A stretch of 55,514 nt of DNA from Candidatus Woesearchaeota archaeon (GTDB lineage Archaea; Nanobdellota; Nanobdellia; SCGC-AAA011-G17; GW2011-AR18). Shown here piece after piece: positions 1 through 55,514 of the stretch. Position numbers and translations under genes: made by a program. The stretch is taken from the NCBI GenBank assembly GCA_018302235.1, contig JAGVZW010000034.1, positions 1 to 55,514 on the forward strand. Reading direction: 5' to 3'. Numbering within the stretch: position 1 is the stretch's first letter; every line of letters begins with the position of its first letter. The notes beneath the pieces were generated by a model. The model did not search any database. It was given only the letters and a program-made list of their open reading frames with translations, and was not told the origin of the DNA.

Positions 1-1
1 A

Positions 2-418
2 ATTGAAGGATGTAGTAGATTGGGGGTAATTAATACTGCAGTTTACTCTATTGCTTCTTTGCAGGTAATGCAAGTGATTAAAATAATAATTAAAGAAAAA
101 TATTGTAAGGATTTAATTGTTTATGATGTATGGAAAGAGAGATTAGAAAAGATTAAAGTAGAAAAAAAAGAAGGTTGTTGTAATACTTTTGAATATTTAG
201 CAGGTAAAAAGTATATACCTGTACATAGATTATGTAATGGTAAATACCAGGTAGATACAGGAAAGGTTAGTTTAATTGAATTAAATCAAAAATATGGTGG
301 TGAACGAAGTATTCACTTTTTGAAATTAAAGGATGTTATTTTTTTTAAAGATGGAAGGTGCTTAGTTGATGCTCGTTCTGGAGATGAGGTTAAGGCTATT
401 TTAAACAGGTATTTGTAA
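2..418 (+). CDS. E1-like ThiF/MoeB/UbaA-family adenylyltransferase, C-terminal part (5-prime end outside window)
   Basis: Frame is open to the window edge (IEGCSRLGVINTAVYSIASLQVMQVIKII...), resembling the Cys loop and following helix of ThiF-family E1 enzymes. It sits next to a GG-terminated ThiS-like gene and a PP-loop tRNA thiolase. Motif recall only. Confidence 0.5.
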   Translation: MEGCSRLGVINTAVYSIASLQVMQVIKIIIKEKYCKDLIVYDVWKERLEKIKVEKKEGCCNTFEYLAGKKYIPVHRLCNGKYQVDTGKVSLIELNQKYGGERSIHFLKLKDVIFFKDGRCLVDARSGDEVKAILNRYL

Positions 419-508
419 AAAAAATAATTTTTGGTTTAATTATAAGAAGGATCATTAGATATTTTTTAATTGCTATATCTTTAAAATTTTGCATTAATAT
501 AACAAAAT

Positions 509-1117
509 ATGAGTTCGGTTATTGATTTATATAAAGCTGAAAGAATTAAATGGTTAAGGACTTTTAGTGAGACTCTTTCTAAAATGAGGGAAAAAAATCA
601 GATTAGACCATTTAGAGAAAGACAAAGACTAGAAGAAATGTTTGATAGATATGGATCTTATAAAACTATGGATCTCGCTTGCTTGGCTGAATCTTTAGAT
701 ATTCTTTCTGGAAGATATTATAAATTTAGGTTGGATTATGAAGATAAAACTAAATCGTTTTATTTGTTTTGTTTAAAGGTTGGATTAGAGGGTAAATGTT
801 TACCTAAAACATATGTGATTTTTGATAAGATTCTTGAATCTGTTTGGGAGAGACAAAGGACTATAATTAAACCTTCTCCGGAATTGGATTTTTTGTGTTT
901 AAGCTTATTTGAAGATTTTTTAATAGGGAGACTAGGGATTGAAATAAAATCTAATTCTGTATCGTTAAGAAAATTAACATACGATGAGGTTTACAGACAA
1001 TGTGTTGGAAAACGTGTAAATTTTAGGGATATAGAAAGACATTTAACAAAGTTTGAGGAATTGGATAAAAATTTTATTAAGAGTATTGCTAAATATATTG
1101 CCGGGATTGATTCCTAA
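509..1117 (+). CDS. hypothetical protein (202 aa) between the E1-like and ThiS-like genes
   Basis: Long ORF in a coding-dense region with AT-rich promoter-like sequence upstream. No motif recognised. Confidence 0.45.
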   Translation: MSSVIDLYKAERIKWLRTFSETLSKMREKNQIRPFRERQRLEEMFDRYGSYKTMDLACLAESLDILSGRYYKFRLDYEDKTKSFYLFCLKVGLEGKCLPKTYVIFDKILESVWERQRTIIKPSPELDFLCLSLFEDFLIGRLGIEIKSNSVSLRKLTYDEVYRQCVGKRVNFRDIERHLTKFEELDKNFIKSIAKYIAGIDS

Positions 1118-1151
1118 AGACTTATAAATTTAATTAAATTTTATAAAATAG

Positions 1152-1343
1152 ATGAAAGTATATATAGATCGTGGAAATAGGAATATAGAGATTACTAAAG
1201 AATCAGTTCAGGATATTTTATTCGAATTAAAGATAAATCCGACTACAGTTTTAGTTAGTGTAAATAATAAATTAGTTGATATTAATTACAAAGTGAAGCA
1301 AGAAGATAAAGTAGAGATATTGAGTGTGATTTCTGGTGGTTAA
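1152..1343 (+). CDS. ThiS/MoaD/TtuB-like ubiquitin-fold sulfur-carrier protein (63 aa, C-terminal GG)
   Basis: Small protein ending ...EILSVISGG followed by stop. Its stop overlaps the GTG start of the downstream PP-loop thiolase. Confidence 0.75.
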   Translation: MKVYIDRGNRNIEITKESVQDILFELKINPTTVLVSVNNKLVDINYKVKQEDKVEILSVISGG

Positions 1344-2238
1344 TTGTAAAAGATGTAAGGATAAGCCAGTATATAATCGATTATGTAAGAGTTGTTTTTT
1401 GAGATATTTTGAAAAAAAAGTAAGAAAAACTATAAGGGAGTTTAAATTAATAGAAAAAAATGATAAAATTTTAGTTGCTTGTTCTGGGGGAAAAGATTCA
1501 ACTAGTGTTTTGTATTTACTCAAAAAGATTTTCTCTAAACGAAAGGATTTGGTAATTGAAGCAATTGCGATTGATGAGGGTATTAAGGAATATAGAGATA
1601 AAAATCTAAAATTTTTAAAAAAATTTTGTGAGAAAGAAGACATTAATCTGTATATTTATTCTTTTAAAAAAGAATTTAAAATTGAGTTAGATGCTATTAT
1701 TAAAGATGAAAAACCATGTTCTATCTGTGGTGTTTTAAGAAGAAAATTATTGAATCAAATGGCTAAAAAACTAAATGCTACTAAGTTGGTTACTGGGCAT
1801 AATTTAGATGATGAATGTCAAAGTATTTTAATGAATCAATTTAGGAGAGATGTAAAAACAAGTGCGCGTTTGGGGCCTAAGACTGGGATTTTAGTAGATA
1901 AAGGTTTTGTTCAGAGAATTAAACCTTTTTATTTAATGCTGGAGAAAGAGGTTGCTATCTATGCTTTTTTAAAGGGATTTATGCAGCAATTAAATGAATG
2001 TCCATATGAAAAAGTATCCTATAGAGCGGATATTAGGGATATGATCAATAATTTTGAACAAAAATATCCAGGAACAAAAAATTCTACTATTACTTCTTTT
2101 TTAGAGATCTTACCTGTATTAAAAAAAGAATATAAAAATAAAGGGAATTTGAAACATTGCAAAGAATGCGGAGAGCCTTGTTCTCAAGACATTTGTCAGG
2201 GATGTAAAATAATACAAAAATTACTTAGAAAAACTTAA
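1336..2238 (+). CDS. tRNA 2-thiolation PP-loop ATPase (TtuA/NcsA/Ncs6 family)
   Basis: PP-loop SGGKDS, N-terminal CxxC...CxxC and C-terminal CxxC...CxxC zinc fingers, GHNLDDE motif. Translationally coupled to the ThiS-like gene. Confidence 0.85.
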   Translation: MVNCKRCKDKPVYNRLCKSCFLRYFEKKVRKTIREFKLIEKNDKILVACSGGKDSTSVLYLLKKIFSKRKDLVIEAIAIDEGIKEYRDKNLKFLKKFCEKEDINLYIYSFKKEFKIELDAIIKDEKPCSICGVLRRKLLNQMAKKLNATKLVTGHNLDDECQSILMNQFRRDVKTSARLGPKTGILVDKGFVQRIKPFYLMLEKEVAIYAFLKGFMQQLNECPYEKVSYRADIRDMINNFEQKYPGTKNSTITSFLEILPVLKKEYKNKGNLKHCKECGEPCSQDICQGCKIIQKLLRKT

Positions 2239-2262
2239 ATATGAGTAAAAATATTAGAAAAT

Positions 2263-2655
2263 ATGGATACTAAAATGAGATGTAAATGTGGGAATTGTGT
2301 GCCAGTCAAAGAAATGAAATATGATATTAATGGTACTGATTTAATATGTGGAGAATGTTATAGATATCAACAATTAAGATTTAAAGAAAAGGTCTTTGGT
2401 AAATCGTATAATAAGATTGAAACAATAACTGGAAAAAAGAGAGATACCGTTGATACAAGAAGATTTCAAGAAGAAAAAATAAAATATTTCTGTGAGAATT
2501 GTCACTATAAATTTTCTAGAAAAAAAGATTTTAAATTTAATTTAATATGTCCTAATTGTGGTAAAACCGGTCTCAGGATAAATAATAATGAATCTGCACA
2601 AAAATTAATTGATACAATTGGTGATTGGGAAGAAAATAGAATTTTGAAGAGATGA
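2263..2655 (+). CDS. double zinc-ribbon protein (130 aa)
   Basis: Cys pairs CKCGNC, CGEC, CENC and CPNC. 4-nt ATGA overlap with the downstream methyltransferase. Confidence 0.5.
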   Translation: MDTKMRCKCGNCVPVKEMKYDINGTDLICGECYRYQQLRFKEKVFGKSYNKIETITGKKRDTVDTRRFQEEKIKYFCENCHYKFSRKKDFKFNLICPNCGKTGLRINNNESAQKLIDTIGDWEENRILKR

Positions 2656-3128
2656 ACTATAAATACATTTCAAAGGCTTATAATGAATTGTATTTAGAGG
2701 AACAATTACATAAATTAGAATTGATTAAAGAAAATATAAATATTTCTGGTAAAATATTAGATATTGGGTGTGGTACTGGAATTTCTACAAAATATTTTAA
2801 TGCTATTGGGGTTGATCCTTGCAAAGAATTAATTGCCTTAGGTGAAGACAATTTAAGAATTGGTAGTGGAGAAGAACTGGAATTTAAAGAGAAAGAATTT
2901 GATTTTGTTTTATGTATAACGGCTTTACATAATTTTGATAATTATATTACTGGTTTATTAGAGATGAAAAGGGTTGTTAAAGATGATGGGATTGTTATAA
3001 TTAGTTTGTTAAAATTATCTAAACTATTTGAAGATATTGTTAAAAATATTGAAGAAATATTTATAATTTTTAAGAAGATAGATGAAGGTAAGGATATTAT
3101 TTTCTTTTGTAAGAAAGGATTTAAATAA
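2652..3128 (+). CDS. class I SAM-dependent methyltransferase
   Basis: SAM-binding motif I ILDIGCGTGIS followed by an acidic loop (GVD). Confidence 0.75.
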   Translation: MNYKYISKAYNELYLEEQLHKLELIKENINISGKILDIGCGTGISTKYFNAIGVDPCKELIALGEDNLRIGSGEELEFKEKEFDFVLCITALHNFDNYITGLLEMKRVVKDDGIVIISLLKLSKLFEDIVKNIEEIFIIFKKIDEGKDIIFFCKKGFK

Positions 3129-3151
3129 TAATGAATATTTTAAAATTTATT

Positions 3152-3225
3152 GCCCAGGTAACATAATTGGATAATGTACCGGACTCCTAATCCGGAGATT
3201 GCAGGTTCAAATCCTGTCCTGGGCG
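3152..3225 (+). tRNA. tRNA-Arg (anticodon CCU)
   Basis: Hand-folded cloverleaf: acceptor gcccagg/cctgggc, D stem acat/atgt with a GG loop, anticodon stem ccgga/tccgg with loop cuCCUaa, T stem gcagg/cctgt with loop ttcaaat, discriminator g. 74 nt, no encoded CCA. GC-rich against an AT-rich background. Confidence 0.85.
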
Positions 3226-3226
3226 A

Positions 3227-3871
3227 TTATCTTAATCTATAGAACCTTTCAGCAAATCTACACTTATTTAACATACCTAAAATAAATGCTTTATATATTG
3301 TTGGTATTAATAAAATGTATGTATATATTTTTTGACTTTTAAATTTTTTTATAGCTTGTAATTTTTTTTTAAATGTAGAAGATATATCTACATAAATTCT
3401 TGGATTTGTTTCTTCTATTACATTCCAAATCTCAAAGGAATAAAGATTTATTCTATTCTTTTTATCAATTTTATCTAAAACCTTCATTACTATTTTGTTT
3501 ACTGCTCTATGATCTAAATGCGCATCAAAAGAAGAATGTGTGAATATTTTTTTAGGTTTAAATTCTTTTATTATGGCTTCTATTTTTTTTTCTGCTTCCG
3601 GGGTATCTAATTCTTCTTTTAGTTTTGTATCCTTATAATCTAAGAATAATGTCTTTTTAATTCCTAGGAATTTTTCTATATCTTCTGTTTCTTTAATCCT
3701 CTCCTTGACTAACAGATCTTTTTTTAACCATGGGGATGACTTTTCTCCATTAGAAACTAAAACTGTAACAATATCTTTCTTTTCTTGAATGTATTTTAAT
3801 ATTGTACCCCCCATTCCAATTACTTCATCATCCGAATGTGCAACAAAAACTAAAATTAATTCATTTACCAT
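3227..3871 (-). CDS. PIG-L/LmbE-family N-acetylglucosaminyl deacetylase
   Basis: N-terminal VFVAHSDDEVIGMGGT and downstream HLDH motif typical of the PIG-L family. Confidence 0.75.
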   Translation of the reverse strand: MVNELILVFVAHSDDEVIGMGGTILKYIQEKKDIVTVLVSNGEKSSPWLKKDLLVKERIKETEDIEKFLGIKKTLFLDYKDTKLKEELDTPEAEKKIEAIIKEFKPKKIFTHSSFDAHLDHRAVNKIVMKVLDKIDKKNRINLYSFEIWNVIEETNPRIYVDISSTFKKKLQAIKKFKSQKIYTYILLIPTIYKAFILGMLNKCRFAERFYRLR

Positions 3872-3901
3872 CTTAATTTAATGAAAAAACAGTTTTTAAA
3901 T

Positions 3902-4576
3902 TTATTTTTTTGCTGGTTTGGGCGGTGAAACAACTACTGGTGCTGTTTCTACTGAAGAAGCTGTTGTTTTTGCTGCTTCTGCTGCAGCTTTTTCTTGTTC
4001 TTTTTTCTTCTCTATTTCTTTTATCTTTTTTTCTAATTCTATTTTAATCATTTTAAAAGATTCTAATTTTTCTTTTGGTGTTTCAGTTTTTTCTTCATTG
4101 ATCTCTCTATCATATTTTCCAGCGCTGATTTCTTCTATTACCTCGTGTGCGTGTTTACCTTCTACTAAGATGCCCATTGATTGACAAGAGCCTAATATCA
4201 CTTTAACTGCTGATTTTAGGTTGTTAACAAATAAACTAGATTTTTTCATTTTTGCTATTTTAATTATTTGTTCAATTGAAGCTACTCCAACGAATAATTT
4301 ATTTGGTTCTCCTGATCCTAGTTTTAACTCTATTTCTTTTTTTATTAATTCAGAGGTTGGGGGAGTGCCTATTTCAATATTGAAATCTTTTGTTTCTGTG
4401 TCTACAATTACTTTAACTGGAACTTTCATTCCCTTAAAATCTTTGGTTTTATCGTTTATGACAGAAATAACTTGATTGATATTTACTTTCAAGGGGCCTA
4501 GTGTTCCTCCTAATTGGGGCCCTGCTATTGCCTTACCCCCTTCAACTAACACTTCAACTGTTTCTTTTTTTCCCAT
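3902..4576 (-). CDS. rpl11: 50S ribosomal protein uL11 with a long C-terminal extension
   Basis: VEGGKAIAGPQLGGTLGPLKVN and GTPPTSELIKK motifs. Conserved neighbourhood with spt5 and secE. 224 aa. Confidence 0.9.
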   Translation of the reverse strand: MGKKETVEVLVEGGKAIAGPQLGGTLGPLKVNINQVISVINDKTKDFKGMKVPVKVIVDTETKDFNIEIGTPPTSELIKKEIELKLGSGEPNKLFVGVASIEQIIKIAKMKKSSLFVNNLKSAVKVILGSCQSMGILVEGKHAHEVIEEISAGKYDREINEEKTETPKEKLESFKMIKIELEKKIKEIEKKKEQEKAAAEAAKTTASSVETAPVVVSPPKPAKK

Positions 4577-4607
4577 TGTTTTCTAGTAATTAGGTCTCAT
4601 TTAAAAC

Positions 4608-5093
4608 TTATTCTTTTTCTTTATCCTCTTCTTCTGTATCTTCTTCTCCATCTCTTCTAATCACCTTTATAGAATCTATTTTTACAGTAATTGGTATTGG
4701 AATGGCTGCTTCTAAAAGTTCTACTACTACCTCTTCTTTTTGTTCATCTATTCTTTTAACCTTTGCTTTTTCTTTTTTAAATGGCCCTGTAATTATCTCT
4801 ACTATATCTTTTTCTTGAATATTTACTGTTGCTTTGGTTTGTTCTAACATAGGTTCTATCTCTCTATAATCTAAGGGCTTATTAAGAATACCCTTGGCAT
4901 ATGGTACACCTAAAAATGCTTGTTTTGCTTCATCTTCGGATATTGTTTCTATAAAGATATAACCCTTCATACCTGGAGATGTAATTAGAGAATATACTTG
5001 TAACTTTTTCTTTTTAACATTAGATTCTATAAAATCTATAACCTGCTCTTCTCTACTTGCTGTTGTTTTAATGGCATAAATTTTTGTTTCCAT
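4608..5093 (-). CDS. spt5: transcription elongation factor Spt5/NusG
   Basis: NGN-like N-terminus (IYAIKTTASREEQV), KOW-like segment (VEIITGPFKKEKAKV), classic secE-spt5-rpl11 order. Confidence 0.85.
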   Translation of the reverse strand: METKIYAIKTTASREEQVIDFIESNVKKKKLQVYSLITSPGMKGYIFIETISEDEAKQAFLGVPYAKGILNKPLDYREIEPMLEQTKATVNIQEKDIVEIITGPFKKEKAKVKRIDEQKEEVVVELLEAAIPIPITVKIDSIKVIRRDGEEDTEEEDKEKE

Positions 5094-5132
5094 TTTCTTA
5101 GACGAAAGAACGCTGAAAGCTTATAAATGTTC

Positions 5133-5330
5133 CTATTTTAGCAGCAATTGCCAAAATATATTAATTATGAATCCTATTACTCCTAATATAAGTATACCTA
5201 ATCCTGTTACCTTTATGACCATAAACCATTCAGTTTTTGTTGGCTTTTTTGTTAACTGCCATACCCTTCTACATTCAATGAAAAATGATTTGATTTTTTC
5301 TAAAATTATCCTGATGTTTACCATTGACAT
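5133..5330 (-). CDS. secE: preprotein translocase subunit SecE/Sec61-gamma
   Basis: 65 aa with a single C-terminal TM, KKPTKTEW segment, located upstream of spt5. Confidence 0.7.
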   Translation of the reverse strand: MSMVNIRIILEKIKSFFIECRRVWQLTKKPTKTEWFMVIKVTGLGILILGVIGFIINIFWQLLLK

Positions 5331-5359
5331 GAATAAAAAGTATATATTTAAAAAACTAT

Positions 5360-6478
5360 CTAATCAATAAAATCTATACCTAAATCATATTTTAAATCCT
5401 TTTTTTGTTCTATTATTGTACTTTTTCCCTTAATTTGTGGAGAATTAATGCCTGTAATTATTACTAAGGTTCTTATTGTTTTATCTAGGTCTTCTTGTAT
5501 TTGTGCTCCCCATATTATTCTGGCATCTTCATCCAATCTTTCTGATATTGTTTCTACTATTTGTTTAGCTTCATCTAGTGTCATATTTGTGCCGCCTGAA
5601 ACATTAATTAATGCTCCGGTTGCACCTGATATATCCACATCTAATAATGGGTTTTGAATTGCTTTTTCTACTGCTTCTACTGCTCTATTCTCAGAATCTG
5701 ATTCTCCAACACCAATCATGGCTATACCCCCTTTTCCCATTACTGTTTTAATATCTGCAAAATCAAGGTTAACAAGGCCTGCTTTTGTTACTAATTCTGC
5801 AATTCCTTTTACTGCATTTGTCAAGATTTCATCTGCTACTTTAAATGCAGTATGTAGTGGAAGACCTGGACATAAATCAAGTAATTTATCATTTGGAATT
5901 ATTATTAATGTATCTGCATTTTTTTCTAATTGTTCTAAGCCGTATTCTGCATTTGCTAATCTTCTCTTTCCTTCCATTGAAAATGGCAATGTTACTATTG
6001 CTACTGTTAAAATATTTTGTTTTTTAGCCACTTCAGCTACTACTGGTGCTGAACCTGTACCTGTTCCTCCACCCATTCCACATGTAATAAAGACTATGTC
6101 TGAGCCTTGTATGTTTTCTCTAATCTCTTTTTCACTTTCTCTAGCTGATTCTTCGCCTACCTTTGGAATACTTCCCGCGCCTAAACCACCTGTAAGTTCT
6201 TTTCCTATTAATATTTTATGATCTGCGTTTGTATATAACAAGTCTTGAGCATCTGTATTTATAGCAATTGTTTCTGTGCCGGTTATGCCTACTTCAGAGA
6301 TCCTATTAATTGTATTACCGCCTCCACCCCCACAACCTATAACTTTTATTTTGGCTTTTTGTTGGTTTACTAATTTTTCTAATTCCTCATCTATTTCTGT
6401 TTTTTTTGTTTTATTTGTTAAATTATTATAAGAAGACATATTGGTTCTAAGGTTTGCTTCTTTTATTATACTTTCCAT
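5360..6478 (-). CDS. ftsZ: cell division GTPase FtsZ
   Basis: Tubulin signature GGGTGTG(S), GCGGGGGN and NTD motifs. Confidence 0.95.
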   Translation of the reverse strand: MESIIKEANLRTNMSSYNNLTNKTKKTEIDEELEKLVNQQKAKIKVIGCGGGGGNTINRISEVGITGTETIAINTDAQDLLYTNADHKILIGKELTGGLGAGSIPKVGEESARESEKEIRENIQGSDIVFITCGMGGGTGTGSAPVVAEVAKKQNILTVAIVTLPFSMEGKRRLANAEYGLEQLEKNADTLIIIPNDKLLDLCPGLPLHTAFKVADEILTNAVKGIAELVTKAGLVNLDFADIKTVMGKGGIAMIGVGESDSENRAVEAVEKAIQNPLLDVDISGATGALINVSGGTNMTLDEAKQIVETISERLDEDARIIWGAQIQEDLDKTIRTLVIITGINSPQIKGKSTIIEQKKDLKYDLGIDFID

Positions 6479-6513
6479 CTTTAATAAATTAGAAAACTCC
6501 TATTTAAAGTTAA

Positions 6514-7170
6514 TTATTTTTTTGTTCTCTTTTTTTGAAAAACAATATTTTCTAATTCAGGTATTAGTTTTTTTATTAAATCTTTTAATTTTTCTTCTGT
6601 TGTCTTAGGCAATTCTAAATAAATTATAGCTGTTTTTTCATTGATTTCTAATTCTAGTTCAACATTTAATGTATTTTTTAATAATGATTCTAATTTTAGT
6701 TTAGGATCTTCTATTATTTCAATTATTTTCAATTCATAAGATAAAACTTTTCCAGCTAGGGGATGGTTAAAATCTATTAATGTTCTTCCATTTGTAACGC
6801 TTCTAATTATTCCCATTAAATTCCCTAAATTGAGCTGCATTCCAGGATAAGGATTAATTTTTTGTTTAAGCAGGTTTTGTGTATTTAATGTTTTTATTAA
6901 TTTATTATTTCTATTTCCAAATGTCTGCTCAGGAGACAATTCTATCTTATATCCTTTATTTAACTCTTTATTTATTAAAAAATTATCTAATTCTGAAAGA
7001 ATTTCTTTTTGGCCTACACATATTATTTTTGGGCCGTAATTAATTTCTTTATTGAATATTCCCTCTTTCTTTGCTAATTCTTCTGAAGTTAAGTCAAAGA
7101 TTTCATTTGTGTTTTTTATTCTGGCAGTATATTCTAATTTTATAAAATCATTAATTTTTATTTTTTTCAT
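6514..7170 (-). CDS. FKBP-type peptidyl-prolyl cis-trans isomerase (archaeal long type)
   Basis: IDFNHPLAGKVLSYELKIIEI motif characteristic of SlyD/archaeal FKBPs. Confidence 0.7.
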   Translation of the reverse strand: MKKIKINDFIKLEYTARIKNTNEIFDLTSEELAKKEGIFNKEINYGPKIICVGQKEILSELDNFLINKELNKGYKIELSPEQTFGNRNNKLIKTLNTQNLLKQKINPYPGMQLNLGNLMGIIRSVTNGRTLIDFNHPLAGKVLSYELKIIEIIEDPKLKLESLLKNTLNVELELEINEKTAIIYLELPKTTEEKLKDLIKKLIPELENIVFQKKRTKK

Positions 7171-7200
7171 AAAAATATTATAAAATAGTCTTATTTAAAA

Positions 7201-7842
7201 CTATCTTCTTTTTTGTATATATTCTAATACTTTTTTTTTCATATCTAGGGCTTCTATTTGTTGTTCTATTCTTTGGCATTCTACTGTTCTTTTATCTAAA
7301 CATTTTTGTCTTTTTGCTTCTGTTTTATAAAAACCTATTCTTGAGCTTATTGTTTGTATATCATTAAACACGTCGACAGATTCGTAATATGGTAGGCTTT
7401 CCTGATTTTGCTGATTTGTAAATTTATAAAATACCATAGCTGCTGTTATAATTGTGGCTGCTATTGCACTGTATAGTAGCCATGGTTGTTTTTCTTCTTT
7501 TTTTGTAAATTCTTGGTGTTCATAATTTCTTGATGAATCAATTCTACTATTGTCATCACCTAAAACTACTTTTTCAATATCTCCTTTTATTTCCATTTGA
7601 ATTACTTGAAATAGATTTCCTCCGTTAGCTAATATTTCTCTAACTTCTGGTTGATACTTTTCTAGAGTTCGTTCTATTTCTGGTCTATATATTTGAAATT
7701 GATTTTTAGTTAATACTTCTGGTAAGCTCTCTTGCTGTGTATTTACTGTATGATTAATGATCTCTACTAAACTATCAATTTTTGGTCTTTTTGGTTCTTC
7801 TAAACAAAATCTTTTTGTTGTTGGAAGATATGTTTTTGTCAT
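7201..7842 (-). CDS. hypothetical single-pass membrane protein
   Basis: One hydrophobic span (WLLYSAIAATIITAAMVFY) and a coiled-coil-like C-terminus. No motif recognised. Confidence 0.45.
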   Translation of the reverse strand: MTKTYLPTTKRFCLEEPKRPKIDSLVEIINHTVNTQQESLPEVLTKNQFQIYRPEIERTLEKYQPEVREILANGGNLFQVIQMEIKGDIEKVVLGDDNSRIDSSRNYEHQEFTKKEEKQPWLLYSAIAATIITAAMVFYKFTNQQNQESLPYYESVDVFNDIQTISSRIGFYKTEAKRQKCLDKRTVECQRIEQQIEALDMKKKVLEYIQKRR

Positions 7843-7937
7843 AATATCTTAAAGACTTCAAAAGAAATTAACCTTATTATTATAATTCTTATAAATCTTA
7901 TAATAACATTTAAATAGATATTCCTTTTTAAAATTTT

Positions 7938-8330
7938 ATGAGTGAAATAAAACAAACTCAAGTAAGTCTATTAAAGCCGGGGAGTTATGTTATATTGGGT
8001 GGTGTTGCTTGTGTAGTAAAAGATATACAAACTAGCAAGACTGGAAAGCATGGTGCTTCAAAATGTAGAATTGATGGTGTTGGTTTAATAGATAGTCAAA
8101 AAAGAATTGAAATACATCCTGGACAGGATAAGATTAATGTACCAATAGTAGACAAAAAAACTGCACAGGTATTATCAATAAAAGAAAATATTGCTACTGT
8201 AATGGATATGGAGTCATATGAAACATTTGATTTGAAAATACCTAGTGAATTAAAAGAAAAGGTAAAAGACGGTGATCAAGTAATATATTGGGATATTCTT
8301 GGAGATAAAGTAATGAAACAATTAAAATAG
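7938..8330 (+). CDS. eif5a: translation initiation factor 5A (aIF5A)
   Basis: Hypusine-loop motif SKTGKHGASK, about 130 aa. Confidence 0.9.
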   Translation: MSEIKQTQVSLLKPGSYVILGGVACVVKDIQTSKTGKHGASKCRIDGVGLIDSQKRIEIHPGQDKINVPIVDKKTAQVLSIKENIATVMDMESYETFDLKIPSELKEKVKDGDQVIYWDILGDKVMKQLK

Positions 8331-8339
8331 GAGTTAAAA

Positions 8340-8507
8340 ATGGTAAGATTTCCTGAGGCTAATTCAAGGTTGTTTGCAAGGGTTTTTGTGTGTAAACTCT
8401 GTAAGAGTAAGATAAGAGCAGATAATACAAAGGTTCGAGCTGGAAAGATTCAATGCAGAAAATGTGGTGCTTCTGTTTTGAGATTAAAGAAGAAGGGTAA
8501 GAAATAA
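8340..8507 (+). CDS. rpl40e: 50S ribosomal protein L40e (55 aa, below ORF-track cutoff)
   Basis: Own translation: MVRFPEANSRLFARVFVCKLCKSKIRADNTKVRAGKIQCRKCGASVLRLKKKGKK. Has the CxxC...CxxC basic zinc ribbon typical of L40e. Starts 10 nt after the aIF5A stop. Confidence 0.75.
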   Translation: MVRFPEANSRLFARVFVCKLCKSKIRADNTKVRAGKIQCRKCGASVLRLKKKGKK

Positions 8508-8542
8508 GAATATTTTTAAATAAAATGATTTAATTTTATATT

Positions 8543-9736
8543 ATGAATTATGATTTATTGTTTGCAATAATCTTTTATGGTATACTATATTTACTATTTT
8601 TAAAATATAGATCTAGATTTGATATCCAAGGAAAGATTTTTGTAATGCTTAGAACAAAAATTGGATTAAAATTAATGGACAATATCGCAAAAAGATGTCC
8701 TAGATTATTAAAATATCTTGGTTATTTTGGTATATTGATTTGTTTTATAGGGATGGGTTTTATATTTTATTATTTAATAAAGGGTACCCTTGATTTAATG
8801 TTTAAACCAGATGTTATTCCAATATTATCGCCAGTTTTACCTGGTGTAGAAGTTCCAGGGTTACCAATAGTTATGTCATTTTGGCATTGGATTATTGGAA
8901 TTTTAATTGTTGCTGGAATACATGAATTTTCACATGGTTTATACGCTAGGTTGGCTAGAATTAAGATAAAGAGCTCTGGCATAGCTTTTTTGGGTCCTAT
9001 TTTGGCTGCTTTTGTTGAGCCAGATGAAAAAGAAATGAAAAATATAAGCGTAAGAAAGCAATTATCTATAATGATGGGGGGTCCTTTTTCTAATTTTTTG
9101 AGTGGTGCTGTTTTTTTTCTTATCTTAATTTTAATTTTAGATCCTTTGGCTGGAAATATGGTTGAATATAATGGTGTTAAAATTATAAGTATAAATGAAG
9201 AATTACCTATTAATAGCTCTGGTTTAAAGATTGGAGATGAGATTACTTATATAGATAATTACCCTATCTTTAATCAAAAAGATTTTGTTTCTGTATTAGA
9301 TACTAAAAAACCAGGAGATGTTATTGAAGTAGAAACTTTAGATGGGTTTAATGAAGTTGAATTGGTTGCTAGAGAGAGAAATCAAAGTGAGGCTCTAATG
9401 GGATTGAGTGTTACATATAGTTCTATTGATATAAAAGATGGTAAAAATAAAATCCTAGCTTATATTTTACTTTGGCTTGTTGAATTATTTTTCTGGCTTT
9501 ATGTGATCAGCTTTGGTATAGGATTGTTTAATTTATTACCGCTTGGTCCATTGGATGGGGGAAGAATGTTTATGATTGTAATTAAAAACTATATTAAACA
9601 AGAGAATATTGGTAATATTATTATTAAAACAATGACATGGTTTTGTTTAGTTTTAATATTTATTAACTTATTACCTTTTATTTGGAAATTATTAAATTGG
9701 TTACTTGGTGGAATTGTATTTATATTTGGCATATAG
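8543..9736 (+). CDS. site-2 protease family (M50) membrane metalloprotease with PDZ domain
   Basis: HEFSHG (HExxH), NLLPLGPLDGGR motif, multiple TMs, internal PDZ-like segment (GLKIGDEI). Confidence 0.85.
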   Translation: MNYDLLFAIIFYGILYLLFLKYRSRFDIQGKIFVMLRTKIGLKLMDNIAKRCPRLLKYLGYFGILICFIGMGFIFYYLIKGTLDLMFKPDVIPILSPVLPGVEVPGLPIVMSFWHWIIGILIVAGIHEFSHGLYARLARIKIKSSGIAFLGPILAAFVEPDEKEMKNISVRKQLSIMMGGPFSNFLSGAVFFLILILILDPLAGNMVEYNGVKIISINEELPINSSGLKIGDEITYIDNYPIFNQKDFVSVLDTKKPGDVIEVETLDGFNEVELVARERNQSEALMGLSVTYSSIDIKDGKNKILAYILLWLVELFFWLYVISFGIGLFNLLPLGPLDGGRMFMIVIKNYIKQENIGNIIIKTMTWFCLVLIFINLLPFIWKLLNWLLGGIVFIFGI

Positions 9737-10097
9737 TTTCTTTCATAGAAAAGATAATAAATATGAAATTTATTCTTTTTAAAAAACTAAGGTGTGTTAA
9801 ATTATGAAGTAAGTTTTTTTGAAACATATGGGCTTTATATTGACAACTAAAATAGGAATTATTTGATGGAAGAGAGCTGTTAGGGACATAAGAAGAATGT
9901 TGATTGAAATAAGAGAAAAAGATACTATTGAAACAAATGTTTGTCCTGATTGTGAACAATTAGAAGATGCTTTGACTCTTGGTTTATAAAGATAAACAAG
10001 AAGAAGTGGTTCTAAAAAGGAATATTTTGGGTTTGTAAGGGATTTTTTAGATTGTTATTTGAAATAAATTTATATATTTCTTTTTTAATCTTTATCT

Positions 10098-10901
10098 ATG
10101 TATATAGATACTCATGCTCATTTAGACAGTAAAAAATTTTCTAATGATTTAGATGTAGTAATTAAAAGAGCAAAAGAAAAAATGGTTGTAAGTATTTTAA
10201 CATCTGGTGTGAATCATTCTTCTAACCTAAAGGCATTAGAATTAAGCAAAAAATATGATATTGTTAATGCTTCTCTTGGTTTGTATCCAATTGATGCACT
10301 TGCTAAAGAGATTGAGTCTGATGGATTGGCTAGAGATATTGAACCTATAGATGTTGATGAAGAATTAGAATTTATTAAAGAAAATAAAAATAATATTTTG
10401 GCTGTTGGGGAGGTTGGTATGGACTTTTCTTTATCTAATAAAAAAGAAGAACAAAAAATACATTTTCAAAAAATAATCAGTATGGTGGAGAAAATAAATA
10501 AACCTATCATTGTTCATACAAGAAAAGCTGAATTAGAATGTATTGATTTGTTAGAGTCTTCAAGATTAAAAAAAATTGTTTTGCATTGTTTTCAAGGAAA
10601 TAAAAAATTAATTAAAAGAGCAGAGGATTTAGGCTATAACTTCTCTATCCCCCCTATTATAATGCGATTGCAGCATTTTCAAATGTTAGTTAATATGGTT
10701 TCATTAGACAAAATTTTAACTGAAACAGATGCGCCATATCTTTCTCATCTAGTTGGAGAAAGAAATGAACCTGTTAATGTTATAATTACTGTAAAAAAAA
10801 TTTCTGAAATAAAAAAATTAACAGAAGAAGAAACAAAAAAAATTATTTATAACAACTATAAAAAAAATTTCGAAATAAAAACCTTTTTAAATAAAATGTA
10901 A
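10098..10901 (+). CDS. TatD-family metal-dependent hydrolase/DNase
   Basis: YIDTHAHLD start, EVGMD, HCF and ETDAPY motifs. Confidence 0.85.
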   Translation: MYIDTHAHLDSKKFSNDLDVVIKRAKEKMVVSILTSGVNHSSNLKALELSKKYDIVNASLGLYPIDALAKEIESDGLARDIEPIDVDEELEFIKENKNNILAVGEVGMDFSLSNKKEEQKIHFQKIISMVEKINKPIIVHTRKAELECIDLLESSRLKKIVLHCFQGNKKLIKRAEDLGYNFSIPPIIMRLQHFQMLVNMVSLDKILTETDAPYLSHLVGERNEPVNVIITVKKISEIKKLTEEETKKIIYNNYKKNFEIKTFLNKM

Positions 10902-10957
10902 TTAATATATTTATGAATGATTATATAAATCTTCATGGGAGAGAGAGGTGATATAAA

Positions 10958-10999
10958 ATGCCAACAAGAAAAAAAGCATCAAAGAAAAAAAGAAGATAA
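10958..10999 (+). CDS. tiny basic ORF (13 aa, MPTRKKASKKKRR), speculative
   Basis: Preceded by gagagaggtgat (Shine-Dalgarno-like) 7 nt upstream. No homology claimed. Confidence 0.2.
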   Translation: MPTRKKASKKKRR

Positions 11000-11010
11000 A
11001 TTTTCTTTTT

Positions 11011-11598
11011 TTATATTTTTAAAAATATACCCTTTGGTCCTGGGTTGATGCATAATGTTTTATTAATATATGATGATTTTCTTTCGTTTTCATGTAAATG
11101 ACCTGAAATTACTATTTTTGGGGAATATTTTAAGATTATATCTCTTAATGTTTTGTTTCCAACATGGATTTTATTAATTATATCTAAATCTGTTTTATAT
11201 GGGGGAAAATGGGTGACGATAATTAATTTTTTATTTTCAAATTTATTTTCAAATTTTTTGAAATTATTAAACAAGTCATTTGCTGTTTGTGAAAATCCAC
11301 CCCCACCATAACCGTAAAAACAATAATCATCTTTTATGTAGATTTGTTTATGTAATGGAATCAAATTTTCAGATTTAAAACTAAAAATGTCTGCTGCTGT
11401 TTCGTGATTACCTGGAATAATAAGTGTTGGTTTATTTAGTTTTTTTAAGACTGTCATTGAAGAATTTAAATTTCTGGCAAAAAAGCTTATATCTCCTGCA
11501 CAAATCAGTATATCTGGATCATATTTCTTTGTTTTTTTGTTTATTATATCTAAATAGGTAATTTCATCATGAATATCACTAAATGCTAATATTTTCAT
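11011..11598 (-). CDS. calcineurin-like metallophosphoesterase
   Basis: SDIHDE, GDISF, GNHE and GHLH motifs. Confidence 0.8.
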   Translation of the reverse strand: MKILAFSDIHDEITYLDIINKKTKKYDPDILICAGDISFFARNLNSSMTVLKKLNKPTLIIPGNHETAADIFSFKSENLIPLHKQIYIKDDYCFYGYGGGGFSQTANDLFNNFKKFENKFENKKLIIVTHFPPYKTDLDIINKIHVGNKTLRDIILKYSPKIVISGHLHENERKSSYINKTLCINPGPKGIFLKI

Positions 11599-11648
11599 CT
11601 AATTCTAAATAAAGTAAGATTTTTAAAAGTTATTAGTTTTTTATTTTA

Positions 11649-12659
11649 ATGAAAATTTGTATCTTTTACACTGCTGCTTTAGGAAATGGTCATAAAAAAT
11701 GTGCAGAGGTTTTAGAAAAAAAATTAAAAGATGGATATGATATTAAACTTATTGATTCGTTAAAAGAATTAAAATTAAATTATTTAATAGGAAATAGTTA
11801 TTTTTTAATTTTAAAATATTTTTCAGGATTTTATGGGAATATATATTTAAATGAAAAAAAATTATTTAAAAAATATTCTATTTTAAAAGATTTTTTTTTA
11901 TATCTCTGTTCTTTTAGATTTAAAAGGATCATTGAAGAAGAAAAACCCGATTTAGTAATCTGCACGCAGGCTTTTCCTTGTGCTGTGTTCTCGAGAATTA
12001 AAAAAAATTATAAGCTATTTGCGGTTATTACTGATTTTCACCTGAATTCTTCTTGGATAAATAAGAATGTAGATTATTATGCTGTATCTTGCAATGAGAT
12101 TAAGAAAAAATTAGAAGAAGAGAATATTGATAAAGATAAGATAAAGGTTACTGGAATACCTGTTGATGTGTTAAATAAAACCTCTAAAAAAAAATATATT
12201 TTAATTATGGGTGGTGGTGCTGGACTAGGCGACATAGAATCTGTGGTTAATAAGTTAAAAGATAACTTTCAACTTAAGGTTGTTGCTGGAAAAAATAAAG
12301 GATTAAAGAAAAGATTAGAGGGAAAGTGTAAGGTTTATGGCTTTGTAGATGATATAGACAATATTTATGCTGAATCTTTTTTAGTTATAACAAAACCTGG
12401 CGGGTTAACTGTATCTGAATTGCTCAATATACAACTTCCTATGATATTATTGGATCCATTACCTGGTCAAGAAGAAAAGAATTTTGAGTACTTAATTAAA
12501 AATAAGATTGCATATAAACTTAATGATGATTTGATTGGATTAATAAATAAAATTATTAGCAGTAATCATGAAAAAATAAAGGACTTTTCAAGGCCTGAGG
12601 CTGCAGTAGAGGTGTTGCATCTCATTAATGACCTTTTAAAGCCCTTCAAAGAAAAATAA
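11649..12659 (+). CDS. glycosyltransferase, MGDG-synthase/UgtP-like (GT28 type)
   Basis: N-terminal GNGHKK, central MGGGAGLG and C-terminal KPGGLTVSE...GQEEKN motifs, as in diacylglycerol glycosyltransferases. Confidence 0.7.
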   Translation: MKICIFYTAALGNGHKKCAEVLEKKLKDGYDIKLIDSLKELKLNYLIGNSYFLILKYFSGFYGNIYLNEKKLFKKYSILKDFFLYLCSFRFKRIIEEEKPDLVICTQAFPCAVFSRIKKNYKLFAVITDFHLNSSWINKNVDYYAVSCNEIKKKLEEENIDKDKIKVTGIPVDVLNKTSKKKYILIMGGGAGLGDIESVVNKLKDNFQLKVVAGKNKGLKKRLEGKCKVYGFVDDIDNIYAESFLVITKPGGLTVSELLNIQLPMILLDPLPGQEEKNFEYLIKNKIAYKLNDDLIGLINKIISSNHEKIKDFSRPEAAVEVLHLINDLLKPFKEK

Positions 12660-12791
12660 ATTTTCTTCGTCTTCTCTATAGTCATCTATATATCCTATCA
12701 TCATTGCTTCCTCTATGTCGTTAATTTGATCTTCATCTCTTAATATTTCTAAGAATGTTTTGGAATAAACTGTGTTATTTAGGCTTTGCAT
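12636..12791 (-). CDS. small acidic ORF (51 aa), speculative
   Basis: ggagg 8 nt upstream of the ATG. Translation MQSLNNTVYSKTFLEILRDEDQINDIEEAMMIGYIDDYREDEENLFFFEGL. Downstream of cdc6 on the same strand. Confidence 0.3.
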   Translation of the reverse strand: MQSLNNTVYSKTFLEILRDEDQINDIEEAMMIGYIDDYREDEENLFFFEGL

Positions 12792-12880
12792 TTTATTTCC
12801 TCCTTTTTTATTGGTAGATTCATGATTTGTTGACTAAACAACCTTGAAATCAATTCGATTTCTTTTTTTTCTGTTTTCAT
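12779..12880 (-). CDS. small ORF (33 aa), speculative
   Basis: gggggtggt upstream of the ATG. Translation MKTEKKEIELISRLFSQQIMNLPIKKEEIKCKA. Its end overlaps the start region of the next small ORF. Confidence 0.25.
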   Translation of the reverse strand: MKTEKKEIELISRLFSQQIMNLPIKKEEIKCKA

Positions 12881-12969
12881 ATTTACCACCCCCTAAGATA
12901 TTAAGAATTTTTCATATTTAAGTCTCACGAGTATTTGTCTAGTGTGTCCAGTAGAAAAAATAATAATTT

Positions 12970-14043
12970 TTAATCATTGCTAAATTGATCTAATTTTGTT
13001 TCAAAAAAAATTTGGGTGGTTCTTCCCTCATACCCTAGATTTAATTCTTTAAGATTGATTAGTTTTGATTTTTGTAAGTCTTTAATTTTTCTAGAAAATG
13101 TTCTATATGTCTTTTTACCGCCTATTTCTTCATATTCCTTGAATACTTCTAAGACTGTTTTTCCTGAATTTTGTTTTATTAAATCTAATATTTGTTGTGA
13201 TTCTTTGTTTAATTCTTGTATTTTTTTAATTTTGAATTCAGATAGTTTTGAAATTGCTATGTTTGTGTGTTCTTCTAAGATTTTTTTAGATGATTTTGCT
13301 TCGGCTATAATTCCTGATTCTTTCATTAAAAATAACCCGGCTCTAATGTCTTGTAGTTCAAATGTTTTTTTACAGATTTTATAGAATGATTCTTGGTTTA
13401 AAACCCCTGGAAAGAATGCATATCCTTTTCTCTGTGCTAAAATTCCTGTTGTTTCTTCTTCATTATACGGCTCAAAATTTAATAAATCTGGGATTAGTCT
13501 TGATCTAATTCTGTTATCCATATCTGCCATAAATAATTCGTCATTTGTAATCAAAATGATTGTTTTTTTATGAATATCTTCTAATAAAGAATAAATTATT
13601 GATTGATCTTCTAATTTATCTACTTCATCTAACACTATAACTACTGATTTTTTGTTTAATATATTTGCTGCTACTTGTATTAAATCTTCTCCGCTCTTAT
13701 TATGCGTCCAAGAATAATTAATTTGGTGGCATAATTCAGTAATTATTTTAAAGAAAGAATCTTTTTTCCAACAATTTATGTATATTTGGTAGATATTATC
13801 AGTTTCATTTTCTAAATCTCTTAAAACAGATCTTATTGCTGCTGTTTTTCCTATCCCTGGTTGACCTGTGATGATTATATTTCTTCCGTTTCTTTTTTGC
13901 AATAGTGGTTTTATACACTCTGCAATATAATGTTGTTGTGTTTCTCTGTATTTTATTTCTTTTGGCAAATAATCATAATCTAAGGCTGTTTCGTTTTGAA
14001 ATAATGTTTCATTTGATTGTAATATATCTTTGAATAAGGACAT
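12970..14043 (-). CDS. cdc6: Orc1/Cdc6 replication initiator
   Basis: Walker A GQPGIGKT, Walker B VIVLDEVD, C-terminal winged-helix-like region. Confidence 0.9.
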   Translation of the reverse strand: MSLFKDILQSNETLFQNETALDYDYLPKEIKYRETQQHYIAECIKPLLQKRNGRNIIITGQPGIGKTAAIRSVLRDLENETDNIYQIYINCWKKDSFFKIITELCHQINYSWTHNKSGEDLIQVAANILNKKSVVIVLDEVDKLEDQSIIYSLLEDIHKKTIILITNDELFMADMDNRIRSRLIPDLLNFEPYNEEETTGILAQRKGYAFFPGVLNQESFYKICKKTFELQDIRAGLFLMKESGIIAEAKSSKKILEEHTNIAISKLSEFKIKKIQELNKESQQILDLIKQNSGKTVLEVFKEYEEIGGKKTYRTFSRKIKDLQKSKLINLKELNLGYEGRTTQIFFETKLDQFSND

Positions 14044-14175
14044 AATAAATTAGGGTTCGTTTTAATTATAAAGATTATTATGAAAAAGAAAATTAATAAT
14101 TGCAACAAAGAATATCTTCTATCCGTGTATGCGTATTTATATAGTATTGTCCTTCGCCTGGCCCACATGCTAATC

Positions 14176-14508
14176 CTAAAATTCTGGCCGATACGAGCAG
14201 TCTTCTAATATAAATTCATTTGTGCTAAATAACTTACGGTTACAATATTCATCACTAAAATAACCTACTTCTGTATTAAGTTGAGATGCTAAACACCTAG
14301 AATAACCCATTTCTTCACATATCTCTTCTCCATTCATCCTTATACTCCTAAAGTCTGGTATTCTAGATAATATATAATCCTCTGAAACAAAATAACATCC
14401 AGAATAATCAGGTAATTCTTGGGATATGTGGTTCTGTTCTCCTAAAAATCCCATCCTTCCCGTATAGCTAATACCTATTGTTCCTATCATAAGAACAATA
14501 ACAATCAT
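14176..14508 (-). CDS. Cys-rich N-terminally anchored protein family, copy C1 (possibly decaying)
   Basis: Shares G-x-E-I-C...GYSRC(L/F) and later Cys positions with 15093-15482 and 19717-20151. The frame stays open 11 codons further upstream to an SD-positioned ATA (14541). The CC tail survives only as an out-of-frame remnant near 14091-14114. Confidence 0.5.
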   Translation of the reverse strand: MIVIVLMIGTIGISYTGRMGFLGEQNHISQELPDYSGCYFVSEDYILSRIPDFRSIRMNGEEICEEMGYSRCLASQLNTEVGYFSDEYCNRKLFSTNEFILEDCSYRPEF

Positions 14509-14510
14509 AA

Positions 14511-14589
14511 CTAAACTAATGTAAAAATATTTATCTTCTATTTTATCACCTCTAAATTTTTATAAGAAAATTAAGATGAAGATATATAT
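14511..14589. repeat. 79-bp leader repeat, copy 1 (identical to 15485-15563)
   Basis: Base-by-base comparison found no mismatch. Covers the 5-prime leader and promoter region of C1. Confidence 0.9.
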
Positions 14590-14636
14590 TGGAAAAATTC
14601 CGAAAAACATATAAATAATATAATCTTCTTAATATT

Positions 14637-14801
14637 ATGACATCAACTATTGAAACAATACATGAAGATTTATTAGATTTAAAGAAAGATGTTACTTTTA
14701 TTAAAAATATACTTTCTGAAGAATTTGAATTAAGTGATTCTGCTTTTAATGCTTTGAAAAAGGCTAGAGAAACACCAGAATCTGAATATATAGATTTATA
14801 A
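14637..14801 (+). CDS. putative antitoxin of the RelE/ParE module (54 aa)
   Basis: Own translation MTSTIETIHEDLLDLKKDVTFIKNILSEEFELSDSAFNALKKARETPESEYIDL. Its stop overlaps the toxin ATG by 1 nt (TAATG). Confidence 0.55.
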   Translation: MTSTIETIHEDLLDLKKDVTFIKNILSEEFELSDSAFNALKKARETPESEYIDL

Positions 14802-15058
14802 TGACTTATAAAATTAAATTACATCCAGAAGTACATAAATTTATTGAAAAATTGGATCAGAATATAGCAGAAAGAATTAGAAAGCGTTTAAAATTATTAG
14901 AAAATGAACCTTTTAGATATTTAGAACATTATGAAAGCCAAACTTTTTTTAAATTTAGAATAGGCGAATATAGGGCTTTAATAGATGTAGATACAATGCG
15001 ATTTACTATTTTTATTAGAGTATTAGATCACAGAAGTAAAATTTATAAAAGAAATTAA
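14801..15058 (+). CDS. relE: RelE/ParE-family type II toxin
   Basis: 85 aa. FKFRIGEYRALIDVD...IFIRVLDHRSKIY matches the RelE/ParE core pattern (R-x-G-x-YR...hR..vY). Confidence 0.75.
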   Translation: MTYKIKLHPEVHKFIEKLDQNIAERIRKRLKLLENEPFRYLEHYESQTFFKFRIGEYRALIDVDTMRFTIFIRVLDHRSKIYKRN

Positions 15059-15092
15059 AGAAAAATTTATTTTTTACAACAAACAATGCTCT

Positions 15093-15482
15093 CTAACTTA
15101 AGCCTTCCAACATTATATCTCCATTTTCTGGTTCAGTAAATTCTGGATCTAATATTAGATCACATTCATCAGGCACTTCATATGTTTCATCACAAGAAAT
15201 ACTTAAACTAATGTCATCTACATCTTGTAGTTTACCTTGACAACTGCCATCCGTTGAATCAAATGCTCCTTTTCTAAATCTAATATTTGAGAGAAAACAT
15301 CTATTATAATTTAAACTCGTACATATTTCATTTCCTGTTTTTCCACTATAACTAATGCCTGTTGCACTAAGTGCATTCTTATCAATAAATTCACAGTTTC
15401 CTAACATATCTGAATTTTCTTTATTCCAAAAGGCATATCCAGTAAAACCTAAACTTCCTAGAATTAAAATAGCAACAACCAT
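15093..15482 (-). CDS. Cys-rich N-terminally anchored protein family, copy C2 (tail disrupted)
   Basis: Paralog of C1 and C4. Stops at EGLS, and the family tail ...SIVCCKK follows out of frame (15067-15090). Same ATA-for-ATG leader as C1. Confidence 0.5.
   Translation of the reverse strand: MVVAILILGSLGFTGYAFWNKENSDMLGNCEFIDKNALSATGISYSGKTGNEICTSLNYNRCFLSNIRFRKGAFDSTDGSCQGKLQDVDDISLSISCDETYEVPDECDLILDPEFTEPENGDIMLEGLS
15386..15454. repeat. 69-bp coding repeat shared by C2 and C4 (other copy 20028-20096)
   Basis: Near-identical, about 2 mismatches. Encodes GFTGYAFWNKENSD(M/I)LGNCEFI. Confidence 0.85.
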
Positions 15483-15484
15483 AG

Positions 15485-15563
15485 CTAAACTAATGTAAAA
15501 ATATTTATCTTCTATTTTATCACCTCTAAATTTTTATAAGAAAATTAAGATGAAGATATATAT
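15485..15563. repeat. 79-bp leader repeat, copy 2 (identical to 14511-14589)
   Basis: See copy 1. It is followed by one extra TA unit relative to copy 1. Confidence 0.9.
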
Positions 15564-15700
15564 ATTATGGTTAATATTTGAATCTTCTTTTATAATTTTA
15601 TGATCAAACAATCCTAAACTAAGTATAATAACTATAATTTCATTACTTTTATAGAAATAATGAACATAATCTTTTTAAGATAAATAAATACTATTTGTTT

Positions 15701-17080
15701 ATGACTGAAAGAACTATGCGTCTTTTAATTAAAGTACTAAGTAAATTAAAAAAACAAGATAAAGCTGTAATAAAATCATTTGAAAAGAGGTATAAATCTT
15801 TTAAATTACATAAAGATTATATAAATGCAATAATTTTTACTTATTTTGAATTATTAAAAAATAAAGATTCTAAAGGATTAAAAAATGATCTTAAAGAATG
15901 GATTAATAATCTAATTAAAGATTGTTTAGTTCATTATGATTTAGAAAAAGAAAGTAAACTTTTAGATAAACTTTCAGATGAAAAAGAATTGGTCTATAAG
16001 GTACAAAAAAAACTTGAAGACTTATTAAATAATTTGAAGGTTGAACGATTAAGGGAAAAATTATTGGAAAAATATGAATGGATAAAAGAGGTGAATGTTG
16101 AAGAAATATCTAGTTTATTAGAAGAAAATGCGAGTTTACAATTTTCTTTAGTTGCAGAAGAACAAAGAATTTTAACTAACCTCATAGGTTCTTTAGACGG
16201 TTCTGGGGAGTTATATTCTAAGGACATGGAAGTGAAAGTAGAACAACTTTCTGGGATTATATATCAATTAGAAAAGCTTCTTATAGAAGAAAAAAGAAAA
16301 ATTATAGATCCACTTTATAGTATACTGGCTAGATGTTTGTTTAATATTAAGAAAGAAAAAATAACTAGAGAAGATGTGTTAGAAGATATTGAGGCCATGG
16401 TTGATCATTTAGATGCTATAAATTATTTGAATGCGCTTTTAAGTCTTAATGTTGATAGATCTATATTAAAATATGCACAAAGATTAGCTAAAGAGGCAGA
16501 AAAAAATGCTAGAAATGAAGTGGAATCATTAGAACAACAGGTGATTTTGGATTCATTTACTCGATTGTATAACAAAGCTTATTTTAATATTATGCTACAA
16601 AAATTCACAAAAAAGGCTATTGAAACAAATTCTCCTCTTTCATTAATTACGATTGATATTGATAATTTTAAAATAGTGAATGATCTTTATGGACATACTG
16701 TAGGTGATGATGTTATTAAAGGTTTAGTTGAAAAAATTAAACAAACTGTAAGAAGGAAACAAGATTTGCCTTGTAGATACGGCGGAGAAGAATTTTTTAT
16801 TCTTTTGCCGTATGTAAATTTAGAAGGAGCAAAAAAAATTGCTGAAAATATAAAAAAAGGATTTAAAGAATTGAAATTTGAAGTTGAAAGATATGCACAG
16901 CCACCAGAAAACTCTACAATAAAAATTCTGGAAGAGAATAATAAATATTATATTGGTGTTACTATTAGTATAGGAATTGCTGAATATAATAATGAATTGC
17001 CATTGGAGTTTGTAAAGAAAGCTGATGAGTTTTTAATAAAAGCTAAAAACATAGGGAAAGATTGTATAGTCACTCAATAA
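15701..17080 (+). CDS. GGDEF-domain diguanylate cyclase with about 280-aa helical N-terminal domain
   Basis: DSFTRLYNKAYF, IDIDNFKIVNDLYGHTVGDD, RKQD-LPCRY-GGEEF (I-site RxxD five residues before the A-site), SIGIAEY and ADEFLIKAKNIGKD. ATG at 15701 preferred over TTG at 15695. Confidence 0.85.
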   Translation: MTERTMRLLIKVLSKLKKQDKAVIKSFEKRYKSFKLHKDYINAIIFTYFELLKNKDSKGLKNDLKEWINNLIKDCLVHYDLEKESKLLDKLSDEKELVYKVQKKLEDLLNNLKVERLREKLLEKYEWIKEVNVEEISSLLEENASLQFSLVAEEQRILTNLIGSLDGSGELYSKDMEVKVEQLSGIIYQLEKLLIEEKRKIIDPLYSILARCLFNIKKEKITREDVLEDIEAMVDHLDAINYLNALLSLNVDRSILKYAQRLAKEAEKNARNEVESLEQQVILDSFTRLYNKAYFNIMLQKFTKKAIETNSPLSLITIDIDNFKIVNDLYGHTVGDDVIKGLVEKIKQTVRRKQDLPCRYGGEEFFILLPYVNLEGAKKIAENIKKGFKELKFEVERYAQPPENSTIKILEENNKYYIGVTISIGIAEYNNELPLEFVKKADEFLIKAKNIGKDCIVTQ

Positions 17081-17483
17081 GTTCTCTTTTAATTTTAATT
17101 ATAGGTCGTAGATCTCTTATTGATTTTCCAGATTCATCATAAATTACTACAACGCCATTTTTATTATAATAAACGTGGGAAAATGCGGTGTCATACCTTT
17201 GAAATTCCCCTTCTGGTCGAAATTTATAACATTCCCCTTTTTCTTCAAAATAATCATCTATATCTCTAACATCCCATTTTTGGTCTTCTCTAAAAAAATG
17301 AAATTTGTTGCTTTGAAAACCACCTGGTCTAAAATAGAAATAATTTTTACTGGCATATACATAACCAATTCTGTTTTCTCCTGACACAAGACATAAATCG
17401 CGTAAATTATTCTTTTCTAATTCTCTAATAAAATTATCAACCCATATTTCTTTTATAGGTTGTAATTTTTCATCTATTGTCAC
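17070..17483 (-). CDS. P-family protein, copy P1 (137 aa, unknown function)
   Basis: GTG start. The first 18 aa (MTIDEKLQPIKEIWVDNF) and the tail (...I(K/R)(R/K)ELIE) are shared with 17865-18260. The core is divergent but alignable (YFYF, HFFR, YNK-G-VVIY-ESG). Confidence 0.6.
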   Translation of the reverse strand: MTIDEKLQPIKEIWVDNFIRELEKNNLRDLCLVSGENRIGYVYASKNYFYFRPGGFQSNKFHFFREDQKWDVRDIDDYFEEKGECYKFRPEGEFQRYDTAFSHVYYNKNGVVVIYDESGKSIRDLRPIIKIKRELIE

Positions 17484-17540
17484 AAATTATTAGTAGTTTA
17501 TAGATATTTAAATAATTACGAATTATTAAGATATAGATTA
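17429..17540. repeat. 112-bp repeat spanning P1 5-prime coding end and promoter (other copy 18206-18317)
   Basis: Constant offset of 777 bp, 3-4 mismatches by eye. Confidence 0.85.
17507..17514 (-). promoter_or_regulatory. candidate TATA box for leaderless P1 transcript
   Basis: tatttaaa on the minus strand, centred about 27 nt upstream of the GTG start. Conserved in the P2 copy. No SD present. Confidence 0.4.
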
Positions 17541-17565
17541 GGATATATTATTTAAAAAAGAAAAG

Positions 17566-17864
17566 TTATTTTTTACAACAGATTACACCTTCTATACGAC
17601 TACTAGCTCCAAAATATGGTTCAACATCTGGTTGATCATTTGTTTCATATATGCCAGGTTCAACGATTATTTTATCTGGGCCGACTCATGTTACAACAAC
17701 CTCTTTGTCTTGAATATTACCATCACAAGTTTGAGTATTTTAAAAATAAACTATTTCTCCTCTTACACTTGAAGCAAAACTTCTTTGATAACTTAAATCA
17801 TTACAAATTTGATTTCCTGTTGTTCCATAACTTGATAGGTCTATTCCTAGCAAAAATAGTGTAG
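17566..17864 (-). pseudogene. Cys-rich family copy C3, pseudogene
   Basis: Own translation: ...LGIDLSSYGTTGNQICNDLSYQRSFASSVRGEIVYF*NTQTCDGNIQDKEVVVT*VGPDK...SSRIEGVICCKK*. Lacks the signal-anchor N-terminus and abuts the P2 stop. In-frame TAA (17740-17742) and TGA (17686-17688). The conserved Cys in Y-x-R-C is replaced by Ser. Confidence 0.8.
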
Positions 17865-18260
17865 TTACTCGATAAGTTCTTTTCTAATTCGAACGATTGG
17901 TTTTGTATCTATCTTTATACCACTTTCTGAATAATATATTACAATATTTCCTTTATTATAAAAAATGGTAGATAAATGTGATTGGTACATTTCTAATTTT
18001 CCCTCTATATATAATGCAGAATTTTTTATTCTTTGAACATTCCATAATCTGTCTTGGTATAATTTTCCTCTAAAAAAATGTAAAACAAATATAGCATGAT
18101 CATCATAAAAAGTAGCATTACCTATCTCAAAATAATAATAATTATTATCTACAAAAACTGGATATTGGCATCCTAATTCAGAAACTCTTTTTAAATTTGA
18201 ATGATTAAAATTATCAACCCATATTTCTTTTATAGGTTGTAATTTTTCATCTATTGTCAC
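17865..18260 (-). CDS. P-family protein, copy P2 (131 aa, unknown function)
   Basis: See P1. GTG start, with the same upstream TATA-like element. Confidence 0.6.
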   Translation of the reverse strand: MTIDEKLQPIKEIWVDNFNHSNLKRVSELGCQYPVFVDNNYYYFEIGNATFYDDHAIFVLHFFRGKLYQDRLWNVQRIKNSALYIEGKLEMYQSHLSTIFYNKGNIVIYYSESGIKIDTKPIVRIRKELIE

Positions 18261-18317
18261 AAATTATTAGTAGTTTATAGATATTTAAATAATTGTGAAT
18301 TATTAAGATATATATTA
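18206..18317. repeat. 112-bp repeat spanning P2 5-prime coding end and promoter (other copy 17429-17540)
   Basis: See the P1 copy. Confidence 0.85.
18284..18291 (-). promoter_or_regulatory. candidate TATA box for leaderless P2 transcript
   Basis: Same element and spacing as for P1. Confidence 0.4.
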
Positions 18318-18327
18318 TAATGTATAG

Positions 18328-18420
18328 TTTATTACCTCTTAAATTTTATAAGAAAATTAATGTGAAGATATATATATATATATATATATATATAACGGTT
18401 TTAAATTTCTTCTATGTTAT
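18328..18420. repeat. orphan copy of the C4 leader/promoter plus the last 5 codons of gene 20211-20444
   Basis: Aligns to 20151-20230 apart from TA-tract length and about 3 substitutions (SD gaggtga becomes gaggtaa). No Cys-rich ORF follows it. Confidence 0.8.
18368..18394. repeat. (TA)n microsatellite, 27 nt
   Basis: Uninterrupted alternating AT run. The homologous tracts are about 13 nt at 20192-20204, 9 nt at 14582-14590 and 11 nt at 15556-15566. Confidence 0.9.
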
Positions 18421-18509
18421 TTTAATATTAAAGAATTTCTAATTTTAATATATAAATAAAAATATTTAAATAGTAATTATATTTAATATTAGTAAAAAAA
18501 CTACTAAAA

Positions 18510-19220
18510 ATGCAATTAAGTAAATTAGAAAACAAAATATATGAAGGTTTAAAAAAGAATAAGATTCCTGTATTTAAATCTAAAGACCTGTGTATTTTGT
18601 TTAATATTGATAAAATAAAGGCATATAATTTAATTAAATCCTTAAAAAGAAAAGATATTATTAAGAATGTTGGAAAAGGATTTTTGGCTTTTAAAGATGT
18701 TAATGAATTTATTATAGGACAAAATTTAAATTATCCTTGTTATCTTTCTTTTTTATCAGCGTTAAATTATTATGCATATACTGATCAATTACCTAAAAAA
18801 ATATACTATGTGACTACTAAATATTCCAAAGAAATTAATAATTTTAAATATATTACTTTTGCAAAAAATAAATTTTTTGGTTATATTAAATTTGGGGATT
18901 TGATTATAGCTGAAAAAGAAAAGGTATTTATAGATTCTTTACTTTATCCTAAATATTCTGGTGGGATAAAAGAAATAATTAAATGTTTTAATGTGTCTAT
19001 AAAAGAATTAGATAAAAAAAAATTAATAGATTATGCTTATAAAACTAAAAATAAAGCTCTTTTGAGAAGGTTGGGTTTTATTTTAGAAATGTTGAAATTT
19101 AATGAAAATATTTTAAAAAAACTTAGAAAAAATACAGGCAATGGATATGAATTATTAGATCCTGATTTAAAGAAAAAAAATAATTTTAATAAAAAATGGA
19201 TGTTAGATATTAATTGTTAA
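18510..19220 (+). CDS. AbiEi-like antitoxin/transcriptional regulator (type IV TA)
   Basis: N-terminal wHTH-like segment (LSKLENKIYEGLKK...FKSKDL...AYNLIKSLKRKDIIKNVGKGFLAF). Followed 1 nt later by an AbiEii-like remnant. Confidence 0.55.
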   Translation: MQLSKLENKIYEGLKKNKIPVFKSKDLCILFNIDKIKAYNLIKSLKRKDIIKNVGKGFLAFKDVNEFIIGQNLNYPCYLSFLSALNYYAYTDQLPKKIYYVTTKYSKEINNFKYITFAKNKFFGYIKFGDLIIAEKEKVFIDSLLYPKYSGGIKEIIKCFNVSIKELDKKKLIDYAYKTKNKALLRRLGFILEMLKFNENILKKLRKNTGNGYELLDPDLKKKNNFNKKWMLDINC

Positions 19221-19221
19221 G

Positions 19222-19715
19222 ATGATAAACATAACAGAATTGGCTAAAATAAAGGAAGATAGAAGAACTAATTTATATTATGAAGAAAAAGAATATTTAC
19301 AATATATATTTTTATATGCTATTTCTAAATATGCAATAGATTTTGTATTTAAAGGAATAGAAAAAAGGTAAATAATACAATTAGTAAAGTTATTCCTCAA
19401 TTATTTTCTGATGTTCCATTATTTATTTTGATAATTTTAGATGAAAAAGAAATTTTTGCAGAAAAAATAAGGGCTTTAGTAAGTAGATCAGAAGCGAGAG
19501 ACTTGTATGATGTTTGGATATTATTAAATAAAAAAGTTGAAATTGATAAAAAACTTATTTTAGAAAAACTAAAGGAAGAAAATAAGAGATTATCTGATTT
19601 GAAATTACCTTCTAAGGAAGAGTATACTAATAATTTAAAACAATTAGTTTCTTTTGTCCCTTCTTATGAGCAAGTCAAAAAAGAGGTTTTAGAGCTTATT
19701 AAAAAAATAAAATAA
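19222..19715 (+). pseudogene. AbiEii/DUF1814-type nucleotidyltransferase toxin, internally deleted and frameshifted
   Basis: N-terminal fragment MINITELAKIKEDRRTNLYYEEKEYLQYIFLYAISKYAIDFVFKG then premature stop. The C-terminal fragment, in another frame, has EIFAEKIRALVSRSEARDLYDVWILL, as in AbiEii. The nucleotidyltransferase core between them is missing. Confidence 0.6.
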
Positions 19716-19716
19716 A

Positions 19717-20151
19717 TTATCTTTTACAACAGATTACTCCATCAAATCTTAGTTTTGAAGATTTATCACTAGCAATTCCTATAAATTCATTAGAGCCTGC
19801 TTGCATACAGTTTGTGACTGGACTAAATATTAGGTCTACGCAATCCTCTAAATAATTATCCATTATAACATAAGGTTTGTTACCAGTACAAGATCCATCC
19901 ATTGAACTAAAATAAGTATCAATATTTGTAATTTGTGTAGCAAAGCATCTACTATAACCAAATTCAATACACATATCATTACCCGTTCTAAGCTCAGATG
20001 AACTATCATAATCATTAGGTGAATCTATAAATTCACAGTTTCCTAATATATCTGAATTTTCTTTATTCCAAAAGGCATATCCAGTAAAACCTAAGCCGCC
20101 TAGAAATAAAATAGCAATAATAGATATTACTAAAATTATTTTATTATCCAT
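19717..20151 (-). CDS. Cys-rich N-terminally anchored protein family, copy C4 (intact: SD, ATG, CCKR tail)
   Basis: gaggtgataaaATG start, signal-anchor LVISIIAILFLGGLGFTGYAF, 6 spaced Cys plus C-terminal ...GVICCKR. Confidence 0.7.
   Translation of the reverse strand: MDNKIILVISIIAILFLGGLGFTGYAFWNKENSDILGNCEFIDSPNDYDSSSELRTGNDMCIEFGYSRCFATQITNIDTYFSSMDGSCTGNKPYVIMDNYLEDCVDLIFSPVTNCMQAGSNEFIGIASDKSSKLRFDGVICCKR
20028..20096. repeat. 69-bp coding repeat shared by C4 and C2 (other copy 15386-15454)
   Basis: See 15386-15454. Confidence 0.85.
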
Positions 20152-20230
20152 TTTATCACCTCTTAAATTTTATAAGAAAATTAAGGTGAAGATATATATA
20201 TATAACGGTTTTAAATTTCTTCTATGTTAT
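20151..20230. repeat. C4 leader/promoter plus 3-prime end of gene 20211-20444 (other copy 18328-18420)
   Basis: See 18328-18420. Confidence 0.8.
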
Positions 20231-20444
20231 CTTTTGTAGGTATTATCATTCTTAAAGATAATCCTAATTTTAGAATTGCAGATAAGATTGCCATATGTTC
20301 TTTTCCTGTACCAGAATAAAGATTTAGAGCAACTTCAGTATCTTTTATTTTTTCTTTTAAATTTTTTATAATTTCTTCTCTAATAGAAATGATAAATGCT
20401 ATAGTTTTTAAAATTAATGTTGTGACAATATAATTTTTGCTCAA
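20211..20444 (-). CDS. hypothetical protein (77 aa)
   Basis: ORF only. LNLYSGTGKEHMAILSAILKLG is loosely reminiscent of Rossmann/CARF-type TGGTK loops, but the protein is too short to call. Its last 5 codons are duplicated at 18400-18420. Confidence 0.35.
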   Translation of the reverse strand: MSKNYIVTTLILKTIAFIISIREEIIKNLKEKIKDTEVALNLYSGTGKEHMAILSAILKLGLSLRMIIPTKDNIEEI

Positions 20445-20510
20445 ATGTTTTTAGAAATGTGGTATAAAAAAACACAAGATATTTAAAGGGAATGCAGATT
20501 ATATTAGTTA

Positions 20511-20756
20511 ATGGGTCAAGCAGAGATAAAAGATGTGTTAGAAAAGACGAAAAAATGGATGTTAAGTAGAGAGATAGCAGAATTGGCTGGTTTATCTTTG
20601 GGTTCTGTGCAGGCTGGATTATCGCGAATGATAAAATTTGGTGAAGTTGAGAGTAGACCTGCTAGGGATGTTATTTTGGATAAAACAAGATTGAAGAGCT
20701 TATGTCCTGCCATGGCTTATAAATTAAGAGAAGATTATTATGAAGAAGAAAATTGA
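20511..20756 (+). CDS. small winged-helix DNA-binding protein (81 aa)
   Basis: HTH-like LSREIAELAGLSLGSVQAGLSRMIKFGEV. Visibly higher GC than the surrounding island. Confidence 0.55.
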   Translation: MGQAEIKDVLEKTKKWMLSREIAELAGLSLGSVQAGLSRMIKFGEVESRPARDVILDKTRLKSLCPAMAYKLREDYYEEEN

Positions 20757-21694
20757 GATTCACCTTCTATTTCTTTAAGTTTTTTTCTTATTTTATCTGA
20801 TAATTTTAATTCATTTAATAATTCTTTATATCTGTTTCTTATTGTAACTTCTGTAACTCCAGCTACATCTGCGACCTCTCTTTGTGTTCTTTTTTCATTA
20901 TTAATTAATGCTGCAACATATAATGAAGCTGCTGCAATTCCTGTTGGACCTCTGCCAGATGTAAGTTCTGCTTTTCTAGCATCATTAAGTATATCTACTG
21001 CCTTAGATTGTGTTTTTGCTGATAATTTTAGGGCTGAAACAAATCTTGGAAGATAATCTACTGGGTTACTAGGAAGGATTTTTATGCCTAATTCTCTAGT
21101 TATAAATCTATATGTTCTTCCAACTTCTTTTTTATCCATTCCGGATGCTTCAGATAATTCATCTAATGTTCTTGGTACTTCGTGTCTACGACACGCTGCA
21201 TATAAAGCGCCAGCAACAACAGATTCCATTGAACGACCCCTAACTAAACCCCTTTGTACAGCAGAATGATAAATTCTTGCTGCTTCTTCCTCGACAGATT
21301 TTGGGAGTTTTAAATAAGAAGAGACTCTTTTTAATTCTGCAAGAGCTAATTTTAAATTTCTTTCAATGGCTGTTGATATTCTATGCTGCCATTTTCTTAA
21401 TCTAAAATATTTATTTTTGCCTTTAGCACTTAATTGATATATTTCGCCTTTTTGACCTATATCTGTACCTAATCCTTTGTCATACTTTGTAAATGTCATG
21501 GGGGCGCCTGTTCTTCTTCTTTTAGATTCTTCATCAGAAAATTCTCTCCATTCTTGGCCAAAATCGATCATTTTTTCTTCAATAACTAGACCGCAATCTC
21601 TACAAATTGCTTCTCCTTTTTCTTTTTGAAATAATAGATTAGAACCCCCACATTCTGGGCATTTTTTAATATAATCTCTCATTTTTAGCTCCAT
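20738..21694 (-). CDS. tfb: transcription initiation factor TFB (TFIIB)
   Basis: N-terminal Zn ribbon CPECGG...CRDCG and two cyclin-like repeats (RGRSMESVVAGALYAACR, TQREVADVAGVTEVTIRNRYKEL). Confidence 0.95.
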   Translation of the reverse strand: MELKMRDYIKKCPECGGSNLLFQKEKGEAICRDCGLVIEEKMIDFGQEWREFSDEESKRRRTGAPMTFTKYDKGLGTDIGQKGEIYQLSAKGKNKYFRLRKWQHRISTAIERNLKLALAELKRVSSYLKLPKSVEEEAARIYHSAVQRGLVRGRSMESVVAGALYAACRRHEVPRTLDELSEASGMDKKEVGRTYRFITRELGIKILPSNPVDYLPRFVSALKLSAKTQSKAVDILNDARKAELTSGRGPTGIAAASLYVAALINNEKRTQREVADVAGVTEVTIRNRYKELLNELKLSDKIRKKLKEIEGESQFSSS

Positions 21695-21780
21695 TTATGA
21701 TAAACTTTATAAATGTGTGCAGTCAACTCTTTATAAATGTTTCTATTTAAAAAAATTAATCTAACTTTATGAAATTAGAA

Positions 21781-22104
21781 TTATTCATCCTTATTTTCTT
21801 CTTTCTGGACTTTTTTAGGCTTTTTTTTGGGTTTTTCTTCTTCTATAATAACTGATTCTTCTTCTGGTTCTTCTATTTTCTTTTCTACTTGTATATATGT
21901 AGATTCATCTACTTTTGTATTTTCTATTTCTTTAATTATATCTATTTTTTGTTTTTCTTTTGGGCCTAAATATAATAGGATTAGGATTAAAACAATAATT
22001 ACGCCAATAAAATATTTTGAGTAAGGATCATTTTCTTCTTCTTGTGCTAAAACTAAATAACTAAATAAAAAAATAAAAATTAGGAATAAAAATATTTTTT
22101 TCAT
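21781..22104 (-). CDS. small secreted/membrane protein with K/E-rich tail
   Basis: Signal-like N-terminus, a second hydrophobic span, and a charged low-complexity C-terminus. Confidence 0.45.
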   Translation of the reverse strand: MKKIFLFLIFIFLFSYLVLAQEEENDPYSKYFIGVIIVLILILLYLGPKEKQKIDIIKEIENTKVDESTYIQVEKKIEEPEEESVIIEEEKPKKKPKKVQKEENKDE

Positions 22105-22152
22105 AAATAAAATATAAATAAGAATATTATAAATATAATTGAAATCTAAAAG

Positions 22153-22527
22153 TTAAATTAAAATGGCATTAATTGTTGACTCTTGACCTGGTCTAGATGT
22201 AACTCTAGCTTTTCCTAGTTTTGTATCTATTATTGCCCCTTTAGTTAAAATTTTTCTTCTAATAAAATGCCTATTTGCATCATTATTTATTATGTTCTTA
22301 ATTTCTGTTACTGTTGTTTTTTTTGTTTTTGGATCGTAAATATTAGCAAGATTATGGGATAATAGTTTAATTTTTTTATTTCCGCTCCTTTTTCTCTCTA
22401 TTCTTGTTCTTTTTTCGCCTAATTTTGTTAAAATTGGAGAAGAACTTAGATTTGATAGTTTTTTGGTGTGTGGTTTATACCTTCCACTTGTATATTTTCT
22501 TTTGGGCCTTAAACTAGATTTTGCCAT
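22153..22527 (-). CDS. rps8e: 30S ribosomal protein S8e
   Basis: Start reset to the internal ATG (MAKSSLRPKRKYTSGR...). ARVTSRPGQ motif near the C-terminus. The upstream part of the track ORF looks non-coding. Confidence 0.8.
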   Translation of the reverse strand: MAKSSLRPKRKYTSGRYKPHTKKLSNLSSSPILTKLGEKRTRIERKRSGNKKIKLLSHNLANIYDPKTKKTTVTEIKNIINNDANRHFIRRKILTKGAIIDTKLGKARVTSRPGQESTINAILI

Positions 22528-22621
22528 AAAAAAAAGAAATTGAAGAGATTTATATAGTTTTTGTTGTGATTCTCTTGGATTTAAATCAATTCTGAACAAA
22601 ATACATAAATTAAAGTAAAGA

Positions 22622-23659
22622 TTAAGTAACTTTTTCAATTATTTCATCTAAAAATCTAAAAAAATCTTTATTACTCTTTATTTTACTTCTTTTTAGATTA
22701 AATTTTGTATTTACAAATTTTTTTAATTTTTTTTCATTAAAATTATCACTATATATGCCTAATTTATATTTTTTGACATATAACCCATTTAAGATTTGTT
22801 CGAAATGGTTAATAATTGGAACAACAAATAATGGTTTGCCTAAAAACATTGCTTCAGATATTAAGGTAAACCCGCCGTTAGTTAGTATACCTGAACATGC
22901 TGCTAAATCTTCTATAAATTTTTTGTCATCTGTAAATTTCTTAAATGTTATGTTATTTTCTGTTTTTTCTCTATTAAAACCATAAACAATAAATTTTTTG
23001 TTAATTTTTTTTAAAATTTCAGATACCCCTTCATAATCTTTGGTGGATTGATAAACTAAAAAAAAATTTTTATCACTAGTTTTAATATTAAACAATTCCC
23101 TTCTAATAATTGGATTTGTGCCAAAAACATTTTTTTTGTATTCTAATAAACAATTTGGATATAGGAGAATAATATAAATATCAGCTTCTTTAACTAAACT
23201 CTTTAATATTATCTCTGCTTTTATTTTTTGAAAAGATTCTCTGATTGGGGTTTTGTATTTCCCATAAATTAAATAATGTTGATTATCTATAGAAATTAAT
23301 GGTAATTTTAATTCTTTGGCTTTAAAACTGCTATAAGACTCCCAATCACTTATAACAATATTTGGCTTAAAACTAAGGATAATTTTATCAATCTTTTTTA
23401 AATTATTAAATGTTTTTTGATTTAATTTTTTAATGTTTTCCTGAATTGTTTTTATATTTATTATTCTATTGTTCTTAAAAAATAATTCAAAACCGCCAGT
23501 ATCATAAACGTTATTTCTTTCTTTAGATAGCCTTTTATATGGTTCTCCACTACAAACTATTAATATTTTATGTTTCTTATCCAGCTCATTAATAATTTCT
23601 TTATTTCTTATATAATGGCCCATACCAATACCACAAAATCCATATAATATTCTAACCAT
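22622..23659 (-). CDS. glycosyltransferase (MJ1255/TIGR00661-like, GT-B fold)
   Basis: N-terminal GIGMGHYIRN and C-terminal TNGGFTLISEAMFLGKP motifs. Confidence 0.65.
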   Translation of the reverse strand: MVRILYGFCGIGMGHYIRNKEIINELDKKHKILIVCSGEPYKRLSKERNNVYDTGGFELFFKNNRIINIKTIQENIKKLNQKTFNNLKKIDKIILSFKPNIVISDWESYSSFKAKELKLPLISIDNQHYLIYGKYKTPIRESFQKIKAEIILKSLVKEADIYIILLYPNCLLEYKKNVFGTNPIIRRELFNIKTSDKNFFLVYQSTKDYEGVSEILKKINKKFIVYGFNREKTENNITFKKFTDDKKFIEDLAACSGILTNGGFTLISEAMFLGKPLFVVPIINHFEQILNGLYVKKYKLGIYSDNFNEKKLKKFVNTKFNLKRSKIKSNKDFFRFLDEIIEKVT

Positions 23660-23713
23660 TTAAGTTATAAATATATCATAATCTTTATAAATATTTGTTC
23701 TACCTTTAATTAT

Positions 23714-23884
23714 ATGAAAGAAGAAAAATGTATTTCTTGTAATATAAGGATATTAAACCAAAAAGGAACGGTTAAATTTAGATGTCCGCAATGCGGTCAA
23801 TTTGATATTATTCGTTGTCCTTCTTGTAGAAAATCTGCTATAAAATATAAATGTCCAAACTGCTCTTTTGTGGGGCCAAATTAA
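23714..23884 (+). CDS. Zn-ribbon protein commonly found upstream of aEF-1beta (56 aa, below ORF-track cutoff)
   Basis: Own translation MKEEKCISCNIRILNQKGTVKFRCPQCGQFDIIRCPSCRKSAIKYKCPNCSFVGPN has four CxxC pairs. It ends 1 nt before the EF-1beta ATG. Confidence 0.65.
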   Translation: MKEEKCISCNIRILNQKGTVKFRCPQCGQFDIIRCPSCRKSAIKYKCPNCSFVGPN

Positions 23885-23885
23885 T

Positions 23886-24161
23886 ATGGCAGAAATAATA
23901 ATAACTTTAAAGATTATGCCTGAATCTCCTGAAATTGATTGGGAAGAATTAAAATTAAAATCTAAAAAAATTATTGAGGATGCTAATGGGGAGGTTGGTA
24001 AGGAATATCTAGAGGATATAGCTTTTGGTATAAAGGCATTATTTTTAATATTTATAAGGGATGAATCACTTGGTTCTGCTGACAATATAGCAGATGAAAT
24101 TTCTAATATAGATGGGATATCGTCTGCAGAAATAACAGATATTCGCAGGGCTATTGGTTAA
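23886..24161 (+). CDS. ef1b: translation elongation factor aEF-1 beta
   Basis: MAEIIITLKIMPESPEID...IAFGIKAL...EITDIRR pattern. Start reset to the ATG at 23886. Confidence 0.85.
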   Translation: MAEIIITLKIMPESPEIDWEELKLKSKKIIEDANGEVGKEYLEDIAFGIKALFLIFIRDESLGSADNIADEISNIDGISSAEITDIRRAIG

Positions 24162-24894
24162 TATTTTTTATTTTTCTTAAATAATCTTGATTTAACCCAT
24201 TTAATCTATAAATAACTACTTCTGTGACTTTTAAATTTTTACATATTTTTAAATCTTCTTCTAGTTGTTTTGGCTTTAGTATTTTTTCAGTTTTATTTAT
24301 ACCCGTGTCTATGCAACCCAATCCAACTAAAAAATTATCCTTATACAAAATTCTACCATAATGCAATTCTTCTTTGAATCTTTCATTATTTATATAATGC
24401 AGACTTCTATAAAACATTTTTATAATTTTGTTACCGTAAACAATAGGACTGTAACTTAAACCGAAAAATTTCATTTGATTAGAGATAAATCCTTTTTCTG
24501 GCAAATACTCTGCAGAGTATTTCTCATTCTTGTACTCTTTTATAAATTTTCTGATTAAATACCTATTTTTAAAGAAAGAAAAACTCTGAGTTAAAATTAA
24601 TTTTCTATTCCTTGGCAATTCAAAATCAAGCATAATTGGTTCATTATTAATATTTTTAAAGAATCTTTCTAAAATACGTGTTCTAACCCATGGGCTAAAG
24701 TAATACCCCTCTCTTATAGGTAGTATGGGCCAATAAATTACTTGTTTAACATTTTTATTTTTTATTTTGTTTTTTATTTCTGTAAATTCTTTTATAGAAA
24801 TGGCAGCAATATATAACTTTGTGGGAAAATCAATTAATTTTAATTTTTCAAAACTTTCATCAGATGGAAATTCTTCGAAAAAACTAATTAACAT
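24151..24894 (-). CDS. hypothetical protein (247 aa)
   Basis: Long ORF with no recognised motif. Confidence 0.45.
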   Translation of the reverse strand: MLISFFEEFPSDESFEKLKLIDFPTKLYIAAISIKEFTEIKNKIKNKNVKQVIYWPILPIREGYYFSPWVRTRILERFFKNINNEPIMLDFELPRNRKLILTQSFSFFKNRYLIRKFIKEYKNEKYSAEYLPEKGFISNQMKFFGLSYSPIVYGNKIIKMFYRSLHYINNERFKEELHYGRILYKDNFLVGLGCIDTGINKTEKILKPKQLEEDLKICKNLKVTEVVIYRLNGLNQDYLRKIKNINQ

Positions 24895-24994
24895 ATTATT
24901 GTATATTTATATAAATTTATAAAGATTTTTAATTAAATAGCTATTTTAATTTTAAATTAGATATATTTATTAAAATACTCTTGATTATACTTTT

Positions 24995-25597
24995 ATGGAT
25001 TTAACAGAAGATGAGATTGAACAAATAAAGGCTGCAGTACAACAACTTCCCTTAGAGGAACAAGAAACAGCATTAAGAAAAGAATTAGCTAAATTTTCTT
25101 CAGATAAAATACAACAATGTCCGTTCTGTTTGATGATAGAGGGGAAAATTCGTACAGTTGATGTTTATGAAGATGATATCTGCAAGGCTGTTTTAGAGAT
25201 CAATCCAGCAAACCCAGGACATATTATACTATTTCCAAAAACACATAATAGGTCTTTAGATGAATTATCTGAAAATGAAATAAATATTTTATATAAAACG
25301 GCGCATAAGTTAGCAATTATTCTTCTAAAGCTTTCAGAAGGGATTAATATAATTATTTCAGATGGTGTTGCTTCTGGAAAAAAATTTGAGCATATAATCA
25401 TTTCAATAATTCCTAGATTTAAAGATGATAATATAAATATTTATTGGCAGGGAAAACCAGAAAAATTAGAAAAATTAGAAAAATTTGCTGAAAAAATAAA
25501 GGAAAAAATTCCAAAGGAAAAAAAGAAGAAAGAGGAAATCAATGAAGATGAGCTGGAATCTTATTTAGTTAAGCCAAAACATAGAATACCTAACTAG
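24995..25597 (+). CDS. HIT-fold protein with degenerate histidine triad
   Basis: CPFC...NPANPGHIILFPKTH is HIT-like, but the triad position reads EHIIISIIPR instead of H-x-H-x-H-x-x. Confidence 0.65.
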   Translation: MDLTEDEIEQIKAAVQQLPLEEQETALRKELAKFSSDKIQQCPFCLMIEGKIRTVDVYEDDICKAVLEINPANPGHIILFPKTHNRSLDELSENEINILYKTAHKLAIILLKLSEGINIIISDGVASGKKFEHIIISIIPRFKDDNINIYWQGKPEKLEKLEKFAEKIKEKIPKEKKKKEEINEDELESYLVKPKHRIPN

Positions 25598-26111
25598 ATA
25601 AAACAGCTAATATTTTATTTGTTTCATCTTTTTCTATGATTATGGATGTTTTATATGTTTGATAACCATCTTCTTTTATTTCTAATTTCCTAATACCGGG
25701 TTCAAATTCTAATTCTAGTGGGGTTCTTCCATAATAATATCCGTTCATATATACTCTTGCTCTGTTTGGTATACTTCTAATTATAACTGAACCCATTTTA
25801 ATTTCGTTTAAGGTTTCTTTAATATCTATTTGTTTATTTTCTTCAATTGAAAGCTGCATAACATATGGTTCATATCCAAATTTTTCAATACTTATTGTTC
25901 TTTTACCTGTATTAATTTTAGTAACTAAAGGGGTTGTTCCTATAAATCTACCATCAATATATACCTTAGCATTTTGTGGTGTGATTCTTATGTCTAATGT
26001 TCCTGTAGATTTGACAGTGTATCCTGTGATAGTTTGATTTAAACTTAAAGCTATAATGCTTACAATTAGTGTAACTATAACAAGTATAATAAAAAAATAT
26101 TTGTTATTCAT
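25590..26111 (-). CDS. PEGA-domain protein, N-terminally anchored
   Basis: Two PEGA-like repeats (AKVYIDGRFIGTTPL, ARVYMNGYYYGRTPL) after a TM segment. Confidence 0.7.
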   Translation of the reverse strand: MNNKYFFIILVIVTLIVSIIALSLNQTITGYTVKSTGTLDIRITPQNAKVYIDGRFIGTTPLVTKINTGKRTISIEKFGYEPYVMQLSIEENKQIDIKETLNEIKMGSVIIRSIPNRARVYMNGYYYGRTPLELEFEPGIRKLEIKEDGYQTYKTSIIIEKDETNKILAVLSS

Positions 26112-26157
26112 ATAACCACCTCTTATATTTTGAAGAATTGATTCTTTTTAAATTTAA

Positions 26158-27021
26158 TCAAAAAATAAAAAACTCTTTGAAGGTTAAACTAACTACCAAT
26201 CCTAAAAAAAAACCTGGAATAAATGGAATGCCTTCTTTAACAATAACATATTTTATCTTATTTTTCTTTAAATTCATAATATCTTTTTTTGTTATACCTG
26301 AGCTATTTTTACTACATAAAACCTCATTATTTATCTTTATATCCTCATTTATCCAATCTCCTTCTCTTAGTTTATCAATACTAATTTTTTTGATAAAAAT
26401 AATCTTCTCTAAAATTTTAGCGAAATATAAAAATATAGTGAAAAATAAGATTAGAGAACTAAAAATTATTAAATATGTAAAAAACTTATAAAAGATAATA
26501 TTAATAATAAATAATAAAATAATAATACTAAAAAAATATAGTTTGTGTTTATTTTCAATTCTTTTATGGATTTCTTTAAAATTTTTAATTATTAAATATA
26601 AACCGTAGATTATTGTGTATATTCCTCCGCAGATTATTATATTAACAATTAAGATTGCTAAAAATGGAATTTTTAATTCTAAAATATTTTTTAAATCATA
26701 ACTAAAAATAGCTCCTAGTCCTATTAATAGTTTAGAATCTCCTCCCCCCCACTGTTTAGTATAATACATTAGACAACCAAATAAAAAACAAATTGAGGCA
26801 CCGATTAATCCATAAATAATTATCCAATAATTTTTAGTAAATAAGCTGTAAATTCCCTCTATGCCTAAACTAATTATAATTAAGCTGTAACTTAGCCAAT
26901 CAGGAACTTCTTTTGTCTTAATATCAAATAACATAGCAATAAATACGTAGAATAAAGCAATTATTATTAAAAAATATATCAATTCCATATTTATCTTTAA
27001 AAACATATAATTAATAAACAT
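26158..27021 (-). CDS. A24-family prepilin/preflagellin peptidase (PibD/FlaK-like)
   Basis: Polytopic membrane protein with FDIKTKEVPD and GGGDSKLL (GxGD) aspartyl motifs. Start may be an internal Met. Confidence 0.8.
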   Translation of the reverse strand: MFINYMFLKINMELIYFLIIIALFYVFIAMLFDIKTKEVPDWLSYSLIIISLGIEGIYSLFTKNYWIIIYGLIGASICFLFGCLMYYTKQWGGGDSKLLIGLGAIFSYDLKNILELKIPFLAILIVNIIICGGIYTIIYGLYLIIKNFKEIHKRIENKHKLYFFSIIILLFIINIIFYKFFTYLIIFSSLILFFTIFLYFAKILEKIIFIKKISIDKLREGDWINEDIKINNEVLCSKNSSGITKKDIMNLKKNKIKYVIVKEGIPFIPGFFLGLVVSLTFKEFFIF

Positions 27022-27039
27022 TTTTCTATAATCATAACT

Positions 27040-28077
27040 ATGGTTGTAATTATAGGGGCTGGTCCTGCTGGTTGTTATCTTGGGTATTTATTAGCAAAAG
27101 CAGGAAAGAAAGTAGATATCTTTGAAGAACATCGTCTGGTTGGTTACCCTGTACAATGTACTGGGATAGTAACTTCCTCTGTATTAAAAATAATTGATAT
27201 TCCAAGGGACGTTATTTTAAATCAAATAAATAAAATTAAAATAATTGCAGATAAAGAGATAATATTTAAGTTAAAAGAACCTAATCTAATATTAAATAGA
27301 GCGAAATTTGACCAATATTTAGCAAAAAAAGCAGAAATTGCTGGAGCTAAACTTTATTTAAATCATTCTTATAAAAATAATAATAAAAAATACGTTGTGA
27401 TTAATGATAAAAAAATTAAATTTGATTATTTGATTGGAGCAGATGGGCCTTTATCTGGTGTTTTAACAAACAATAATTTCGAAAAAAATAAATTAATCTA
27501 TGGTATACAAGCAAGTATAAAGGGAGAATTTGAAAAAAATACAAGCTTGATATTTTTAAAATATGGGGAGTTTGCTTGGTTAGTTCCAATTTCTAAAAAT
27601 ATGGCCATTTTGGGTTTAGTTTCGAAAAGACCAAAAAAAGATTTTGATAAATTATTAACTTTTTTAAACCCTAAAATTCTAGAATATCATGCTGGGCCCA
27701 TACCTATTTATAAAAAAAAGGTTTTACAGAAAAAAAATATATTCTTATTAGGGGACGCGGCTGCTCAAGTAAAGGCAACAACTTATGGTGGAATAATCTA
27801 TGGTTTGGGGGCAGCAAGATTATTGTCTTTGGCTATTCTAAAGAATAAGGATTATAATAGATTAAGTAAAAAATTACATAAAGATCTTTATTTGTCTTTA
27901 TTAATTAGAAAAATATTAAATAGATTTACAATAAAAGATTATAATTTATTAATTGGTTATTTACAAAAAAACAAAACTATTTTAGAGGAATTTGATAGAG
28001 ATTATCCCTCAAAATTCTTATTTAAATTGATTTTGAAAGAGCCTAGATTATTAAGATTTGTAATTAAATTTATTTAG
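27040..28077 (+). CDS. geranylgeranyl reductase family flavoprotein
   Basis: FAD motif VVIIGAGPAGCYLGYLLAKAG and LLGDAAAQVKATTYGG. Confidence 0.8.
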   Translation: MVVIIGAGPAGCYLGYLLAKAGKKVDIFEEHRLVGYPVQCTGIVTSSVLKIIDIPRDVILNQINKIKIIADKEIIFKLKEPNLILNRAKFDQYLAKKAEIAGAKLYLNHSYKNNNKKYVVINDKKIKFDYLIGADGPLSGVLTNNNFEKNKLIYGIQASIKGEFEKNTSLIFLKYGEFAWLVPISKNMAILGLVSKRPKKDFDKLLTFLNPKILEYHAGPIPIYKKKVLQKKNIFLLGDAAAQVKATTYGGIIYGLGAARLLSLAILKNKDYNRLSKKLHKDLYLSLLIRKILNRFTIKDYNLLIGYLQKNKTILEEFDRDYPSKFLFKLILKEPRLLRFVIKFI

Positions 28078-28200
28078 TCTTTTTAAATGGTTTTCTCAAT
28101 TCTATTTTAGAGAATCAACTAAAATTAACTAAATACAACGGGTGGTGCAAATAAACTAATTCCTATTGCAACAATTAATTCTAGACGATTTTTACATCCT

Positions 28201-29214
28201 CTAATATCTTAAAATAGCGCCAACTCCACCAATGCCTTCTAATTTTTTTCCACCATCATTATCTGAATTAATGATGTGAATTTCACCTTTACTTAGTTCG
28301 ACTGCCTTCATCATACGTTCTAATTCTAAAAAATTATCTTCTTGTCTTAATCTCTGAATTAATATATCTGTAACCAATAAAATTTTAACAGCTCCTGAAA
28401 GAGATTTTTCATAACTTTCCCTAAATCCATAAACTGCCTTGCCTTCTTTAGATATCTCTTTCAATAATTCTTCAACTAAGGAAATTTCAAAACTTATTCT
28501 TTCATCATTTAAAAATTTTCTAAATTCTGAACCCCTTAATACTTCATTAATCCCACTTTTTCCAGAATTATAACAATTAACAAAAAAATAATTTCCTTTA
28601 ATCTTATTAATCCAAAAATTACTACCCCCTATAACAATTTTATCAATTTTATGCCTGCTTTTATATTCTTCTATTAGTTTTAAAACATCATTAAAAAAAT
28701 CAGTTTTAGTGTCTGTTTTTATATATTTATTCTCTACATCTCCACTTATCTCTCCTATAATTTCAAAATTATTCTGTCTTAATAAAGCAAATGTAGCCTC
28801 TCCTCTGTCTAATATAACAATCATGATTTTTTCTTTTTTTTCTTTAGTAGCTTCAATAATATGTTTTTTTTGATATTCAAAAAATTCTTTTTTTTCCAAC
28901 TCAAATATAAAATTTTCTTCAATATTAAAACTATGATATGTTCCTTTAGTAACATCTTCGCTGCTTGTTTCGATAATCTTTCCCAATACTCTTAAAGAAC
29001 TATCAAATTTACTAAATTCTATCTTTTCAATACTAATAGTTAAAAAAATACTTTTTTTAATAATTTTAGTCTCACTTAATTTAATTTTTCTAGTATCGTG
29101 ACCTTTTATTATGTCTCCTTTGTCAATAATTTGACTTAAATGCCATAAATCATCTAAACTTTCTATTTTAAACTTTAAAATTTTTTTTTTATAATCTAGT
29201 TTAATAATTTTCAT
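28201..29214 (-). CDS. pelA: Pelota (mRNA surveillance / ribosome rescue factor)
   Basis: N-terminal ESLDDLWHLSQII and C-terminal eRF1-like GGVGAILRY. Confidence 0.85.
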   Translation of the reverse strand: MKIIKLDYKKKILKFKIESLDDLWHLSQIIDKGDIIKGHDTRKIKLSETKIIKKSIFLTISIEKIEFSKFDSSLRVLGKIIETSSEDVTKGTYHSFNIEENFIFELEKKEFFEYQKKHIIEATKEKKEKIMIVILDRGEATFALLRQNNFEIIGEISGDVENKYIKTDTKTDFFNDVLKLIEEYKSRHKIDKIVIGGSNFWINKIKGNYFFVNCYNSGKSGINEVLRGSEFRKFLNDERISFEISLVEELLKEISKEGKAVYGFRESYEKSLSGAVKILLVTDILIQRLRQEDNFLELERMMKAVELSKGEIHIINSDNDGGKKLEGIGGVGAILRY

Positions 29215-29261
29215 AGATGTATAGCAATATTTAAATATTAAATAAATTTATTGTAATCGTT

Positions 29262-30437
29262 ATGTTTAATAAAATAGGACAAAAAGAAGAATTAGCTGGA
29301 AAAGCAGTGATGATTATAATTCTAGTTATTGCTTTTCTTATAGCCTTATATATTTTGTTTTTGCCACCAGAAGAGAGAAGAGATCTGCTTAATCAAGAAG
29401 AACCAACTGGAACACCTAAAACAGGTACTACATTTATAGAATTATTTTCTGAATCACCTGGCAAACTTTATCCACTCAAGGAGTATATTACAACAAAAAA
29501 TATTCCTTCTATAGATCTATATACAAAAACAACTATTCAAGCAGATACACTAAGTCAATCTTTATTTATTTCAAAATCTTTATTCTCTAATAATCCACAA
29601 ACAATATATTTTTCATTAGATTCTCAAGATAAAGCTACCCTTTTTTTTTCTTTAACTGGTGAAAATTCAGGTACATTGAGAATATATATAAATAACAATC
29701 TTTTTTTTTCTGAAAAAATATCAGAAAATGATGTCAAATTAATTAATATTCCTACTAGGTTTTTAAAACAAGAAAATTCTTTATATTTTGAGGTATCATC
29801 TCCTGGTTTATTTTTTTGGAAAACAAATGAAATGCATTTAAAAGATATTGGTATAAGACAAGAAATAGAATCAATAAATATAAAAGAACAGCGTTTATTT
29901 GTTTTTACGAATCAAGAAATTAGTTCACTAAAAACTGCAAAATTATCTTTTTATCAATTTTGTGAAAAAGATATAGGTGGTCATTTAACAATACTATTGA
30001 ATAATATGGAATTATTTAATGCTAATCTAAAATGTATTAATACTGCTACAAATATAGATATTCCTAAGGATATATTAAAAAATGAAAATATATTACAATT
30101 TGAAATAGATAAAGGAGAATTCTCTTTTAATCAAGTAAAAATACAAACAGATACAAAGGAACAAACGTTTCCGTATTATACATTTGAATTGAGTAGTACA
30201 GAATTTAATAAAATAGAAAATTCTACATTAAAAATAACTATGGTTGATGATGGGAAATTAAAAAGTGCCTTATTTTATTTGAACAGTGAGAAATTATCTC
30301 TAAAAACTAGAGACGTAAATTATAATTTTTATGTGCAAGATTATTTAGAATATGGAACAAACTATTTAAGAATTGAACCACTGTCACCGTTTGAAATTAT
30401 TAGTTTAAAAATAACCGCAGAGGAAAACAATGACTGA
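29262..30437 (+). CDS. N-terminally anchored surface protein with three repeated beta-rich modules
   Basis: TM at residues about 14-34. Three similar modules (GTLRIYINNNLFF...NSLYFEV, GHLTILLNNMELF...NILQFEI, SALFYLNSEKL...NYLRIEP). Confidence 0.6.
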   Translation: MFNKIGQKEELAGKAVMIIILVIAFLIALYILFLPPEERRDLLNQEEPTGTPKTGTTFIELFSESPGKLYPLKEYITTKNIPSIDLYTKTTIQADTLSQSLFISKSLFSNNPQTIYFSLDSQDKATLFFSLTGENSGTLRIYINNNLFFSEKISENDVKLINIPTRFLKQENSLYFEVSSPGLFFWKTNEMHLKDIGIRQEIESINIKEQRLFVFTNQEISSLKTAKLSFYQFCEKDIGGHLTILLNNMELFNANLKCINTATNIDIPKDILKNENILQFEIDKGEFSFNQVKIQTDTKEQTFPYYTFELSSTEFNKIENSTLKITMVDDGKLKSALFYLNSEKLSLKTRDVNYNFYVQDYLEYGTNYLRIEPLSPFEIISLKITAEENND

Positions 30438-31782
30438 TGTTGAAAAGAGTCATACTACTACATTTCTTGGAAAATTATTAAAGTTTATTTTTGGTTTTGT
30501 TATATTTATTGTGTTTGTGTTGGCTATTGTTTTTTTGATTAGATTATATGGCACTGGGGGTGGGGCTGTAGCCTTAGAGCATGGAAGTGTAGCAGCAAAA
30601 GAATTTGGTTTACCTGTACTAAAACAAGTTGGTCTTTATGATGCTTATTTGGCTTTTTTTGATCCTACAAAATTATGGGAAAAAGAGATTAATTCTGATA
30701 TAGAAAAGAACGAATATAGACCAGAAGCTGGTGTAAGAATTACAAAATTAGAACCACGTTCATCTTTTTTTGAGGAAGAAAAACCAATAGTTGTTGATGC
30801 TTATATTGATGCTGAGGCTATAGTTAATGATGTTGAAATTTATTTTTATTGTAAATTAGATGATTACCCTGCAATTGGAAAAACAGAGTATATTCCTGCT
30901 GAGGTTTCTTCACTAAATTCTAAAAATAATGCTGCTTTTTTGAAAAAAAATCAGGGCTTAGAAAGAATTAGAGCTACATGTAAGTTTCAAAGCGGTATGA
31001 AGATTCCAAAAGATAATACATTAGGAACACCACAGGTGGTGACATCTAAACAAGTTGAAATAATAGCTAGATTTCCTTTTACTACATTAGCCTCACATAA
31101 AACATATATGCTAAATAAAGAAGAATATGAAAGATTAATCTCAATAAATCAAAATCCATTTGAATATTTTAAGATTTCAGATCCACAATTAAATTATGAT
31201 AGAACAATGAAGTCTAGAACAACAGATGGACCTCTACAATTGGGAATAAGTACTTATCAACAACAACCATTTACTGAAGATATGGCTTATACTATAGCTG
31301 TTGGAATGAAGGATAATCAGGGCTGGGGTATTGGTTCTATGAGATATTTAAATTATTTAGATTTAAAATTACCAGATCCCTATTTTATTTTAGAAAGTGA
31401 TTCATCTTATCCAAATAAAAATTTAATGGATGATACTTGTGCTTTTTACTTTACCGGAGAGATAGATAATATGGGGGTTAGCGGAATAAGATACAAGGTT
31501 TATAGATTAAAAGATGAATATCTTTCAAGGGTTAATGTTGATTGTTCTAAGGATGCTTTAAAGGATGTAAAAGATTTAACTACAGAAGAATGCATTAAAC
31601 TTTATGGGAGCCAACAAATATTTACATGTGATTTTCAGATACCAGAGTTGCCTGCTGAGGAAGGAATATTTGCTGACTTTTTCTTTACAGAAGCATCTTA
31701 TATTTTTGAGGTAAAAAAATCTGCAGCAATAAATATTAGAAAATACCACGATGTGCCAACTACTGGCCCTTTAATAACATAA
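30430..31782 (+). CDS. N-terminally anchored surface protein (450 aa)
   Basis: One N-terminal TM. Overlaps the previous gene by 8 nt. Confidence 0.6.
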   Translation: MTDVEKSHTTTFLGKLLKFIFGFVIFIVFVLAIVFLIRLYGTGGGAVALEHGSVAAKEFGLPVLKQVGLYDAYLAFFDPTKLWEKEINSDIEKNEYRPEAGVRITKLEPRSSFFEEEKPIVVDAYIDAEAIVNDVEIYFYCKLDDYPAIGKTEYIPAEVSSLNSKNNAAFLKKNQGLERIRATCKFQSGMKIPKDNTLGTPQVVTSKQVEIIARFPFTTLASHKTYMLNKEEYERLISINQNPFEYFKISDPQLNYDRTMKSRTTDGPLQLGISTYQQQPFTEDMAYTIAVGMKDNQGWGIGSMRYLNYLDLKLPDPYFILESDSSYPNKNLMDDTCAFYFTGEIDNMGVSGIRYKVYRLKDEYLSRVNVDCSKDALKDVKDLTTEECIKLYGSQQIFTCDFQIPELPAEEGIFADFFFTEASYIFEVKKSAAINIRKYHDVPTTGPLIT

Positions 31783-31813
31783 CTTTTTTATATCTTTGAT
31801 TTATATTTACCTT

Positions 31814-32701
31814 ATGAAAATATTATTATTTATATTATTATTATTTTTAATGTCTTGTGCAACTAAACAACCAATAAACGAAGGAAGGGATGTTAGTTTG
31901 TCTATTATAGAATATCCTGACGGAGAGATATATCCTGAAATTGATACTTTTAAATTAAGAATAAAGATAACAAATCAAGCAAAAAATGATATACAGGGCA
32001 TTCTGTGTGTCTCAGATTCGTTATCTGACAATTTTGGGGGTATTTCTTCGCATGAATGTCAAGATGTATATTTAGAAAAAGGAGAACTTATAGATGAAAA
32101 AATAATTCCAAGAAGTCAAGATTTTCTCTTTCCAGAGGCGAAAAGGGCTACATATTCTTATATTGCGCCTAACAAGGATATTTCTGAATATATATCTTTG
32201 ACTACTACTTTTCAATATGAGATCGAATCAATTTCATCTACTACAATTTGTGTTTCAAATCCATATTTAGATGACCCGTATTGTAATAATAAAGAGATAA
32301 TAAATAATATAAAAAGAGATAATACTCCTTTGATAGTCTCTAAAATAGAAAAATCCACAAATACTTTATCTGAAAACGAAATAAAATTAAACCTTAAATT
32401 CTATTTAGAATTGGAGGAAAATGGATATTTATTATCAAAAAATTCTTTATTTTCACAGGAAAAAACATCCTATCCTGAGATTGAATTTAGGGCTATATTA
32501 AACGAAAATGAAGAATTGACTTGCACTTCATTGGAGAATAACATTTTTAAATTCAAAGAAGATCAAAATATTATTCAATGTTCAATAATATTACCAATTA
32601 AACAAGATTTTATTCAATTAAAATTGGATACTTATCTTGGTTATGGTTTTATGTTAAGAACTGAACCAATACAAATAAAATTAAAAAAGGAGGAATATTA
32701 A
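31814..32701 (+). CDS. lipobox-containing surface protein
   Basis: MKILLFILLLFLMSCATKQ (signal plus Cys). CARDB-like pattern FKLRIKITNQAKNDI. Start reset to the ATG at 31814. Confidence 0.6.
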   Translation: MKILLFILLLFLMSCATKQPINEGRDVSLSIIEYPDGEIYPEIDTFKLRIKITNQAKNDIQGILCVSDSLSDNFGGISSHECQDVYLEKGELIDEKIIPRSQDFLFPEAKRATYSYIAPNKDISEYISLTTTFQYEIESISSTTICVSNPYLDDPYCNNKEIINNIKRDNTPLIVSKIEKSTNTLSENEIKLNLKFYLELEENGYLLSKNSLFSQEKTSYPEIEFRAILNENEELTCTSLENNIFKFKEDQNIIQCSIILPIKQDFIQLKLDTYLGYGFMLRTEPIQIKLKKEEY

Positions 32702-33652
32702 ATGAGAAAATATATCATTTATATAACATTTTTACTCTCTATGTTATTTATTACTGCTGCCAGTTGTGGTGGTGATAGGTCGTCTTCAGAAACAAAATTT
32801 TCGTGGATTGGTGGTACTGATGGAATTATAGCTTCTTTTATACCAGATAGTCCGCCCTTGTCTGTTTTAGGTGGTGGGGTAGATCCATTTACAATAGATG
32901 TACAACTTGAAAATAAGGGTGAATATAATATTAAACCTAATGAGGCCTTAGTTACATTACAAGGCTTTGATTACACATCTTTTTCAATTTCAGCGCCATC
33001 TCAATATATAACAGAGGGTCTGATAGGTAAAACGGAACAAGGAGATGTTATAGTAGAGGGGGATCAATCTTCAGTTTCCTATGAAGCTAATTATGTTGGT
33101 AGTTCAACATTTAGTCAGGAGTTTACAATTACAGCAAATTATTGTTATAAATATCAAACAAAAACAGCAGCTATCTTATGTTTAAAACAAATCCCTAAGG
33201 AAAGAACGAGAGAAACAGAATGTGCTATAGAAAATCAACAGCTACAATTTGGCTCTTCTTCTGCTCCGGTACAAATAACTTCTTTTTCACAAAGATCAAC
33301 TGGAAAAAATGAGATATCTTTTACATTTAAAATAGAAAATAAAGGACAAGGCAATATCTATAAACCTAAGTTTGTTACAAAGGGGGAATGTAGAGATGAT
33401 AAAACATATGCTGATGAGGTATTTGTAAGATTGAATTTTGAATCGGGTAATGTACCAATAAAATGTGCTGCTTTGGATAATGCAAACGAAGGGCATATAA
33501 AATTATCACAGGGCTTAAAACAAATGTCCTGTAGTATAGACACAACAAATTTACAAACATCTGCTTTTGAAAAATCTTTATCTGTTACAATAGAGTATAC
33601 GTATAAAGAATCTGCGTCACAATCAATTACTATTGAAAAATCTTATGAATAA
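32702..33652 (+). CDS. lipobox-containing surface protein, paralogous architecture to 31814-32701
   Basis: LFITAASCGGD lipobox. FTIDVQLENKGEYNI and ISFTFKIENKGQGNI patterns. Starts the base after the upstream stop. Confidence 0.6.
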   Translation: MRKYIIYITFLLSMLFITAASCGGDRSSSETKFSWIGGTDGIIASFIPDSPPLSVLGGGVDPFTIDVQLENKGEYNIKPNEALVTLQGFDYTSFSISAPSQYITEGLIGKTEQGDVIVEGDQSSVSYEANYVGSSTFSQEFTITANYCYKYQTKTAAILCLKQIPKERTRETECAIENQQLQFGSSSAPVQITSFSQRSTGKNEISFTFKIENKGQGNIYKPKFVTKGECRDDKTYADEVFVRLNFESGNVPIKCAALDNANEGHIKLSQGLKQMSCSIDTTNLQTSAFEKSLSVTIEYTYKESASQSITIEKSYE

Positions 33653-33671
33653 ATTTATGTTCTTTTATTTT

Positions 33672-34910
33672 TTAAAAATCAAATACTGACTTTTGTCCTA
33701 CGCTTACAAGATTAATATCAAATTCTTCATCGGGTTTAATAAGACGACCATAAACCCCTGCACCACCTGGAATATATTTAATTTTATTCTCTCTAAAAAA
33801 ACCAATATACTTAGCAACATCTTTATCGATTTCATAAATTTTATTAATATCTGCGTTCAATAAAATATCAGCTTCATTTCCAAGTTTATTAACAAATTCT
33901 TGCCATAAACTTTGGACCTTTGTAGACCATGCATTCTTTATACCTTTAGTTAAAGCTATTATTTCACTTAATGGTACAACATATTTATATTCTGGTCTAT
34001 GATCTGGGTGTTTACCAAAAGATAAATCTGATAATTCTTCAATTCTAAAATCAACACCCTTCTTAATAGGTTTTTTGCATTTTGAACATCTCCAGTTTAA
34101 CATTTGCGCTTCCTTTGGATCATAGAAGCTTAAACAACCAGTACATCTTGTTTTATGATATTTTCCTTCTAAAGGGTTAAATCCAACATTAAGAACGCAA
34201 CATCTTCCTTGCTCTCTTTTCAGTGCCTTTGCGATTTCATCAAAACTAATTTCTTTTAATCTAAATCTATTAAATTCCCTACCTAATTTATTTGGCCAGG
34301 GGCTATGAGCATCACTATTTGAGGTAAATGTCAAATTATGCAATTCAGAAATTCTATCTGCCATATTTGTGTCTGCACTTAAACCCAATTCTAAAAAATG
34401 AATATTTTTCCATTGATCACCAAAACAATCCTTGTAAGAATTAAATTTTCCATATAAACCGAAATATGGCGTAAATGCATGAGCAAACCCAACTAAACAA
34501 TCTGCTTCAGTACAAATCTCAGTTAATTCTTCCCCATTAACCCAAATTTTAGGCCTACCATCAGAATCAAAATTTTTACATTTATTCTTAAGTCTTTCTT
34601 TAACTTCTTCTACTTTAGAAAAACTAGGAAAAAAGATTATTTGATGCACTCTGTTAGAATCTTCTACTTCTGTTTGTAAAATAAATTTAGTCCCATTTTC
34701 CGCTTCAAGAAGACCATCTCCAATATCTTTTAATTGCTTTTTTACAAGATTGCACCATTTACTATGCAATATATCTGAACTCCCAATAAGATGTAAACCC
34801 TTTAATGGAGCCTGTTCTGCAATGATTTTGGGTGTCATTTCTTTACTTACTGCTTTAGAATATAAACCATGCATATGCAAGTCAACATTACATTCAACAT
34901 AATCATTCAT
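33672..34910 (-). CDS. PHP-domain plus Zn-ribbon protein, EndoQ-like (COG1379)
   Basis: DLHMHGLYSKAVSKEMTP, NSDAHSPWPNKLGREFN, CTGC...CSKC and KKGVDFRIEEL all follow the EndoQ layout as recalled from Pyrococcus. Confidence 0.75.
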   Translation of the reverse strand: MNDYVECNVDLHMHGLYSKAVSKEMTPKIIAEQAPLKGLHLIGSSDILHSKWCNLVKKQLKDIGDGLLEAENGTKFILQTEVEDSNRVHQIIFFPSFSKVEEVKERLKNKCKNFDSDGRPKIWVNGEELTEICTEADCLVGFAHAFTPYFGLYGKFNSYKDCFGDQWKNIHFLELGLSADTNMADRISELHNLTFTSNSDAHSPWPNKLGREFNRFRLKEISFDEIAKALKREQGRCCVLNVGFNPLEGKYHKTRCTGCLSFYDPKEAQMLNWRCSKCKKPIKKGVDFRIEELSDLSFGKHPDHRPEYKYVVPLSEIIALTKGIKNAWSTKVQSLWQEFVNKLGNEADILLNADINKIYEIDKDVAKYIGFFRENKIKYIPGGAGVYGRLIKPDEEFDINLVSVGQKSVFDF

Positions 34911-35101
34911 TTTAAATTAATCTCCATTTCACAGATATTTTAATCTACTAAGGATTTATAAAACTTTATTAAGTCTGATTTAAGAATTATATAACTTTTA
35001 AATAGTGGATGCAATCAATGCATCTGTATGGAAGATGTTTCTGAAGCATGCACAGAAATGGTTTGTTAAAATAGTCTTGTTATCCAATCAGATTTGCCTG
35101 A

Positions 35102-35872
35102 TTAACCGATATAACTCATAAATTCTCTCATTTTTTTCTGTTCTATTTCTTGGTTTAATTCTATTACTTTTTCAATTTTTTTAGTAATTTCTTTTTCTAA
35201 TGAGTTAATTTCCTTATCTAACATTTTTATATTCAACCCAAAATTAAATTTATCATTCAATATCTTTAAAACCTCTCTAGCACCATGAATTCCGACATAA
35301 TGCATACTAGCCCCTGTTTCGACTAATAAATTAATGCAACTTATTTGTTTTCTTTGTGATAAACCTACTAAAACCCCTGTGACACCTAAAACTGGTCCAG
35401 CAAAACTATCGCAATATCTTTTTAATTTGTTAAGATTATATTTTTTTACTATTTTGGTATTACTTGCGATATAATACACTTTAACATCCTTTTCGATTTG
35501 TTCTAATCCAATCCCACCTATAGTTACAATTTCTTTTCCATTATTGTCTTTTAATATATTTAATAAAAAATTAGCTAATTCATAGACACCTTCTTCGTTT
35601 ACTGGTTGTGCATTTCCTGAAACAAAAAAATATTCGTTTCCTTTTATTTTTTTATAATAAACCTCTATACAGCATAATCTTCCTATGTTGTTATTATCTA
35701 CGAAAATACAGGCAGGCAACTTATCTGAGATTAGTTCAAAAACTTTTATTGGTTTTAAAATTTCTATAATGAAATCAACTGCTATTTTACCTACATTTCC
35801 AATTCCAGGTAGGCCTTCGATCATTATGGGGTTTTTATATTTTATTTTTTCAAGTTCATTAAAGTCAATCAT
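35102..35872 (-). CDS. PAC2-family proteasome assembly chaperone
   Basis: IMIEGLPGIGNVGKIAVDF motif. Confidence 0.7.
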   Translation of the reverse strand: MIDFNELEKIKYKNPIMIEGLPGIGNVGKIAVDFIIEILKPIKVFELISDKLPACIFVDNNNIGRLCCIEVYYKKIKGNEYFFVSGNAQPVNEEGVYELANFLLNILKDNNGKEIVTIGGIGLEQIEKDVKVYYIASNTKIVKKYNLNKLKRYCDSFAGPVLGVTGVLVGLSQRKQISCINLLVETGASMHYVGIHGAREVLKILNDKFNFGLNIKMLDKEINSLEKEITKKIEKVIELNQEIEQKKMREFMSYIG

Positions 35873-35919
35873 ATTAAAAAAAGAGTCTTATTATTTATAA
35901 AAGTATGCCATAATTTTTT

Positions 35920-36066
35920 TTATAATAGTTTTTTATATTCTAACCTTTGTTTTGGATAATAATTAAATCTGAATTTACCTGGACGTGGATCTATTGTTTC
36001 TTGTTCGCAACATTTTTTTTTAAAAGTATATTCCTTACAAACTGAACAATAATATATTCTATTCAT
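35920..36066 (-). CDS. nop10: H/ACA RNP protein Nop10
   Basis: Start reset to MNRIYYCSVCKEYTFKKKC...DPRPGKFRFNYYPKQR. Overlaps the aIF2-alpha stop. Conserved L44e-S27e-aIF2alpha-Nop10 order. Confidence 0.7.
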   Translation of the reverse strand: MNRIYYCSVCKEYTFKKKCCEQETIDPRPGKFRFNYYPKQRLEYKKLL

Positions 36067-36841
36067 TTTTTTTTCTTTCGAATTCAAATTCACACTTATA
36101 TTTTTCAAAGTCTTTAGTTATCTCATTTAAAACCTTTTTTAATGTATTTTCAGCAGATTTATAATCTTTGGCTTTCACATCAATCTTATATTTTGGAGCC
36201 CCTAAATATGTTATTCTTACGCCATCTTCTTTTTCTGCTTTTTCTAGGGTTTTTTTAATGATATTAATTCCCTCATCATCGTAACTAATTGTTTTTAATA
36301 CCCCTGATATGATTACTTCAACGGGTTTAATTTTATCTTTAATAAAATTGTAAATATTCTCACCTAATTTTTCATCATCACATATATCTCTTATTAGATC
36401 CTTATTAGCAACAATATTTTGAAAAAATAAATATAAACTTCCGTATTGTTCAATTGCTTTTTTCCCTATTTTTTCGTACATAGATTTTAAATCTAAATTC
36501 AAATCTTTTCCTACAATCTCTAAAAACTTTTCTGCTTTTTCTTCTTGTTTGAATTCTGTTAGTTTTTGAACCCTTTGTGATGTGTTTACCCTTCTTAAGG
36601 ATAGATCTATATGTCCTTTTTGCAAGTCTATATTTAATACCGTACAAACAATTGTCTTACCTTCTTTTACAAATTCTCTTAAATTTCTTATTCTTCCTGG
36701 AGAAATTTCAGAAATATGAATCATACCCTCTAAATTTTTATATTCAATAATATCAACAAAAACAGAATGTGGTAAAATTGTCTTTACTGTACACAGAATG
36801 ATATCTCCTACTTCTGGACGACCTACTTTCCTATAATACAT
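36059..36841 (-). CDS. eif2a: translation initiation factor aIF2 alpha
   Basis: S1 domain with EGMIHISEISPGRIRNLREFVKEG. Confidence 0.9.
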   Translation of the reverse strand: MYYRKVGRPEVGDIILCTVKTILPHSVFVDIIEYKNLEGMIHISEISPGRIRNLREFVKEGKTIVCTVLNIDLQKGHIDLSLRRVNTSQRVQKLTEFKQEEKAEKFLEIVGKDLNLDLKSMYEKIGKKAIEQYGSLYLFFQNIVANKDLIRDICDDEKLGENIYNFIKDKIKPVEVIISGVLKTISYDDEGINIIKKTLEKAEKEDGVRITYLGAPKYKIDVKAKDYKSAENTLKKVLNEITKDFEKYKCEFEFERKKNE

Positions 36842-36843
36842 TT

Positions 36844-37026
36844 TTATTCTAAAGCCTCTAAAATTTTAGCAATAACTTTACTTTTTCCACCTGTTGGCAT
36901 TGCTAAAATTTCATCACAAACTAGACATTTTATTTCTGAACTACATTTATTAAAGACATTTTGTTCATTTTTACACTTATTACATCTAACTTTAAAAAAT
37001 TGAGATTTGTTTTTTCTTTGTTTCAT
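36844..37026 (-). CDS. rps27e: 30S ribosomal protein S27e
   Basis: FFKVRCNKCKNEQNVF...CLVCDEILAMPTGGK zinc ribbon. Confidence 0.9.
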   Translation of the reverse strand: MKQRKNKSQFFKVRCNKCKNEQNVFNKCSSEIKCLVCDEILAMPTGGKSKVIAKILEALE

Positions 37027-37334
37027 TCTATCTCCACCTTTTTAGCTCTAATACCTTGTGTTTGTTGTGTTGCTTTTTTGCAAACTTCACAAACAAACCT
37101 TAGTGTCGTTTTTTTACTTATTTTTGCACCTACTCTTTTGAATTTAGAAACTGCTGGCTTTGAGTATCTTCCTTGATTTCCGTGCCCTCTAGATTGGCCT
37201 CTTTTTTTAGCTCTTGATTTTGAACCTTTAGTCAGAGTGCCTCTTTTTCCACTAGACTTATATTGCTCTACTTTATGAATATTAATTTTTTTACATTTGG
37301 GACAATATCTTTTTATTGTTTTTGGCAATTTCAT
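37023..37334 (-). CDS. rpl44e: 50S ribosomal protein L44e (eL42)
   Basis: YCPKCKKINIHKV...GQSRGHGNQ...CEVCKK. Confidence 0.9.
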   Translation of the reverse strand: MKLPKTIKRYCPKCKKINIHKVEQYKSSGKRGTLTKGSKSRAKKRGQSRGHGNQGRYSKPAVSKFKRVGAKISKKTTLRFVCEVCKKATQQTQGIRAKKVEIE

Positions 37335-37942
37335 ATCTTTTCCACCTTTCCTGTATTTTCCAATATTTCAATTATTTTTAAAGGTAATTCAACTTCTTGA
37401 TTTATTTCGTACGGCCCATACATATTTAAATCTTCTCCGATAAATTTCGGAATGAATTCTAAAAATTTTACTATATTTTTTTTATGTTTTTCTTCTGTTT
37501 TTATATTTTTTGGTAAATTTAAATCAGGAATTTTCTCTGCTAAAATACTGTCTAAAACCTCAATTCTGTATTTTACAAACAATTCAACTAAGTTATTAAA
37601 AAATTCTTCTTCTTCTTTTAATAAATTTCTTTTATCTTCTGTATTGGTTTGAATTCTACTATGGAACATAGCCATTTGAACAATCTTGCTTTCCCTTCTT
37701 TCATATAATTCTCTCAAGATTTTATGTATGTTTTCTATCTGTTTTCTTGTTTTTAATACACTTTGAGAGGTAAAAACACTATCTTTATTTTCTTGTGAAA
37801 GCAATATATTTTTTTTATCTTTTAGGTAATTTATTACATCTTTATAAAATTCATTATTTAAACATTGCAATTCTTTTTTAAATTTTTCTAATCTTAAGAT
37901 TTCATATAATGTTTCATATGTAATTAAATTCTCTACTTTCAT
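37331..37942 (-). CDS. gins51: GINS subunit Gins51-like
   Basis: N-terminal L..ILRLEK...L..L...FY pattern and C-terminal B-domain pattern FIGEDLNMYGPYEINQEVELPLKIIEIL. Confidence 0.6.
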   Translation of the reverse strand: MKVENLITYETLYEILRLEKFKKELQCLNNEFYKDVINYLKDKKNILLSQENKDSVFTSQSVLKTRKQIENIHKILRELYERRESKIVQMAMFHSRIQTNTEDKRNLLKEEEEFFNNLVELFVKYRIEVLDSILAEKIPDLNLPKNIKTEEKHKKNIVKFLEFIPKFIGEDLNMYGPYEINQEVELPLKIIEILENTGKVEKI

Positions 37943-37998
37943 TTTTTTAAAGAAATTATTTCTTATTTTAAATATTTGTATTTCATGCTAATTAAAAC

Positions 37999-39198
37999 TT
38001 ATTCCCATCTGCAAATACTTAAGACTTCATTGCCAAATAATTCCCCTAATTCTCCATTTTTACAGCTATTTTCATTAAATTCTAAGACGTTATCATTACC
38101 GTGACCATACCACAATATTGGAACAGGATCTGCACTGTGTTTTCTTAATTCACAGGGTGTGCTGTGGTCGCCCGTGACTATAATCTCAACATTTTTAAGA
38201 TTTTTTAAAAAAGAGAAGAACTTTTTATCTAAAATTTCTAACATTTTAGCCTTATCTTTTGGTCTATTGTCATGGCCTGGTATATCTATCTCTTTAAAAT
38301 GAATATAATATACATCATAACTATTTTTTTTAATTGCCTTTTTAGCATTTTTAATAATAAATTCTAATTTATTATATAAATTCTTATATAAATCGCGTTT
38401 TAGGTCTAAAGAAGGAACTTTAAGGATATGCATGCCGCATAACCTTCCTATTCCTATTTCTAAGGGCATATTTAATACTGCACACCAATTCTTTTTTTTC
38501 TTTAAAATTGGAAGTTGATTTCCAGCCCCCCTTAATAAAATAAAATTTGCAGCTAGCAATCCTTTTTTTTCTCTAAGTTTGTTTATTTTATGGTCTTGAA
38601 GTAATTCTTTTGATTTTGTTAAAAATTCATTAATTATTCCTGCAGTACATATAGCATTTCTATTTAATGCTCTGCAATTTAAAGTGCCGCTATATTCTGA
38701 ATCAACATTGCTAACTTTATTATTTAAAATTACTCCTTGATTTTTTTTTAAAACTAATACTGCTCTATGTTCTATTGTATGCTTAAATTCAAAACCAATA
38801 TCTAATTTTATATTCCTATTAATGTCTTTGGCTAAGATTTCTGCTTCTTTGGTAGTGAGATTTCTACCCACTCGCCTATCTATTAATTTTCCTTTATATA
38901 CTGTAGCAAAATTAGCTCTAAAGGCTAAATCTCCATTACTAAACTCTATATTCGCACCAACAGCTTCCAGGGGACCTCTTTCCGTATATATCTTGTCTAA
39001 ATTGTAGCCTAATAAACTTAAAACACCTTGGTCGCTCTGTGGGACAAAATTTGGTTGTACTGTGTAAACTATCCCTGTTTTACCATTTCTTGCTAAGTAA
39101 TTTAAATTATATATTCTAGCGTATTCTAGGGGTGTTTTTCCATTTAAAACTTTACAAGGCTTATCTCCTAACCCGTCTATGATACAAAATACTCTCAT
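37999..39198 (-). CDS. apgM: archaeal-type cofactor-independent phosphoglycerate mutase (ApgM)
   Basis: IDGLGD near the N-terminus, DIPGHD and TGDHSTP motifs. Confidence 0.85.
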   Translation of the reverse strand: MRVFCIIDGLGDKPCKVLNGKTPLEYARIYNLNYLARNGKTGIVYTVQPNFVPQSDQGVLSLLGYNLDKIYTERGPLEAVGANIEFSNGDLAFRANFATVYKGKLIDRRVGRNLTTKEAEILAKDINRNIKLDIGFEFKHTIEHRAVLVLKKNQGVILNNKVSNVDSEYSGTLNCRALNRNAICTAGIINEFLTKSKELLQDHKINKLREKKGLLAANFILLRGAGNQLPILKKKKNWCAVLNMPLEIGIGRLCGMHILKVPSLDLKRDLYKNLYNKLEFIIKNAKKAIKKNSYDVYYIHFKEIDIPGHDNRPKDKAKMLEILDKKFFSFLKNLKNVEIIVTGDHSTPCELRKHSADPVPILWYGHGNDNVLEFNENSCKNGELGELFGNEVLSICRWE

Positions 39199-39235
39199 AA
39201 AAAAATTTAAATTTAACCTCTATATAAAGATTCTT

Positions 39236-40168
39236 ATGTATAAAATAAAACAAAGACCAGAGGATTTTATCGTTGAAGAAATTATTGAATTGGATTCTAA
39301 ACCTGGCCCTTATTTTTATATAAAACTTACTAAAAAACAATGGAATACACTTGATGTGGTTAAAATTCTACAAGAAAGATTACATCTAAAAAGGTCACAA
39401 ATAGGATATGCTGGATTAAAGGATAAACAAGGAATCACAACACAATATTTTTCATTATTTAGGGTTAAAAAAGAGAAAATTTATTCTTTAAAAATAAAAG
39501 ATATAACAATAGAGACGTTGCACTATGGTTCAAAACCGATTGTTTTGGGCGCATTAAAGGCAAATAAATTCAAGATTAAATTGAATGAAAAACCAATAAA
39601 AATTTCATTTATAGAAAATTATTTTGGAAAACAAAGATTTTCGAAAAATAATATAGAAATTGGCAGGGCTTTAATCAACCATGATTTTAAAAAGGCTATT
39701 ACATTAATAAATAATCATGAATCAAATTCTCCTATAAATGAATTAAGAAAAATAGATAAACACCTTCTTTTATTATATATTTCAGCTTATCAATCTTATC
39801 TGTGGAATTTGGTTGTATCTGATTATTTAAAAAAACAAGATTCTATTTCATACAATAATCTAACTTTTTTAGAGAAAGAGCCTGAAAATATGCAGATTCC
39901 AATAATTTCTTTTGATATTGAATTTAAGAATAAGGAAATAGAAAAAATATATAATAAATTCTTAAAAATTGAAAAAATAACTAAAGAAAATTTTATTATT
40001 AAATCGCTTCCAGAATTAATCTCTTTGTCTAAAGAAAGAGAATTAATTGTTAAAATTAATGACTTTAAAATTAGAAAAAATGTAATAGAATTCACAATTT
40101 CAAAGGGATCTTATGCAACAGTAGTCATAGAAAAAATGAATGCTTTGACTCATACAAAAAATATATAA
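39236..40168 (+). CDS. truD: tRNA pseudouridine synthase TruD/Pus7 family
   Basis: IKQRPEDFIVEEI and AGLKDKQGITTQYF. Start reset to the ATG at 39236. Confidence 0.8.
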   Translation: MYKIKQRPEDFIVEEIIELDSKPGPYFYIKLTKKQWNTLDVVKILQERLHLKRSQIGYAGLKDKQGITTQYFSLFRVKKEKIYSLKIKDITIETLHYGSKPIVLGALKANKFKIKLNEKPIKISFIENYFGKQRFSKNNIEIGRALINHDFKKAITLINNHESNSPINELRKIDKHLLLLYISAYQSYLWNLVVSDYLKKQDSISYNNLTFLEKEPENMQIPIISFDIEFKNKEIEKIYNKFLKIEKITKENFIIKSLPELISLSKERELIVKINDFKIRKNVIEFTISKGSYATVVIEKMNALTHTKNI

Positions 40169-40190
40169 AGAATGAGGAAATAAAGATAAT

Positions 40191-41075
40191 ATGGATATTA
40201 TGAGTCTGAATTATTTAAAAAGATTAGAAATGGCTTTTAAAAATATAGAGCAAGGTAAATTTTTAGAAGCTGTTAAACAATATCATAAAATAAAGGACTT
40301 ATATGATAAATTGCCAAATAAAACTAAAGAGAACTTTAAAAAGAAAACAAATATCTTATTTAATGAATTAAGGTTATATTTACATATAAATGAGGCTAAT
40401 TTATTTGCAGAAAAAGGAGATGCTGTTGGTTTAAAACAAGCATTGGAGATAGTGGATGAAATAGCTAATTATGAAGTACCACAAGATTTGCCTTCTTCTC
40501 AAATATTACTAAATTATATAAAAAAGAAAAATTTCAAATGTTTAATAAAATGCCAAAGTGTTTTAACATTAAAGGATTTTCAAAAAAGACTAACGGAGCT
40601 TGATGTCTTATTAATAAATGGAGAGAAAGAAAAAGCTAGAGAGGAATTTTCAAATTTATTGGTTTTATTAAATCGTATTCCTAATCTAAATAAACAGACG
40701 TATAATGAACTACATAATGTTTTGCAGGATGTGTATAAAAGATTATCATATCATATTTTAATAAAGAACGCATATAAGAAAAGACAAAACATAGAAATAA
40801 AAGGATCTTTGAGGCCTGAGGTTAAAGAATATAAAGAAAAAGAATTAAATATTTTAGAAAAGTTGAGACCAAAACCACCACTAAATAGAAATCATCCTCT
40901 TTATCATTTAAATGAAAAAATTGAAAAAAAAATAAAGGCTAGTGCTTTTACGCATCTTCAAAAAAATAAAGAAATATCATTATATAACGGATTTGATCAA
41001 CGTTATAATGAGATTATAGAATGTATTAAACATAATGATTCTAAGAAAGCAAAACAGATTTTTAATTCATTATAG
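40191..41075 (+). CDS. hypothetical helical protein (294 aa)
   Basis: Long ORF that looks helical-repeat-like. No motif recognised. Confidence 0.45.
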   Translation: MDIMSLNYLKRLEMAFKNIEQGKFLEAVKQYHKIKDLYDKLPNKTKENFKKKTNILFNELRLYLHINEANLFAEKGDAVGLKQALEIVDEIANYEVPQDLPSSQILLNYIKKKNFKCLIKCQSVLTLKDFQKRLTELDVLLINGEKEKAREEFSNLLVLLNRIPNLNKQTYNELHNVLQDVYKRLSYHILIKNAYKKRQNIEIKGSLRPEVKEYKEKELNILEKLRPKPPLNRNHPLYHLNEKIEKKIKASAFTHLQKNKEISLYNGFDQRYNEIIECIKHNDSKKAKQIFNSL

Positions 41076-41109
41076 ATATATTTTTAAAATTTTAGTTACT
41101 TACTAGGTT

Positions 41110-42144
41110 ATGTTTAATACATTTAAAGAAAAATTAAAGAATACTATATCAAAACTTTCTAAAAAAATAGAAAATGAAACTTTGACAGAAGAATCTACTA
41201 AAGCAGATACTATTGATGAAATTAAAAGGGATGATTTAGTTGAAGAAATAAAAGAGCATGCAGATAAAGGGGTGGGTTTTTTCAATAAAGTAAAAGAAAA
41301 GATAATAACAAAAAAACTATCAAAAGAGCAATTTAATGAGTTATTTTGGGATTTAGAATTATTATTATTAGAAAATAATGTTGCTGTAGAGGTAGTGGAG
41401 AAAATTAAAGAAGATCTATCTAAAACAATAATAGAAAAACAATTACAAAGATCAAAAATAGAAGATCTAATTAGAGATTCATTAAGAAATTCTATAATTT
41501 CTTTATTTGATGTTGAACAGATTAATCTACTAGAAAAGATTAAAGAAAAAAGACCATATGTTATTTGTTTTGTGGGAATTAATGGAACAGGAAAAACTAC
41601 TTCGATTGCTAAGGTAGCTTATTTTTTAAAACAAAAGAATATTACAACGGTAATTTCAGCTTCTGATACTTTTAGAGCAGCAGCAATTAAACAATTAGAA
41701 ACCCATGGGGAAAGATTGGGTGTTAAGGTAATAAAACATGATTATGGTTCAGATCCGTCGGCTGTAGCCTTTGATAGCAGGGTTTTTGCTAAAGCAAAAA
41801 ATATTGATGTTGTTTTGATTGATACAGCTGGTCGTCAACATTCAAATGTAAATCTTATGTCAGAATTAGAAAAGATTAATCGAGTAGTAAAACCAGATTT
41901 AAAGATCTTCGTTGGTGAATCTATAACTGGAAACGATGTAGTTTTACAACTAAATGAGTTTAATAAAAAAATTGGAATTGATGCTATAATTCTCTCTAAA
42001 ACAGATATAGATGATAGGGGCGGTGCGATGATCTCAGCGACTTATGTAACAAAAAAACCAATTATTTTTTTAGGTTGTGGACAAAATTATGAAGATCTTA
42101 AGAAATTTAATAAAGAAGAGTTAATTAAAAACTTGTTTGAGTAA
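41110..42144 (+). CDS. ftsY: signal recognition particle receptor FtsY
   Basis: GINGTGKTTS, DTAGR and SKTDID SRP-GTPase motifs. Confidence 0.9.
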   Translation: MFNTFKEKLKNTISKLSKKIENETLTEESTKADTIDEIKRDDLVEEIKEHADKGVGFFNKVKEKIITKKLSKEQFNELFWDLELLLLENNVAVEVVEKIKEDLSKTIIEKQLQRSKIEDLIRDSLRNSIISLFDVEQINLLEKIKEKRPYVICFVGINGTGKTTSIAKVAYFLKQKNITTVISASDTFRAAAIKQLETHGERLGVKVIKHDYGSDPSAVAFDSRVFAKAKNIDVVLIDTAGRQHSNVNLMSELEKINRVVKPDLKIFVGESITGNDVVLQLNEFNKKIGIDAIILSKTDIDDRGGAMISATYVTKKPIIFLGCGQNYEDLKKFNKEELIKNLFE

Positions 42145-42178
42145 CCTTTAAATAATATTTCTCTTCTTTCCTATCTCC

Positions 42179-42529
42179 ATGACAAATATAAATTGTGAAG
42201 AATGCCATGCTGCTTGCTGTAAATATGCTTCTGTGGTAATAGATAAACCAGAAAATGATAAAGATTTTGATGAGATTAAATGGTTAATAGCCCATGAAAA
42301 TGTTGTTGTATACATTGATCAAGATGACGATTGGGTAGTTGAGTTTGTAACACCCTGCAAATTCTATGATTCTAAACAGAATAAATGTATAAATTATATA
42401 GAAAGACCATTAATATGTAAACATCACGAGATAGACGAATGTGTTATGAATGGGGAAGGAAAAGTAGAAAAAATAGTCTTCAAAACTTGGGATGATATAG
42501 AAAATTATAAAAACTTAAAGAAAGAATGA
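42179..42529 (+). CDS. YkgJ/UPF0153-type Cys-cluster protein
   Basis: CEECHAACC N-terminal cluster plus later C...C...C. Confidence 0.6.
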   Translation: MTNINCEECHAACCKYASVVIDKPENDKDFDEIKWLIAHENVVVYIDQDDDWVVEFVTPCKFYDSKQNKCINYIERPLICKHHEIDECVMNGEGKVEKIVFKTWDDIENYKNLKKE

Positions 42530-42607
42530 ATAACTCCACTGCAAGCCGGACGGGAATATCTAGTTTAAGAAAATAAAGTTTTTATATGTCTATAATTTAT
42601 TCTATAT

Positions 42608-43210
42608 ATGGAAATTAAATGGCTTGGTCACAGTTCTTTTAGAATAAATTTGATTTATTTAGATCCGTATCAAATCCATGAAACAGAAAAGGCGAGTTTA
42701 ATTTTAATAACACATTCTCACTATGACCATTTTTCACAAAAAGACATGAATAAAATACAAAGTAAAGATACCATAATAATTACCCCGGAAGATATTAAAA
42801 TTCCATCTATTAAATTAAAACCATTCCAAGAAACGATTCAGAAAGGAATAAAAATACAAACTATACCCTCCTATAATATAAATAAAAAATTTCATCCTAA
42901 AGAAAATAATTGGTTATCTTATATTTTAGAGATAGAAAATAAAAGAATTCTTTTTTGTGGAGATACAGATCTAATTCCTGAATTTAACCAACTAAATGAT
43001 ATAAACATAGCTTTTTTACCTATTGGAGGCACTTACACAATGAATGTAGTGGAAGCAGTAGAAGCAGTAAAAATAATAAAACCTAAAATAACGATACCGA
43101 TGCACTATGGCAAAATAGTTGGTTTCAAAGAAGACGCCTTAAAATTTAAAAAATCTTTACTTGGTTTTGAAGTAATTGTTTTAGAAGAAAATCAAATCGT
43201 GGAGTTATAA
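42608..43210 (+). CDS. MBL-fold metallo-hydrolase
   Basis: ITHSHYDHF motif and a later GDTD. Confidence 0.75.
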   Translation: MEIKWLGHSSFRINLIYLDPYQIHETEKASLILITHSHYDHFSQKDMNKIQSKDTIIITPEDIKIPSIKLKPFQETIQKGIKIQTIPSYNINKKFHPKENNWLSYILEIENKRILFCGDTDLIPEFNQLNDINIAFLPIGGTYTMNVVEAVEAVKIIKPKITIPMHYGKIVGFKEDALKFKKSLLGFEVIVLEENQIVEL

Positions 43211-43353
43211 TCTAGTTACAACAAAAGAAATGTATTTTGATAACATTATTTAGGTTAATCATCTAATTTACTTAAGAACAAATATTAAATGATGATTTAT
43301 GTCATTAACTAATTCATAAAAATCTTTAAATTGTTCTAGTTAAATAAAAAAAT

Positions 43354-43980
43354 ATGGAAAAGGAATATATACCTGCATTAAAATTTAAATCTTTAACAAG
43401 ATTTTTTGATTTGTTTTTAAAGACATTCATGAAGGAAGAAAAAATAAAAAAAAGTTTTATAAAATTAGCAAAACTTAAAGATAATTTTACAATTTTAGAC
43501 TTCGGGTGTGGAACAGGGACACTTTTAAAAATAATTAATAAAAATGTTAAATCTAATCTTTATGGGGTAGATATTGATAAACACATATTAAATACAGCTA
43601 GAAACAAGTTACTTAATTCAAATATTGTATTAAAACGATATGATGGAATAAAACTTCCATTTGAAAATAATTTTTTTGACATTGTATTTTCTAGTCTTGT
43701 AATTCACCATTTACCAAAAAATAGAATCCCTACTTTTCTTGAAATTAATAGAATTTTAAAACCAAATGGAAAATTTTATATTTTGGATTTTGGGAAACAA
43801 AAAAATACCTATGGGAGATTTGTAACAGGTATAATAAAGAGATTTGAACCTATTGAAGAAAATCTTAAAGGCGAGATATCTTTATATTTGAACCAAGCTA
43901 ACTTTAAAGATACTAAGGAAAATAAACACCACTATAAAACCTTATTTGGAGAATTAACAGTATATTCCGGAGAGAAATAA
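43354..43980 (+). CDS. class I SAM-dependent methyltransferase
   Basis: ILDFGCGTGT motif I, then GVDID and LKPNGKFYILDF. Confidence 0.75.
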   Translation: MEKEYIPALKFKSLTRFFDLFLKTFMKEEKIKKSFIKLAKLKDNFTILDFGCGTGTLLKIINKNVKSNLYGVDIDKHILNTARNKLLNSNIVLKRYDGIKLPFENNFFDIVFSSLVIHHLPKNRIPTFLEINRILKPNGKFYILDFGKQKNTYGRFVTGIIKRFEPIEENLKGEISLYLNQANFKDTKENKHHYKTLFGELTVYSGEK

Positions 43981-44115
43981 CTATTTGTTGGTAGTTTCAT
44001 CTTGTATTTCCTTTAGAAATAACAACCTTTTAATAGAATAAATACTTATAATAATTTACTTTATTTGATAGTAATTTAAAAATATGTATCTATAATTTAA
44101 TAATAAAGAGGTAAC

Positions 44116-46155
44116 ATGGAAGCATCAATGCAATTTATAAAAAAAAGAGATGGAACTATTGTTTTGTTTAATAGGTGGAAGATAACAAATGCCATACTTA
44201 ATGCTTCAAAATCTGTTGGTAAAGATGATAAAAAAGAAGCAGAAATATTAACAGAAAAAGTAATTACTATTTTAGAGTATAATTTTATAGATAAGATACC
44301 AACTGTTGAAGATATTCAAGACATAGTAGAAAGAGTTTTAATAAAAAGAGGACATAGTGAAATAGCTAAGGCTTTTATCCTCTATAGACAAAAAAGAATG
44401 GAATTTAGGGAATCAAATTCTTTTTTAACGCATATTAATAAGATTATATCTGGTTATATTGAAAAAAAAGATTGGAGAACAAACGAGAATAGTAATGCTG
44501 GTTATTCTATGTCTGGTCTGCAAGCACATATTAGTGGGGCTACAATAGCAGAATATACATTAAATACTGTTTATCCTCAAGATGTGAGTTTTGCTCATAG
44601 GGATGCAGATTTACATATTCATGATCTTAGCCATGGTATTTTTGCTGGATATTGCGCTGGATGGTCGCTTTATCAATTGCTGACAGATGGTTTTAATGGT
44701 ATACCTGGGAAGATTGCAGCTAAACCGGCAAAACATTTTGATGCTATTCTTGGGCAAATTGTTAATTTTTTTGGTACTTTACAAAATGAATGGGCTGGTG
44801 CACAAGCTTTAAGCAGTTTTGATACATATTTAGCTCCTTTTATTAGAAAAGATAATTTAACATATACACAAGTAAAACAAAGTATGCAGGAATTTATTTT
44901 TGGTATAAATCAAACATCTAGGTGGGGTAATCAAGTTCCATTCACTAATCTTACTTTTGATTGGAGGGTTCCAGATGATTTAAAAAATGAGCATATTGTT
45001 ATTGGTGGAAAAATCCAAGAAGAAAAATATGGAGATTTTCAAAACGAAATGGATCTTATTAACAAAGCATTTATTGAAATAATGATGGAAGGGGATATGA
45101 ATAAAAGAATATTTACTTTCCCAATACCTACGTATAACATAACAAAAGATTTCGATTGGGATGATGAAAATGCACAATTATTATTTAAAATGACATCCAT
45201 ATATGGTATACCTTATTTTCAGAATTTCATTAATAGCTCTTTAAAACCTAGTGATGTTAGAAGTATGTGTTGTAGGCTTCAATTAAATTTAAATGAATTG
45301 AGGGCAAAAACTGGGGGTTTATTTGGTTCTGGGGAACAAACAGGCAGTGTGGGGGTAGTAACAATAAATTTACCAAGGATTGGGTTTTTATCTGAAACAA
45401 AAGAAGAGTTTTTTAAGAGATTAGAACGGATGATGTTTTTAGCAAAGACGTCTTTAGAGATAAAAAGAAAGGAAGTAGAGAAATGTATGGATAATGGTCT
45501 TCTGCCATATTCTAAGAGATACCTTGGAAATTTACAACACCATTTTTCTACCATAGGTTTATGTGGTATGCATGAGGCATGTTTAAATCATCTTAAAAGG
45601 GGAATAAATACTGAAGAAGGCAAAAATTTTGCTGTTGATGCTTTAGATTTTATGAGAGTAAAATTAAAAGAATATCAGGAAGAAACTGGTCATCTATACA
45701 ATTTAGAGGCTACACCAGCAGAGGGTACTTCATATAGACTTGCAAAACATGATAAAGAAAAATACCCAGAGATTATAACCGCTGGTACTTTAGAAACACC
45801 ATATTATACAAACAGCACACAACTCCCGGTTACATTTACAAATGATGTTTTGTTGTCTCTTGGGCACCAAGATGAACTTCAATGCAAATATACTGGTGGG
45901 ACAGTGCTACATATCTTTTTGGGAGAAAAAATAAACGATTATGAATCAACTAAAAATCTAATAAAAAAAATAGCGTACAATTTTAAACTTCCATATTTTA
46001 CAATAACCCCTACATTTAGTATTTGCCCTGTACATGGATATATATCTGGAAAACATTATGTATGTCCATATGATCATACGAATGCTGAATTAAATCAACA
46101 TGGTATAGAAATTGATGGAGGTGAACAAATTGAAAGAAAAAGTTATTCCTTGTGA
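44116..46155 (+). CDS. nrdD: anaerobic ribonucleoside-triphosphate reductase NrdD, main body (frame ends before the glycyl-radical motif)
   Basis: ATP-cone-like N-terminus (IKKRDGTIVLFNRWKI), and class III RNR core motifs such as NLEATPAEG and TNS. The ORF stops at IERKSYSL. Confidence 0.85.
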   Translation: MEASMQFIKKRDGTIVLFNRWKITNAILNASKSVGKDDKKEAEILTEKVITILEYNFIDKIPTVEDIQDIVERVLIKRGHSEIAKAFILYRQKRMEFRESNSFLTHINKIISGYIEKKDWRTNENSNAGYSMSGLQAHISGATIAEYTLNTVYPQDVSFAHRDADLHIHDLSHGIFAGYCAGWSLYQLLTDGFNGIPGKIAAKPAKHFDAILGQIVNFFGTLQNEWAGAQALSSFDTYLAPFIRKDNLTYTQVKQSMQEFIFGINQTSRWGNQVPFTNLTFDWRVPDDLKNEHIVIGGKIQEEKYGDFQNEMDLINKAFIEIMMEGDMNKRIFTFPIPTYNITKDFDWDDENAQLLFKMTSIYGIPYFQNFINSSLKPSDVRSMCCRLQLNLNELRAKTGGLFGSGEQTGSVGVVTINLPRIGFLSETKEEFFKRLERMMFLAKTSLEIKRKEVEKCMDNGLLPYSKRYLGNLQHHFSTIGLCGMHEACLNHLKRGINTEEGKNFAVDALDFMRVKLKEYQEETGHLYNLEATPAEGTSYRLAKHDKEKYPEIITAGTLETPYYTNSTQLPVTFTNDVLLSLGHQDELQCKYTGGTVLHIFLGEKINDYESTKNLIKKIAYNFKLPYFTITPTFSICPVHGYISGKHYVCPYDHTNAELNQHGIEIDGGEQIERKSYSL

Positions 46156-46258
46156 GGTATATAGTCGGGTTGTGGGCTATTTTAGGCCTGTACAGTGGTG
46201 GAATCAGGGAAAAAAACAGGAATTTAAGGATAGAATTACTTTTAAAATAGAAGAATAG
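46139..46258 (+). CDS. nrdD: NrdD glycyl-radical C-terminal segment, displaced into the +1 frame
   Basis: Own translation KVIPCEVYSRVVGYFRPVQWWNQGKKQEFKDRITFKIEE carries the RVxGY glycyl-radical signature. It joins the main frame if one A of the run at 46137-46141 is removed. Confidence 0.75.
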   Translation, partial: KVIPCEVYSRVVGYFRPVQWWNQGKKQEFKDRITFKIEE

Positions 46259-46259
46259 A

Positions 46260-47507
46260 TTACCAAAAGAAACTTTCAGTTTTTATATTATTTACATTGA
46301 TTAAACTTTTTTTAAGAGATTTTTTCATTTTCTCTGGACAACATAGATAAAAAACTGAATTTTTGATATCTTTTACTTCTTTTTCTACTATATCCTTATC
46401 TATATAGCCGTTTTTACAAAATGTAGATTCTTCTCTACTTAATATATATCTTACTTTAAACCAATCTTTATTTATTTTATCCAACTCTTCTTTAAATATT
46501 AGATCTTCTTCTGTTTTTGCAGCATATAATAATGTAATGTTTTGTTTTGTATTACTTTGTAATTGAGACCTAATCATGCTCATAAATGGTGTAATACCAA
46601 CGCCACCTGCTATAAAAACTAAATTTTTTGTTTTGTCTTCGATTGTGAATATACCGAATGGACCATCTATAAAAATTTCTTCGTTTTTTTGTAATTTATA
46701 AAGTTCTTCTGTAAACTTACCCTTGAGTTTCACAGTAAATGATAATTCTTTATCTAAATTAGAGCTTGAGATTGTAAATGGATGTCTGGCATACAATTTG
46801 TTTTTATTCAATCTTAAAAAACAAAACTGACCTGGCTTAAATGAGAATGTTTTGTTTGTTTTTATTGTAAATACATTATGTGTTTCTTTTTGTATATCTG
46901 ATACTGTAAATTTATATTTTTTTTGTTTAATTTTATATGTTGTTCTATATATAATACCAATACAAAGCATAGCAAATAAAAATGCGTATATTATTTTCAA
47001 ATTTTGAATATCAGATCCTATTGTTAGTATGTGATATAAACTTAAACCAAAGAGTATATAGGTTAAAATGTGTATATATTGCCATTTTGAATAAGAAATT
47101 CTTTTATATAATAAAGATGCTATCATTATACAAATAAAAAGATAAAGCGATAATATACCTATAGCTAGGGGTGTTGTTGTAAAATCTGGGAGAATATATT
47201 TTACTATAGATTTTGTTGATATGATAAAAAATATGGGATGTAAAATAACAAATATTGATGTTACCAGTGAGAATTTTCTTTGAAATATTATAATTTTATC
47301 AATACCAAAGAATTTATCAAAAAATCTTGCTGTGTCCCCTGAAAATATAAGGGTTGATAGAAATAAGAATCCTATTAGTCCACTTAATTTTCCTAAAATA
47401 TAAAAAAATGAAGAAATATTAAATTGCGGTAATATTATATAAAATATTGAGATTAAAAAATATAGAAAAATAGATACCAATATTATTTTTAGTATTTTTT
47501 CTTTCAT
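46260..47507 (-). CDS. ferric-reductase/NOX-like membrane flavocytochrome (FRD transmembrane domain fused to an FNR-like FAD/NAD(P)H domain)
   Basis: Six TM-like spans with a His pair 13 residues apart (YIHILTYILFGLSLYH). FAD motif RHPFTISS, GPFG, NAD(P) motif FIAGGVGITPF, and YLCCPEKM. Confidence 0.75.
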   Translation of the reverse strand: MKEKILKIILVSIFLYFLISIFYIILPQFNISSFFYILGKLSGLIGFLFLSTLIFSGDTARFFDKFFGIDKIIIFQRKFSLVTSIFVILHPIFFIISTKSIVKYILPDFTTTPLAIGILSLYLFICIMIASLLYKRISYSKWQYIHILTYILFGLSLYHILTIGSDIQNLKIIYAFLFAMLCIGIIYRTTYKIKQKKYKFTVSDIQKETHNVFTIKTNKTFSFKPGQFCFLRLNKNKLYARHPFTISSSNLDKELSFTVKLKGKFTEELYKLQKNEEIFIDGPFGIFTIEDKTKNLVFIAGGVGITPFMSMIRSQLQSNTKQNITLLYAAKTEEDLIFKEELDKINKDWFKVRYILSREESTFCKNGYIDKDIVEKEVKDIKNSVFYLCCPEKMKKSLKKSLINVNNIKTESFFW

Positions 47508-48262
47508 ATTATTAAGTATTTTATAAATTTTAAAAAATCAAATATGGTTGGAAGTATAAAATTTTTATATTGCCAATTAAAAAATAATGGACCTATTGAC
47601 CAAAAAAGATAAAATAAACCAAATATAATTAAAAATATTCCGCTAAATATTTCTAATTTTCTTTTCCATCTATAAAATTTTTCTTTAAGATGTTTCATCC
47701 CAAAGCCTATTAGAATGCTTAATATTATAAAAACAATATTTGCTCCTAATCCGAATGCTACTGTTATTAACACTGTTTCTCCTATGTTTTTTCCTATAGC
47801 AAATGGTAATAAAAGGAAGGTAAATACTGGAATGCATGGGGTTATTGTGGATATGAAACCAAAGGAAACAGAGGCAAGAAGTGGATTATTGGCTGTTCTT
47901 AATTTAGTTATATTTGTTTTACAATTTTTTTCTTTTATGTTAATTTCTTTTTTAACTAATATTAAAATACCAAAAATTATTGTGAATAAACCAAATATAA
48001 AAATTATCCATATAGATATTTTAGGAAGGATATTATTAAAAAAATCTAAAAATGTAGCCCCTAATATAGCTGCTATTATGCCTAAAAAGGTATATCCTGC
48101 ATAACGACCTATAGCAAATCCAATTGATATTCTAAACCCTTTATTTTCTCCGTGACTAAATAATATTGGTAAATATATTGGAAGACATGATGCTAGACAT
48201 AATGCTAAAGAACTACTTAATCCATAGGTAAATGCTGAAGATATATTGATTAATTCCACCAT
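47504..48262 (-). CDS. ccdA: CcdA/DsbD-family thiol-disulfide transporter
   Basis: Polytopic protein with membrane-embedded Cys motifs LASCLPIYLP and ITPCIPVF. ATGA overlap with the NOX-like gene. Confidence 0.7.
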   Translation of the reverse strand: MVELINISSAFTYGLSSSLALCLASCLPIYLPILFSHGENKGFRISIGFAIGRYAGYTFLGIIAAILGATFLDFFNNILPKISIWIIFIFGLFTIIFGILILVKKEINIKEKNCKTNITKLRTANNPLLASVSFGFISTITPCIPVFTFLLLPFAIGKNIGETVLITVAFGLGANIVFIILSILIGFGMKHLKEKFYRWKRKLEIFSGIFLIIFGLFYLFWSIGPLFFNWQYKNFILPTIFDFLKFIKYLII

Positions 48263-48264
48263 TT

Positions 48265-48690
48265 TTATGCTGCATATATGTTTTCATTTTCTATTTTCAA
48301 ATTAACTAATGTTAATCCATTTAAATTAAAATTTTGTCCATCTGCTTGACCTAAATATGCACCTGTGCTTGGATTAAATGTTGCCTGATGCCATGGACAT
48401 TGAATTTTATCATCTTTTAAACTAGATTCATCCAATTGTAAACCTTTGTGGGGGCATTTATTTATATATGCTTTTATCTCATTATTAAAATTTACAAGAA
48501 TGATTTCTTCACCATTGTAACTGGCTTTTTTTATTGAATTTAAAGGAACATCAGATAGTTTTGCTATTAAATTTGTATTTTCTGTAGTTTCTGTTGTTTC
48601 AATGGTTTGTATTGTTGGATTTTCAGTGATTTGTGAATCTGAACAAGCAGTTAAAATAAATAGGATTAAGATTATAAATATTTTTTTCAT
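48265..48690 (-). CDS. Rieske [2Fe-2S] domain protein with lipobox signal peptide
   Basis: CPHKG-x16-CPWH Rieske motif. N-terminal MKKIFIILILFILTACSD. Confidence 0.8.
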   Translation of the reverse strand: MKKIFIILILFILTACSDSQITENPTIQTIETTETTENTNLIAKLSDVPLNSIKKASYNGEEIILVNFNNEIKAYINKCPHKGLQLDESSLKDDKIQCPWHQATFNPSTGAYLGQADGQNFNLNGLTLVNLKIENENIYAA

Positions 48691-48729
48691 TACTTTGCCT
48701 GCTTTGTACCCTTTTTAAATTTTATGAAT

Positions 48730-49362
48730 TTAATGTTTAATAACTGTGTTTTTTGTTTTATAATATTCTATAAGTACTGGTATAAATGAGATTACAATAA
48801 CTAAGATTATAACTAGATGAATATTTTGTTCTATGTTTGGAATTAATTTTCCCAAAAAATAACCAACTAGTAACATCCCTGTAACCCAAAATGTTCCACC
48901 AAAAATATTAAAAAATAAGAATCTTTTATAATTCATTTTGGCTATTCCTGCTATTACTGGAGCAAATGTTCTTATTATTGGTACAAACCTTGCTAAAACT
49001 ATTGTTTTTCCACCATATTTTTCATAAAATTCTTGTGTTTTACATAAATATTTTTTTTTAAAAAATCTGGAGTCTTCTTTCTGAAATAATCTTTGCCCGG
49101 CTTTTTTTCCGATAAAATACCCTGTTGAATCTCCTAGAATTGCTGCTGTACATAATGAAATAATTAAAAAAAATATATTTAAGTCTCCTTTTGATGCAAA
49201 TAATCCTGCTGTAACAAGTAATGAATCTCCTGGAAGAAAAAAACCAACCATTAGCCCTGTTTCTGCAAATATGATTAAGAATAAACCAAAATAACCTACA
49301 CTAGAAATTAGGCTTGGTAATGAATATAATAGAATAAATAATTCTTTTACCTTATCTAACAT
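48730..49362 (-). CDS. DedA/SNARE-associated family membrane protein
   Basis: FLPGDSLLVTAG and ARFVPIIRTFAP motifs. Confidence 0.75.
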   Translation of the reverse strand: MLDKVKELFILLYSLPSLISSVGYFGLFLIIFAETGLMVGFFLPGDSLLVTAGLFASKGDLNIFFLIISLCTAAILGDSTGYFIGKKAGQRLFQKEDSRFFKKKYLCKTQEFYEKYGGKTIVLARFVPIIRTFAPVIAGIAKMNYKRFLFFNIFGGTFWVTGMLLVGYFLGKLIPNIEQNIHLVIILVIVISFIPVLIEYYKTKNTVIKH

Positions 49363-49398
49363 GTCTTTTGTTATTTATTACCTTATAAAAATCTTTTG

Positions 49399-49854
49399 TT
49401 ATAGATATTTGAAAAAAATTAATAGATTTAATATAATTAAAATTAAAAATAATATATTTTCCATAAAAGAATTTGTCCTTATAAAGCCATTAATTTTTAT
49501 CTTTGTAATAGGAAATAAAGGCATTATACCCTCTTTGGTTAAAGCATCTATTAAAAGGTGGGCTAAATAACCTAAGAATATTGCTAAAGGGTATAATGAA
49601 GAAAAAACGATACTTAATAATAAAAAGATTAAAGAAGGAAAGATAGAATGAAAGAATCTTCTATGCCCAAAGATATTCTCTATTAGTCTACTTATTATTG
49701 GTATTGAAATCTTCGATTTTGAAGAATCTATATCTGGAAGTAAAGAAGAAATAACTAATATTGTTGAAAAAATTAATGGGTGTTCTAAATTGAGATATTT
49801 TATTAAGAAAGCTGAAATTAACATTCCGAATACTATGTGTGTTCTAAATAACAT
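49399..49854 (-). CDS. YdjM/DUF457-family membrane-bound metal-dependent hydrolase
   Basis: MLFRTH start, HRRFFHS and HLLIDALTKEG motifs. Confidence 0.65.
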   Translation of the reverse strand: MLFRTHIVFGMLISAFLIKYLNLEHPLIFSTILVISSLLPDIDSSKSKISIPIISRLIENIFGHRRFFHSIFPSLIFLLLSIVFSSLYPLAIFLGYLAHLLIDALTKEGIMPLFPITKIKINGFIRTNSFMENILFLILIILNLLIFFKYL

Positions 49855-49858
49855 GTGT

Positions 49859-50821
49859 TTAAATATTAATTGAAGATTCCATTTCTTTTAAAAGTTCTTT
49901 TGGATTTTGTTCTTGTATCTCAGTAATTGTAAATTCTGTTCTATCGAACATTTCGTTTCTTTTTGTGCGTCCCTTTAAAATATACTGTTTGCCCATTGTT
50001 TGTGACTTCACTATATTAAAATCTTCTGGGTTTTGACCCAAAATTTTTTCTGCTTGATCTCTAAAACAAACAGCTCTTATATTTGCTGTACCATCATCAA
50101 TAAACATGTTTAATATTGGGATTTGTTTTGGTGAAATACTGCCGTGATTTGAACATTCATAATGATCTTCTAAAAAATTTACTTTTTTATTGCAGACTGG
50201 GCAGGCTTGGTAGAATCTTGGTTCAAATAATTGAACTATTGTACCTAATATTTCTGCATTCTCATTATCTTTAAGATCTTTAATTTGTTTTTTTTCCATT
50301 CTAGATATTTTTATCTCTTCAATTGAAATCCCAGGGGGATTTATTTCTAGGGATGATTTTGAGCCTAAATGCAACTCCTTAAAGCCATTGTTTTCCTTAG
50401 AATATGCATTTTTAATTGATACTATATCTAATTCCTTTAAATTTTGAATTTTGTTTATTAGATTTTCATCCCATATGGTTAATCTAAGAGAGCCGGTTTC
50501 ATCTGCAATTATAATATTAGCTACTTTACCTGCTCTTGTTGATGTAGAAAAACTCCTTATTTCAAATATATTTGTTACCTTTCCTATAGTGTTTACAGAA
50601 TTTAAACCTGGAATAATTTCATTAATTTTTAGATCTTTATTTTGTATTTCAAAGAGATTAACACCCAGTTCATTTGCTATTATATGTGCGGCACCCTCTT
50701 TTGATATTAAATCTTGAAGTTCTATTATTTTTTCTTGTATTTTTGTTTCTATCTCTTGTTTTGATATATTTTTTGTAGAAGAAATTTTTTCTATGATTGT
50801 ATCATAACTTAAACGAAACAT
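49859..50821 (-). CDS. RPA-like single-stranded DNA-binding protein (OB folds plus Zn finger)
   Basis: AAHIIANELGV N-terminal helix, OB pattern GKVANIIIADETGSLRLTIWD, CPVC...C..H finger. Confidence 0.75.
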   Translation of the reverse strand: MFRLSYDTIIEKISSTKNISKQEIETKIQEKIIELQDLISKEGAAHIIANELGVNLFEIQNKDLKINEIIPGLNSVNTIGKVTNIFEIRSFSTSTRAGKVANIIIADETGSLRLTIWDENLINKIQNLKELDIVSIKNAYSKENNGFKELHLGSKSSLEINPPGISIEEIKISRMEKKQIKDLKDNENAEILGTIVQLFEPRFYQACPVCNKKVNFLEDHYECSNHGSISPKQIPILNMFIDDGTANIRAVCFRDQAEKILGQNPEDFNIVKSQTMGKQYILKGRTKRNEMFDRTEFTITEIQEQNPKELLKEMESSINI

Positions 50822-50855
50822 AAATTGATTTTTTTATTCTTTTATAAAAAGATTT

Positions 50856-51617
50856 TTATTCATTAAGGAGTGGATTATATTTTTTTTGAAGTTCTTTTTT
50901 TAAATCTATTTCTAGCCTTAAATTATTTAATTCAAAATATAACAGGTTATTTTTAAAAAAATAGGTTGTTTTTGGGTATTTTTCTTTTATTTTTGCTTCA
51001 CATTTTGTCTGTGGTTGATTTATGCAGTTTTCAGAAAATATTAAATATAAATCATAATATATATTAAAATCTGGTGTTTTGTAGCTTATTTCTGGGAAAT
51101 ATGTATAAAAAATTGTTAGATTTGTTAATGAATTATTTAATATTATTGAATCAAATATAATTTTTTCCTCTGTTATTTCTTTTATTTTTAATTTCTCTGA
51201 TTCTAAAAGTTTTCTATTAAAATAATATTTTTCTAAGAAAATATTAAAACTTGCTGTATATAATTTTATTTTTTTATCAAATTCTTCTTTAAATTCTTTT
51301 TCTGGGTTTAATTCTTGACATGTATTCCATATAATATATGTTTCTTCTAAATTATCTATACTGCATTTTTGGGCTGCATATCCTCCATTGGTTTCTATTT
51401 GTTCTTCTATGTCTTCTATTGTTTGTTTTATTGCTTCATTTAAGAATAAATTTATTTTTAATTCATCTGTATATGTTTTTTCTATATTGCTAGAGGATTC
51501 TCCAATATTTACCTCTAATCTTTCTTTATTTTGGGATATTATGAAGGCTAGTGATGTAAGAAATATTAATGTTAGAATTATTATTAACGGTGTAAACATA
51601 CCTTTTTTATTTAACAT
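50856..51617 (-). CDS. pilin-like protein with class III signal peptide (253 aa)
   Basis: MLNKKG|MFTPLIIILTLIFL: basic residues, then Gly, then a hydrophobic helix. Confidence 0.55.
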   Translation of the reverse strand: MLNKKGMFTPLIIILTLIFLTSLAFIISQNKERLEVNIGESSSNIEKTYTDELKINLFLNEAIKQTIEDIEEQIETNGGYAAQKCSIDNLEETYIIWNTCQELNPEKEFKEEFDKKIKLYTASFNIFLEKYYFNRKLLESEKLKIKEITEEKIIFDSIILNNSLTNLTIFYTYFPEISYKTPDFNIYYDLYLIFSENCINQPQTKCEAKIKEKYPKTTYFFKNNLLYFELNNLRLEIDLKKELQKKYNPLLNE

Positions 51618-52582
51618 TGAAATACCTCATATAATTCTATAATTAAAATTTTATTGGGATCTTCTGTTGGTAAGAATATTTCTTGCTGGTTAGCTTTGCC
51701 TTCTGATCCTATTAGATTTTCTCCATATATAGTTAATAGCTGTTTTTCTTGTGTTATTATATTATATACTGATAAAGCTAAATTATAATGGAGAGTTGCG
51801 TGTTTTGGAATTCTTTTTATTGGTTCATTTTTGCATGTTCCTAATTTAAATGCATATGTTTTTGGAATTTTTTTAAATAATTCTAGTGATATTTTTTGTG
51901 CTTTTTCTTTTATTTCTGGGTGATTTTCTGCTTTTAATAACAATTCTTTATATACAATATTATGGTTATTTTCTTCTTGAAGGTTTATTATTTCATTGAA
52001 ATCAGACTTCGATTCTGAGTGTGTTTGCCCACGACAATCTACTGTTTTTAATGGATAAAATATTTTTGTTATCATATAATCTTCTGTGATTTCTTTATAT
52101 GTGTTTTTTAGGTAAGTTCTGCCTTCTTTACAGTTTTTACTATTTAATTCTGTTAAAATTGGATTTATATCTAAATCATCTAAATAATCTGGATATGAGT
52201 ATTCTAAATCAACAAGGCATTGACCTATCTTTTTAAAATCTAGACCTTCTTTTATTTCTTCATAACCATAAACGTAAATATTCCATATGTTAGAATTGTC
52301 TTGATTTAAGATACATGAAACCCCTATTGAATCGGCTGTATATGAGATATCTTTGATTGAAAAGATTAGTTCTTTTGACTCTATTGATTCGTCTATAGAA
52401 ATTTTTGTGTTTAATAATGATGTTAATGTAAAGATTTGTTCTTTGGTTATTGATATATTGTCTTTTATGTTTAATGTTTCGAAAGAAAAGAAATATATAC
52501 CGAATATTATAAATATTATAATTAACAAGATTATAGATGGAATAAAGGTTATAGTCAATTCTATTGATGCTTTTCTATGCAT
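51611..52582 (-). CDS. pilin-like protein with class III signal peptide (323 aa)
   Basis: MHRKA|SIELTITFIPSIILLIIIF. Overlaps its neighbours on both sides. Confidence 0.55.
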   Translation of the reverse strand: MHRKASIELTITFIPSIILLIIIFIIFGIYFFSFETLNIKDNISITKEQIFTLTSLLNTKISIDESIESKELIFSIKDISYTADSIGVSCILNQDNSNIWNIYVYGYEEIKEGLDFKKIGQCLVDLEYSYPDYLDDLDINPILTELNSKNCKEGRTYLKNTYKEITEDYMITKIFYPLKTVDCRGQTHSESKSDFNEIINLQEENNHNIVYKELLLKAENHPEIKEKAQKISLELFKKIPKTYAFKLGTCKNEPIKRIPKHATLHYNLALSVYNIITQEKQLLTIYGENLIGSEGKANQQEIFLPTEDPNKILIIELYEVFQC

Positions 52583-53057
52583 TTGGTAATATCACCTCTA
52601 TTTTTAGGATGCCTGTTTCTATCTCATTATTCATTTTATAATTAACTAGCTGTTCTTTCGTGTAACAAATTGAATCCTGCATTGTTGTACATACATCAAA
52701 TTTTGATTTTTGTATTAAATCCATTAAAATTAATGCATTTTTTTCATTTTGATTTTTAATTATATTATTATTTAGATCTTTTAAAGTGAGCTGAAAACCA
52801 ATTTTTTCTTTTTTTATACAATTTTTAATATTATTTTCTGTGAATTTTTCTATGTTTATTATTCCTGGTTCATCTACTAAACAAGAGTATAGTAATTGAA
52901 ATGTAAGAATCTCTGTTTGTAATTCAGGTATATTTAGATCCTGGCTTCTATATTTTATTATTATTGCTGAAAGGAATATTATTATTGCAGTTAAAACTGC
53001 TAATTGTAATAACCAGGTAGGAAATTCTGAGCCTTCTAATAAACCTTTTTTATTCAT
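52575..53057 (-). CDS. pilin-like protein with class III signal peptide (160 aa)
   Basis: MNKKG|LLEGSEFPTWLLQLAVLTAIIIF. Confidence 0.55.
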   Translation of the reverse strand: MNKKGLLEGSEFPTWLLQLAVLTAIIIFLSAIIIKYRSQDLNIPELQTEILTFQLLYSCLVDEPGIINIEKFTENNIKNCIKKEKIGFQLTLKDLNNNIIKNQNEKNALILMDLIQKSKFDVCTTMQDSICYTKEQLVNYKMNNEIETGILKIEVILPNA

Positions 53058-53415
53058 TTTGTAGGATTAATTTACCTTTATTTATAGTTATTCTATGGCT
53101 TTTTTGTTGAGGAAAATCAGTGCAAGGGAATTTTTGAGGAACTATTTCTTTTTCTGTTTGTATTAGAAAATAGCAGGGGTTTTGCTCTCTTTTTATTGCA
53201 AACTCTTCAGGGATAATATATTCTATTTGTAATTTTGATTGTGATAGAACAAATAAATCATTTGTTAAAGTTAGGTCTCTAATTAATGCTCTTTCTTTTA
53301 TAAATGTAGAATCTGTTATTTTATAATATGTAAATATCAAAAAACTAACAAATATTGCTATTAAAATAAAAAATCTTATATATTTATATAATAGTAAATC
53401 TCCTTTATTATTCAT
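53050..53415 (-). CDS. pilin-like protein with class III signal peptide (121 aa)
   Basis: Start reset to the SD-preceded ATG (aaggtgat-7nt-ATG): MNNKG|DLLLYKYIRFFILIAIFV. Confidence 0.55.
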   Translation of the reverse strand: MNNKGDLLLYKYIRFFILIAIFVSFLIFTYYKITDSTFIKERALIRDLTLTNDLFVLSQSKLQIEYIIPEEFAIKREQNPCYFLIQTEKEIVPQKFPCTDFPQQKSHRITINKGKLILQNE

Positions 53416-54721
53416 ATTTACAATCACCTTTTTGTGTTTGTATTATCTGTTCTATTGGATAAGAATCTATTGTTAACTCTTCTGTTAAATAATATTCTGA
53501 AATTCCTTTGTTTTTTAAAAAATCACGGCCTTGTTCTGCGTTTTTATCTTTCAATGCTTTTAAAAGATCCTCTTTCGATGCTTTTAATGATTCTGTTTCT
53601 TCAATTTTTTCTATACTTGTTGTTTTTCTTTCCGGGATATTTATTCCTTTTTCTGGAATAATAATAGCTGGAGATGGATTGTATTGTTGATAATAGGCTT
53701 CAAACAACCATTGGCCTGTTAAGCTAGCCTCTAGAATATATTTTACACCTATGTGCTGATTATTGCCAATATTTGTCTTTATAACCTTTGTAATTTTTTG
53801 TTCTCCTTGTTTTAATTTTAAACAATTTTCTGGGTTAATTAGAAAATCTGTAGGAGATTTTTGATATTTGAAATAAAATAGGTTTTCTCTTTGTTTTATC
53901 TCTGTTGAATAATCTTTTGTATATAAAATTGGAATAAAATCTTTATAATTATTTATCCATTCTTCTTTGAAAAAAAATGTTAATCCTAATCCGGATATTG
54001 TGTCAAATGGAAGATTTAAATTAGGATCTTTTTCAGGGTAAATTTTGTTTATTTTAAAGCAAATCTCTGGTTGTTGGTTTAAAAAATCGCTTCTTTTTTT
54101 AATACCCTTACAATTACCTTCTACGATCTCTGCTGTTAATTCATCTTCTATTTTTTCAGTTGTAGATATTTCTAAACTAGAAAAGATAATATCTTTAAGT
54201 TCTGCTGGTTTAAATCTTGAGATTACTATTACTTGTTCTTTTATTTCTGAACCTTCTGTGGTGATGGATAATTGATCATTGGTTCTTTTTAATGTTAAGA
54301 ATATATTAGCGCCATATTCTTCTGTAGAAAATTGTTTTGTATTTATTGTTTTTATATTTTGAAATTTATAACATTGCTTATTATCACAGTAATTATCTTT
54401 TATTTTACAAAGGCATAAAAATGGGTGTTCTAGATCTATTATCTGTTCTTTTGGTTCTATTATACTACCTTGCGCATAAGTAAATGAAACTAAATTACAA
54501 TTCTCATTATTAAATGGTAATTCTATTTCAGATAAAACATTTTTATCTATATTTTCTAGATTTTTTTTTAAGAGATCCCATGATGGCTGATTAGTACATT
54601 TATCAAAAATTAATGGTGCTACTATATTAGAACCAATATAATATAAAAAAATAACTATAAATACACCAATTACGAGTTCAATTGCTGTTCTAAGAATAGA
54701 TATATCTCCTTTTTTTACCAT
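53408..54721 (-). CDS. large pilin-like protein with class III signal peptide (437 aa)
   Basis: MVKKG|DISILRTAIELVIGVFIVIF. Confidence 0.55.
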   Translation of the reverse strand: MVKKGDISILRTAIELVIGVFIVIFLYYIGSNIVAPLIFDKCTNQPSWDLLKKNLENIDKNVLSEIELPFNNENCNLVSFTYAQGSIIEPKEQIIDLEHPFLCLCKIKDNYCDNKQCYKFQNIKTINTKQFSTEEYGANIFLTLKRTNDQLSITTEGSEIKEQVIVISRFKPAELKDIIFSSLEISTTEKIEDELTAEIVEGNCKGIKKRSDFLNQQPEICFKINKIYPEKDPNLNLPFDTISGLGLTFFFKEEWINNYKDFIPILYTKDYSTEIKQRENLFYFKYQKSPTDFLINPENCLKLKQGEQKITKVIKTNIGNNQHIGVKYILEASLTGQWLFEAYYQQYNPSPAIIIPEKGINIPERKTTSIEKIEETESLKASKEDLLKALKDKNAEQGRDFLKNKGISEYYLTEELTIDSYPIEQIIQTQKGDCKYE

Positions 54722-54894
54722 TGTAATTTTGAGCGAGATGCGTTAACTTGTGTTGCAGTATCTTTGAAATAATTAATTAAATTACCTCCTTCTTTTATAT
54801 AAAATATTACTATAATTATTAAAACAATAATTACAATAATTGCTATAATTACTGTTCCTAGTGTAAGTTCTATTCCTTTTTTATTAGTTTTCAT
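54715..54894 (-). CDS. short pilin-like protein (59 aa, below ORF-track cutoff)
   Basis: Own translation MKTNKKGIELTLGTVIIAIIVIIVLIIIVIFYIKEGGNLINYFKDTATQVNASRSKLQW. Its stop overlaps the ATG of the 437-aa gene. Confidence 0.55.
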   Translation of the reverse strand: MKTNKKGIELTLGTVIIAIIVIIVLIIIVIFYIKEGGNLINYFKDTATQVNASRSKLQW

Positions 54895-54909
54895 AGTAAA
54901 AGAAAAAAA

Positions 54910-55368
54910 TTATTGGTTACAATTTTCACTTACGCCTGCGCAGCTTACTCCGACATTATTTATGCCTTTATTATCTGTTGGTGATCCTTGTGCATTATAC
55001 TGGTCGTTTGTATGTATATTTGGACCGCAATAATATTTTAAAAATTCTCCTTGATTATCACCCCTACTAATTTTTTCTGCTATTCCATCGCCATCAACAT
55101 CAATTTTGAAAGATTGTACACAATAAGCTGATGTTTTCTTTTCATCTACACTTGTGAATAGTTTAGCATCTTGACACCAATTCTCACAAGATATTTTTGC
55201 TTGTGCAAGATCAGTACCTGATGCTCCTCTAAATACATTTTTTATTTTTGTAATTGTTGTACTTGTACCATAAACGAAAAATGCTATTATCACGACTAAA
55301 ACAACTACAACCAAAATACCAATTATAACAGTATTCATAGACAGGCTTTGAGCTTTTTTATTATTCAT
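54910..55368 (-). CDS. pilin-like protein with class III signal peptide and Cys-containing globular domain (152 aa)
   Basis: Start reset to the SD-preceded ATG (aggggtg-6nt-ATG): MNNKKA|QSLSMNTVIIGILVVVVLVV. Confidence 0.55.
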   Translation of the reverse strand: MNNKKAQSLSMNTVIIGILVVVVLVVIIAFFVYGTSTTITKIKNVFRGASGTDLAQAKISCENWCQDAKLFTSVDEKKTSAYCVQSFKIDVDGDGIAEKISRGDNQGEFLKYYCGPNIHTNDQYNAQGSPTDNKGINNVGVSCAGVSENCNQ

Positions 55369-55408
55369 TGATAACACCCCTTTAATTTTTTAATAATGAG
55401 ACAATTTA

Positions 55409-55514
55409 CTATAAATAGTTTGTGGTTTTCCAAAAATCTACTGGTTTACCTGGAACTTCATGACAGTTTATACAACGTGCTTCATATGTTTCAGAACCAC
55501 CTATTTTTATTATT
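55409..55514 (-). CDS. 3-prime end of an ORF continuing beyond the window, contains CINCH (CxxCH)
   Basis: Own translation ...IIKIGGSETYEARCINCHEVPGKPVDFWKTTNYL then stop. Only 35 codons are visible. Confidence 0.3.
   Translation of the reverse strand, partial: IIKIGGSETYEARCINCHEVPGKPVDFWKTTNYL

Follow-up and report, generated by a model that had tools for sequence, protein, structure and literature searches.

Gene content and borders of the orc1–TFB interval

The analysed window, a stretch of 55,514 nucleotides from a Rifle aquifer (groundwater) population of tiny archaea (Woesearchaeota/Nanoarchaeia, DPANN), carries a set of accessory genes next to its orc1/cdc6 gene. This gene (12970–14043, minus strand; Pfam AAA_22 2.9e-13, Cdc6_lid 2.2e-7, and Cdc6_C) forms the left backbone anchor, and its product shows 89% amino acid identity to that of a sister species (L013). 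The adjoining ~46 bp upstream (14044–14089) are also common to both species and presumably contain the orc1 promoter; the DNA alignment stops at 14089. The right backbone contains a gene for an 81-aa HTH-like protein (20511–20756, plus strand) and the TFB gene (20738–21694, minus strand; Pfam TFIIB 2.1e-47). The original prediction had proposed a variable island at 14044–20510, and we found all of its listed components at or near their predicted positions. The left end was retained, whereas the right end was set ~300 bp too far and actually lies at ~20210, because positions 20211–20444 (or 20211–20380; minus strand) are what is left of p118, a conserved backbone gene for 118 aa. In the window, p118 has lost its first 61 codons by a ~186-bp deletion private to this sequence, while it is intact in other assemblies. 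The p118 remnant and the HTH gene are backbone and lie outside the island. The flanks had been described as almost entirely information-processing; they do consist of housekeeping genes, but these also include glycosyltransferases, a peptidase, TatD, and a metallophosphoesterase.

Cys-rich proteins and their promoter repeats

Searching the window by tblastn with the protein CysD retrieved all four predicted copies of a Cys-rich family, all encoded on the minus strand, and only CysD itself (19717–20151, 144 aa) is intact. It consists of an N-terminal hydrophobic transmembrane helix and a hypervariable core flanked by conserved ends, with 8 Cys residues and a C-terminal ICCKR motif. The gene for the membrane-anchored paralogue CysA (14176–14508; E 7.5e-8) is truncated at the C-terminus and lacks the conserved CCKK end; its degenerate 3′ end runs to ~14098, and positions 14073–14119 resemble the 3′ flank of Cys genes (repeat family D5). 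CysB (15093–15482; 53% identity, E 6e-24) shares its 5′ 98 nt with CysD at 93% identity (repeat family D4), with its conserved VCCKK end lying outside the reading frame. The fourth copy, fragment C (17556–17850; E 3e-4 over 17569–17841), is a pseudogene without a start codon and with internal stops, which has retained a GVICCKK end and shows 81% DNA identity to a degenerate Cys remnant adjoining p118 in the sister species. The family occurs only in these two species. Between them, the flanks and the first ~100 nt of Cys genes are 95–100% identical and the 3′ ends 97–100%, as opposed to 38–59% for the central ~320 nt, which are unalignable. Both AlphaFold models, for the Cys-rich and for the F2 proteins described below, were unusable, with pLDDT values of 48–50. 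The Cys-rich proteins may be surface molecules under diversifying selection.

Each Cys gene is headed by the same promoter/SD element of ~45 nt, with a (TA)n tract and in many cases also a residual p118 3′ end in front of it, and aligning the repeats defined p118-3′ remnant, (TA)n, and promoter as the repeat unit. The predicted exact 79-bp repeats are present upstream of CysA (R1, 14511–14589) and CysB (R2, 15485–15563) and end with (TA)3 and (TA)4, respectively. Repeat R3 (18334–18423) contains the predicted orphan promoter copy (18336–18374), which is a Cys-type promoter/SD not followed by a Cys ORF, together with a (TA)13–13.5 tract (18368–18394) and ~28 nt copied from the 3′ end of p118. 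Repeat R4 (20153–20233, repeat family D8) combines the CysD promoter/SD with (TA)6 and the true p118 3′ end. All four repeats are oriented on the minus strand, and R3 and R4 represent the left and right direct repeats of a 1810-bp AbiE–CysD cassette. A 39-nt motif derived from the promoter gave four matches in the window, all of them within the island, with none expected.

Toxin-antitoxin and AbiE modules

The predicted RelE/ParE pair is present as a type II toxin-antitoxin (TA) operon (14637–15058, plus strand), which codes for a 54-aa putative antitoxin (14637–14801) and an 85-aa ParE/RelE toxin (14801–15058; Pfam ParE_toxin 9.4e-7, PHROG RelE-like 8.6e-11), with both ORFs overlapping by 1 nt (TAATG). 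The entire CysA–TA–CysB block (14090–15650) is missing from the sister species. The second module contains an AbiEi antitoxin/transcriptional regulator of 236 aa (18510–19220, plus strand), identified by PADLOC (4.6e-52) and without a match in the Pfam search, followed by the gene for the AbiEii toxin, a nucleotidyltransferase (19222–19715, plus strand). The latter is broken into two remnants (19222–19371 and 19428–19715; Pfam 5.8e-12 for the C-terminal piece) by a 250-bp deletion at 19355|19356. The predicted decay of the toxin gene therefore applies to this sequence alone, since other assemblies contain an intact gene for 247 aa (Pfam 9.8e-30 and PADLOC 9.3e-48 for the full-length copy of L001). 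Both operons are arranged tail-to-tail with Cys genes, as are operons for MNT, YafQ-like, PIN_2, and AbiEii proteins in the sister species. The designation of the island as defence-type is based on AbiE and the classical TA modules, and AbiE was the only system matched by PADLOC. Such modules would persist via addiction and possibly contribute to virus defence.

The GGDEF protein and the F2 paralogues

The GGDEF gene was located as predicted at 15701–17080 (plus strand; Pfam 2e-38, TIGR00254 2.8e-41) and codes for a lineage-specific helical N-terminal part of ~280 aa and a bacterial-type GGDEF domain. Full-length homologues occur only in the window species and the sister species; the other listed matches cover ~30–60% of the query, corresponding to the GGDEF domain, with 30–45% identity, and the named ones are bacterial. 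C-di-GMP signalling is rare in archaea (PMC5847659), and GGDEF matches in DPANN have been noted previously (PMC8646023). Convergent with this gene and overlapping it by 11 bp is the gene for the 137-aa orphan protein F2A (17070–17483, minus strand), and a 131-aa paralogue, F2B, is encoded further to the right (17865–18260, minus strand; 38% identity, E 7.6e-22), which accounts for the two predicted copies of a second family. F2A has only two homologues among 5.8e9 proteins, an exhaustive HMMER search over 1.84e9 representatives yielded nothing beyond its own family, and the family is limited to the window species and the sister species. An exact 89-bp repeat absent from the original prediction (17429–17517 and 18206–18294) covers the first 18 codons of F2B and the DNA upstream, which are the same as those of F2A. 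Because the N-termini of F2A and F2B are identical in the window and different in the sister species, gene conversion must have occurred in the window lineage.

We considered whether GGDEF, F2A, and F2B constitute one cyclic-dinucleotide signalling or defence system, in which the cyclase makes a nucleotide signal, the orphan paralogues serve as effectors or regulators, and the other island genes are bystanders. These genes form the sole block common to the window, the sister species, and a strain lacking the AbiE–CysD cassette (see below). The GGDEF protein has retained its GGEEF motif (residue 361; 16781–16795) and an RxxD I-site (RKQD, residue 352), and its dN/dS ratio of 0.25 versus the sister species indicates purifying selection. 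However, the corresponding ratios are 0.82 for F2A and 1.1 for F2B, the F2 proteins show neither a detectable homologue outside their family nor a nucleotide-binding domain, the genes are convergent rather than operonic, and PADLOC gave no match, making such a system unlikely.

The p118–orc1 site in related genomes

The locus proved to be variable, as predicted, when compared among 44 relatives, with gene order differing in distant ones. In 19 of these, p118 ends only 29–71 bp upstream of orc1, and in the other 25 the two genes are separated by gaps of 0.27–6.7 kb with unrelated contents, including MazE with PIN, an MNT-type nucleotidyltransferase, PIN_2, and a reverse transcriptase. Throughout the order, DNA has repeatedly been inserted between p118 and orc1, and the island of the window (14044–~20210) is one such filled gap.

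The original prediction had noted that the DNA upstream of orc1 is where one would normally look for an origin, and the region might be or contain a replication origin, with the 79–120-bp repeats as origin repeats and (TA)n as the unwinding element. Its position next to orc1, the lowest GC content of the window (18.9% at 18–19 kb), the (TA)13 tract, and the repeated elements would fit this idea. However, the ancestral spacer of 29–71 bp is too short for an origin, and the orc1 surroundings of the window and of 60 relatives contained neither ORB-like nor G-string repeats. Moreover, every repeat is the promoter/SD/start-codon unit of a gene, and the island repeats are absent in all relatives beyond the sister species. 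We regard an origin at this site as very improbable.

Variation between strains

Two contigs from independent samples and assemblers (L081 and L009) show the order TFB–HTH–p118–[one repeat, (TA)6]–F2B, and L081 extends via F2A into the GGDEF gene. Both therefore lack the 1.8-kb AbiEi–AbiEii–CysD cassette, which is present in the 21 other F2B-bearing contigs read. Contigs with and without the cassette diverge precisely at the ~85-bp direct repeats that flank it, inside which the junction lies; this supports homologous recombination between the repeats, previously named as a candidate mechanism. The cassette-less contigs belong to a slightly diverged strain (99.2–99.4% identity) and could represent the ancestral empty site instead of a deletion product. 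Between assemblies, the (TA)n tract comprises 12, 13, or 14 units at R3, the second variable site has 5 or 6, and CysD is split by an 11-bp indel in L008. The repeats undergo gene conversion, as seen for F2A and F2B, and their (TA)n tracts vary in length.

An artefact of assembly or binning, by collapsed or chimeric repeats or by bacterial contamination bringing in the GGDEF and TA genes, is hardly credible. Many contigs do stop in or near repeats, and the two private deletions of the window (in the AbiEii gene and p118) are devoid of microhomology. Nevertheless, the same arrangement recurs with 99.99% identity inside archaeal scaffolds of 60–139 kb, and the GC content is as low within the island as in its flanks. 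The repeats are real, because the arrangement is found in >20 contigs that were obtained from separate samples with different assemblers.

Comparison with the sister species and possible mobility

The window species and the sister species co-occur in JGI sample 3300025317. Their backbone genes have diverged to dS values of 0.9–2.4 (66–74% nucleotide identity), whereas the shared core of the island shows values of 0.24 for GGDEF, 0.074 for F2A, and 0.064 for F2B (91–94% nucleotide identity in this comparison, 89–94% DNA identity overall). The two species resemble each other far more in island DNA than in backbone DNA. The 3′ 300 nt of p118 are 96–99% identical between the species, and identity amounts to 84–92% across most of TFB. 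On the same Cys-repeat scaffold, the island of the sister species carries MNT, DUF2683 with YafQ-like, PIN_2, and AbiEii remnants. Part of the high inter-species identity could have arisen if both species later acquired the DNA from a shared third party, and not by direct exchange.

This similarity would also be consistent with site-specific insertion of a mobile element (provirus, plasmid, or integrative element) that has since decayed. Mobile elements typically carry TA modules, and the interval is bracketed by a 24-nt direct repeat (14071–14094 and 20731–20754; 23/24 matches, none expected by chance), which might represent att remnants. However, the orc1-side copy is older than the species split, the other copy corresponds to a normal acidic C-terminus encoded by the HTH gene, and the segment so bounded would take in p118, a backbone gene conserved beside orc1 in 44 relatives. 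As predicted, a domain scan detected, in the ORFs covered, no integrase or transposase, and the sole tRNA lies at 3151; replication, capsid, and conjugation genes are absent as well. The island had no match in phage DNA collections, plasmid matches were confined to the GGDEF core, and the promoter repeat occurred in none of the viral contigs. Since the variation also proceeds cassette by cassette rather than all-or-none, we consider a mobile element quite unlikely, slightly more so than the signalling system discussed above.

Interpretation and comparison with known systems

With a probability of about 0.8, the locus is a lineage-specific flexible genomic island inside the otherwise tightly coupled, conserved p118–orc1 pair of Woesearchaeota, which is shaped by homologous recombination. 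Its contents differ from those of the 44 relatives, between the sister species, and between strains of one population, in agreement with the predicted fast-evolving accessory island. RecA/RadA-type recombination between the repeated promoter/5′-coding segments would lead to deletion, duplication, and conversion, and no dedicated integrase would be needed for exchange with related genomes, which may be anchored in p118, orc1, and the repeats.

The individual modules resemble known systems. The AbiE genes follow the canonical order of abortive-infection/type IV TA systems, 1 bp apart, but this system, predicted from sequence, resides in an archaeal (DPANN) host and its toxin gene is broken. Like ParDE/RelBE systems, the type II module has a small upstream ORF overlapping the gene of a ParE/RelE-fold toxin, although the 54-aa partner does not match known antitoxin families. 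The GGDEF protein shares domain, active site, I-site, and 33–45% identity with bacterial diguanylate cyclases of the PleD/WspR type; in contrast to these, it contains no REC, PAS, or GAF sensor, its N-terminal part is unique to the genus, and its gene lies on an unambiguous archaeal chromosome.

As a whole, the island is reminiscent of the TA-stabilised integron arrays of the Vibrio superintegron in its small cassettes, intervening repeats of ~80–120 bp, several TA modules, and gain and loss of single cassettes. It differs by lacking an IntI integrase and attI, by repeats consisting of promoter/5′-coding sequence rather than attC hairpins, and by a mechanism that is probably general homologous recombination. 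It agrees in kind with the flexible genomic islands and integration hotspots, rich in defence and TA genes, that are described between core genes of bacteria and archaea: these likewise occupy a fixed position between core genes with contents unrelated between relatives, are enriched in TA/Abi and surface-protein genes, and show presence/absence polymorphism in one population and signs of lateral exchange. Unlike those, the island has no integrase or tRNA target, splits an otherwise near-contiguous gene pair, and contains cassettes bounded by copies of one promoter together with a residual piece of the adjacent core gene. It is not a new system but a well-documented case of a known type of genomic hotspot.

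Insertion site of the island

The population from which the window derives has been sampled repeatedly in the Rifle aquifer, as established by exact-protein look-ups (ANAN16 scaffolds of up to 139 kb, JGI 3300025317 and MAG GCA_036829615.1), and most of its contigs, where they align, match the window at 99.97–100% identity. The nearest species-representative genomes are labelled Woesearchaeota or Nanoarchaeia, and the nearest genome of all is MAG SMAG_U8091 (contigs L013, L084 and L085), a sister species whose Orc1 shows 89% protein identity to that of the window; L084 and the window's population share a JGI sample. The window carries archaeal housekeeping genes, with orc1/cdc6 (12970–14043, minus strand) flanking the island on the left and the TFB gene (20738–21694, minus strand) on the right. 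The island's GC content of 19–28% overlaps the value of about 26% for the whole window and hence gives no clear contrast; atypical base composition is a non-obligatory feature of flexible islands.

We fetched 62 orc1 loci from related genomes to survey the site. By tblastn, the 77-aa ORF at 20211–20444 was recognised as the remnant of a conserved 118-aa protein, here called p118, which is encoded upstream of orc1 in 44 of the 62 Woesearchaeota loci (41–59% identity), so that p118 and orc1 flank the site in these relatives. The remnant covers 20211–20380 on the minus strand of the window, and the gene is full-length in L001, another contig of the population (3227–3583, plus strand; alignment A2). 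The distance from the end of p118 to the start of orc1 is 29–71 bp, with both genes on the same strand, in 19 of the 44 loci, 269–444 bp in eight, 0.6–1.8 kb in 13 and 3.6–6.7 kb in four. The contents of the gaps are unrelated from genome to genome and include MazE with a PIN protein, PIN_2, an MNT-type nucleotidyltransferase and, in another Woesearchaeota genome, a reverse-transcriptase gene (RVT_1, 6e-15; L032:5694–6883, minus strand) that is broken into two ORFs; further, ordinary-looking ORFs look like RluA, HAD hydrolases, AlaX and NifS/NifU, as judged by eye from the translations only. Because the gap sizes vary and the inserted genes are unrelated between genomes, DNA has been inserted recurrently at the p118–orc1 junction. 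The comparison of related genomes recommended with the original prediction accordingly yielded no conserved gene order, with gaps from 29 bp to 6.7 kb. The predicted island of 14044–20510 keeps its left edge, but the right edge has to be moved, since the p118 remnant from 20211 onwards is backbone: the island proper occupies 14044 to roughly 20210, and the backbone takes in p118 as well as the adjacent 81-aa HTH gene.

A replication origin had been expected directly upstream of orc1, a premise undercut by the ancestral p118–orc1 spacer of 29–71 bp in 19 of 44 loci, which is too short. Repeat searches and shared-k-mer searches, run on the window and across 60 relatives, detected no ORB- or mini-ORB-like repeats around orc1, a weak test because the lineage consensus is unknown, and the GC skew proposed as a check tracks gene orientation; an origin in the region has no support. 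A G-rich 15-mer downstream of orc1, considered as an ORB, was rejected because it is the Shine-Dalgarno sequence of a small conserved ORF. This ORF of about 33 aa (MKTEKKEIELISRLFSQQIMNLPI...; 12780–12880, minus strand) has a strong GGGGGTGGT Shine-Dalgarno sequence, is conserved in the sister species (L013, 6866–7048) and overlaps a 51-aa ORF at 12636–12791.

The invariant residues of p118 include S9, G11, G13 and W15 as well as S85, G86, G88, E90 and H91, the latter five lying in a conserved stretch SGxGKEHMA. There was no match in Pfam, NCBIfam or the PDB, and PADLOC returned only weak CARF-domain matches (E ~1e-3). p118 could serve Orc1 as a small partner that binds nucleotides; the two genes form a conserved uncharacterised pair with a possible bearing on how this lineage controls replication.

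Gene content of the island

All elements listed in the original prediction were recovered. The toxin of the proposed RelE/ParE pair (14801–15058) is supported by Pfam PF05016 with 29.8 bits (cutoff 23) and by a RelE-like PHROG (8.6e-11), and a 54-aa ORF lies upstream with a 1-nt overlap, for which domain-profile, PADLOC and PHROG scans matched no antitoxin family. AbiEi (18510–19220) was missed by Pfam but found by PADLOC over its full length (4.6e-52). An intact adjacent AbiEii toxin gene was not found in the window, where only two pieces remain, coding for 49 N-terminal (19222–19371) and 95 C-terminal amino acids (19428–19715). ParE/RelE proteins are type II toxins, and AbiEi neutralises AbiEii, a toxin of the nucleotidyltransferase type. 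AbiE and ParE are recognisable as predicted addiction or abortive-infection modules.

The four Cys-rich proteins encoded in the island share an N-terminal hydrophobic helix, and three copies are indeed damaged: CysA lacks the conserved C-terminal V/ICCKK/R, this end is out of frame in CysB (15093–15482, minus strand), and the fourth copy (17556–17850) has no start codon and contains internal stops. CysD (19717–20151, minus strand) is the sole copy keeping the family C-terminus. The genes are mosaics: compared with P0002 of the sister species, CysD is 95–100% identical upstream and over the first ~100 nt, 38–59% over the central ~320 nt and 97–100% at the 3' end and beyond. Compared across the two species, genes of this family (those of CysD and CysB here, L085:3329–3757 on the plus strand in the sister species) have near-identical ends and an unalignable centre and resemble allelic cassettes of a surface antigen. 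From the hydrophobic N-terminus, the eight cysteines and the hypervariable core, we infer that the Cys proteins are probably surface molecules, either anchored in the membrane or secreted, on which diversifying selection acts.

The second family comprises two copies, F2A and F2B, which are 38% identical. In a word-index search of 5.8e9 proteins, CysD and F2A had no more than two homologues apiece, and an exhaustive HMMER search of 1.84e9 proteins with an F2 profile recovered only the family itself and two borderline matches (E ~4e-4), an RHS-repeat protein and a multi-Ras-domain protein, which we judged to be noise. In searches of this size, the Cys-rich and F2 families are restricted to the window's species and the sister species. 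AlphaFold prediction failed for both F2A and CysD (mean pLDDT 49.8 and 48.0), the alignments being shallow.

The predicted GGDEF gene (15701–17080, plus strand; Pfam 2e-38) is intact in its GGEEF (residue 361) and RxxD motifs (RKQD, residue 352) and codes for a genus-specific helical N-terminal region fused to a bacterial-type cyclase domain. Among the listed matches, full-length relatives occur only in the window's species and the sister species; the others cover about 30–60% of the protein, corresponding to the GGDEF domain, at 30–45% identity, and those with a name are bacterial. Contamination is unlikely because the gene is part of an archaeal scaffold of 139 kb. Archaeal GGDEF domains are rare (PMC5847659), and matches in DPANN have been mentioned earlier (PMC8646023). 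The GGDEF and F2 genes may conceivably constitute one coherent signalling module.

Repeats and cassette variation within the population

The exact 79-bp repeats noticed previously start at 14511 and 15485, and we located an additional exact 89-bp repeat at 17429 and 18206. The latter is a 5' segment common to F2A and F2B; because it is identical here while the N-termini differ in the sister species, it points to a putative recent gene conversion. A 39-nt promoter/Shine-Dalgarno motif occurs in four copies in the window, all within the island, with none expected. Alignment of all copies revealed a repeat unit consisting, in gene orientation, of ~28 nt copied from the 3' end of p118, a (TA)n tract, a ~45-nt promoter/Shine-Dalgarno segment and the ~100 nt with which a Cys gene starts. 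One such unit lies on each side of the AbiE-CysD cassette, and the reported orphan promoter (R3) is the left one; the (TA)n tract proved to be (TA)13.5 at 18368–18394. This arrangement would result from a circle with one unit recombining with a resident unit beside p118; loss of the segment by recombination between two units would be equally compatible with it.

The recommended search for strain variants identified two assemblies, L009 (MEGAHIT, ERZ27254742) and L081 (ANAN16, SAMN03842438), which are devoid of the 1810-bp AbiEi-AbiEii-CysD segment and read TFB-HTH-p118, one repeat with (TA)6, then F2B; L081 runs on from F2B through F2A into the GGDEF gene. In both, the flanks are joined within the ~85-bp direct repeat 18334–18423/20153–20233, and 21 F2B-bearing contigs carry the cassette. 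The (TA)n tract is also variable, the orphan promoter having 12, 13 or 14 repeats and the CysD promoter 5 or 6, depending on the assembly, and an 11-bp indel splits CysD in L008. That the repeats and their arrangement are artefacts is excluded by independent assemblies carrying them.

Several differences are private to the window: a 250-bp deletion (19355|19356) breaking AbiEii, a deletion of ~186 bp (20384|20385) that takes the first 61 codons of p118, and a single SNP in the orphan promoter. No microhomology was found at the edges of the two deletions. The AbiEii and p118 genes are intact in over 20 assemblies that represent this population and are 99.99% identical elsewhere, the former coding for a DUF1814 protein of 247 aa (PADLOC, 9.3e-48); the broken ORFs of 49 and 95 aa have no record elsewhere, and no other assembly confirms the two deletions. 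The predicted AbiEi gene with a decayed AbiEii is thus present in the window, but because the deletion is private to this sequence, the decay is no property of the population. The private deletions may represent a rare variant or strain, or a defect of the assembly or a scaffold gap.

Divergence from the sister species

Comparing the window with L013, the backbone genes for MGDG synthase, phosphoesterase, TatD, M50 and eIF5A show 66–74% nucleotide identity (dS 0.9–2.4, dN/dS 0.09–0.32). The island genes are much closer, with 91% for GGDEF (dS 0.24, dN/dS 0.25), 94% for F2A (dS 0.074, dN/dS 0.82) and 93% for F2B (dS 0.064, dN/dS 1.1), and dS values of 0.06–0.24 versus 0.9–2.4 point to lateral transfer. 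Because island identity far exceeds backbone identity, the DNA of the island, its non-coding stretches and a pseudogene among it, is, on sequence comparison, much younger than the species split. The orc1 gene (88%, dS 0.53, dN/dS 0.11) may have been included in the exchange of the island. Identity between the species is 96–99% over the last 300 nt of p118, 84–92% over most of TFB and about 70–75% in the flanks, and the high-identity tract stops within p118. Along 12970–14043 (minus strand), identity to L013 drops from ~88% to ~70% exactly at the orc1 stop codon.

The CysA-ParDE-CysB block (14090–15650) is absent from the sister species, in which an internal AbiEii relic directly adjoins orc1. 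Its cassettes pair an MNT nucleotidyltransferase and a 140-aa protein, DUF2683 and a YafQ-like toxin, and a 73-aa ORF and a PIN_2 toxin; AbiEii is present as well, and all of these lie on a common scaffold of Cys genes and promoter repeats. The content of the site therefore differs between relatives, between the sister species and between strains (L009 and L081), in agreement with the fast-evolving accessory island originally proposed.

Mechanism and comparison with known systems

As previously remarked, no integrase, transposase or flanking tRNA fragment is present: no such domain was detected in the scanned ORFs, and the tRNA at 3151, the sole Rfam match, is the only one in the window. A decayed integrated element, i.e., a provirus, plasmid or ICE, is suggested by a 24-nt direct repeat (14071–14094/20731–20754) with 23 of 24 positions matching and none expected by chance, but these repeats would enclose the backbone gene p118, Pfam, PHROGs and PADLOC revealed no recombinase and no hallmark gene for replication, structure or transfer, and there was no DNA match to phages or viral contigs, the plasmid matches being confined to the GGDEF core. 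The promoter repeat was likewise absent from viral contigs. The 24-nt copies bracket the island, p118 and the HTH gene, and the orc1-side copy reads KDYYEKEN*, resembling the C-terminus EDYYEEEN* of the HTH protein.

On the best-supported reading, the interval is a flexible island in a hotspot that spans the lineage, remodelled by recombination and retained by addiction. Remodelling would proceed by general homologous recombination among the island's own repeats, exchange between related co-resident genomes would be anchored in p118, orc1 and the repeats, and the addiction modules would ensure retention. A more specific model, which we consider rather unlikely, is an integrase-independent array in which units of a TA/Abi operon and a hypervariable Cys gene would be bounded by a ~85–120-bp junction repeat of p118 3' remnant, length-variable (TA)n and promoter. 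Such units would excise and re-insert beside p118 by homologous recombination and would be traded between co-occurring Woesearchaeota species, while addiction modules would preserve different alleles of the surface proteins within the population, and the expression of these alleles might be phase-varied by slippage of (TA)n.

The genomes of DPANN archaea, which presumably rely on host cells, are tiny, and this makes the few plastic sites in them informative. For the flexible island, public assemblies document an insertion hotspot recurring across the sampled Woesearchaeota relatives, strain-level gain or loss of a cassette at defined repeats and the exchange of DNA of the island by two species that occur together. 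They further pair addiction modules with hypervariable putative surface proteins and place an intact bacterial-type GGDEF cyclase gene on an unambiguous archaeal chromosome. The cassette architecture of repeated promoter and core-gene remnant, the hypervariable Cys genes and the p118–orc1 pair are worth following up.

Among known systems, an integron cassette array differs in having IntI and attI, which are absent here (no integrase domain in the island or flanking ORFs), and in its attC palindromes, whereas the island repeats align as promoter/Shine-Dalgarno/start-codon units and none of the 25 longest listed inverted-repeat pairs forms a palindrome within them. Because neither IntI nor attC-like palindromes are present, an integron was ruled out. 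Flexible islands and TA-rich hotspots are already known as kinds of features, and the island is a well-resolved example that overturns no current concept and extends the flexible-island picture to an under-studied lineage.

Follow-up and report, generated by a model that had tools for sequence, protein, structure and literature searches.

A 55,514-nucleotide stretch of DNA from a Candidatus Woesearchaeota archaeon (GCA_018302235.1 JAGVZW010000034.1:1-55514), hereafter the window, carries four related reading frames, C1 to C4, for small Cys-rich proteins with a hydrophobic N-terminus. The source organism is a tiny groundwater archaeon of the episymbiont type with a compact genome. What kind of domain do these copies encode, what does the pair of cysteines at its C-terminus do, and how did one complete gene come to lie beside three broken ones? 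Our overall reading, to which we assign a probability of roughly 0.55 from sequence evidence, is that the copies are paralogues of an unnamed, DPANN-wide extracytoplasmic domain of ~105–115 aa. It would be exported and stapled by disulfides, with a structural CC tail; only C4 would be able to make protein, the 5′ module would be homogenised and the ectodomain exchanged as a cassette, and the domain may be a binding module.

Four paralogues of an unnamed archaeal domain

Searching the window by tblastn with C4 as query returned four loci only (E = 1.6e-25 for C2, 1.5e-9 for C1 and 1.4e-5 for C3). An HMM of the family, built from distant relatives alone with C4 and protein P0002 left out, agreed with this result, scoring C4 at 71 bits, repaired C2 at 76, repaired C1 at 40, and C3 at 30. 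C1 to C4, all on the minus strand (Table 1), are thus real paralogues, as the first-pass annotation of this DNA had proposed, and their N-terminal hydrophobic segment and Cys framework are as described there.

Table 1. Positions of the gene copies and associated features within the window.
Feature	Position	Strand	Description
C1 C-terminal third	14093..14200	-	…ILGLACGPGEGQYYINTHTRIEDILCCNY-stop, -1 frame; overlaps end of main-frame ORF
C1	14176..14541	-	open from ATA (14539-14541); annotated ORF from 14508; end …YRPEF-stop
C1 5′ promoter/SD block	14539..14589	-
C2 last-strand tail	15067..15090	-	SIVCCKK-stop, -1 frame
C2	15093..15515	-	open from ATA (15513-15515); annotated ORF from internal ATG at 15482; premature end EGLS-stop after 1-nt frameshift
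C2 5′ promoter/SD block	15513..15563	-	same as C1 block; start codon mutated to ATA
M1	17070-17483		paralogue of M2, directly downstream of C3
C3 body	17566..17864	-	N-terminus gone, two in-frame stops, tail GVICCKK-stop
M2	17865..18260	-	unrelated cytoplasmic-type gene (repeat D2); separates C3 body from C3 promoter block
Orphaned C3 promoter/SD block	18328..18375	-	degraded SD (GAGGTAAT), no start codon; lies upstream of M2
C4	19717..20151	-	144 aa; signal/anchor, eight Cys, end GVICCKR-stop
C4 5′ block	20149..20199	-	(AT)n/TATA-like tract, SD GAGGTGAT, ATG

The family is neither small nor local. A profile search gave 70 matches at E ≤ 1e-3, about 70 representatives at 50% clustering, of which 51 start with a TM-type N-terminus and 13 with a lipobox-like one. 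Those with a named source belong to Woesearchaeota, Nanoarchaeota or Nanoarchaeia, and all the relatives are annotated as "hypothetical". That the family had not been recognised before is borne out by every library consulted: none of 58 members matched Pfam, searches of NCBIfam, PHROGs and PADLOC gave no match, and a PDB sequence profile search was empty at E ≤ 10. AlphaFold modelled the C4 ectodomain with confidence (pLDDT 83.6, pTM 0.72), and Foldseek found no relative of the model; against the PDB the best E was 0.34, with TM ≤ 0.30 among the 50 best matches listed. Profile searches and structure prediction, which had been suggested as a check, thus lead to no known domain family or fold relative. 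The earlier description of a disulfide-rich ectodomain agrees with what we find, an apparently exported, Cys-rich domain of DPANN archaea.

The SRCR (scavenger receptor cysteine-rich) domain invites comparison. It too is ~110 aa long, occurs in six- and eight-Cys forms, one group having a further disulfide, packs a single helix against a sheet, carries the local helix motif 'xxVC..LGY/F' and ends in …V-x-C-x. The SRCR_2 profile reached only two of the 58 members, at E 0.07 and below the gathering score, hhalign gave 1.4% probability against the Mac-2BP SRCR sequence, and there was no SRCR fold among the 50 best Foldseek matches listed.

The cysteine framework and the C-terminal CC

Six Cys are invariant among the 58 aligned domains. 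The predicted topology is a strand, a short helix and four further strands, in which these six Cys would form three disulfides. A six-frame scan of the window located CC[KR][KR]-stop only at the tails of C2, C3 and C4 (15067-15081, 17566-17580 and 19717-19731), with CCNY-stop after C1 (14093-14107), so the ending CCK(K/R)-stop had been correctly read at C3 and C4, and out of frame after C2.

The first-pass annotation speculated that the terminal CC and basic pair might serve for lipidation or anchoring. C-termini in CC or CXC do resemble Rab-type prenylation motifs, and the tail is kept in C2, C3, C4 and the proteins P0002 and P0007. However, only the first tail Cys is conserved family-wide; the second is present in 27/58 members, and the residue after the conserved Cys can be nearly anything. 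The second Cys moreover is never seen without a first-strand Cys, which was found in 25/25 CC-tail proteins versus 3/33 with single-Cys tails (Fisher p = 2e-13 without phylogenetic correction). This partner is present wherever a CC-tail protein has its first strand complete; the first-strand Cys of the three single-Cys exceptions is one half of a linker CxxxxC pair. On a poorly resolved NJ tree we count up to nine changes of the CC state, one of them a clear gain within a single-Cys clade (P0042). This covariation indicates a fourth disulfide and disfavours lipidation.

In the subfamily found here, the fourth disulfide would link the second Cys of the tail CC with the first-strand Cys (in N-C-E-F), and the AlphaFold model of C4 places both the first-strand Cys and the CC in strands. 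CCK(K/R) would then be the end of the last β-strand with a structural Cys, and no modification signal. Judged from presence/absence covariation, an extra disulfide is the most likely explanation of the odd CCKK ending. Lipidation also has the difficulty that prenyltransferases are cytosolic enzymes and the N-terminal signal/anchor would put the tail on the outside, and that neither a hydrophobic C-terminal segment nor a sortase-type motif follows the tail. We regard it as extremely improbable, and assignment of the tail to the C-terminal prenylation/lipidation motifs (CaaX, CC, CXC) was rejected on the count of the second Cys and the predicted outside location. A PGF-CTERM, archaeosortase or sortase substrate was likewise rejected: there is no C-terminal hydrophobic segment, and the conserved Cys is followed by one to three residues in 53/58 domains (by exactly two in 43/58).

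One intact gene and three decayed copies

Only C4 is intact, as had been reported; the other copies carry start, frame or stop lesions. Its ATG directly follows a perfect SD ribosome-binding site, and its coding sequence is identical across six assemblies from different samples. It lacks the EPxxGD motif of the family and has NEFIGIASD in its place, in the lowest-confidence part of the AlphaFold model.

The loci of C1 and C2 had been placed correctly, but the ATGs chosen as their starts are internal; the ancestral start lies directly after the SD GAGGTGAT and has changed from ATG to ATA in both, with the frame still open from the ATA. In each copy, moreover, a 1-nt frameshift leaves the last strand (…CCNY in C1, …CCKK in C2) out of frame. 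For C1, where a tail remnant had been noted, the tail is indeed there, but much more survives: the entire C-terminal third can be read in the -1 frame, fifth framework Cys and ILCCNY included, so that C1, like C2, is one frameshift from full length. After repair, the alignment of C1 runs to the end of the profile and its Cys residues stay in register. Against the family HMM the unrepaired ORFs reach 38 bits (C1) and 67 bits (C2). Both copies retain all eight Cys codons.

Such features might suggest that C1 and C2 are functional genes decoded by ATA initiation and programmed -1 frameshifting, with the lesions serving as regulation. The two copies share both the ATA start and the -1-frame tail, their frames are open and their Cys codons kept, and their state is stable across assemblies and the strain variants P0003 and P0004. 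The same lesion-bearing sequence recurs in the independent metagenome assemblies L011 and L013, so the lesions are not assembly errors, and the same truncated products, of 129 and 110 aa, are called in them. Yet, on inspection of the sequence, neither overlap contains a slippery heptamer of the form X XXY YYZ, the two frameshifts fall at different points of the domain, and the C1 tail is degenerate (CCNY, without EPxxGD). P0003, a strain variant of C2 with the same truncated end, begins with ATG (MEDKYFYISL…), which makes the ATA a strain-level mutation. We therefore consider non-canonical decoding very improbable. C1 and C2 have more probably each lost the SD-proximal ATG and acquired an independent 1-nt frameshift before the last strand.

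C3 is the most decayed copy. Its missing N-terminus and two stops had been recognised, but three framework Cys are gone rather than one (C69, C104 and C114 in C4 numbering). Insertion of M2, together with the upstream region of M2 itself, replaced roughly the first 45 codons, and this event would have cut C3 off from its promoter. A decayed copy in a sister lineage (L001 2227-2514) shares 81% DNA identity with C3 and the same Cys-to-Ser loss; C3 was dead before the sister lineage split off.

A homogenised 5′ module and an exchanged ectodomain

Conservation of the locus is a mosaic, combining a homogenised 5′ module with replacement of the ectodomain cassette at a syntenic locus. Positions 20025-20203, which include the 5′ block of C4, are 83-100% identical to the sister-lineage locus, whereas the ectodomain is 33-70% identical, and identity changes abruptly at about 20025 and 19730. 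At the protein level, neighbours at the syntenic locus are 84-100% identical and the ectodomain 28-32%. The signal regions have a dS of 0.19 (C4/P0002) and 0.17 (C4/C2), against a genome background of 0.75 taken from the between-lineage dS of transcription factor B (TFB). In the ectodomains, approximate rates are dS 0.75-1.15 and dN 0.66-0.84; dN/dS is 0.7-0.9, but with saturated sites, so that relaxed and diversifying selection are not separable. Direct repeats extend over only the 5′ block of about 180 nt and the 3′ block, ATCTGTTGTAAAAAATAA with a T-tract, and leave out the ectodomain.

The first-pass annotation described a family that duplicates and decays quickly. The data do not support this, since the paralogues are old (by the ectodomain dS above and amino-acid identities of 29-46%), the C3 pseudogene is common to the sister lineage, at a TFB dS of 0.75, and C4 is invariant among assemblies. 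Instead, recombination or gene conversion may have kept the module of promoter, SD and signal peptide near-identical among copies and lineages, and the ectodomain between it and the short 3′ tail/terminator block would have been swapped as a cassette. The low 5′ dS could also stem in part from constraint at the nucleotide level, on the promoter and translation start, instead of from conversion.

A stronger version would make C4 an expression site, into which the defective C1, C2 and C3 are copied as silent donors through the conserved 5′ and 3′ blocks. Several observations point this way: the conserved flanks bracket the ectodomain, the sister lineage has an entirely different ectodomain between them, and in P0006, a truncated variant, divergence begins precisely at the 5′-block boundary. 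The compact genome has retained three defective copies, two of them with all their Cys codons, and related contigs break repeatedly within the island. If this were true, the ectodomain would be a swappable host-contact surface, and the cluster a host-range or immune-evasion device built on a domain without known fold relatives. To our knowledge, recombination-based surface variation of such a kind has not been described in archaea. However, C4 does not vary over the six assemblies, and no recombinant of C4 with another copy was seen. The ectodomain of P0002 is close to none of the window copies (32-40% identity), and C3 would be a harmful donor because of its stops and lost invariant Cys. The conservation of the 3′ block is explicable by codon bias and a terminator, and no recombinase or guide sequence was identified. 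On balance, we think donation from silent copies decidedly unlikely.

As a functional class rather than a homology family, variable surface-protein multigene families provide the closest frame, in that a shared 5′ expression/signal module precedes divergent mature regions; the switching or population variation of that class was not seen among the six C4 assemblies. The vsp/vlp genes of Mycoplasma are likewise clustered paralogues, some silent, in a reduced-genome, host-dependent organism, with a near-identical promoter, ribosome-binding site and signal peptide on divergent mature regions. Those mature regions, however, are repetitive and not Cys-rich, and are varied by site-specific inversion or poly-A promoter slippage, neither of which is seen here; nor did we detect on-off switching. 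Neisseria pilE/pilS also pairs one complete gene with copies that lack a promoter or N-terminus, and has conserved flanks round a variable segment and a disulfide-bounded variable region. Unlike the pilS system, the present locus shows no evidence of ongoing gene conversion, its silent copies carry stops and lost Cys, and its family is no type IV pilin, the folds being unrelated. Conotoxin superfamilies combine a conserved signal with a highly divergent mature region and an invariant Cys framework, but these venom peptides are eukaryotic, 10-40 aa long and made with a propeptide, whereas here a 110-aa α/β domain is apparently tethered to an archaeal membrane. The variable protein of a DGR was also considered and rejected: there is no RVT family among the genes within ~10 kb either side, and the repeats spare the ectodomain.

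Export and possible function

The outside location of the domain is inferred from its N-terminus. It would be exported and, through the hydrophobic signal/anchor, either stay at the membrane's outer face or be released from it, and in the relatives a TM anchor or lipobox-like signal appears to be followed by a linker. C4 has TGYA-F, which fits a -3/-1 signal-peptidase site, so cleavage and anchoring are both possible. Two other signal types were rejected. A lipobox ([LVI][ASTVI][GAS]C) would need a signal Cys, which is absent in C1, C2, C4 and P0002. Class III signal peptides, as in archaeal type IV pilins, combine a short, charged N-terminus with [KR][GA] immediately ahead of the hydrophobic stretch; by eye, the C4 start, MDNK-IILVIS…, has no G/A at -1.

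Small size, export and multiple disulfides would also suit a secreted antimicrobial or toxin, a stable Cys-rich exoprotein similar to a halocin, encoded in a conflict island with small genes of the M1/M2 type as immunity factors. Halocin C8 is such an archaeal protein, exported, small, multi-disulfide and probably with a very stable C-terminal domain. Its Tat-exported precursor, however, from which it is released by cleavage, includes the immunity protein as well, and it is known from haloarchaea, not DPANN; the family gave no Pfam or NCBIfam match of any kind, though a halocin C8 model may be absent from both. The cluster does lie amid ParE and AbiEi/AbiEii genes, with RHH-PIN modules in the sister lineage, M1 directly follows C3, and TGYA-F could be a releasing cleavage site. 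Against this, no M-type or other conserved partner stands beside C4, C2, C1 or the distant members, and no toxin, bacteriocin or defence model was matched. Most relatives have a TM or lipobox-like anchor and a linker, which fits display better than release. We consider a toxin-like role unlikely.

Our best guess at a function is that of a tethered module for binding or recognition where an episymbiont-type archaeon meets its host or environment. Distant members have no conserved gene neighbours, and two of them (P0013 and P0008) lie among housekeeping genes. The window also encodes a thiol-disulfide membrane protein of the DsbD_2/CcdA type (47504-48262), which we count as support for extracytoplasmic thiol chemistry.

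One intact gene and three relics

The features discussed below are collected in the following table.

Features of the window and their positions
Feature	Positions	Strand	Remark
Orc1/Cdc6 gene	12970-14043		
C1	14176-14541	-	paralogue, relic
C2	15093-15515	-	paralogue, relic
GGDEF-domain protein gene	15695-17080	+	461 aa
M1	17070-17483	-	unrelated small gene
C3	17566-17864	-	paralogue, relic
M2	17865-18260	-	unrelated small gene
C3 promoter/SD block	18328-18375		
(AT)n tracts	18376-18400, 20200-20212		
AbiEi gene	18510-19220		intact
AbiEii toxin gene	19222-19715		250-nt deletion, junction 19355/19356
C4	19717-20151	-	paralogue, working gene
Small gene upstream of C4	20211-20444		77 aa
Transcription factor B (TFB) gene	20738-21694		
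PEGA-domain protein gene	25590-26111		
Three-gene cluster with DsbD_2/CcdA-type gene	46260-48690	-	

The four cysteine-rich paralogues, C1 to C4, were all located on the minus strand, at the places given in the first-pass annotation. A tblastn search of the archaeal window (~26% G+C) with C4 returned exactly four loci, with C2 at 1.6e-25, C1 at 1.5e-9 and C3 at 1.4e-5. In a six-frame scan, the C-terminal pattern CC[KR][KR]-stop (the CC tail) occurred solely at the ends of C2, C3 and C4, while CCNY-stop followed C1. With an HMM built from distant relatives only, the scores were 71 bits for C4, 76 for repaired C2, 40 for repaired C1 and 30 for C3. The similarity among the four copies is therefore real and not an artefact of low G+C content.

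C4 has a perfect Shine-Dalgarno (SD) sequence, GAGGTGAT, four bases 5′ of its ATG, and encodes eight cysteines and the tail GVICCKR. A 51-nt 5′ block is identical between C1 and C2, and that of C4 differs from it by a few mismatches, two of them inside the 36-nt promoter/SD core. In C1 and C2, ATG is replaced by ATA at the position following the SD, and the annotated ATGs at 14508 (C1) and 15482 (C2) are internal and lack an SD. P0003, a strain variant of C2, retains ATG at this position, so the ATA is a recent mutation. Each of the two copies also carries a 1-nt frameshift that moves its last strand into the -1 frame. The main frame of C2 ends in ...GDIMLEGLS-stop and that of C1 in ...DCSYRPEF-stop; out of frame stand SIVCCKK-stop and ...ILGLACGPGEGQYYINTHTRIEDILCCNY-stop, respectively. 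These lesions are not assembly errors, since the truncated products are called identically in other assemblies. All eight Cys codons are retained in both copies; it is nevertheless unlikely that C1 and C2 are expressed by non-canonical decoding, and programmed -1 frameshifting was rejected for want of a slippery heptamer. Stop-codon read-through was rejected, as passing the TAGs fails to reach the CC tail.

C3 has lost ~45 N-terminal codons and contains two in-frame stops, as first described, but three invariant cysteines are gone, not one. Its promoter/SD block persists, cut off from the C3 body by M2, which came in with its own upstream region. The C3-type copy of the sister lineage has an intact 5′ block and stops and frameshifts of its own, and shares with C3 the replacement of Cys by Ser in the invariant R-C-F motif; C3 was thus probably dead before the lineages split. 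The window accordingly holds one working gene (C4) and three relics, which bears out the earlier claim that C4 is the sole intact copy.

M2, which disrupted C3, is a paralogue of M1 (38% identical). A 126-nt 5′ block, 94% identical between the two, includes a 9-bp hairpin within the first codons; a family match was not found for either. The (AT)n tract just upstream of the C-type promoter block varies in length among copies. A sigma-70 promoter scan gave no enrichment over shuffles, the model being uninformative for an archaeon.

A previously unnamed domain family

A word-indexed protein search with C4 recovered only P0001, a 98% variant, and P0002, the sister-lineage counterpart, which is 45% identical and ends in IICCKK; a 58-sequence profile found three proteins in the same type of search. 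When 1.84 billion representatives were searched exhaustively with a profile, 70 proteins came up at E<=1e-3, mostly of 150-200 aa. Their N-termini are TM-type in 51 and lipobox-like in 13, a linker follows, and in nearly all members the conserved domain sits at the extreme C-terminus. Named members come from Woesearchaeota, Nanoarchaeota or Nanoarchaeia and are all “hypothetical proteins”; one borderline partial match is bacterial. No member matches Pfam, searches of NCBIfam, PHROGs, PADLOC and PDB sequence profiles were likewise empty, and literature searches on DPANN cysteine-rich, disulfide or surface proteins turned up no description of the family. Two distant members seen in genomic context are single genes amid housekeeping genes, with no common neighbours. 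C1 to C4 belong to a genuine domain family that had not been named before, compact and recognisable by its tether, its linker and a domain of six or eight cysteines ending in ...V-I-C-x-x.

The linker carries [A/T/V]G[E/Q]A after the anchor in 29 of the 70 hits and TGxA[I/V/F] in 20, the two classes overlapping, and the motif sometimes stands 15-20 residues past the lipobox Cys (P0005-P0070). A motif of this type is present in the PEGA-domain protein of the window as well (ITGYTV). Processing or sorting may take place at the motif. In one subfamily (P0024, P0030, P0036, P0043, P0046, P0048, P0055 and P0067), the TM helix is preceded by a conserved cytoplasmic N-terminus rich in His, H-x-H-D-[IV]-H-[FY].

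Predicted structure and the double-cysteine tail

Structure prediction of the C4 ectodomain, which the first-pass annotation had proposed, gave a confident AlphaFold model with the 58-sequence alignment (pLDDT 83.6, pTM 0.72); five close sequences alone gave a pLDDT of 48, too poor to use. In C4 numbering, the model consists of a strand at 38-43, a helix at 57-63 and four further strands at 68-81, 94-102, 115-118 and 128-143. Foldseek comparison with PDB and BFVD returned no match below E 0.1 and none above TM 0.32. Compact, spread over Woesearchaeota and Nanoarchaeota, absent from Pfam, NCBIfam and PDB, and with a confident model unmatched in PDB or BFVD, the family is a concrete target for work on structure and binding. 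SRCR domains were considered because of a local resemblance and rejected after comparison with Pfam, PDB profiles, the 50 best Foldseek matches in PDB, and hhalign. In P0001, the loop preceding the helix departs from C4 at three positions within five residues (S52C, L54I and T56K), with the gain of a ninth Cys.

Six cysteines are invariant across the 58 aligned domains. Of the tail, only the first Cys is one of these six; it is followed by a second Cys in 27 proteins and by nearly any residue in the others. Exactly two residues follow the conserved tail Cys in 43/58 proteins, and 32 end in K or R. Each of the 25 CC-tail proteins whose N-terminal strand is complete has a Cys at the N-C-E-F position recognised earlier, 15-33 residues ahead of the first framework (family-conserved) Cys, against 3/33 of the single-Cys-tail proteins (Fisher p=2e-13); in these three exceptions, that Cys is part of a separate CxxxxC linker pair. 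An NJ tree of the region between the framework cysteines implies up to nine changes of the CC state, with one clear gain inside a single-Cys clade (P0042). The simplest reading is that a fourth disulfide would staple the first strand to the last (C39 to C142 in C4), the other three predicted pairs lying among C61, C69, C88, C104, C114 and C141, and the covariation offers a testable disulfide map. Lipidation of the tail, suggested at first from the double Cys and basic pair, is unlikely and finds no support, as the second Cys covaries with the first-strand Cys.

Attachment to other cells is the way of life of DPANN archaea, and to our knowledge the surface molecules mediating this contact are mostly unknown; the family is a candidate for them. 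From the topology, Cys content, tether-plus-linker architecture and lifestyle of the organisms, we infer that the family serves DPANN archaea as a binding module that is tethered outside the cytoplasm and stabilised by disulfides. A halocin-like exotoxin is a possible alternative. Should the function prove ordinary, such as that of a structural envelope component, the gain would chiefly be better annotation.

The three-gene cluster elsewhere in the window encodes a ferric-reductase/NOX-like flavocytochrome, a DsbD_2/CcdA-type thiol-disulfide membrane protein and a Rieske protein with a lipobox-like signal. The DsbD_2/CcdA-type protein shows that extracytoplasmic thiol-disulfide machinery is present in the organism.

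Mosaic evolution of the locus

The C-cluster locus is found nearly base-for-base in several independent Rifle-type groundwater metagenome assemblies (L011-L016), and a syntenic locus is present in the sister lineage, named “Candidatus Nanoarchaeia archaeon” at NCBI (L001-L010, L017). Only the P0002 MAG contig was recovered by the related-locus search with a close alignment. A metagenome scan with the promoter/SD block returned two loci, the known sister-lineage contig and a window-population contig ending inside the C4 signal, and no new cassette alleles.

Divergence at the locus; window against sister lineage, except the C4/C2 pair, which is from the same genome
Comparison	Protein identity	dS	dN
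TFB	92%	0.75	
orf81	84%		
orf77	97-100%		
AbiEii C-terminus	99%		
C4/P0002, overall	45%		
C4/P0002, signal region		0.19	
C4/P0002, ectodomain	28-32%	1.15	0.84
C4/C2, signal region		0.17	
C4/C2, ectodomain		0.75	0.66

In a sliding comparison with the sister lineage, identity is 83-100% over the promoter, SD and signal (20203-20025), 33-70% over the ectodomain (20024-19731), and 90-100% from 19730 onward (tail and AbiEii). Because point mutation cannot saturate one segment between near-identical flanks, the ectodomain was replaced by recombination. Judging from these alignments, the 5′ module of promoter, SD and signal appears to be undergoing homogenisation. Such a recombination-prone module would account for the mosaic conservation as well as for the fragmented related contigs. 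The cluster is a clean archaeal example of two processes, promoter/signal-module homogenisation and ectodomain cassette replacement, and is instructive rather than extraordinary.

Ectodomains of every type are 29-46% identical to one another, except C3 and its sister counterpart (74%), which marks the paralogues as old. Six assemblies carry the same C4 coding sequence, with no sign of ongoing hypervariation across them. Both results speak against the rapid duplication and decay first proposed; the original observation stands with corrections, and its interpretation in part only. A system of variation from silent cassettes is attractive but unproven. Targeting by a diversity-generating retroelement (DGR) was rejected, as neither an RT, among the genes within ~10 kb on either side, nor a TR/VR pair was found.

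Sister-lineage contigs with the C-cluster locus are all <=4 kb, and contig breaks at the locus (L001-L010, L023) are consistent with the repeated 5′ module or strain heterogeneity. DNA identity to the sister lineage (L001-L010) is 93-97% for AbiEii and orf77 (19356-19736, 20120-20384) versus 82% for TFB (dS 0.75), a gap which suggests that parts of the island were recently exchanged laterally between the lineages.

Neighbouring genes

Of the neighbours tested, AbiEi and AbiEii were the only ones that PADLOC identified. The AbiEii toxin gene, broken in the window, is intact (247 aa) in other assemblies of the window's population (L011-L015). The small gene upstream of C4 encodes 118 aa in L011, ~110-150 nt being missing from the window at a short repeat near 20349-20384. 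Inside the island, the 461-aa protein contains a GGDEF diguanylate-cyclase domain (E 2e-38); since c-di-GMP signalling genes are rare in archaea, it may have been laterally acquired.

Follow-up and report, generated by a model that had tools for sequence, protein, structure and literature searches.

According to a review (PMC10249747), there is as yet no report of cyclic di-GMP (c-di-GMP) from an archaeon. Until now a single GGDEF protein, RCIX2274 of Methanocella arvoryzae (CAJ37382; REC-PAS-PocR-GGDEF-HD-GYP), had been accepted as archaeal, on the ground that the genome encoding it is complete (PMC5847659). BLAST searches have returned >300 archaeal GGDEF hits, many from DPANN and Asgard archaea (Braun et al. 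2021, PMC8646023), and specialists have suspected contamination behind archaeal GGDEF and HD-GYP hits in MAGs (Galperin & Chou preprint; Romling 2022). The window analysed here, a whole stretch of 55,514 nucleotides, contains a gene for a 459-aa GGDEF protein (15701..17080, + strand; an open-reading frame with Pfam and NCBIfam GGDEF matches), which is probably a bona fide DPANN archaeon gene for a soluble diguanylate cyclase predicted to be catalytically competent. The host is a small-genome DPANN archaeon of the class Nanoarchaeia from groundwater, with a GC content of 26%, a classification taken from the name under which GenBank lists proteins of the sister lineage.

The family has entered the databases before. 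In clusters at 90%, the ortholog of our protein (P0002) groups with GenBank entry HLD11116.1, 'diguanylate cyclase [Candidatus Nanoarchaeia archaeon]', so the family was already deposited and automatically annotated, though from a lineage that differs from that of the window (flanking genes share ~65–75% DNA identity), and our literature search found no publication discussing the entry. A sequence-only reading of the locus had called c-di-GMP signalling close to absent from archaea, a statement to be tempered in view of the earlier hits and the annotated ortholog. Given the GenBank label and these hits, the advance lies in an unusually good authentication and not in a first gene of its kind: the locus removes the contamination doubt for one archaeal GGDEF protein, through its archaeal context, native composition and selection in two lineages, and offers a concrete gene that can be cloned to put the synthesis of c-di-GMP by an archaeon to the test. 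Compared by architecture, RCIX2274 is a multidomain protein of bacterial type with an HD-GYP domain of its own, whereas in the DPANN protein the cyclase domain stands alone behind an orphan putative sensor.

Domain architecture of the cyclase

The protein is arranged, from the N- to the C-terminus, as an orphan helical domain, a stalk helix and a GGDEF domain. The orphan all-alpha domain (aa 1–252; 15701..16456, + strand) is a putative sensor or dimerisation module. An exhaustive phmmer search with the N-terminal 280 aa against 1.84 billion representative proteins returned only its own ortholog, and Pfam gave no meaningful match at E<=1 (a POTRA match at E=0.08 was dismissed as meaningless). 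AF2 models it with helices only, at a pLDDT of 34–60, a confidence at which no fold can be assigned, in agreement with the earlier description of a helical N-terminal part of ~280 aa with no recognisable sensor domain. Its dN/dS against the ortholog is 0.24. A long helix (aa 253–282; 16457..16546, + strand; AF2 helix H253–282) leads from this domain into the GGDEF domain (aa 282–454; 16544..17062, + strand), the latter supported by PF00990, AF2 and Foldseek. The first ATG is kept in the ortholog, so the alternative TTG start at 15695 is unneeded. In the otherwise diverged region upstream, the only block conserved between the window and the sister-lineage locus (L004) is AACATAATCTTTTTAA (15664..15679, + strand), 22–37 nt ahead of the ATG, which we infer to be a putative archaeal BRE/TATA element for a leaderless or short-leader mRNA. 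Sigma-70 promoters and terminators, scanned for as well, are as frequent as expected from shuffled sequence, and such a scan has no bearing on an archaeon.

The closest structural parallels are bacterial cyclases in which a long helix runs straight into the GGDEF domain, namely SiaD of P. aeruginosa, DgcB and the WspR stalk, and the top Foldseek matches are such stalk-GGDEF proteins (SiaD 7e6g, GCN4-WspR 3i5c and DgcB 6ttr; E=2e-16 to 5e-13). This shared arrangement implies coiled-coil control of the dimer. The NCBIfam SiaD model aligns to aa 202–455 (E=4e-34); at 118 bits, far under the equivalog cutoff of 290, the match does not indicate an ortholog. The archaeal locus also differs from that of SiaD in having no SiaABC-like partner-switch genes near the cyclase, and nothing in the stalk-GGDEF cyclases corresponds to the ~250 aa that precede the stalk in the archaeal protein. 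PleD of Caulobacter vibrioides (1w25/2v0n/2wb4), the best solved sequence relative (E=4e-24), is in turn regulated by two REC domains where the archaeal cyclase carries the orphan helical domain. All 20 of the NCBIfam equivalog models scored below cutoff, PleD reaching 148 against 474, which marks the protein as an orphan architecture and not an ortholog of a named cyclase.

A canonical GGDEF domain with intact catalytic and primary I-site residues

The match of the domain to PF00990 (Pfam; aa 282–454) spans positions 2–160 of the 161 in the profile and scores 132 bits (E=2e-38), where the cutoff is 23.8; its match to TIGR00254 (NCBIfam) scores 141 bits (E=3e-41), where the cutoff is 37.4. Residues were mapped to PleD numbering through the HMMER alignment and a multiple alignment (A2), and the catalytic and metal-binding residues prove to be aligned and intact. 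The DxLTxLxN motif is represented by D284, T287 and N291. D319-I-D321 corresponds to the metal-binding PleD D327/I328/D329. Both Mg2+ ligands, D319 and E363 (PleD D327 and E370), stand in invariant columns, as does K324, the counterpart of the transition-state lysine K332. N327 and D336, nine residues apart, occupy the two invariant guanine-recognition positions of PleD (N335 and D344), and K449 conserves the phosphate-binding K442. The active-site motif G361-G-E-E-F365 (16781..16795, + strand) aligns with PleD G368GEEF372, is invariant in alignment A2, and is preceded by the conserved arginine (R359-Y-G361GEEF365, PleD R366-Y-G368GEEF372); the whole string DLPCRYGGEEF is identical in the two proteins. 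Five residues upstream of GGEEF, with D355 followed by LPCRY, lies the primary inhibitory I-site R352-K-Q-D355 (16754..16765, + strand), which aligns with R359xxD362 of PleD. Across 12 aligned GGDEF domains, 28 of the 28 invariant columns are retained in the archaeal protein, and the pattern R-Y-G-G-E-E-F occurs once in the six frames of the whole window, a motif match far beyond chance. The sequence-only reading had described a complete GGDEF domain with a GGEEF active site and an RxxD inhibitory site, and every motif that it named was found.

The fold agrees with the residues. AF2 models aa 283–459 at pLDDT >90 as a palm fold with a five-stranded beta-sheet, which Foldseek superposes on the isolated GGDEF domains of DosC, WspR and a Marinobacter protein with TM 0.87–0.90 and an rmsd of 2.2–2.7 A. 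Departures from the canonical domain are small: NKA stands in place of NRR after the wide turn, the secondary I-site arginine (PleD R390) is not conserved and is replaced by N383, PleD R446 is replaced by K453, a conservative change also seen in the Rickettsia PleD of the alignment, and a lineage-specific insertion of ~16–18 residues (aa 399–416; 16895..16948, + strand) lies in a beta-hairpin of the GGDEF domain, where all bacterial domains of alignment A2 and the PleD alignment have a gap.

A palm-type nucleotide cyclase fold is also common to the Hypr GGDEF protein GacA and to Cas10/mCpol, cyclases which make alternative nucleotide signals, some of them defence-related; Hypr GGDEF proteins make cGAMP, and the GGDEF domain of GdpP/YybT hydrolyses NTP. 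The archaeal protein might accordingly make another product such as cGAMP, hydrolyse NTP, or bind c-di-GMP as a receptor or scaffold through its I-site. The deviations at NKA and GKD and the 16-residue insertion would fit such a function, as would the failure to find a partner phosphodiesterase or receptor nearby and the archaeal nature of the host, in which c-di-GMP has never been seen. We nevertheless consider it unlikely that c-di-GMP is not the product, since D336 is kept and the signature serine of Hypr proteins is absent, and the full GGEEF motif, both metal ligands and the phosphate-binding lysine are intact, unlike in degenerate receptor-type GGDEF domains; a pure receptor would, moreover, have no other evident source of c-di-GMP to bind. 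A Hypr or degenerate GGDEF identity was rejected because of these residues, and Cas10 differs in having GGDD in place of GGEEF, the archaeal locus showing no CARF or SAVED partner and no PADLOC match for the cyclase.

That the residue equivalent to PleD D344 is an aspartate and not a serine speaks for GTP specificity, and the RxxD motif places the protein in the feedback-inhibited, I-site class of diguanylate cyclases, for which product inhibition is predicted. Judged by its residues, the domain would convert 2 GTP into c-di-GMP as a dimer. How this might be regulated we draw by analogy with PleD, WspR, SiaD and DgcB, and by analogy only, the N-terminal model being of low confidence. The cyclase would dimerise through the long stalk helix together with the orphan helical domain, a signal or partner sensed by the N-terminal domain would set the register of the stalk, and this would bring two GTP-Mg2+-loaded GGDEF domains face to face for the synthesis of c-di-GMP, whose binding at the RKQD I-site would then limit output. 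The dimer mechanism and what the N-terminal domain may sense are thus conjectural extensions of the bacterial models.

Archaeal context, selection and origin

For GGDEF hits in archaeal MAGs, the default suspicion of specialists is an assembly or binning artefact, here a bacterial GGDEF gene misjoined to archaeal DNA, and the GGDEF-domain homologs outside the two lineages that carry this gene are indeed all bacterial or without a name. The flanks of the cyclase are archaeal, as had been noted from the letters. To the left the island is anchored by the Orc1/Cdc6 replication initiator (12970..14043, − strand; Pfam AAA_22, Cdc6_lid and Cdc6_C), with aIF5A and FtsZ on the same side, and to the right by transcription factor B (TFB; 20738..21694, − strand; PF00382 E=2e-47, and PF08271), with S8e and EF1b; L44e, S27e, aIF2a, GINS, Pelota, RPA and the tRNA-intron endonuclease are further archaeal markers on the same contigs. 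On 24 of the 24 contigs read, out of 37 index blocks in which it is listed, an identical protein has the same archaeal genes around it. Each of the three loci inspected stems from a sample of its own (two from ENA, one from JGI). The junctions recur unchanged in assemblies that, to go by the scaffold_ and k141_ names of their contigs, were made with different assemblers, and the contigs measure up to 167 kb.

The synteny extends to a second Nanoarchaeia lineage, where the ortholog P0002, 89% identical with no gaps, occupies the same site and directly adjoins the Orc1/Cdc6 gene. In composition the gene is indistinguishable from its archaeal neighbours, as its AT-rich style had suggested: its GC content is 0.258 against a mean of 0.266, its GC3 0.148 against 0.160, and its codon-usage cosine of 0.962 is among the highest in the window. 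The dN/dS between cyclase and ortholog is 0.25 overall and 0.25 in the GGDEF part, and the gene is kept under purifying selection and native to the archaeal chromosome. The concern over a chimera, raised with the sequence-only reading, can be laid to rest: the junctions recurring in three samples, the diverged syntenic ortholog and the genome-typical composition exclude a chimeric assembly, and a misjoined bacterial gene is effectively refuted, with next to no probability left to it, the more so as bacterial proteins reach at most ~41% identity when the full domain is compared.

The same lack of a close bacterial relative bears on the origin of the gene. Among the matches listed for GTDB representative genomes there are only bacterial GGDEF loci, with identities <=40%. 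A phylogeny of the domain, which had been proposed as a check on its ancestry, was built as a neighbour-joining tree of 197 domains, in which the archaeal pair sits on a branch of 0.27, attached by internal branches of 0.002–0.01, and its median distance to the bacterial domains, 0.64, equals the bacterial–bacterial median. This tree is star-like with no supported sister group, and resolves no bacterial donor. The gene was probably acquired from bacteria long ago, and it is now fully adapted to the 26%-GC genome. A virus or mobile-element origin was rejected, there being no full-length relative in IMG/VR and no integrase or transposase among the called genes.

Constant neighbours, island cargo and the search for c-di-GMP partners

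Two small orphan proteins accompany the cyclase gene always. The first (137 aa; 17070..17483, − strand; open-reading frame) is convergent with the cyclase gene and overlaps its 3' end by 11 nt; in a 5.8-billion-protein database it forms only two clusters, both from the two cyclase-bearing lineages. The second (131 aa; 17865..18260, − strand), also present in L004, is its paralog (38% identity, E=3e-26), and 18 N-terminal residues and a 5' block of 126 nt are common to the two, at 94% DNA identity. Neither has a Pfam or PADLOC match, and the AF2 model of the 137-aa protein (pLDDT 57) is mostly beta with no fold match (best Foldseek E 0.5). Around them lies cargo of another kind: a ParE-type toxin of 85 aa preceded by a putative antitoxin of 54 aa (14637..15058, + strand; PF05016 E=9e-7), a variable pair that L004 lacks, an AbiEi antitoxin of 236 aa with an AbiEii remnant in a 95-aa open-reading frame (18510..19715, + strand; PADLOC E=5e-52 and E=5e-20), and three small Cys-rich anchored or secreted paralogs. 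AbiEii is intact at 247 aa in loci L001 and L002, and truncated in the window, where 250 bp are missing. The island of toxin–antitoxin and secreted-protein genes that the sequence-only reading had perceived is thus borne out. That reading had also raised a control of surface or host-interaction genes by the cyclase, which is conjectural. GGDEF, 137-aa and 131-aa genes form its constant core, and the surrounding toxin–antitoxin cargo differs between the lineages.

Such a setting, a variable island full of toxin–antitoxin and Abi genes with a constant trio amid them, invites the reading of a conflict or defence module, in which the cyclase would raise a nucleotide alarm on sensing infection and the 137- and 131-aa proteins would act as effectors. 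Synonymous divergence adds to it: dS is 0.06–0.24 in the cyclase block but about 1 or higher in five genes that flank it, which indicates a recent exchange of the block between two otherwise well-diverged lineages. The small proteins also have dN/dS values of 0.8–1.1, although these values near 1 come from very few substitutions. With just two lineages known to carry the trio, its linkage has no statistical force, and the small proteins are on the opposite strand and so not in an operon with the cyclase; they have, besides, no recognisable effector or sensor fold. PADLOC-DB 2.0 matches AbiEi and AbiEii only and none of the trio, so that the defence-type role once suggested for the cyclase found no backing there, and there is no full-length relative on viral contigs. 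An RxxD feedback site is, furthermore, typical of homeostatic signalling cyclases, as in PleD and WspR. We regard a defence function as improbable.

We looked for a turnover enzyme or receptor in the called genes of the window and ~10 kb on each side with Pfam, together with a six-frame motif search, and found no EAL, HD-GYP, PilZ or MshEN domain and no c-di-GMP riboswitch in the ~75 kb of genome examined, which extends beyond the window the earlier observation that no EAL, HD-GYP or PilZ partner is visible in it. At E<=1 no T2SSE_N/MshEN domain is matched in the T2SSE ATPase encoded nearby, and a tRNA, but neither a GEMM-I nor a GEMM-II riboswitch, is all that Rfam reports for the window and for loci L086, L087 and L004. 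Neither a turnover enzyme nor a receptor is thus evident within ~75 kb, and one may ask what would read the signal or break it down.

One answer would be that the c-di-GMP of an episymbiotic archaeon acts on a bacterial host or neighbour and not on the archaeon itself. The lack of self-directed receptor or turnover genes over this distance, the small genome of this groundwater DPANN archaeon and the small secreted Cys-rich proteins of the island would be compatible with such cross-domain manipulation, but the idea is entirely speculative, no export or delivery device being linked to the cyclase gene, and we hold it to be highly improbable. Another answer, for which we see a small chance, is a c-di-GMP circuit with no canonical bacterial reader or eraser, in which a new class of receptor would read the signal and the helical domain would be a new, symbiosis-linked sensor; the best candidates for the new receptors would be the two orphan beta-rich paralogs of 137 and 131 aa. 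Were this so, the locus would hold the first working c-di-GMP pathway in Archaea, put together from a single part borrowed from bacteria and from innovations of the lineage. Apart from the cyclase, the same contig encodes a long RelA/SpoT homolog, so that two nucleotide-messenger systems of 'bacterial' type may have been imported into this organism.

A canonical GGDEF domain joined to an orphan helical region

The open reading frame at 15701..17080 (+ strand) encodes a 459-aa protein with a canonical GGDEF domain at its C-terminal end: PF00990 covers residues 282-454, nearly the entire profile (E=2e-38, 132 bits against a Pfam cutoff of 23.8 bits), TIGR00254 matches at E=3e-41, and the closest solved relative is PleD (E=4e-24). 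Residues were checked in a HMMER alignment to PleD and in an alignment of 12 GGDEF domains, whose invariant columns are all kept in the cyclase (28/28). D319/I320/D321 align with PleD D327/I328/D329, K324 with K332, the guanine-reading N327 and D336 with N335 and D344, R352-K-Q-D355 with the I-site R359xxD362, R359-Y-G361GEEF365 with R366-Y-G368GEEF372, K449 with K442 and K453 with R446. The domain differs from the canonical form in carrying NKA instead of NRR, N383 at the secondary I-site (R390 in PleD) and a 16-residue insertion (residues 399-416). A Hypr cGAMP-type enzyme was ruled out, as Asp (D336) is retained at the PleD D344 position. AlphaFold2 modelled residues 283-459 at pLDDT >90, and this part matched isolated GGDEF domains at TM 0.87-0.90 and rmsd 2.2-2.7 Å (Foldseek). 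The complete domain with A-site and I-site proposed by the sequence-only reading is therefore borne out in every detail, with the catalytic residues aligned, and, judged from these residues, the protein is very probably active as a diguanylate cyclase and subject to feedback inhibition, its orphan domain being a putative sensor.

The N-terminal helical domain had matched no recognisable sensor family, and this held in both searches: for residues 1-252 the ortholog in a second Nanoarchaeia lineage is the sole homolog among 1.84 billion cluster representatives, and no meaningful Pfam match was found at E<=1. AlphaFold2 predicts this region as entirely helical (pLDDT 34-60), and, read by eye, the cyclase sequence shows neither an extended hydrophobic stretch nor an N-terminus resembling a signal peptide. 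A long helix (residues 253-282) leads into the GGDEF domain, the best structural matches of the protein are the stalk-GGDEF proteins SiaD, a GCN4-WspR fusion and DgcB (Foldseek), and the NCBIfam SiaD model aligns from residue 202. The stalk helix and these structural matches support, by analogy only, a cyclase that would work as a dimer controlled through its coiled coil. The architecture is an orphan, because 20 of 20 NCBIfam equivalog models for named cyclases score below their cutoffs. The first ATG is kept in the second-lineage ortholog (MTERTM vs MSEKTM); the sole upstream block conserved between the two, AACATAATCTTTTTAA, lies 22-37 nt 5' of the ATG and is a putative archaeal TATA-like element of a leaderless or short-leader mRNA.

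Archaeal authenticity and bacterial affinity

According to reviews, no archaeon has been found to contain c-di-GMP (PMC10249747), and Galperin et al. 2018 (PMC5847659) accepted only a Methanocella arvoryzae protein, treating MAG hits as possible contamination, a stance shared by an HD-GYP survey (Galperin & Chou preprint) and by Romling 2022. For the present gene, contamination or chimerism is effectively excluded by four lines of evidence and its dN/dS. Across the assembly collection, 37 blocks list a protein identical to the cyclase, and 24/24 contigs read carry it. Three loci (L001-L003) from two ENA samples and one JGI sample were inspected, the inspected loci including ANAN16-1_SAMN03842436 scaffold_8 (139 kb) and JGI 3300002104; FtsZ, aIF5A and Orc1/Cdc6 lie left of the cyclase in all three, the longest, L001, extends right to TFB, S8e and EF-1beta, and L44e, S27e, aIF2alpha, GINS, Pelota, RPA and a tRNA-splicing endonuclease occur further along the cyclase contigs. 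The composition of the gene is native to the window, which has 26% GC throughout (GC 0.258 vs a mean of 0.266, GC3 0.148 vs 0.160, a typical codon-usage cosine of 0.962). In the second lineage (locus L004), whose proteins carry the GenBank name 'Candidatus Nanoarchaeia archaeon', a class of Nanobdellota within DPANN, an 89% identical, gap-free and syntenic ortholog directly adjoins orc1/cdc6, with dN/dS 0.25 in both protein halves. We therefore have little doubt that the cyclase is a genuine archaeal GGDEF gene; the archaeal chromosomal setting first read from its Orc1/Cdc6 and TFB flanks recurs in three samples.

Outside two orthologous clusters, all matches in a 5.8-billion-protein database cover the GGDEF domain only, with whole-domain identity no higher than ~41%, and those that are named are all bacterial. 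The best 80 loci among the matches listed in GTDB representative genomes are likewise all bacterial (identity <=40%). A neighbour-joining tree placed the archaeal pair among 197 domains but named no donor: the branch leading to the pair is long (0.27) and attaches through near-zero internal branches, and the pair is as far from bacterial domains as these are from one another (median 0.64 in both comparisons). This points to either an old acquisition or fast evolution of the domain, and a bacterial donor cannot be named.

Braun et al. 2021 (PMC8646023) mentioned >300 archaeal BLAST hits, many in DPANN and Asgard, without analysis, and the second-lineage ortholog is auto-annotated in GenBank as a diguanylate cyclase, so neither the family nor the mere occurrence of archaeal matches is new. 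Phrases such as 'archaeal diguanylate cyclase' were not found in the literature searched. The present analysis adds authentication of the gene, its orphan architecture, a conserved trio of genes and the pattern of gene flow; the locus offers a clean, testable entry to an open question, and no new mechanism.

Gene exchange and a variable island

Sliding-window comparison with L004 gave 61-80% DNA identity up to ~13000, 84-94% across orc1 and 88-96% across the cyclase and two small genes, a step change in divergence spanning window 13000-18400 (L004 8780-12810). Five flanking core genes (FtsZ, aIF5A, TatD, M50, MGDG synthase) have dS 0.9-2.4, compared with 0.53 for orc1, 0.235 for the cyclase, and 0.074 and 0.064 for the 137-aa and 131-aa genes, which indicates that this block was exchanged far more recently than the lineages diverged, probably in several events of recombination or transfer between diverged DPANN populations. 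No integrase was found among called genes at L001-L004, and no viral relative of the full-length cyclase was found.

The two small genes (17070..17483 and 17865..18260, both -) are mutual paralogs on the strand opposite to the cyclase, kept with it in L004 and confined to the two cyclase-bearing lineages; no family or fold was recognised (Pfam, PADLOC, AlphaFold2, Foldseek). Their proteins are 38% identical overall and share an identical 18-residue N-terminus, MTIDEKLQPIKEIWVDNF; the genes also have a common 126-nt 5' block (17429-17554 and 18206-18331, 94% DNA identity), and an identical 9-bp-stem hairpin falls within codons ~8-16 of each. These shared elements suggest gene conversion or a common 5' regulatory element.

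The island, bordered by orc1/cdc6 (12970-14043) and TFB (20738-21694), proved to hold the toxin-antitoxin modules and secreted-protein cassettes that had been noticed in it. Pfam identified a ParE toxin, preceded by a small ORF, and PADLOC identified AbiEi and AbiEii; AbiEii (19355/19356 and 19428-19715) is truncated by a 250-bp deletion in the window and intact (247 aa; L001 13522-14265) in L001/L002, contigs otherwise 99.98-100% identical to it. A second indel relative to these contigs, of ~180 bp, lies near 20381-20384. Three small Cys-rich paralogs (14176-14508, 15093-15482 and 19717-20151, all -; 110-144 aa) each carry a hydrophobic anchor at the N-terminus, and modules of ~100-120 nt (repeat families D1 and D3) recur among them at 5'/upstream positions; they had no Pfam or PADLOC match and are absent from the assembled part of the L004 island, which ends at a contig break. 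The toxin-antitoxin cargo of L004 differs (an NTP_transf_2 gene and DUF2683). That the cyclase is part of a defence module is possible but unsupported.

Signalling partners and the wider contig

No EAL, HD-GYP or PilZ partner had been visible in the window, and precomputed Pfam on called genes agreed, in the window and ~10 kb either side; a six-frame motif search for PilZ, MshEN, EAL and HD-GYP signatures gave nothing credible, and an Rfam scan of the window, both flanking stretches (L086, L087) and L004 returned tRNA only. A cross-domain role, with the cyclase acting on a bacterial host or neighbour, is likewise possible but unsupported. We consider the full explanation of the locus, c-di-GMP synthesis included, likely.

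Four consecutive genes (29262-33652, +; 391, 450, 301 and 316 aa) have no family assigned: one of the first two has a weak, below-cutoff BcsB-like match (E=0.0075) and the other none at E<=1, and the last two have no precomputed Pfam match. Genes without Pfam match also run from 49859-54721 (-; 437, 121, 160, 323 and 253 aa) into L086 85-8656 (1031 and 244 aa). Next come a T2SSF-like protein (E=0.01) and a T2SSE ATPase of 763 aa, whose ~380-aa N-terminal region matches no family, MshEN-type included; together these probably form a type-IV-pilus-like surface-appendage locus.

The same archaeal contig also encodes a 620-aa long RelA/SpoT homolog, about 2.2-4.1 kb before the window begins (L087 4604-6466, -; HD_4, RelA_SpoT at E=1e-40, TGS and ACT); (p)ppGpp enzymes, too, are considered rare in archaea (PMC10249747). 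Two 'bacterial' nucleotide-messenger enzymes may thus sit <20 kb apart in one organism. A bacterial-type prolipoprotein diacylglyceryl transferase (LGT; L087 2676-3389) and an MGDG-synthase-like glycosyltransferase (window 11649-12659) stand amid archaeal core genes, which fits the mosaic gene content of DPANN genomes.

Follow-up and report, generated by a model that had tools for sequence, protein, structure and literature searches.

The window, the whole 55,514-nt stretch of DNA analyzed here, contains seven co-directional minus-strand genes (g1-g7) that span 50856-55368 in its ORF list. These genes and their N-termini match exactly those quoted in an earlier note on this DNA. The first gene, g1 (54910..55368), codes for a 152-aa protein with the leader MNNKKA (followed by QSLSMNTVII), a hydrophobic helix, and a head of ~100 aa. 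g2 (54715..54894) codes for a 59-aa, helix-only mini-pilin with the leader MKTNKKG (followed by IELTLGTVII). The remaining genes code for pilin-like proteins of varied size: g3 (53408..54721; 437 aa; MVKKG followed by DISILRTAIELVIG), g4 (53050..53415; 121 aa counted from its ATG; MNNKG followed by DLLLYKYIRFFILI), g5 (52575..53057; 160 aa; MNKKG followed by LLEGSEFPTWLLQLAV), g6 (51611..52582; 323 aa; MHRKA followed by SIELTITFIPSII), and g7 (50856..51617; 253 aa; MLNKKG followed by MFTPLIIILTLIF). g4 and g5 resemble minor subunits. All seven N-termini have the form M-x(2-5)-[KR]-[GA] and lead into a hydrophobic helix.

Five of the junctions in this run overlap (g2/g3 by 7 nt, g3/g4, g4/g5, and g5/g6 by 8 nt each, and g6/g7 by 7 nt), and a 15-nt spacer separates g1 from g2. 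The earlier note had reported overlaps of 7-20 nt between successive genes. The five overlaps stand at 7-8 nt, the g1/g2 junction does not overlap, and the figure of 20 nt arises only if g4 is started at an upstream GTG. That GTG sits within a Shine-Dalgarno (SD)-like GGTGA, so the ATG is the better start for g4, and it leaves the 8-nt overlap with g3. The fixed stoichiometry that the earlier note drew from the overlaps would be a possible consequence. The region 5' of g1 (55369..55514, minus strand) carries a strong SD (AAAGGGGTG), a putative promoter with a TATA-like TTTATA ~50 nt 5' of the ATG, and the 3' end of a decayed thymidine kinase gene.

The assembly breaks at the window edge. The contig also exists in a longer copy (L001, 0 mismatches over 12,107 nt), which continues past that edge and contains the upstream half of the locus at L001 85-8656. 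The full gene order is ATPase, platform candidate, a, b, c, d, the thymidine kinase pseudogene, g1-g7, and a gene for RPA; the pseudogene thus separates g1-g7 from the upstream half. The locus comprises at least 13 genes, and 10-11 of their products are pilin-like. Proteins a (36 aa), b (244 aa), and c (50 aa) follow the platform candidate in that order and share the [KR][GA] leader, with a and c consisting of a helix only. Protein d (1031 aa) follows c, is N-terminally anchored, and contains four copies of a module described below.

The earlier note had stated that the window holds no assembly ATPase or platform protein, and we found none there. It had advised a search beyond position 55514, and this search revealed an ATPase of the T2SSE family (PilB/FlaI/TadA type) on the same contig. 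The gene (L001 85-2376) lies 7-9 kb upstream of g1 on the same strand as g1-g7, and its 763-aa product matches PF00437 with an E value of 4e-18. Its best NCBIfam match is FlaI (E 5e-41), and it also matches TadA (E 2e-35), both below the equivalog cutoffs. The neighboring gene starts 1 nt after the ATPase stop codon on the same strand and codes for a polytopic protein of 721 aa with ~ten hydrophobic segments and two soluble loops. This protein has a weak, sub-threshold match to T2SSF (E 0.01), as do 8 of 24 homologues (best E 0.003). It has no sequence match in the PDB, and an internal duplication found no support (hhalign probability 0.7%). Its position, topology, and sub-threshold T2SSF matches make it a candidate platform protein. 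The earlier note had held that a genome with neither a type IV assembly ATPase nor a platform would speak against a pilus; this objection falls away, with the ATPase present and the 721-aa protein a candidate for the platform. With these motor genes just beyond the window edge, the locus appears to be a divergent, unannotated form of a known machine.

A prepilin peptidase is encoded elsewhere in the window. The gene at 26158..27021 (minus strand) codes for a FlaK/PibD-type class III signal peptidase of family A24 (PF01478, E 4e-10), and the adjoining gene (25590-26111) codes for a PEGA-domain protein (E 3e-32), which bears out both assignments in the earlier note. In NCBIfam, the peptidase matched FlaK_Arch with an E value of 3e-12, below the curated cutoff, and EppA with an E value of 0.75; a weak match to Arc_PepC was also found. 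It contains both catalytic Asp motifs (D33 in FDIKTKEVPD and D95 in GGGD), ~six TM segments, and a soluble insert. Another assembly calls the same peptidase as a 282-aa gene. It lies 24 kb from g1-g7 and is unlinked to the locus.

Two matches would favor an archaellum, the filament of archaeal motility, as the product of the locus: FlaI is the best NCBIfam match of the ATPase, far below the cutoff, and the peptidase is closest to FlaK. Against PDB sequences, however, the ATPase matched AfGspE (E 2e-25) and CpaF (E 8e-25) much better than FlaI (E 3e-14). AfGspE (PDB 2OAP) belongs to clade 2 according to the supplement of PMC4858521, and our comparison with the clades of the Makarova 2016 tree covered clade 2 (AfGspE) and clade 3 (FlaI) through these PDB entries. 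By sequence, FlaI is the more distant relative. We also looked for the archaellum set (archaellins with FlaH, FlaF, and FlaG) and found no archaellin family and no FlaH/KaiC-type match among the products of the locus, in which the only recorded Pfam matches are T2SSE and the thymidine kinase fragment. Gene order and subunit sizes likewise differ from the fla operon of PMC4858521. An archaellum is therefore extremely improbable.

The arrangement of the locus is conserved in related archaea. Other Woesearchaeota/Nanoarchaeia genomes show the same succession of ATPase, platform, a-b-c-d, g1-g7, and RPA, and with HMMs made from the syntenic positions we distinguished 11 pilin-like families that keep a fixed order. 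Among the 33 loci with at least 8 kb of sequence after the platform gene, the g families are complete and in order in 14, and a further 11 have five to seven of them, in agreement with the conserved seven-gene order that the earlier note had proposed to look for. We found 68 relatives of the platform protein in GTDB genomes; those from named taxa belong to Woesearchaeota, Nanoarchaeota, or Nanoarchaeia only, and the remainder are labelled 'archaeon'. Conservation is far higher for the ATPase (57%) and the platform (49%) than for the pilin-like proteins (at most 39%, and mostly undetectable by BLAST), as expected for exposed subunits.

We examined how specific the leader pattern is to the locus. 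Our leader rule asked for [KR][GA] among residues 1-16 and, after it, an uncharged hydrophobic stretch of 16 residues. Eight of ~93 crude gene calls in the window obey this rule, and seven of the eight form the contiguous g1-g7 run. The other is the gene at 29262-30437, which has a leader of 15 residues. A short M-x-[KR]-[GA] leader is found in 0 of the 16 other window proteins of at least 50 aa that have an N-terminal hydrophobic segment and fail the rule. The clustering of the pattern in g1-g7 exceeds chance. Across relatives of the locus, 9 of the 11 families have [KR][GA] with a TM segment in 70-95% of their members, as against 19% of the other N-terminally anchored proteins encoded there.

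The earlier note had described all seven leaders as class III signal peptides, and we checked this with a re-implementation of the FlaFind 1.2 motif ([KRDE][GA][ALIFQMVED][ILMVTAS] before a TM segment, as quoted in PMC4307647). g1 (KAQS), g3 (KGDI), g4 (KGDL), and g5 (KGLL) carry the motif, whereas g2 (KGIE), g6 (KASI), and g7 (KGMF) each fail at one position. Pass rates are low across family relatives. Of 40 g1 relatives, only 3 pass, since most have Glu at position +2. In addition, c and g3-g6 have [KR][GA] set apart from the helix by several charged or polar residues, and such spacers are atypical of class III signals. In g5 the spacer from KG to the helix is ~10 residues long, and 15 of 31 family members pass the motif-plus-TM rule.

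These departures from the motif would fit a different model in which some or all of these proteins, especially c and g3-g6, are uncleaved anchored membrane proteins that act as accessory or envelope components. A start such as MNKKG would then follow from the positive-inside rule and the high AT content of the genome: at ~26% GC, Lys and Asn are very frequent, and 19% of the other N-terminally anchored proteins in the same loci have [KR][GA] with a TM segment. Within the window, the near-exclusive occurrence of the leader in the g1-g7 run argues against this model. Gly or Ala directly follows the last basic residue in 10 of the 10 leader-bearing genes of the locus and is kept in the orthologues of other genomes, and the genes stand in a fixed order behind a type IV filament (TFF) ATPase and platform gene. 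We consider uncleaved anchors improbable and conclude that g1-g7 very likely code for pilin-like subunits of a type IV pilus-type surface filament.

The earlier note had called the subunits unrecognised, and family searches agreed. None of the 11 pilin-like families reached Pfam or NCBIfam thresholds, and g1-g7 and their family profiles had no matches in Pfam, NCBIfam, or PDB sequences. No window protein matches PF04021 (Class_IIIsignal, UPF0333), which is weakly matched, below threshold, by 22 of 111 g1 relatives (best E 0.005). JGI names one distant g1 relative 'UPF0333 family'. The 11 families share a common N-terminal module (hhalign probability 60-97%), and their globular parts are unrelated, with the exception of d and g3.

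g1 represents the most conserved pilin-like family (median identity 39%, alignments A1 and A2). Its head contains six conserved Cys and a DxDxDG-like loop (FKIDVDGDGIAEK); of 39 relatives, 33 have the six Cys and 27 the loop. The AF2 model of g1 (pLDDT 81, pTM 0.60) predicts a 35-residue helix (residues 11-45) that protrudes from a small compact head, and a Foldseek search of the PDB with this model returned no match for the head. The structure predictions and Foldseek searches that the earlier note had recommended thus yielded a helix-plus-head model for g1 and an unusable one for g7 (pLDDT 40). A pilin fold, with a long protruding N-terminal helix and a globular head, is predicted by the g1 model and by that model only. 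The g1 head is probably stabilized by disulfides and Ca2+. g1 is most likely the major pilin: it stands first in the run, with the best SD and the highest conservation, and its head is compact and probably stabilized. By analogy with EpdE and Flp, g2 is an alternative candidate for the major subunit. Relatives of g2 measure 47-75 aa and can be aligned with the N-terminus of g1 (hhalign probability 97% over 51 columns for g1 against g2).

The pilin status of g3-g7 rests on their N-termini and genomic context, since they have no pilin-family match and the g7 model is unusable. g3 has a conserved core of ~165 aa and a lineage-specific, Cys-rich C-terminal extension. An exhaustive phmmer search with g3 found 74 representative clusters with similarity limited to residues 1 to ~165, and its relatives in the loci range from 139 to 546 aa, most being ~170-250 aa. 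Residues 317-409 of g3 match the repeat module of d (E 6e-4; hhalign probability 81-86% for d against g3). g6 exceeds the ~165-aa norm by one copy of the same ~100-aa lineage-specific module (residues 63-175, containing the motif GVSCILNQDNSNIW). Four copies of this Cys-containing module are present in d, one in g6, and one in g3, whereas the other 68 loci have none. Because they carry an acquired module, d, g3, and g6 are the best candidates for ligand- or host-binding parts, and g3 is a candidate adhesin or tip subunit.

The g4, g5, and g7 families had no Pfam or PDB matches. We recovered 34 ORFs for the syntenic g4 family. In the g5 family, C59 is invariant, C80 is present in at least 90% of sequences, and a third Cys appears in the majority consensus (alignment A6). 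g7 has a constant size (~235-255 aa in 16 of 19 aligned homologues), with G39, C198, and C206 invariant and C85 near-invariant (alignment A4). A TadE match for one g7 relative (E 0.31) was rejected as noise.

We compared the locus to known type IV filament systems. The Epd pilus of Methanococcus maripaludis represents archaeal TFF System 1, which has been reported in some DPANN (Makarova et al. 2016, PMC4858521; Sivabalasarma & Albers 2026, bioRxiv 10.64898/2026.04.22.720090). Both are clusters of ~11 genes with an ATPase, a platform (here the candidate), and many class III signal proteins (at least five minor pilins), and both include large adhesin-like proteins and pilins made of a helix without a globular domain (EpdE there; g2, a, and c here). 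The Epd cluster differs in having two platform genes, where our locus has the single 721-aa candidate, and a dedicated EppA/EpdA-type peptidase (9-TM, arCOG02300), where the only A24 peptidase seen in our sequence is FlaK/PibD-like, has ~six TM segments, and is unlinked. No sequence homology between the subunits and Epd pilin families came to light. In the euryarchaeal PilB/PilC-PilA pili (clade 2, arCOG01817; PilA1-6 in Haloferax volcanii), the ATPase and platform genes are adjacent, as are the ATPase gene and the platform candidate here, and AfGspE is the best solved-structure relative of our ATPase. However, PilA-family pilins are unmatched in our locus, and clade 2 pilins are usually encoded by stand-alone genes, unlike the fixed 11-gene array found here. 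The bacterial Tad/Flp pilus is resembled in the CpaF match, which is as good as that to AfGspE, and in the very short helix-only subunits, but we found no Flp motif and no TadE/F/G or RcpA homologues at the locus.

The gene layout is also reminiscent of bacterial operons. In the T2SS (GspG-K), Com (ComGC-GG), and T4aP (FimU-PilVWXE) systems, the conserved major subunit is encoded first, ahead of tightly overlapping genes for several distinct minor pilins, which are thought to prime assembly and cap the tip. The GspG head is stabilized by a Ca2+ site and T4a pilin heads by disulfides. Our locus likewise begins its run with g1, followed by several overlapping, distinct minor-pilin-like genes, and g1 has both the DxDxDG-like loop and the six Cys. 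The locus differs in having no sequence or structural match to proteins of these systems, 10-11 pilin-like proteins instead of 4-6, Glu at +2 in g1 and g2 with no Glu at +5, and no secretin or outer-membrane context.

The likeness to gspG-K and comGC-GG operons suggested that the same machine might build a short pseudopilus or piston for DNA or nucleoside uptake, or for secretion, instead of a long adhesive pilus. Pili have been proposed to import DNA in other DPANN (PMC7414124), and the gene for the single-strand-binding protein RPA directly follows g7 in at least 16 loci. However, the RPA adjacency belongs to a wider conserved synteny that also reaches upstream of the ATPase, and RPA scores as an ordinary replication factor A in NCBIfam. 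Neither the locus nor the Pfam-annotated 20-kb stretch of the window contains a ComEC/ComEA-like gene or a nuclease, and the large, variable, module-bearing proteins d, g3, and g6 suit adhesins better. A pseudopilus is thus unlikely. We consider it likely that a locus of at least 13 genes encodes a type IV (T4P-like) filament in this small-genome member of the Woesearchaeota (GTDB Nanoarchaeia), with g1-g7 as its distal half. The leader run, the adjoining T2SSE ATPase, the A24 peptidase, and the conserved gene order all support the type IV pilus-like appendage locus of the earlier note.

From what is established for type IV filaments, we infer leader cleavage, filament formation, the identity of the major subunit, and a role in adhesion or host contact. 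Precursors would insert into the membrane via their N-terminal hydrophobic helix, and the FlaK/PibD-type A24 peptidase would cut off the basic leader of 5-7 residues after [KR]-[GA]. The ATPase and platform would then lift the mature subunits out of the membrane and build a filament from their stacked helices. g3-g7 may act as minor pilins that prime assembly and form a tip or adaptor complex, with the module-bearing d, g3, and g6 serving as putative ligand- or host-binding parts.

A more speculative model, which we put forward with considerable doubt, is that the locus represents a distinct, Woesearchaeota-wide TFF subsystem that lies outside Makarova/Albers systems 1-4 and is the principal host-contact organelle of the lineage. 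Its marks may include the eleven conserved pilin-like families in fixed order and the three helix-only mini-pilins, 31-52 residues long when mature. Others may be a non-canonical leader ([KR]-G followed by x-E-L-S-M-N in g1/g2, polar spacers elsewhere) missed by FlaFind-type detection, a platform protein that has diverged too far for T2SSF, and a new disulfide- and Ca-stabilized pilin head fold. If this model is true, a distinct subsystem would serve a large uncultured DPANN lineage, and rapidly exchanged adhesin modules on d, g3, and g6 would set its host specificity.

The seven pilin-like genes g1 to g7, numbered in reading order, occupy positions 50856-55368 on the minus strand as co-directional ORFs of 152, 59, 437, 121, 160, 323 and 253 aa. 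Our ORF listing returned the N-termini quoted in an earlier note, which had described successive overlaps of 7-20 nt. Overlaps of 7-8 nt are present at five junctions, but a spacer of 15 nt lies between g1 and g2. A 20-nt overlap would require g4 to begin at an upstream GTG, which forms part of the gene's own GGTGA Shine-Dalgarno-like sequence. Clear Shine-Dalgarno-like sequences precede g1, g4, g6 and g7, the strongest being that of g1 (AAAGGGGTG), and a TATA-like TTTATA lies about 50 nt upstream of the g1 ATG. We used a leader rule that required [KR][GA] among residues 1-16, with an uncharged hydrophobic stretch of 16 residues after it. Of roughly 93 genes called crudely across the window, only 8 fit this rule, namely g1-g7 and a gene at 29262-30437. 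A short M-x-[KR]-[GA] leader occurs in none of the 16 other window proteins with an N-terminal hydrophobic segment. The clustering of leader-bearing genes in g1-g7 is confirmed to be far from chance.

The gene at 29262-30437 is the first of a separate four-gene cluster (29262-33652) coding for membrane or secreted proteins of 391, 450, 301 and 316 aa without a Pfam family. The class-III-like N-terminus of the first of these proteins is longer (MFNKIGQKEELAGKA/VMIIILV...), and the last carries a signal resembling that of lipoproteins (…ITAASCGG).

Looking up the exact g3 sequence identified a 77-kb contig, L001, that carries the locus past the window edge. A comparison spanning 12,107 nt showed L001, from position 9208 on, to be identical to the reverse complement of the window. 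Another assembly's contig (L002) begins at the window edge, indicating that the edge is an assembly break. The earlier note had proposed looking for an assembly ATPase past 55514, and L001 encodes one upstream of g1, on the same strand as g1-g7. This 763-aa protein belongs to the T2SSE family (PF00437, E 4e-18). Its NCBIfam matches to the FlaI (E 5e-41) and TadA (2e-35) models fall below the equivalog cutoffs, and its nearest solved relatives are AfGspE (2OAP, 2e-25) and CpaF (8e-25), followed by FlaI (3e-14). A gene for a 721-aa membrane protein starts 1 nt past the ATPase stop, on the same strand. Its product shows about ten hydrophobic segments with two soluble loops and matches T2SSF below threshold (E 0.01); 8 of 24 homologues also match, with a best E of 0.003. 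A PDB sequence search with this protein, profile included, gave no significant match, and an internal-duplication test gave no support for a fusion of TadB/TadC-like halves. From its position and topology, we infer that it is the platform protein. Four more genes on this strand of L001 code for a (36 aa, MNKKG/MEVKE...), b (244 aa, MNKKG/IVTST...), c (50 aa, MWLKKG/DIELS...) and d (1031 aa, L001 5561-8656), which has an N-terminal hydrophobic helix without KG.

Several other features were observed in this region. A decayed thymidine kinase gene (L001 8657-9353, with window 55369-55514; PF00265, E 3e-9) lies between d and g1. In-frame stop codons (TAA and TAG) interrupt it, and it ends in a Zn-ribbon tail (...YEARCINCHEVPGKPVDFWKTTNYL, then the stop). 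The d-to-g1 gap is about 20-100 nt in most related loci, and at least two assemblies break at the remnant. The ATPase ORF is enlarged to about 1250-1460 aa (versus about 760) in roughly 11 related genomes (L020, L023, L032, L033, L038, L041, L049, L052, L054, L055 and L059), which suggests an intein or other large insertion. Directly upstream of the ATPase, most related loci (for example L037 4957-7612) carry a conserved set of three membrane paralogs, each about 180 aa long, that share …LPFLLVFTIxFAILEKT…, followed by two divergently transcribed coiled-coil/acidic proteins. A Pfam search of the trio and the coiled-coil pair found no match; they may be extra components of the machine or merely syntenic neighbors.

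A candidate processing enzyme is encoded within the window at 26158-27021. Its assignment as an A24 peptidase with a PEGA-domain neighbor was borne out by domain matches (Peptidase_A24, E 4e-10) and by the aspartate motifs D33 (FDIKTKEVPD) and D95 (GGGD). With about six predicted transmembrane segments and a soluble insert, the enzyme is FlaK/PibD-like, not EppA-like. The database gene call for this peptidase uses a later start.

We examined the conservation of the locus by scanning GTDB genomes with the platform protein, which recovered 68 loci at 44-58% identity. Crude gene calling gave a recurring map: the ATPase (~760 aa), the platform (~720), proteins of ~36, ~250-300 and ~50 aa, one of ~200 aa or more, then proteins of ~125, ~60, ~180-540, ~125, ~160, ~165 and ~240 aa, and finally RPA and YdjM. 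Of the proteins mapped between the platform and RPA, all except that of ~200 aa or more have class-III-like N-termini. BLAST across genomes detected only g1, g5 and b, at 25-45% identity, and a word-indexed search found three relatives for the g1 sequence and eight for the g7 profile. Because the word-indexed search returned so few relatives, we built the families from synteny in the GTDB loci, using 12 clean syntenic loci for the family HMMs. Each of the 11 positions proved to be a distinct family of 23-56 ORFs, in constant order. Thirty-three loci extend 8 kb or more past the platform gene. Of these, 14 carry the complete series of seven g families in strict order, 11 more contain five to seven, and 5 are a variant without g families; the seven-gene order held up to comparison. 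The variant loci (L027, L046, L047, L048 and L056) retain the same ATPase and platform and carry, instead of g1-g7, several large proteins of ~650-790 aa together with proteins of ~220-240 aa; here the motor may serve another filament or another group of substrates. Median identity to the proteins of the locus is 57% for the ATPase, 49% for the platform and at most 39% for the pilin-like proteins, the pattern expected for exposed, fast-evolving subunits behind a conserved motor.

Genes for RPA (49859-50821) and a YdjM-family membrane hydrolase (49399-49854) follow g7 on the same strand. The g7-to-RPA gap is 34 nt in the window and usually below 100 nt in the loci examined, and the arrangement is kept in at least 16 related loci. 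This adjacency is probably general synteny, and co-transcription with the pilin operon is possible.

The relatives of the locus come from metagenome-assembled genomes assigned, where a taxon is named, to Woesearchaeota, Nanoarchaeota or Nanoarchaeia, and the complete genome GW2011_AR20 is among the carriers. The window itself has a GC content of about 26% and codes for archaeal RPA, archaeal A24 peptidase, Pelota, TFIIB and similar proteins. It also contains three paralogous small proteins (14176-14508, 15093-15482 and 19717-20151) that have in common a hydrophobic N-terminal segment as well as the motif ...LGSLGFTGYAFWNKENSD.LGNCEF. Precomputed Pfam matches place a GGDEF-domain protein and an AbiEii-family gene in the 15695-17080 and 17865-19220 region (L071 16582-20522) of this small archaeal genome.

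All seven g proteins had been assigned class III signal peptides. The published FlaFind 1.2 motif is [KRDE][GA][ALIFQMVED][ILMVTAS] (PMC4307647); g1, g3, g4 and g5 pass it, but g2, g6 and g7 fail, at one position each. Relatives of g1 pass in only 3 of 40 cases because their consensus, [KR]-G/x-E-L-S-[ML]-N, places Glu at +2. Several polar or charged residues often separate KG from the helix in families c and g3-g6. The low pass rate and the polar spacers indicate that these leaders are class-III-like but lineage-specific, and many of them would probably be missed by a standard predictor. Between 70% and 95% of the sequences in families a, b, c, g1-g4, g6 and g7 combine [KR][GA] with a hydrophobic helix, compared with 48% for g5, 34% for d and 19% of other N-terminally anchored proteins of the same loci. 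PibD is reported to accept leaders down to 3-4 residues (PMC4307647), so the 5-7-residue leaders here would be compatible with the predicted cleavage. The N-terminal module is common to all 11 families (hhalign, probability 60-97%), and the globular parts are unrelated between families, except for d and g3 (81-86%).

An AF2 model of g1 from a 111-sequence alignment (pLDDT 81, pTM 0.60) shows a helix spanning residues 11-45 followed by a compact head, helical with small beta elements. Six cysteines are found in 33 of 39 family members and a DxDxDG-like loop in 27 of 39; 8 of 111 relatives weakly match EF-hand. By analogy with bacterial pilin heads stabilized by disulfides or Ca2+, the g1 cysteines and loop would fit an extracellular subunit. 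The best PDB match of the g1 profile is an archaeal 'Flagellin' (8fk7_A), in register from the leader at a sub-significant E of 0.65. PF04021 (Class_IIIsignal) is weakly matched by 22 of 111 g1 relatives, and one g1 relative is labeled 'UPF0333 family'. In alignment, g2 relatives (47-75 aa) correspond to the N-terminus of g1 and have no head, a trait that likens them to EpdE and Flp pilins; proteins a and c are even shorter. The earlier description of the globular domains as unrecognized stands: Pfam and NCBIfam scans of g1-g7 and a-d gave nothing above noise, member-by-member Pfam scans of the g4, g5 and g7 families gave nothing consistent, PDB sequence-profile searches with g1, g4, g5 and g7 gave no significant match, and Foldseek of the g1 model against the PDB gave zero matches. 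The g7 model (9-sequence alignment, pLDDT 40) was unusable.

Three of the proteins are unusually large. In most genomes g3 has ~180-250 aa, g6 ~165 and d ~200; here they have 437, 323 and 1031 aa. When g3 was searched exhaustively with phmmer, the 74 representative clusters recovered resembled it only within residues 1 to ~165. The extra sequence of all three derives from one module, Cys-containing and about 100 aa long (…SEELRF…G[IV]QCxL…W…C[QK]EGY..LKN), present in four copies in d, one in g6 (51611-52582) and one in g3 (53408-54721). The g3 copy, at residues 317-409, was detected at E 6e-4 with an HMM built without g3. The module occurs in none of the 68 related loci and is lineage-specific. 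We consider d, g3 and g6 the best candidates for binding parts, as variable adhesin candidates.

The ATPase, peptidase motifs, N-termini, synteny and g1 model support the type IV pilus-like reading, with g1-g7 as part of a type IV filament (TFF) locus of at least 13 formerly 'hypothetical' genes. Four components fit together: a motor ATPase, a putative platform protein, a class III peptidase identified by its motifs, and 10-11 pilin-like putative substrates recognized by their N-termini, synteny and one model. By the established TFF mechanism, precursor subunits would insert in the membrane, have their leaders removed, and undergo ATP-driven extraction and helical packing. Position, Shine-Dalgarno sequence and conservation make g1 the likelier major subunit, with g2 as the alternative. 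The overlapping genes g3-g7 resemble the minor-pilin sets by which T4P, T2SS and Com filaments of bacteria are primed and capped. We regard an archaellum as effectively excluded: the locus products include neither an archaellin nor FlaH, and the ATPase is nearer AfGspE and CpaF than FlaI.

A role in surface or host attachment, suggested in the earlier note, is plausible for a DPANN archaeon and agrees with general literature statements on this group (PMC9938205). The filament could possibly be a DNA-uptake pseudopilus instead, a function proposed for Undinarchaeota pili (PMC7414124). We judged RPA beside g7 to be a weak competence link, since the synteny reaches well past the locus on both sides.

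Among described systems, the locus is closest in layout to the Epd cluster of Methanococcus ('System 1', 11 genes), which is likewise known from some DPANN (PMC4858521; bioRxiv 10.64898/2026.04.22.720090). Two features that define System 1 differ here: it has two platform genes, where the woesearchaeal locus has a single candidate, and an EppA-type peptidase, unlike the enzyme at 26158-27021. AfGspE, the nearest solved ATPase relative, belongs to clade 2 (PMC4858521). The 2016 census of archaeal T4P includes no Woesearchaeota, its 'nanoarchaea' being only Nanoarchaeum equitans and Nst1 (PMC4858521), and a 2026 MacSyFinder survey does not mention them (bioRxiv 10.64898/2026.04.22.720090). Our literature search found general statements on DPANN pili and no paper describing this locus. 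We conclude that the locus is a divergent, so far unannotated form of a known machine, which might deserve new-subsystem status should its ATPase fall into a clade of its own.

Such pili would be expected in DPANN by a specialist, and the locus is in kind expected machinery that introduces no new principle. Woesearchaeota are abundant, uncultured, small-genome archaea that are presumed to be host-dependent. The 11 subunit families defined here largely escape the domain libraries now in use as well as the published class III motif, and family profiles of this kind would help fill the census gap on Woesearchaeota. What the locus adds is concrete and testable: a conserved set of 11 subunit families, an atypical leader and adhesin candidates that carry the module. 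These additions provide specific targets for structural, metaproteomic and imaging work: g1 or g2 for the filament, and d, g3 and g6.
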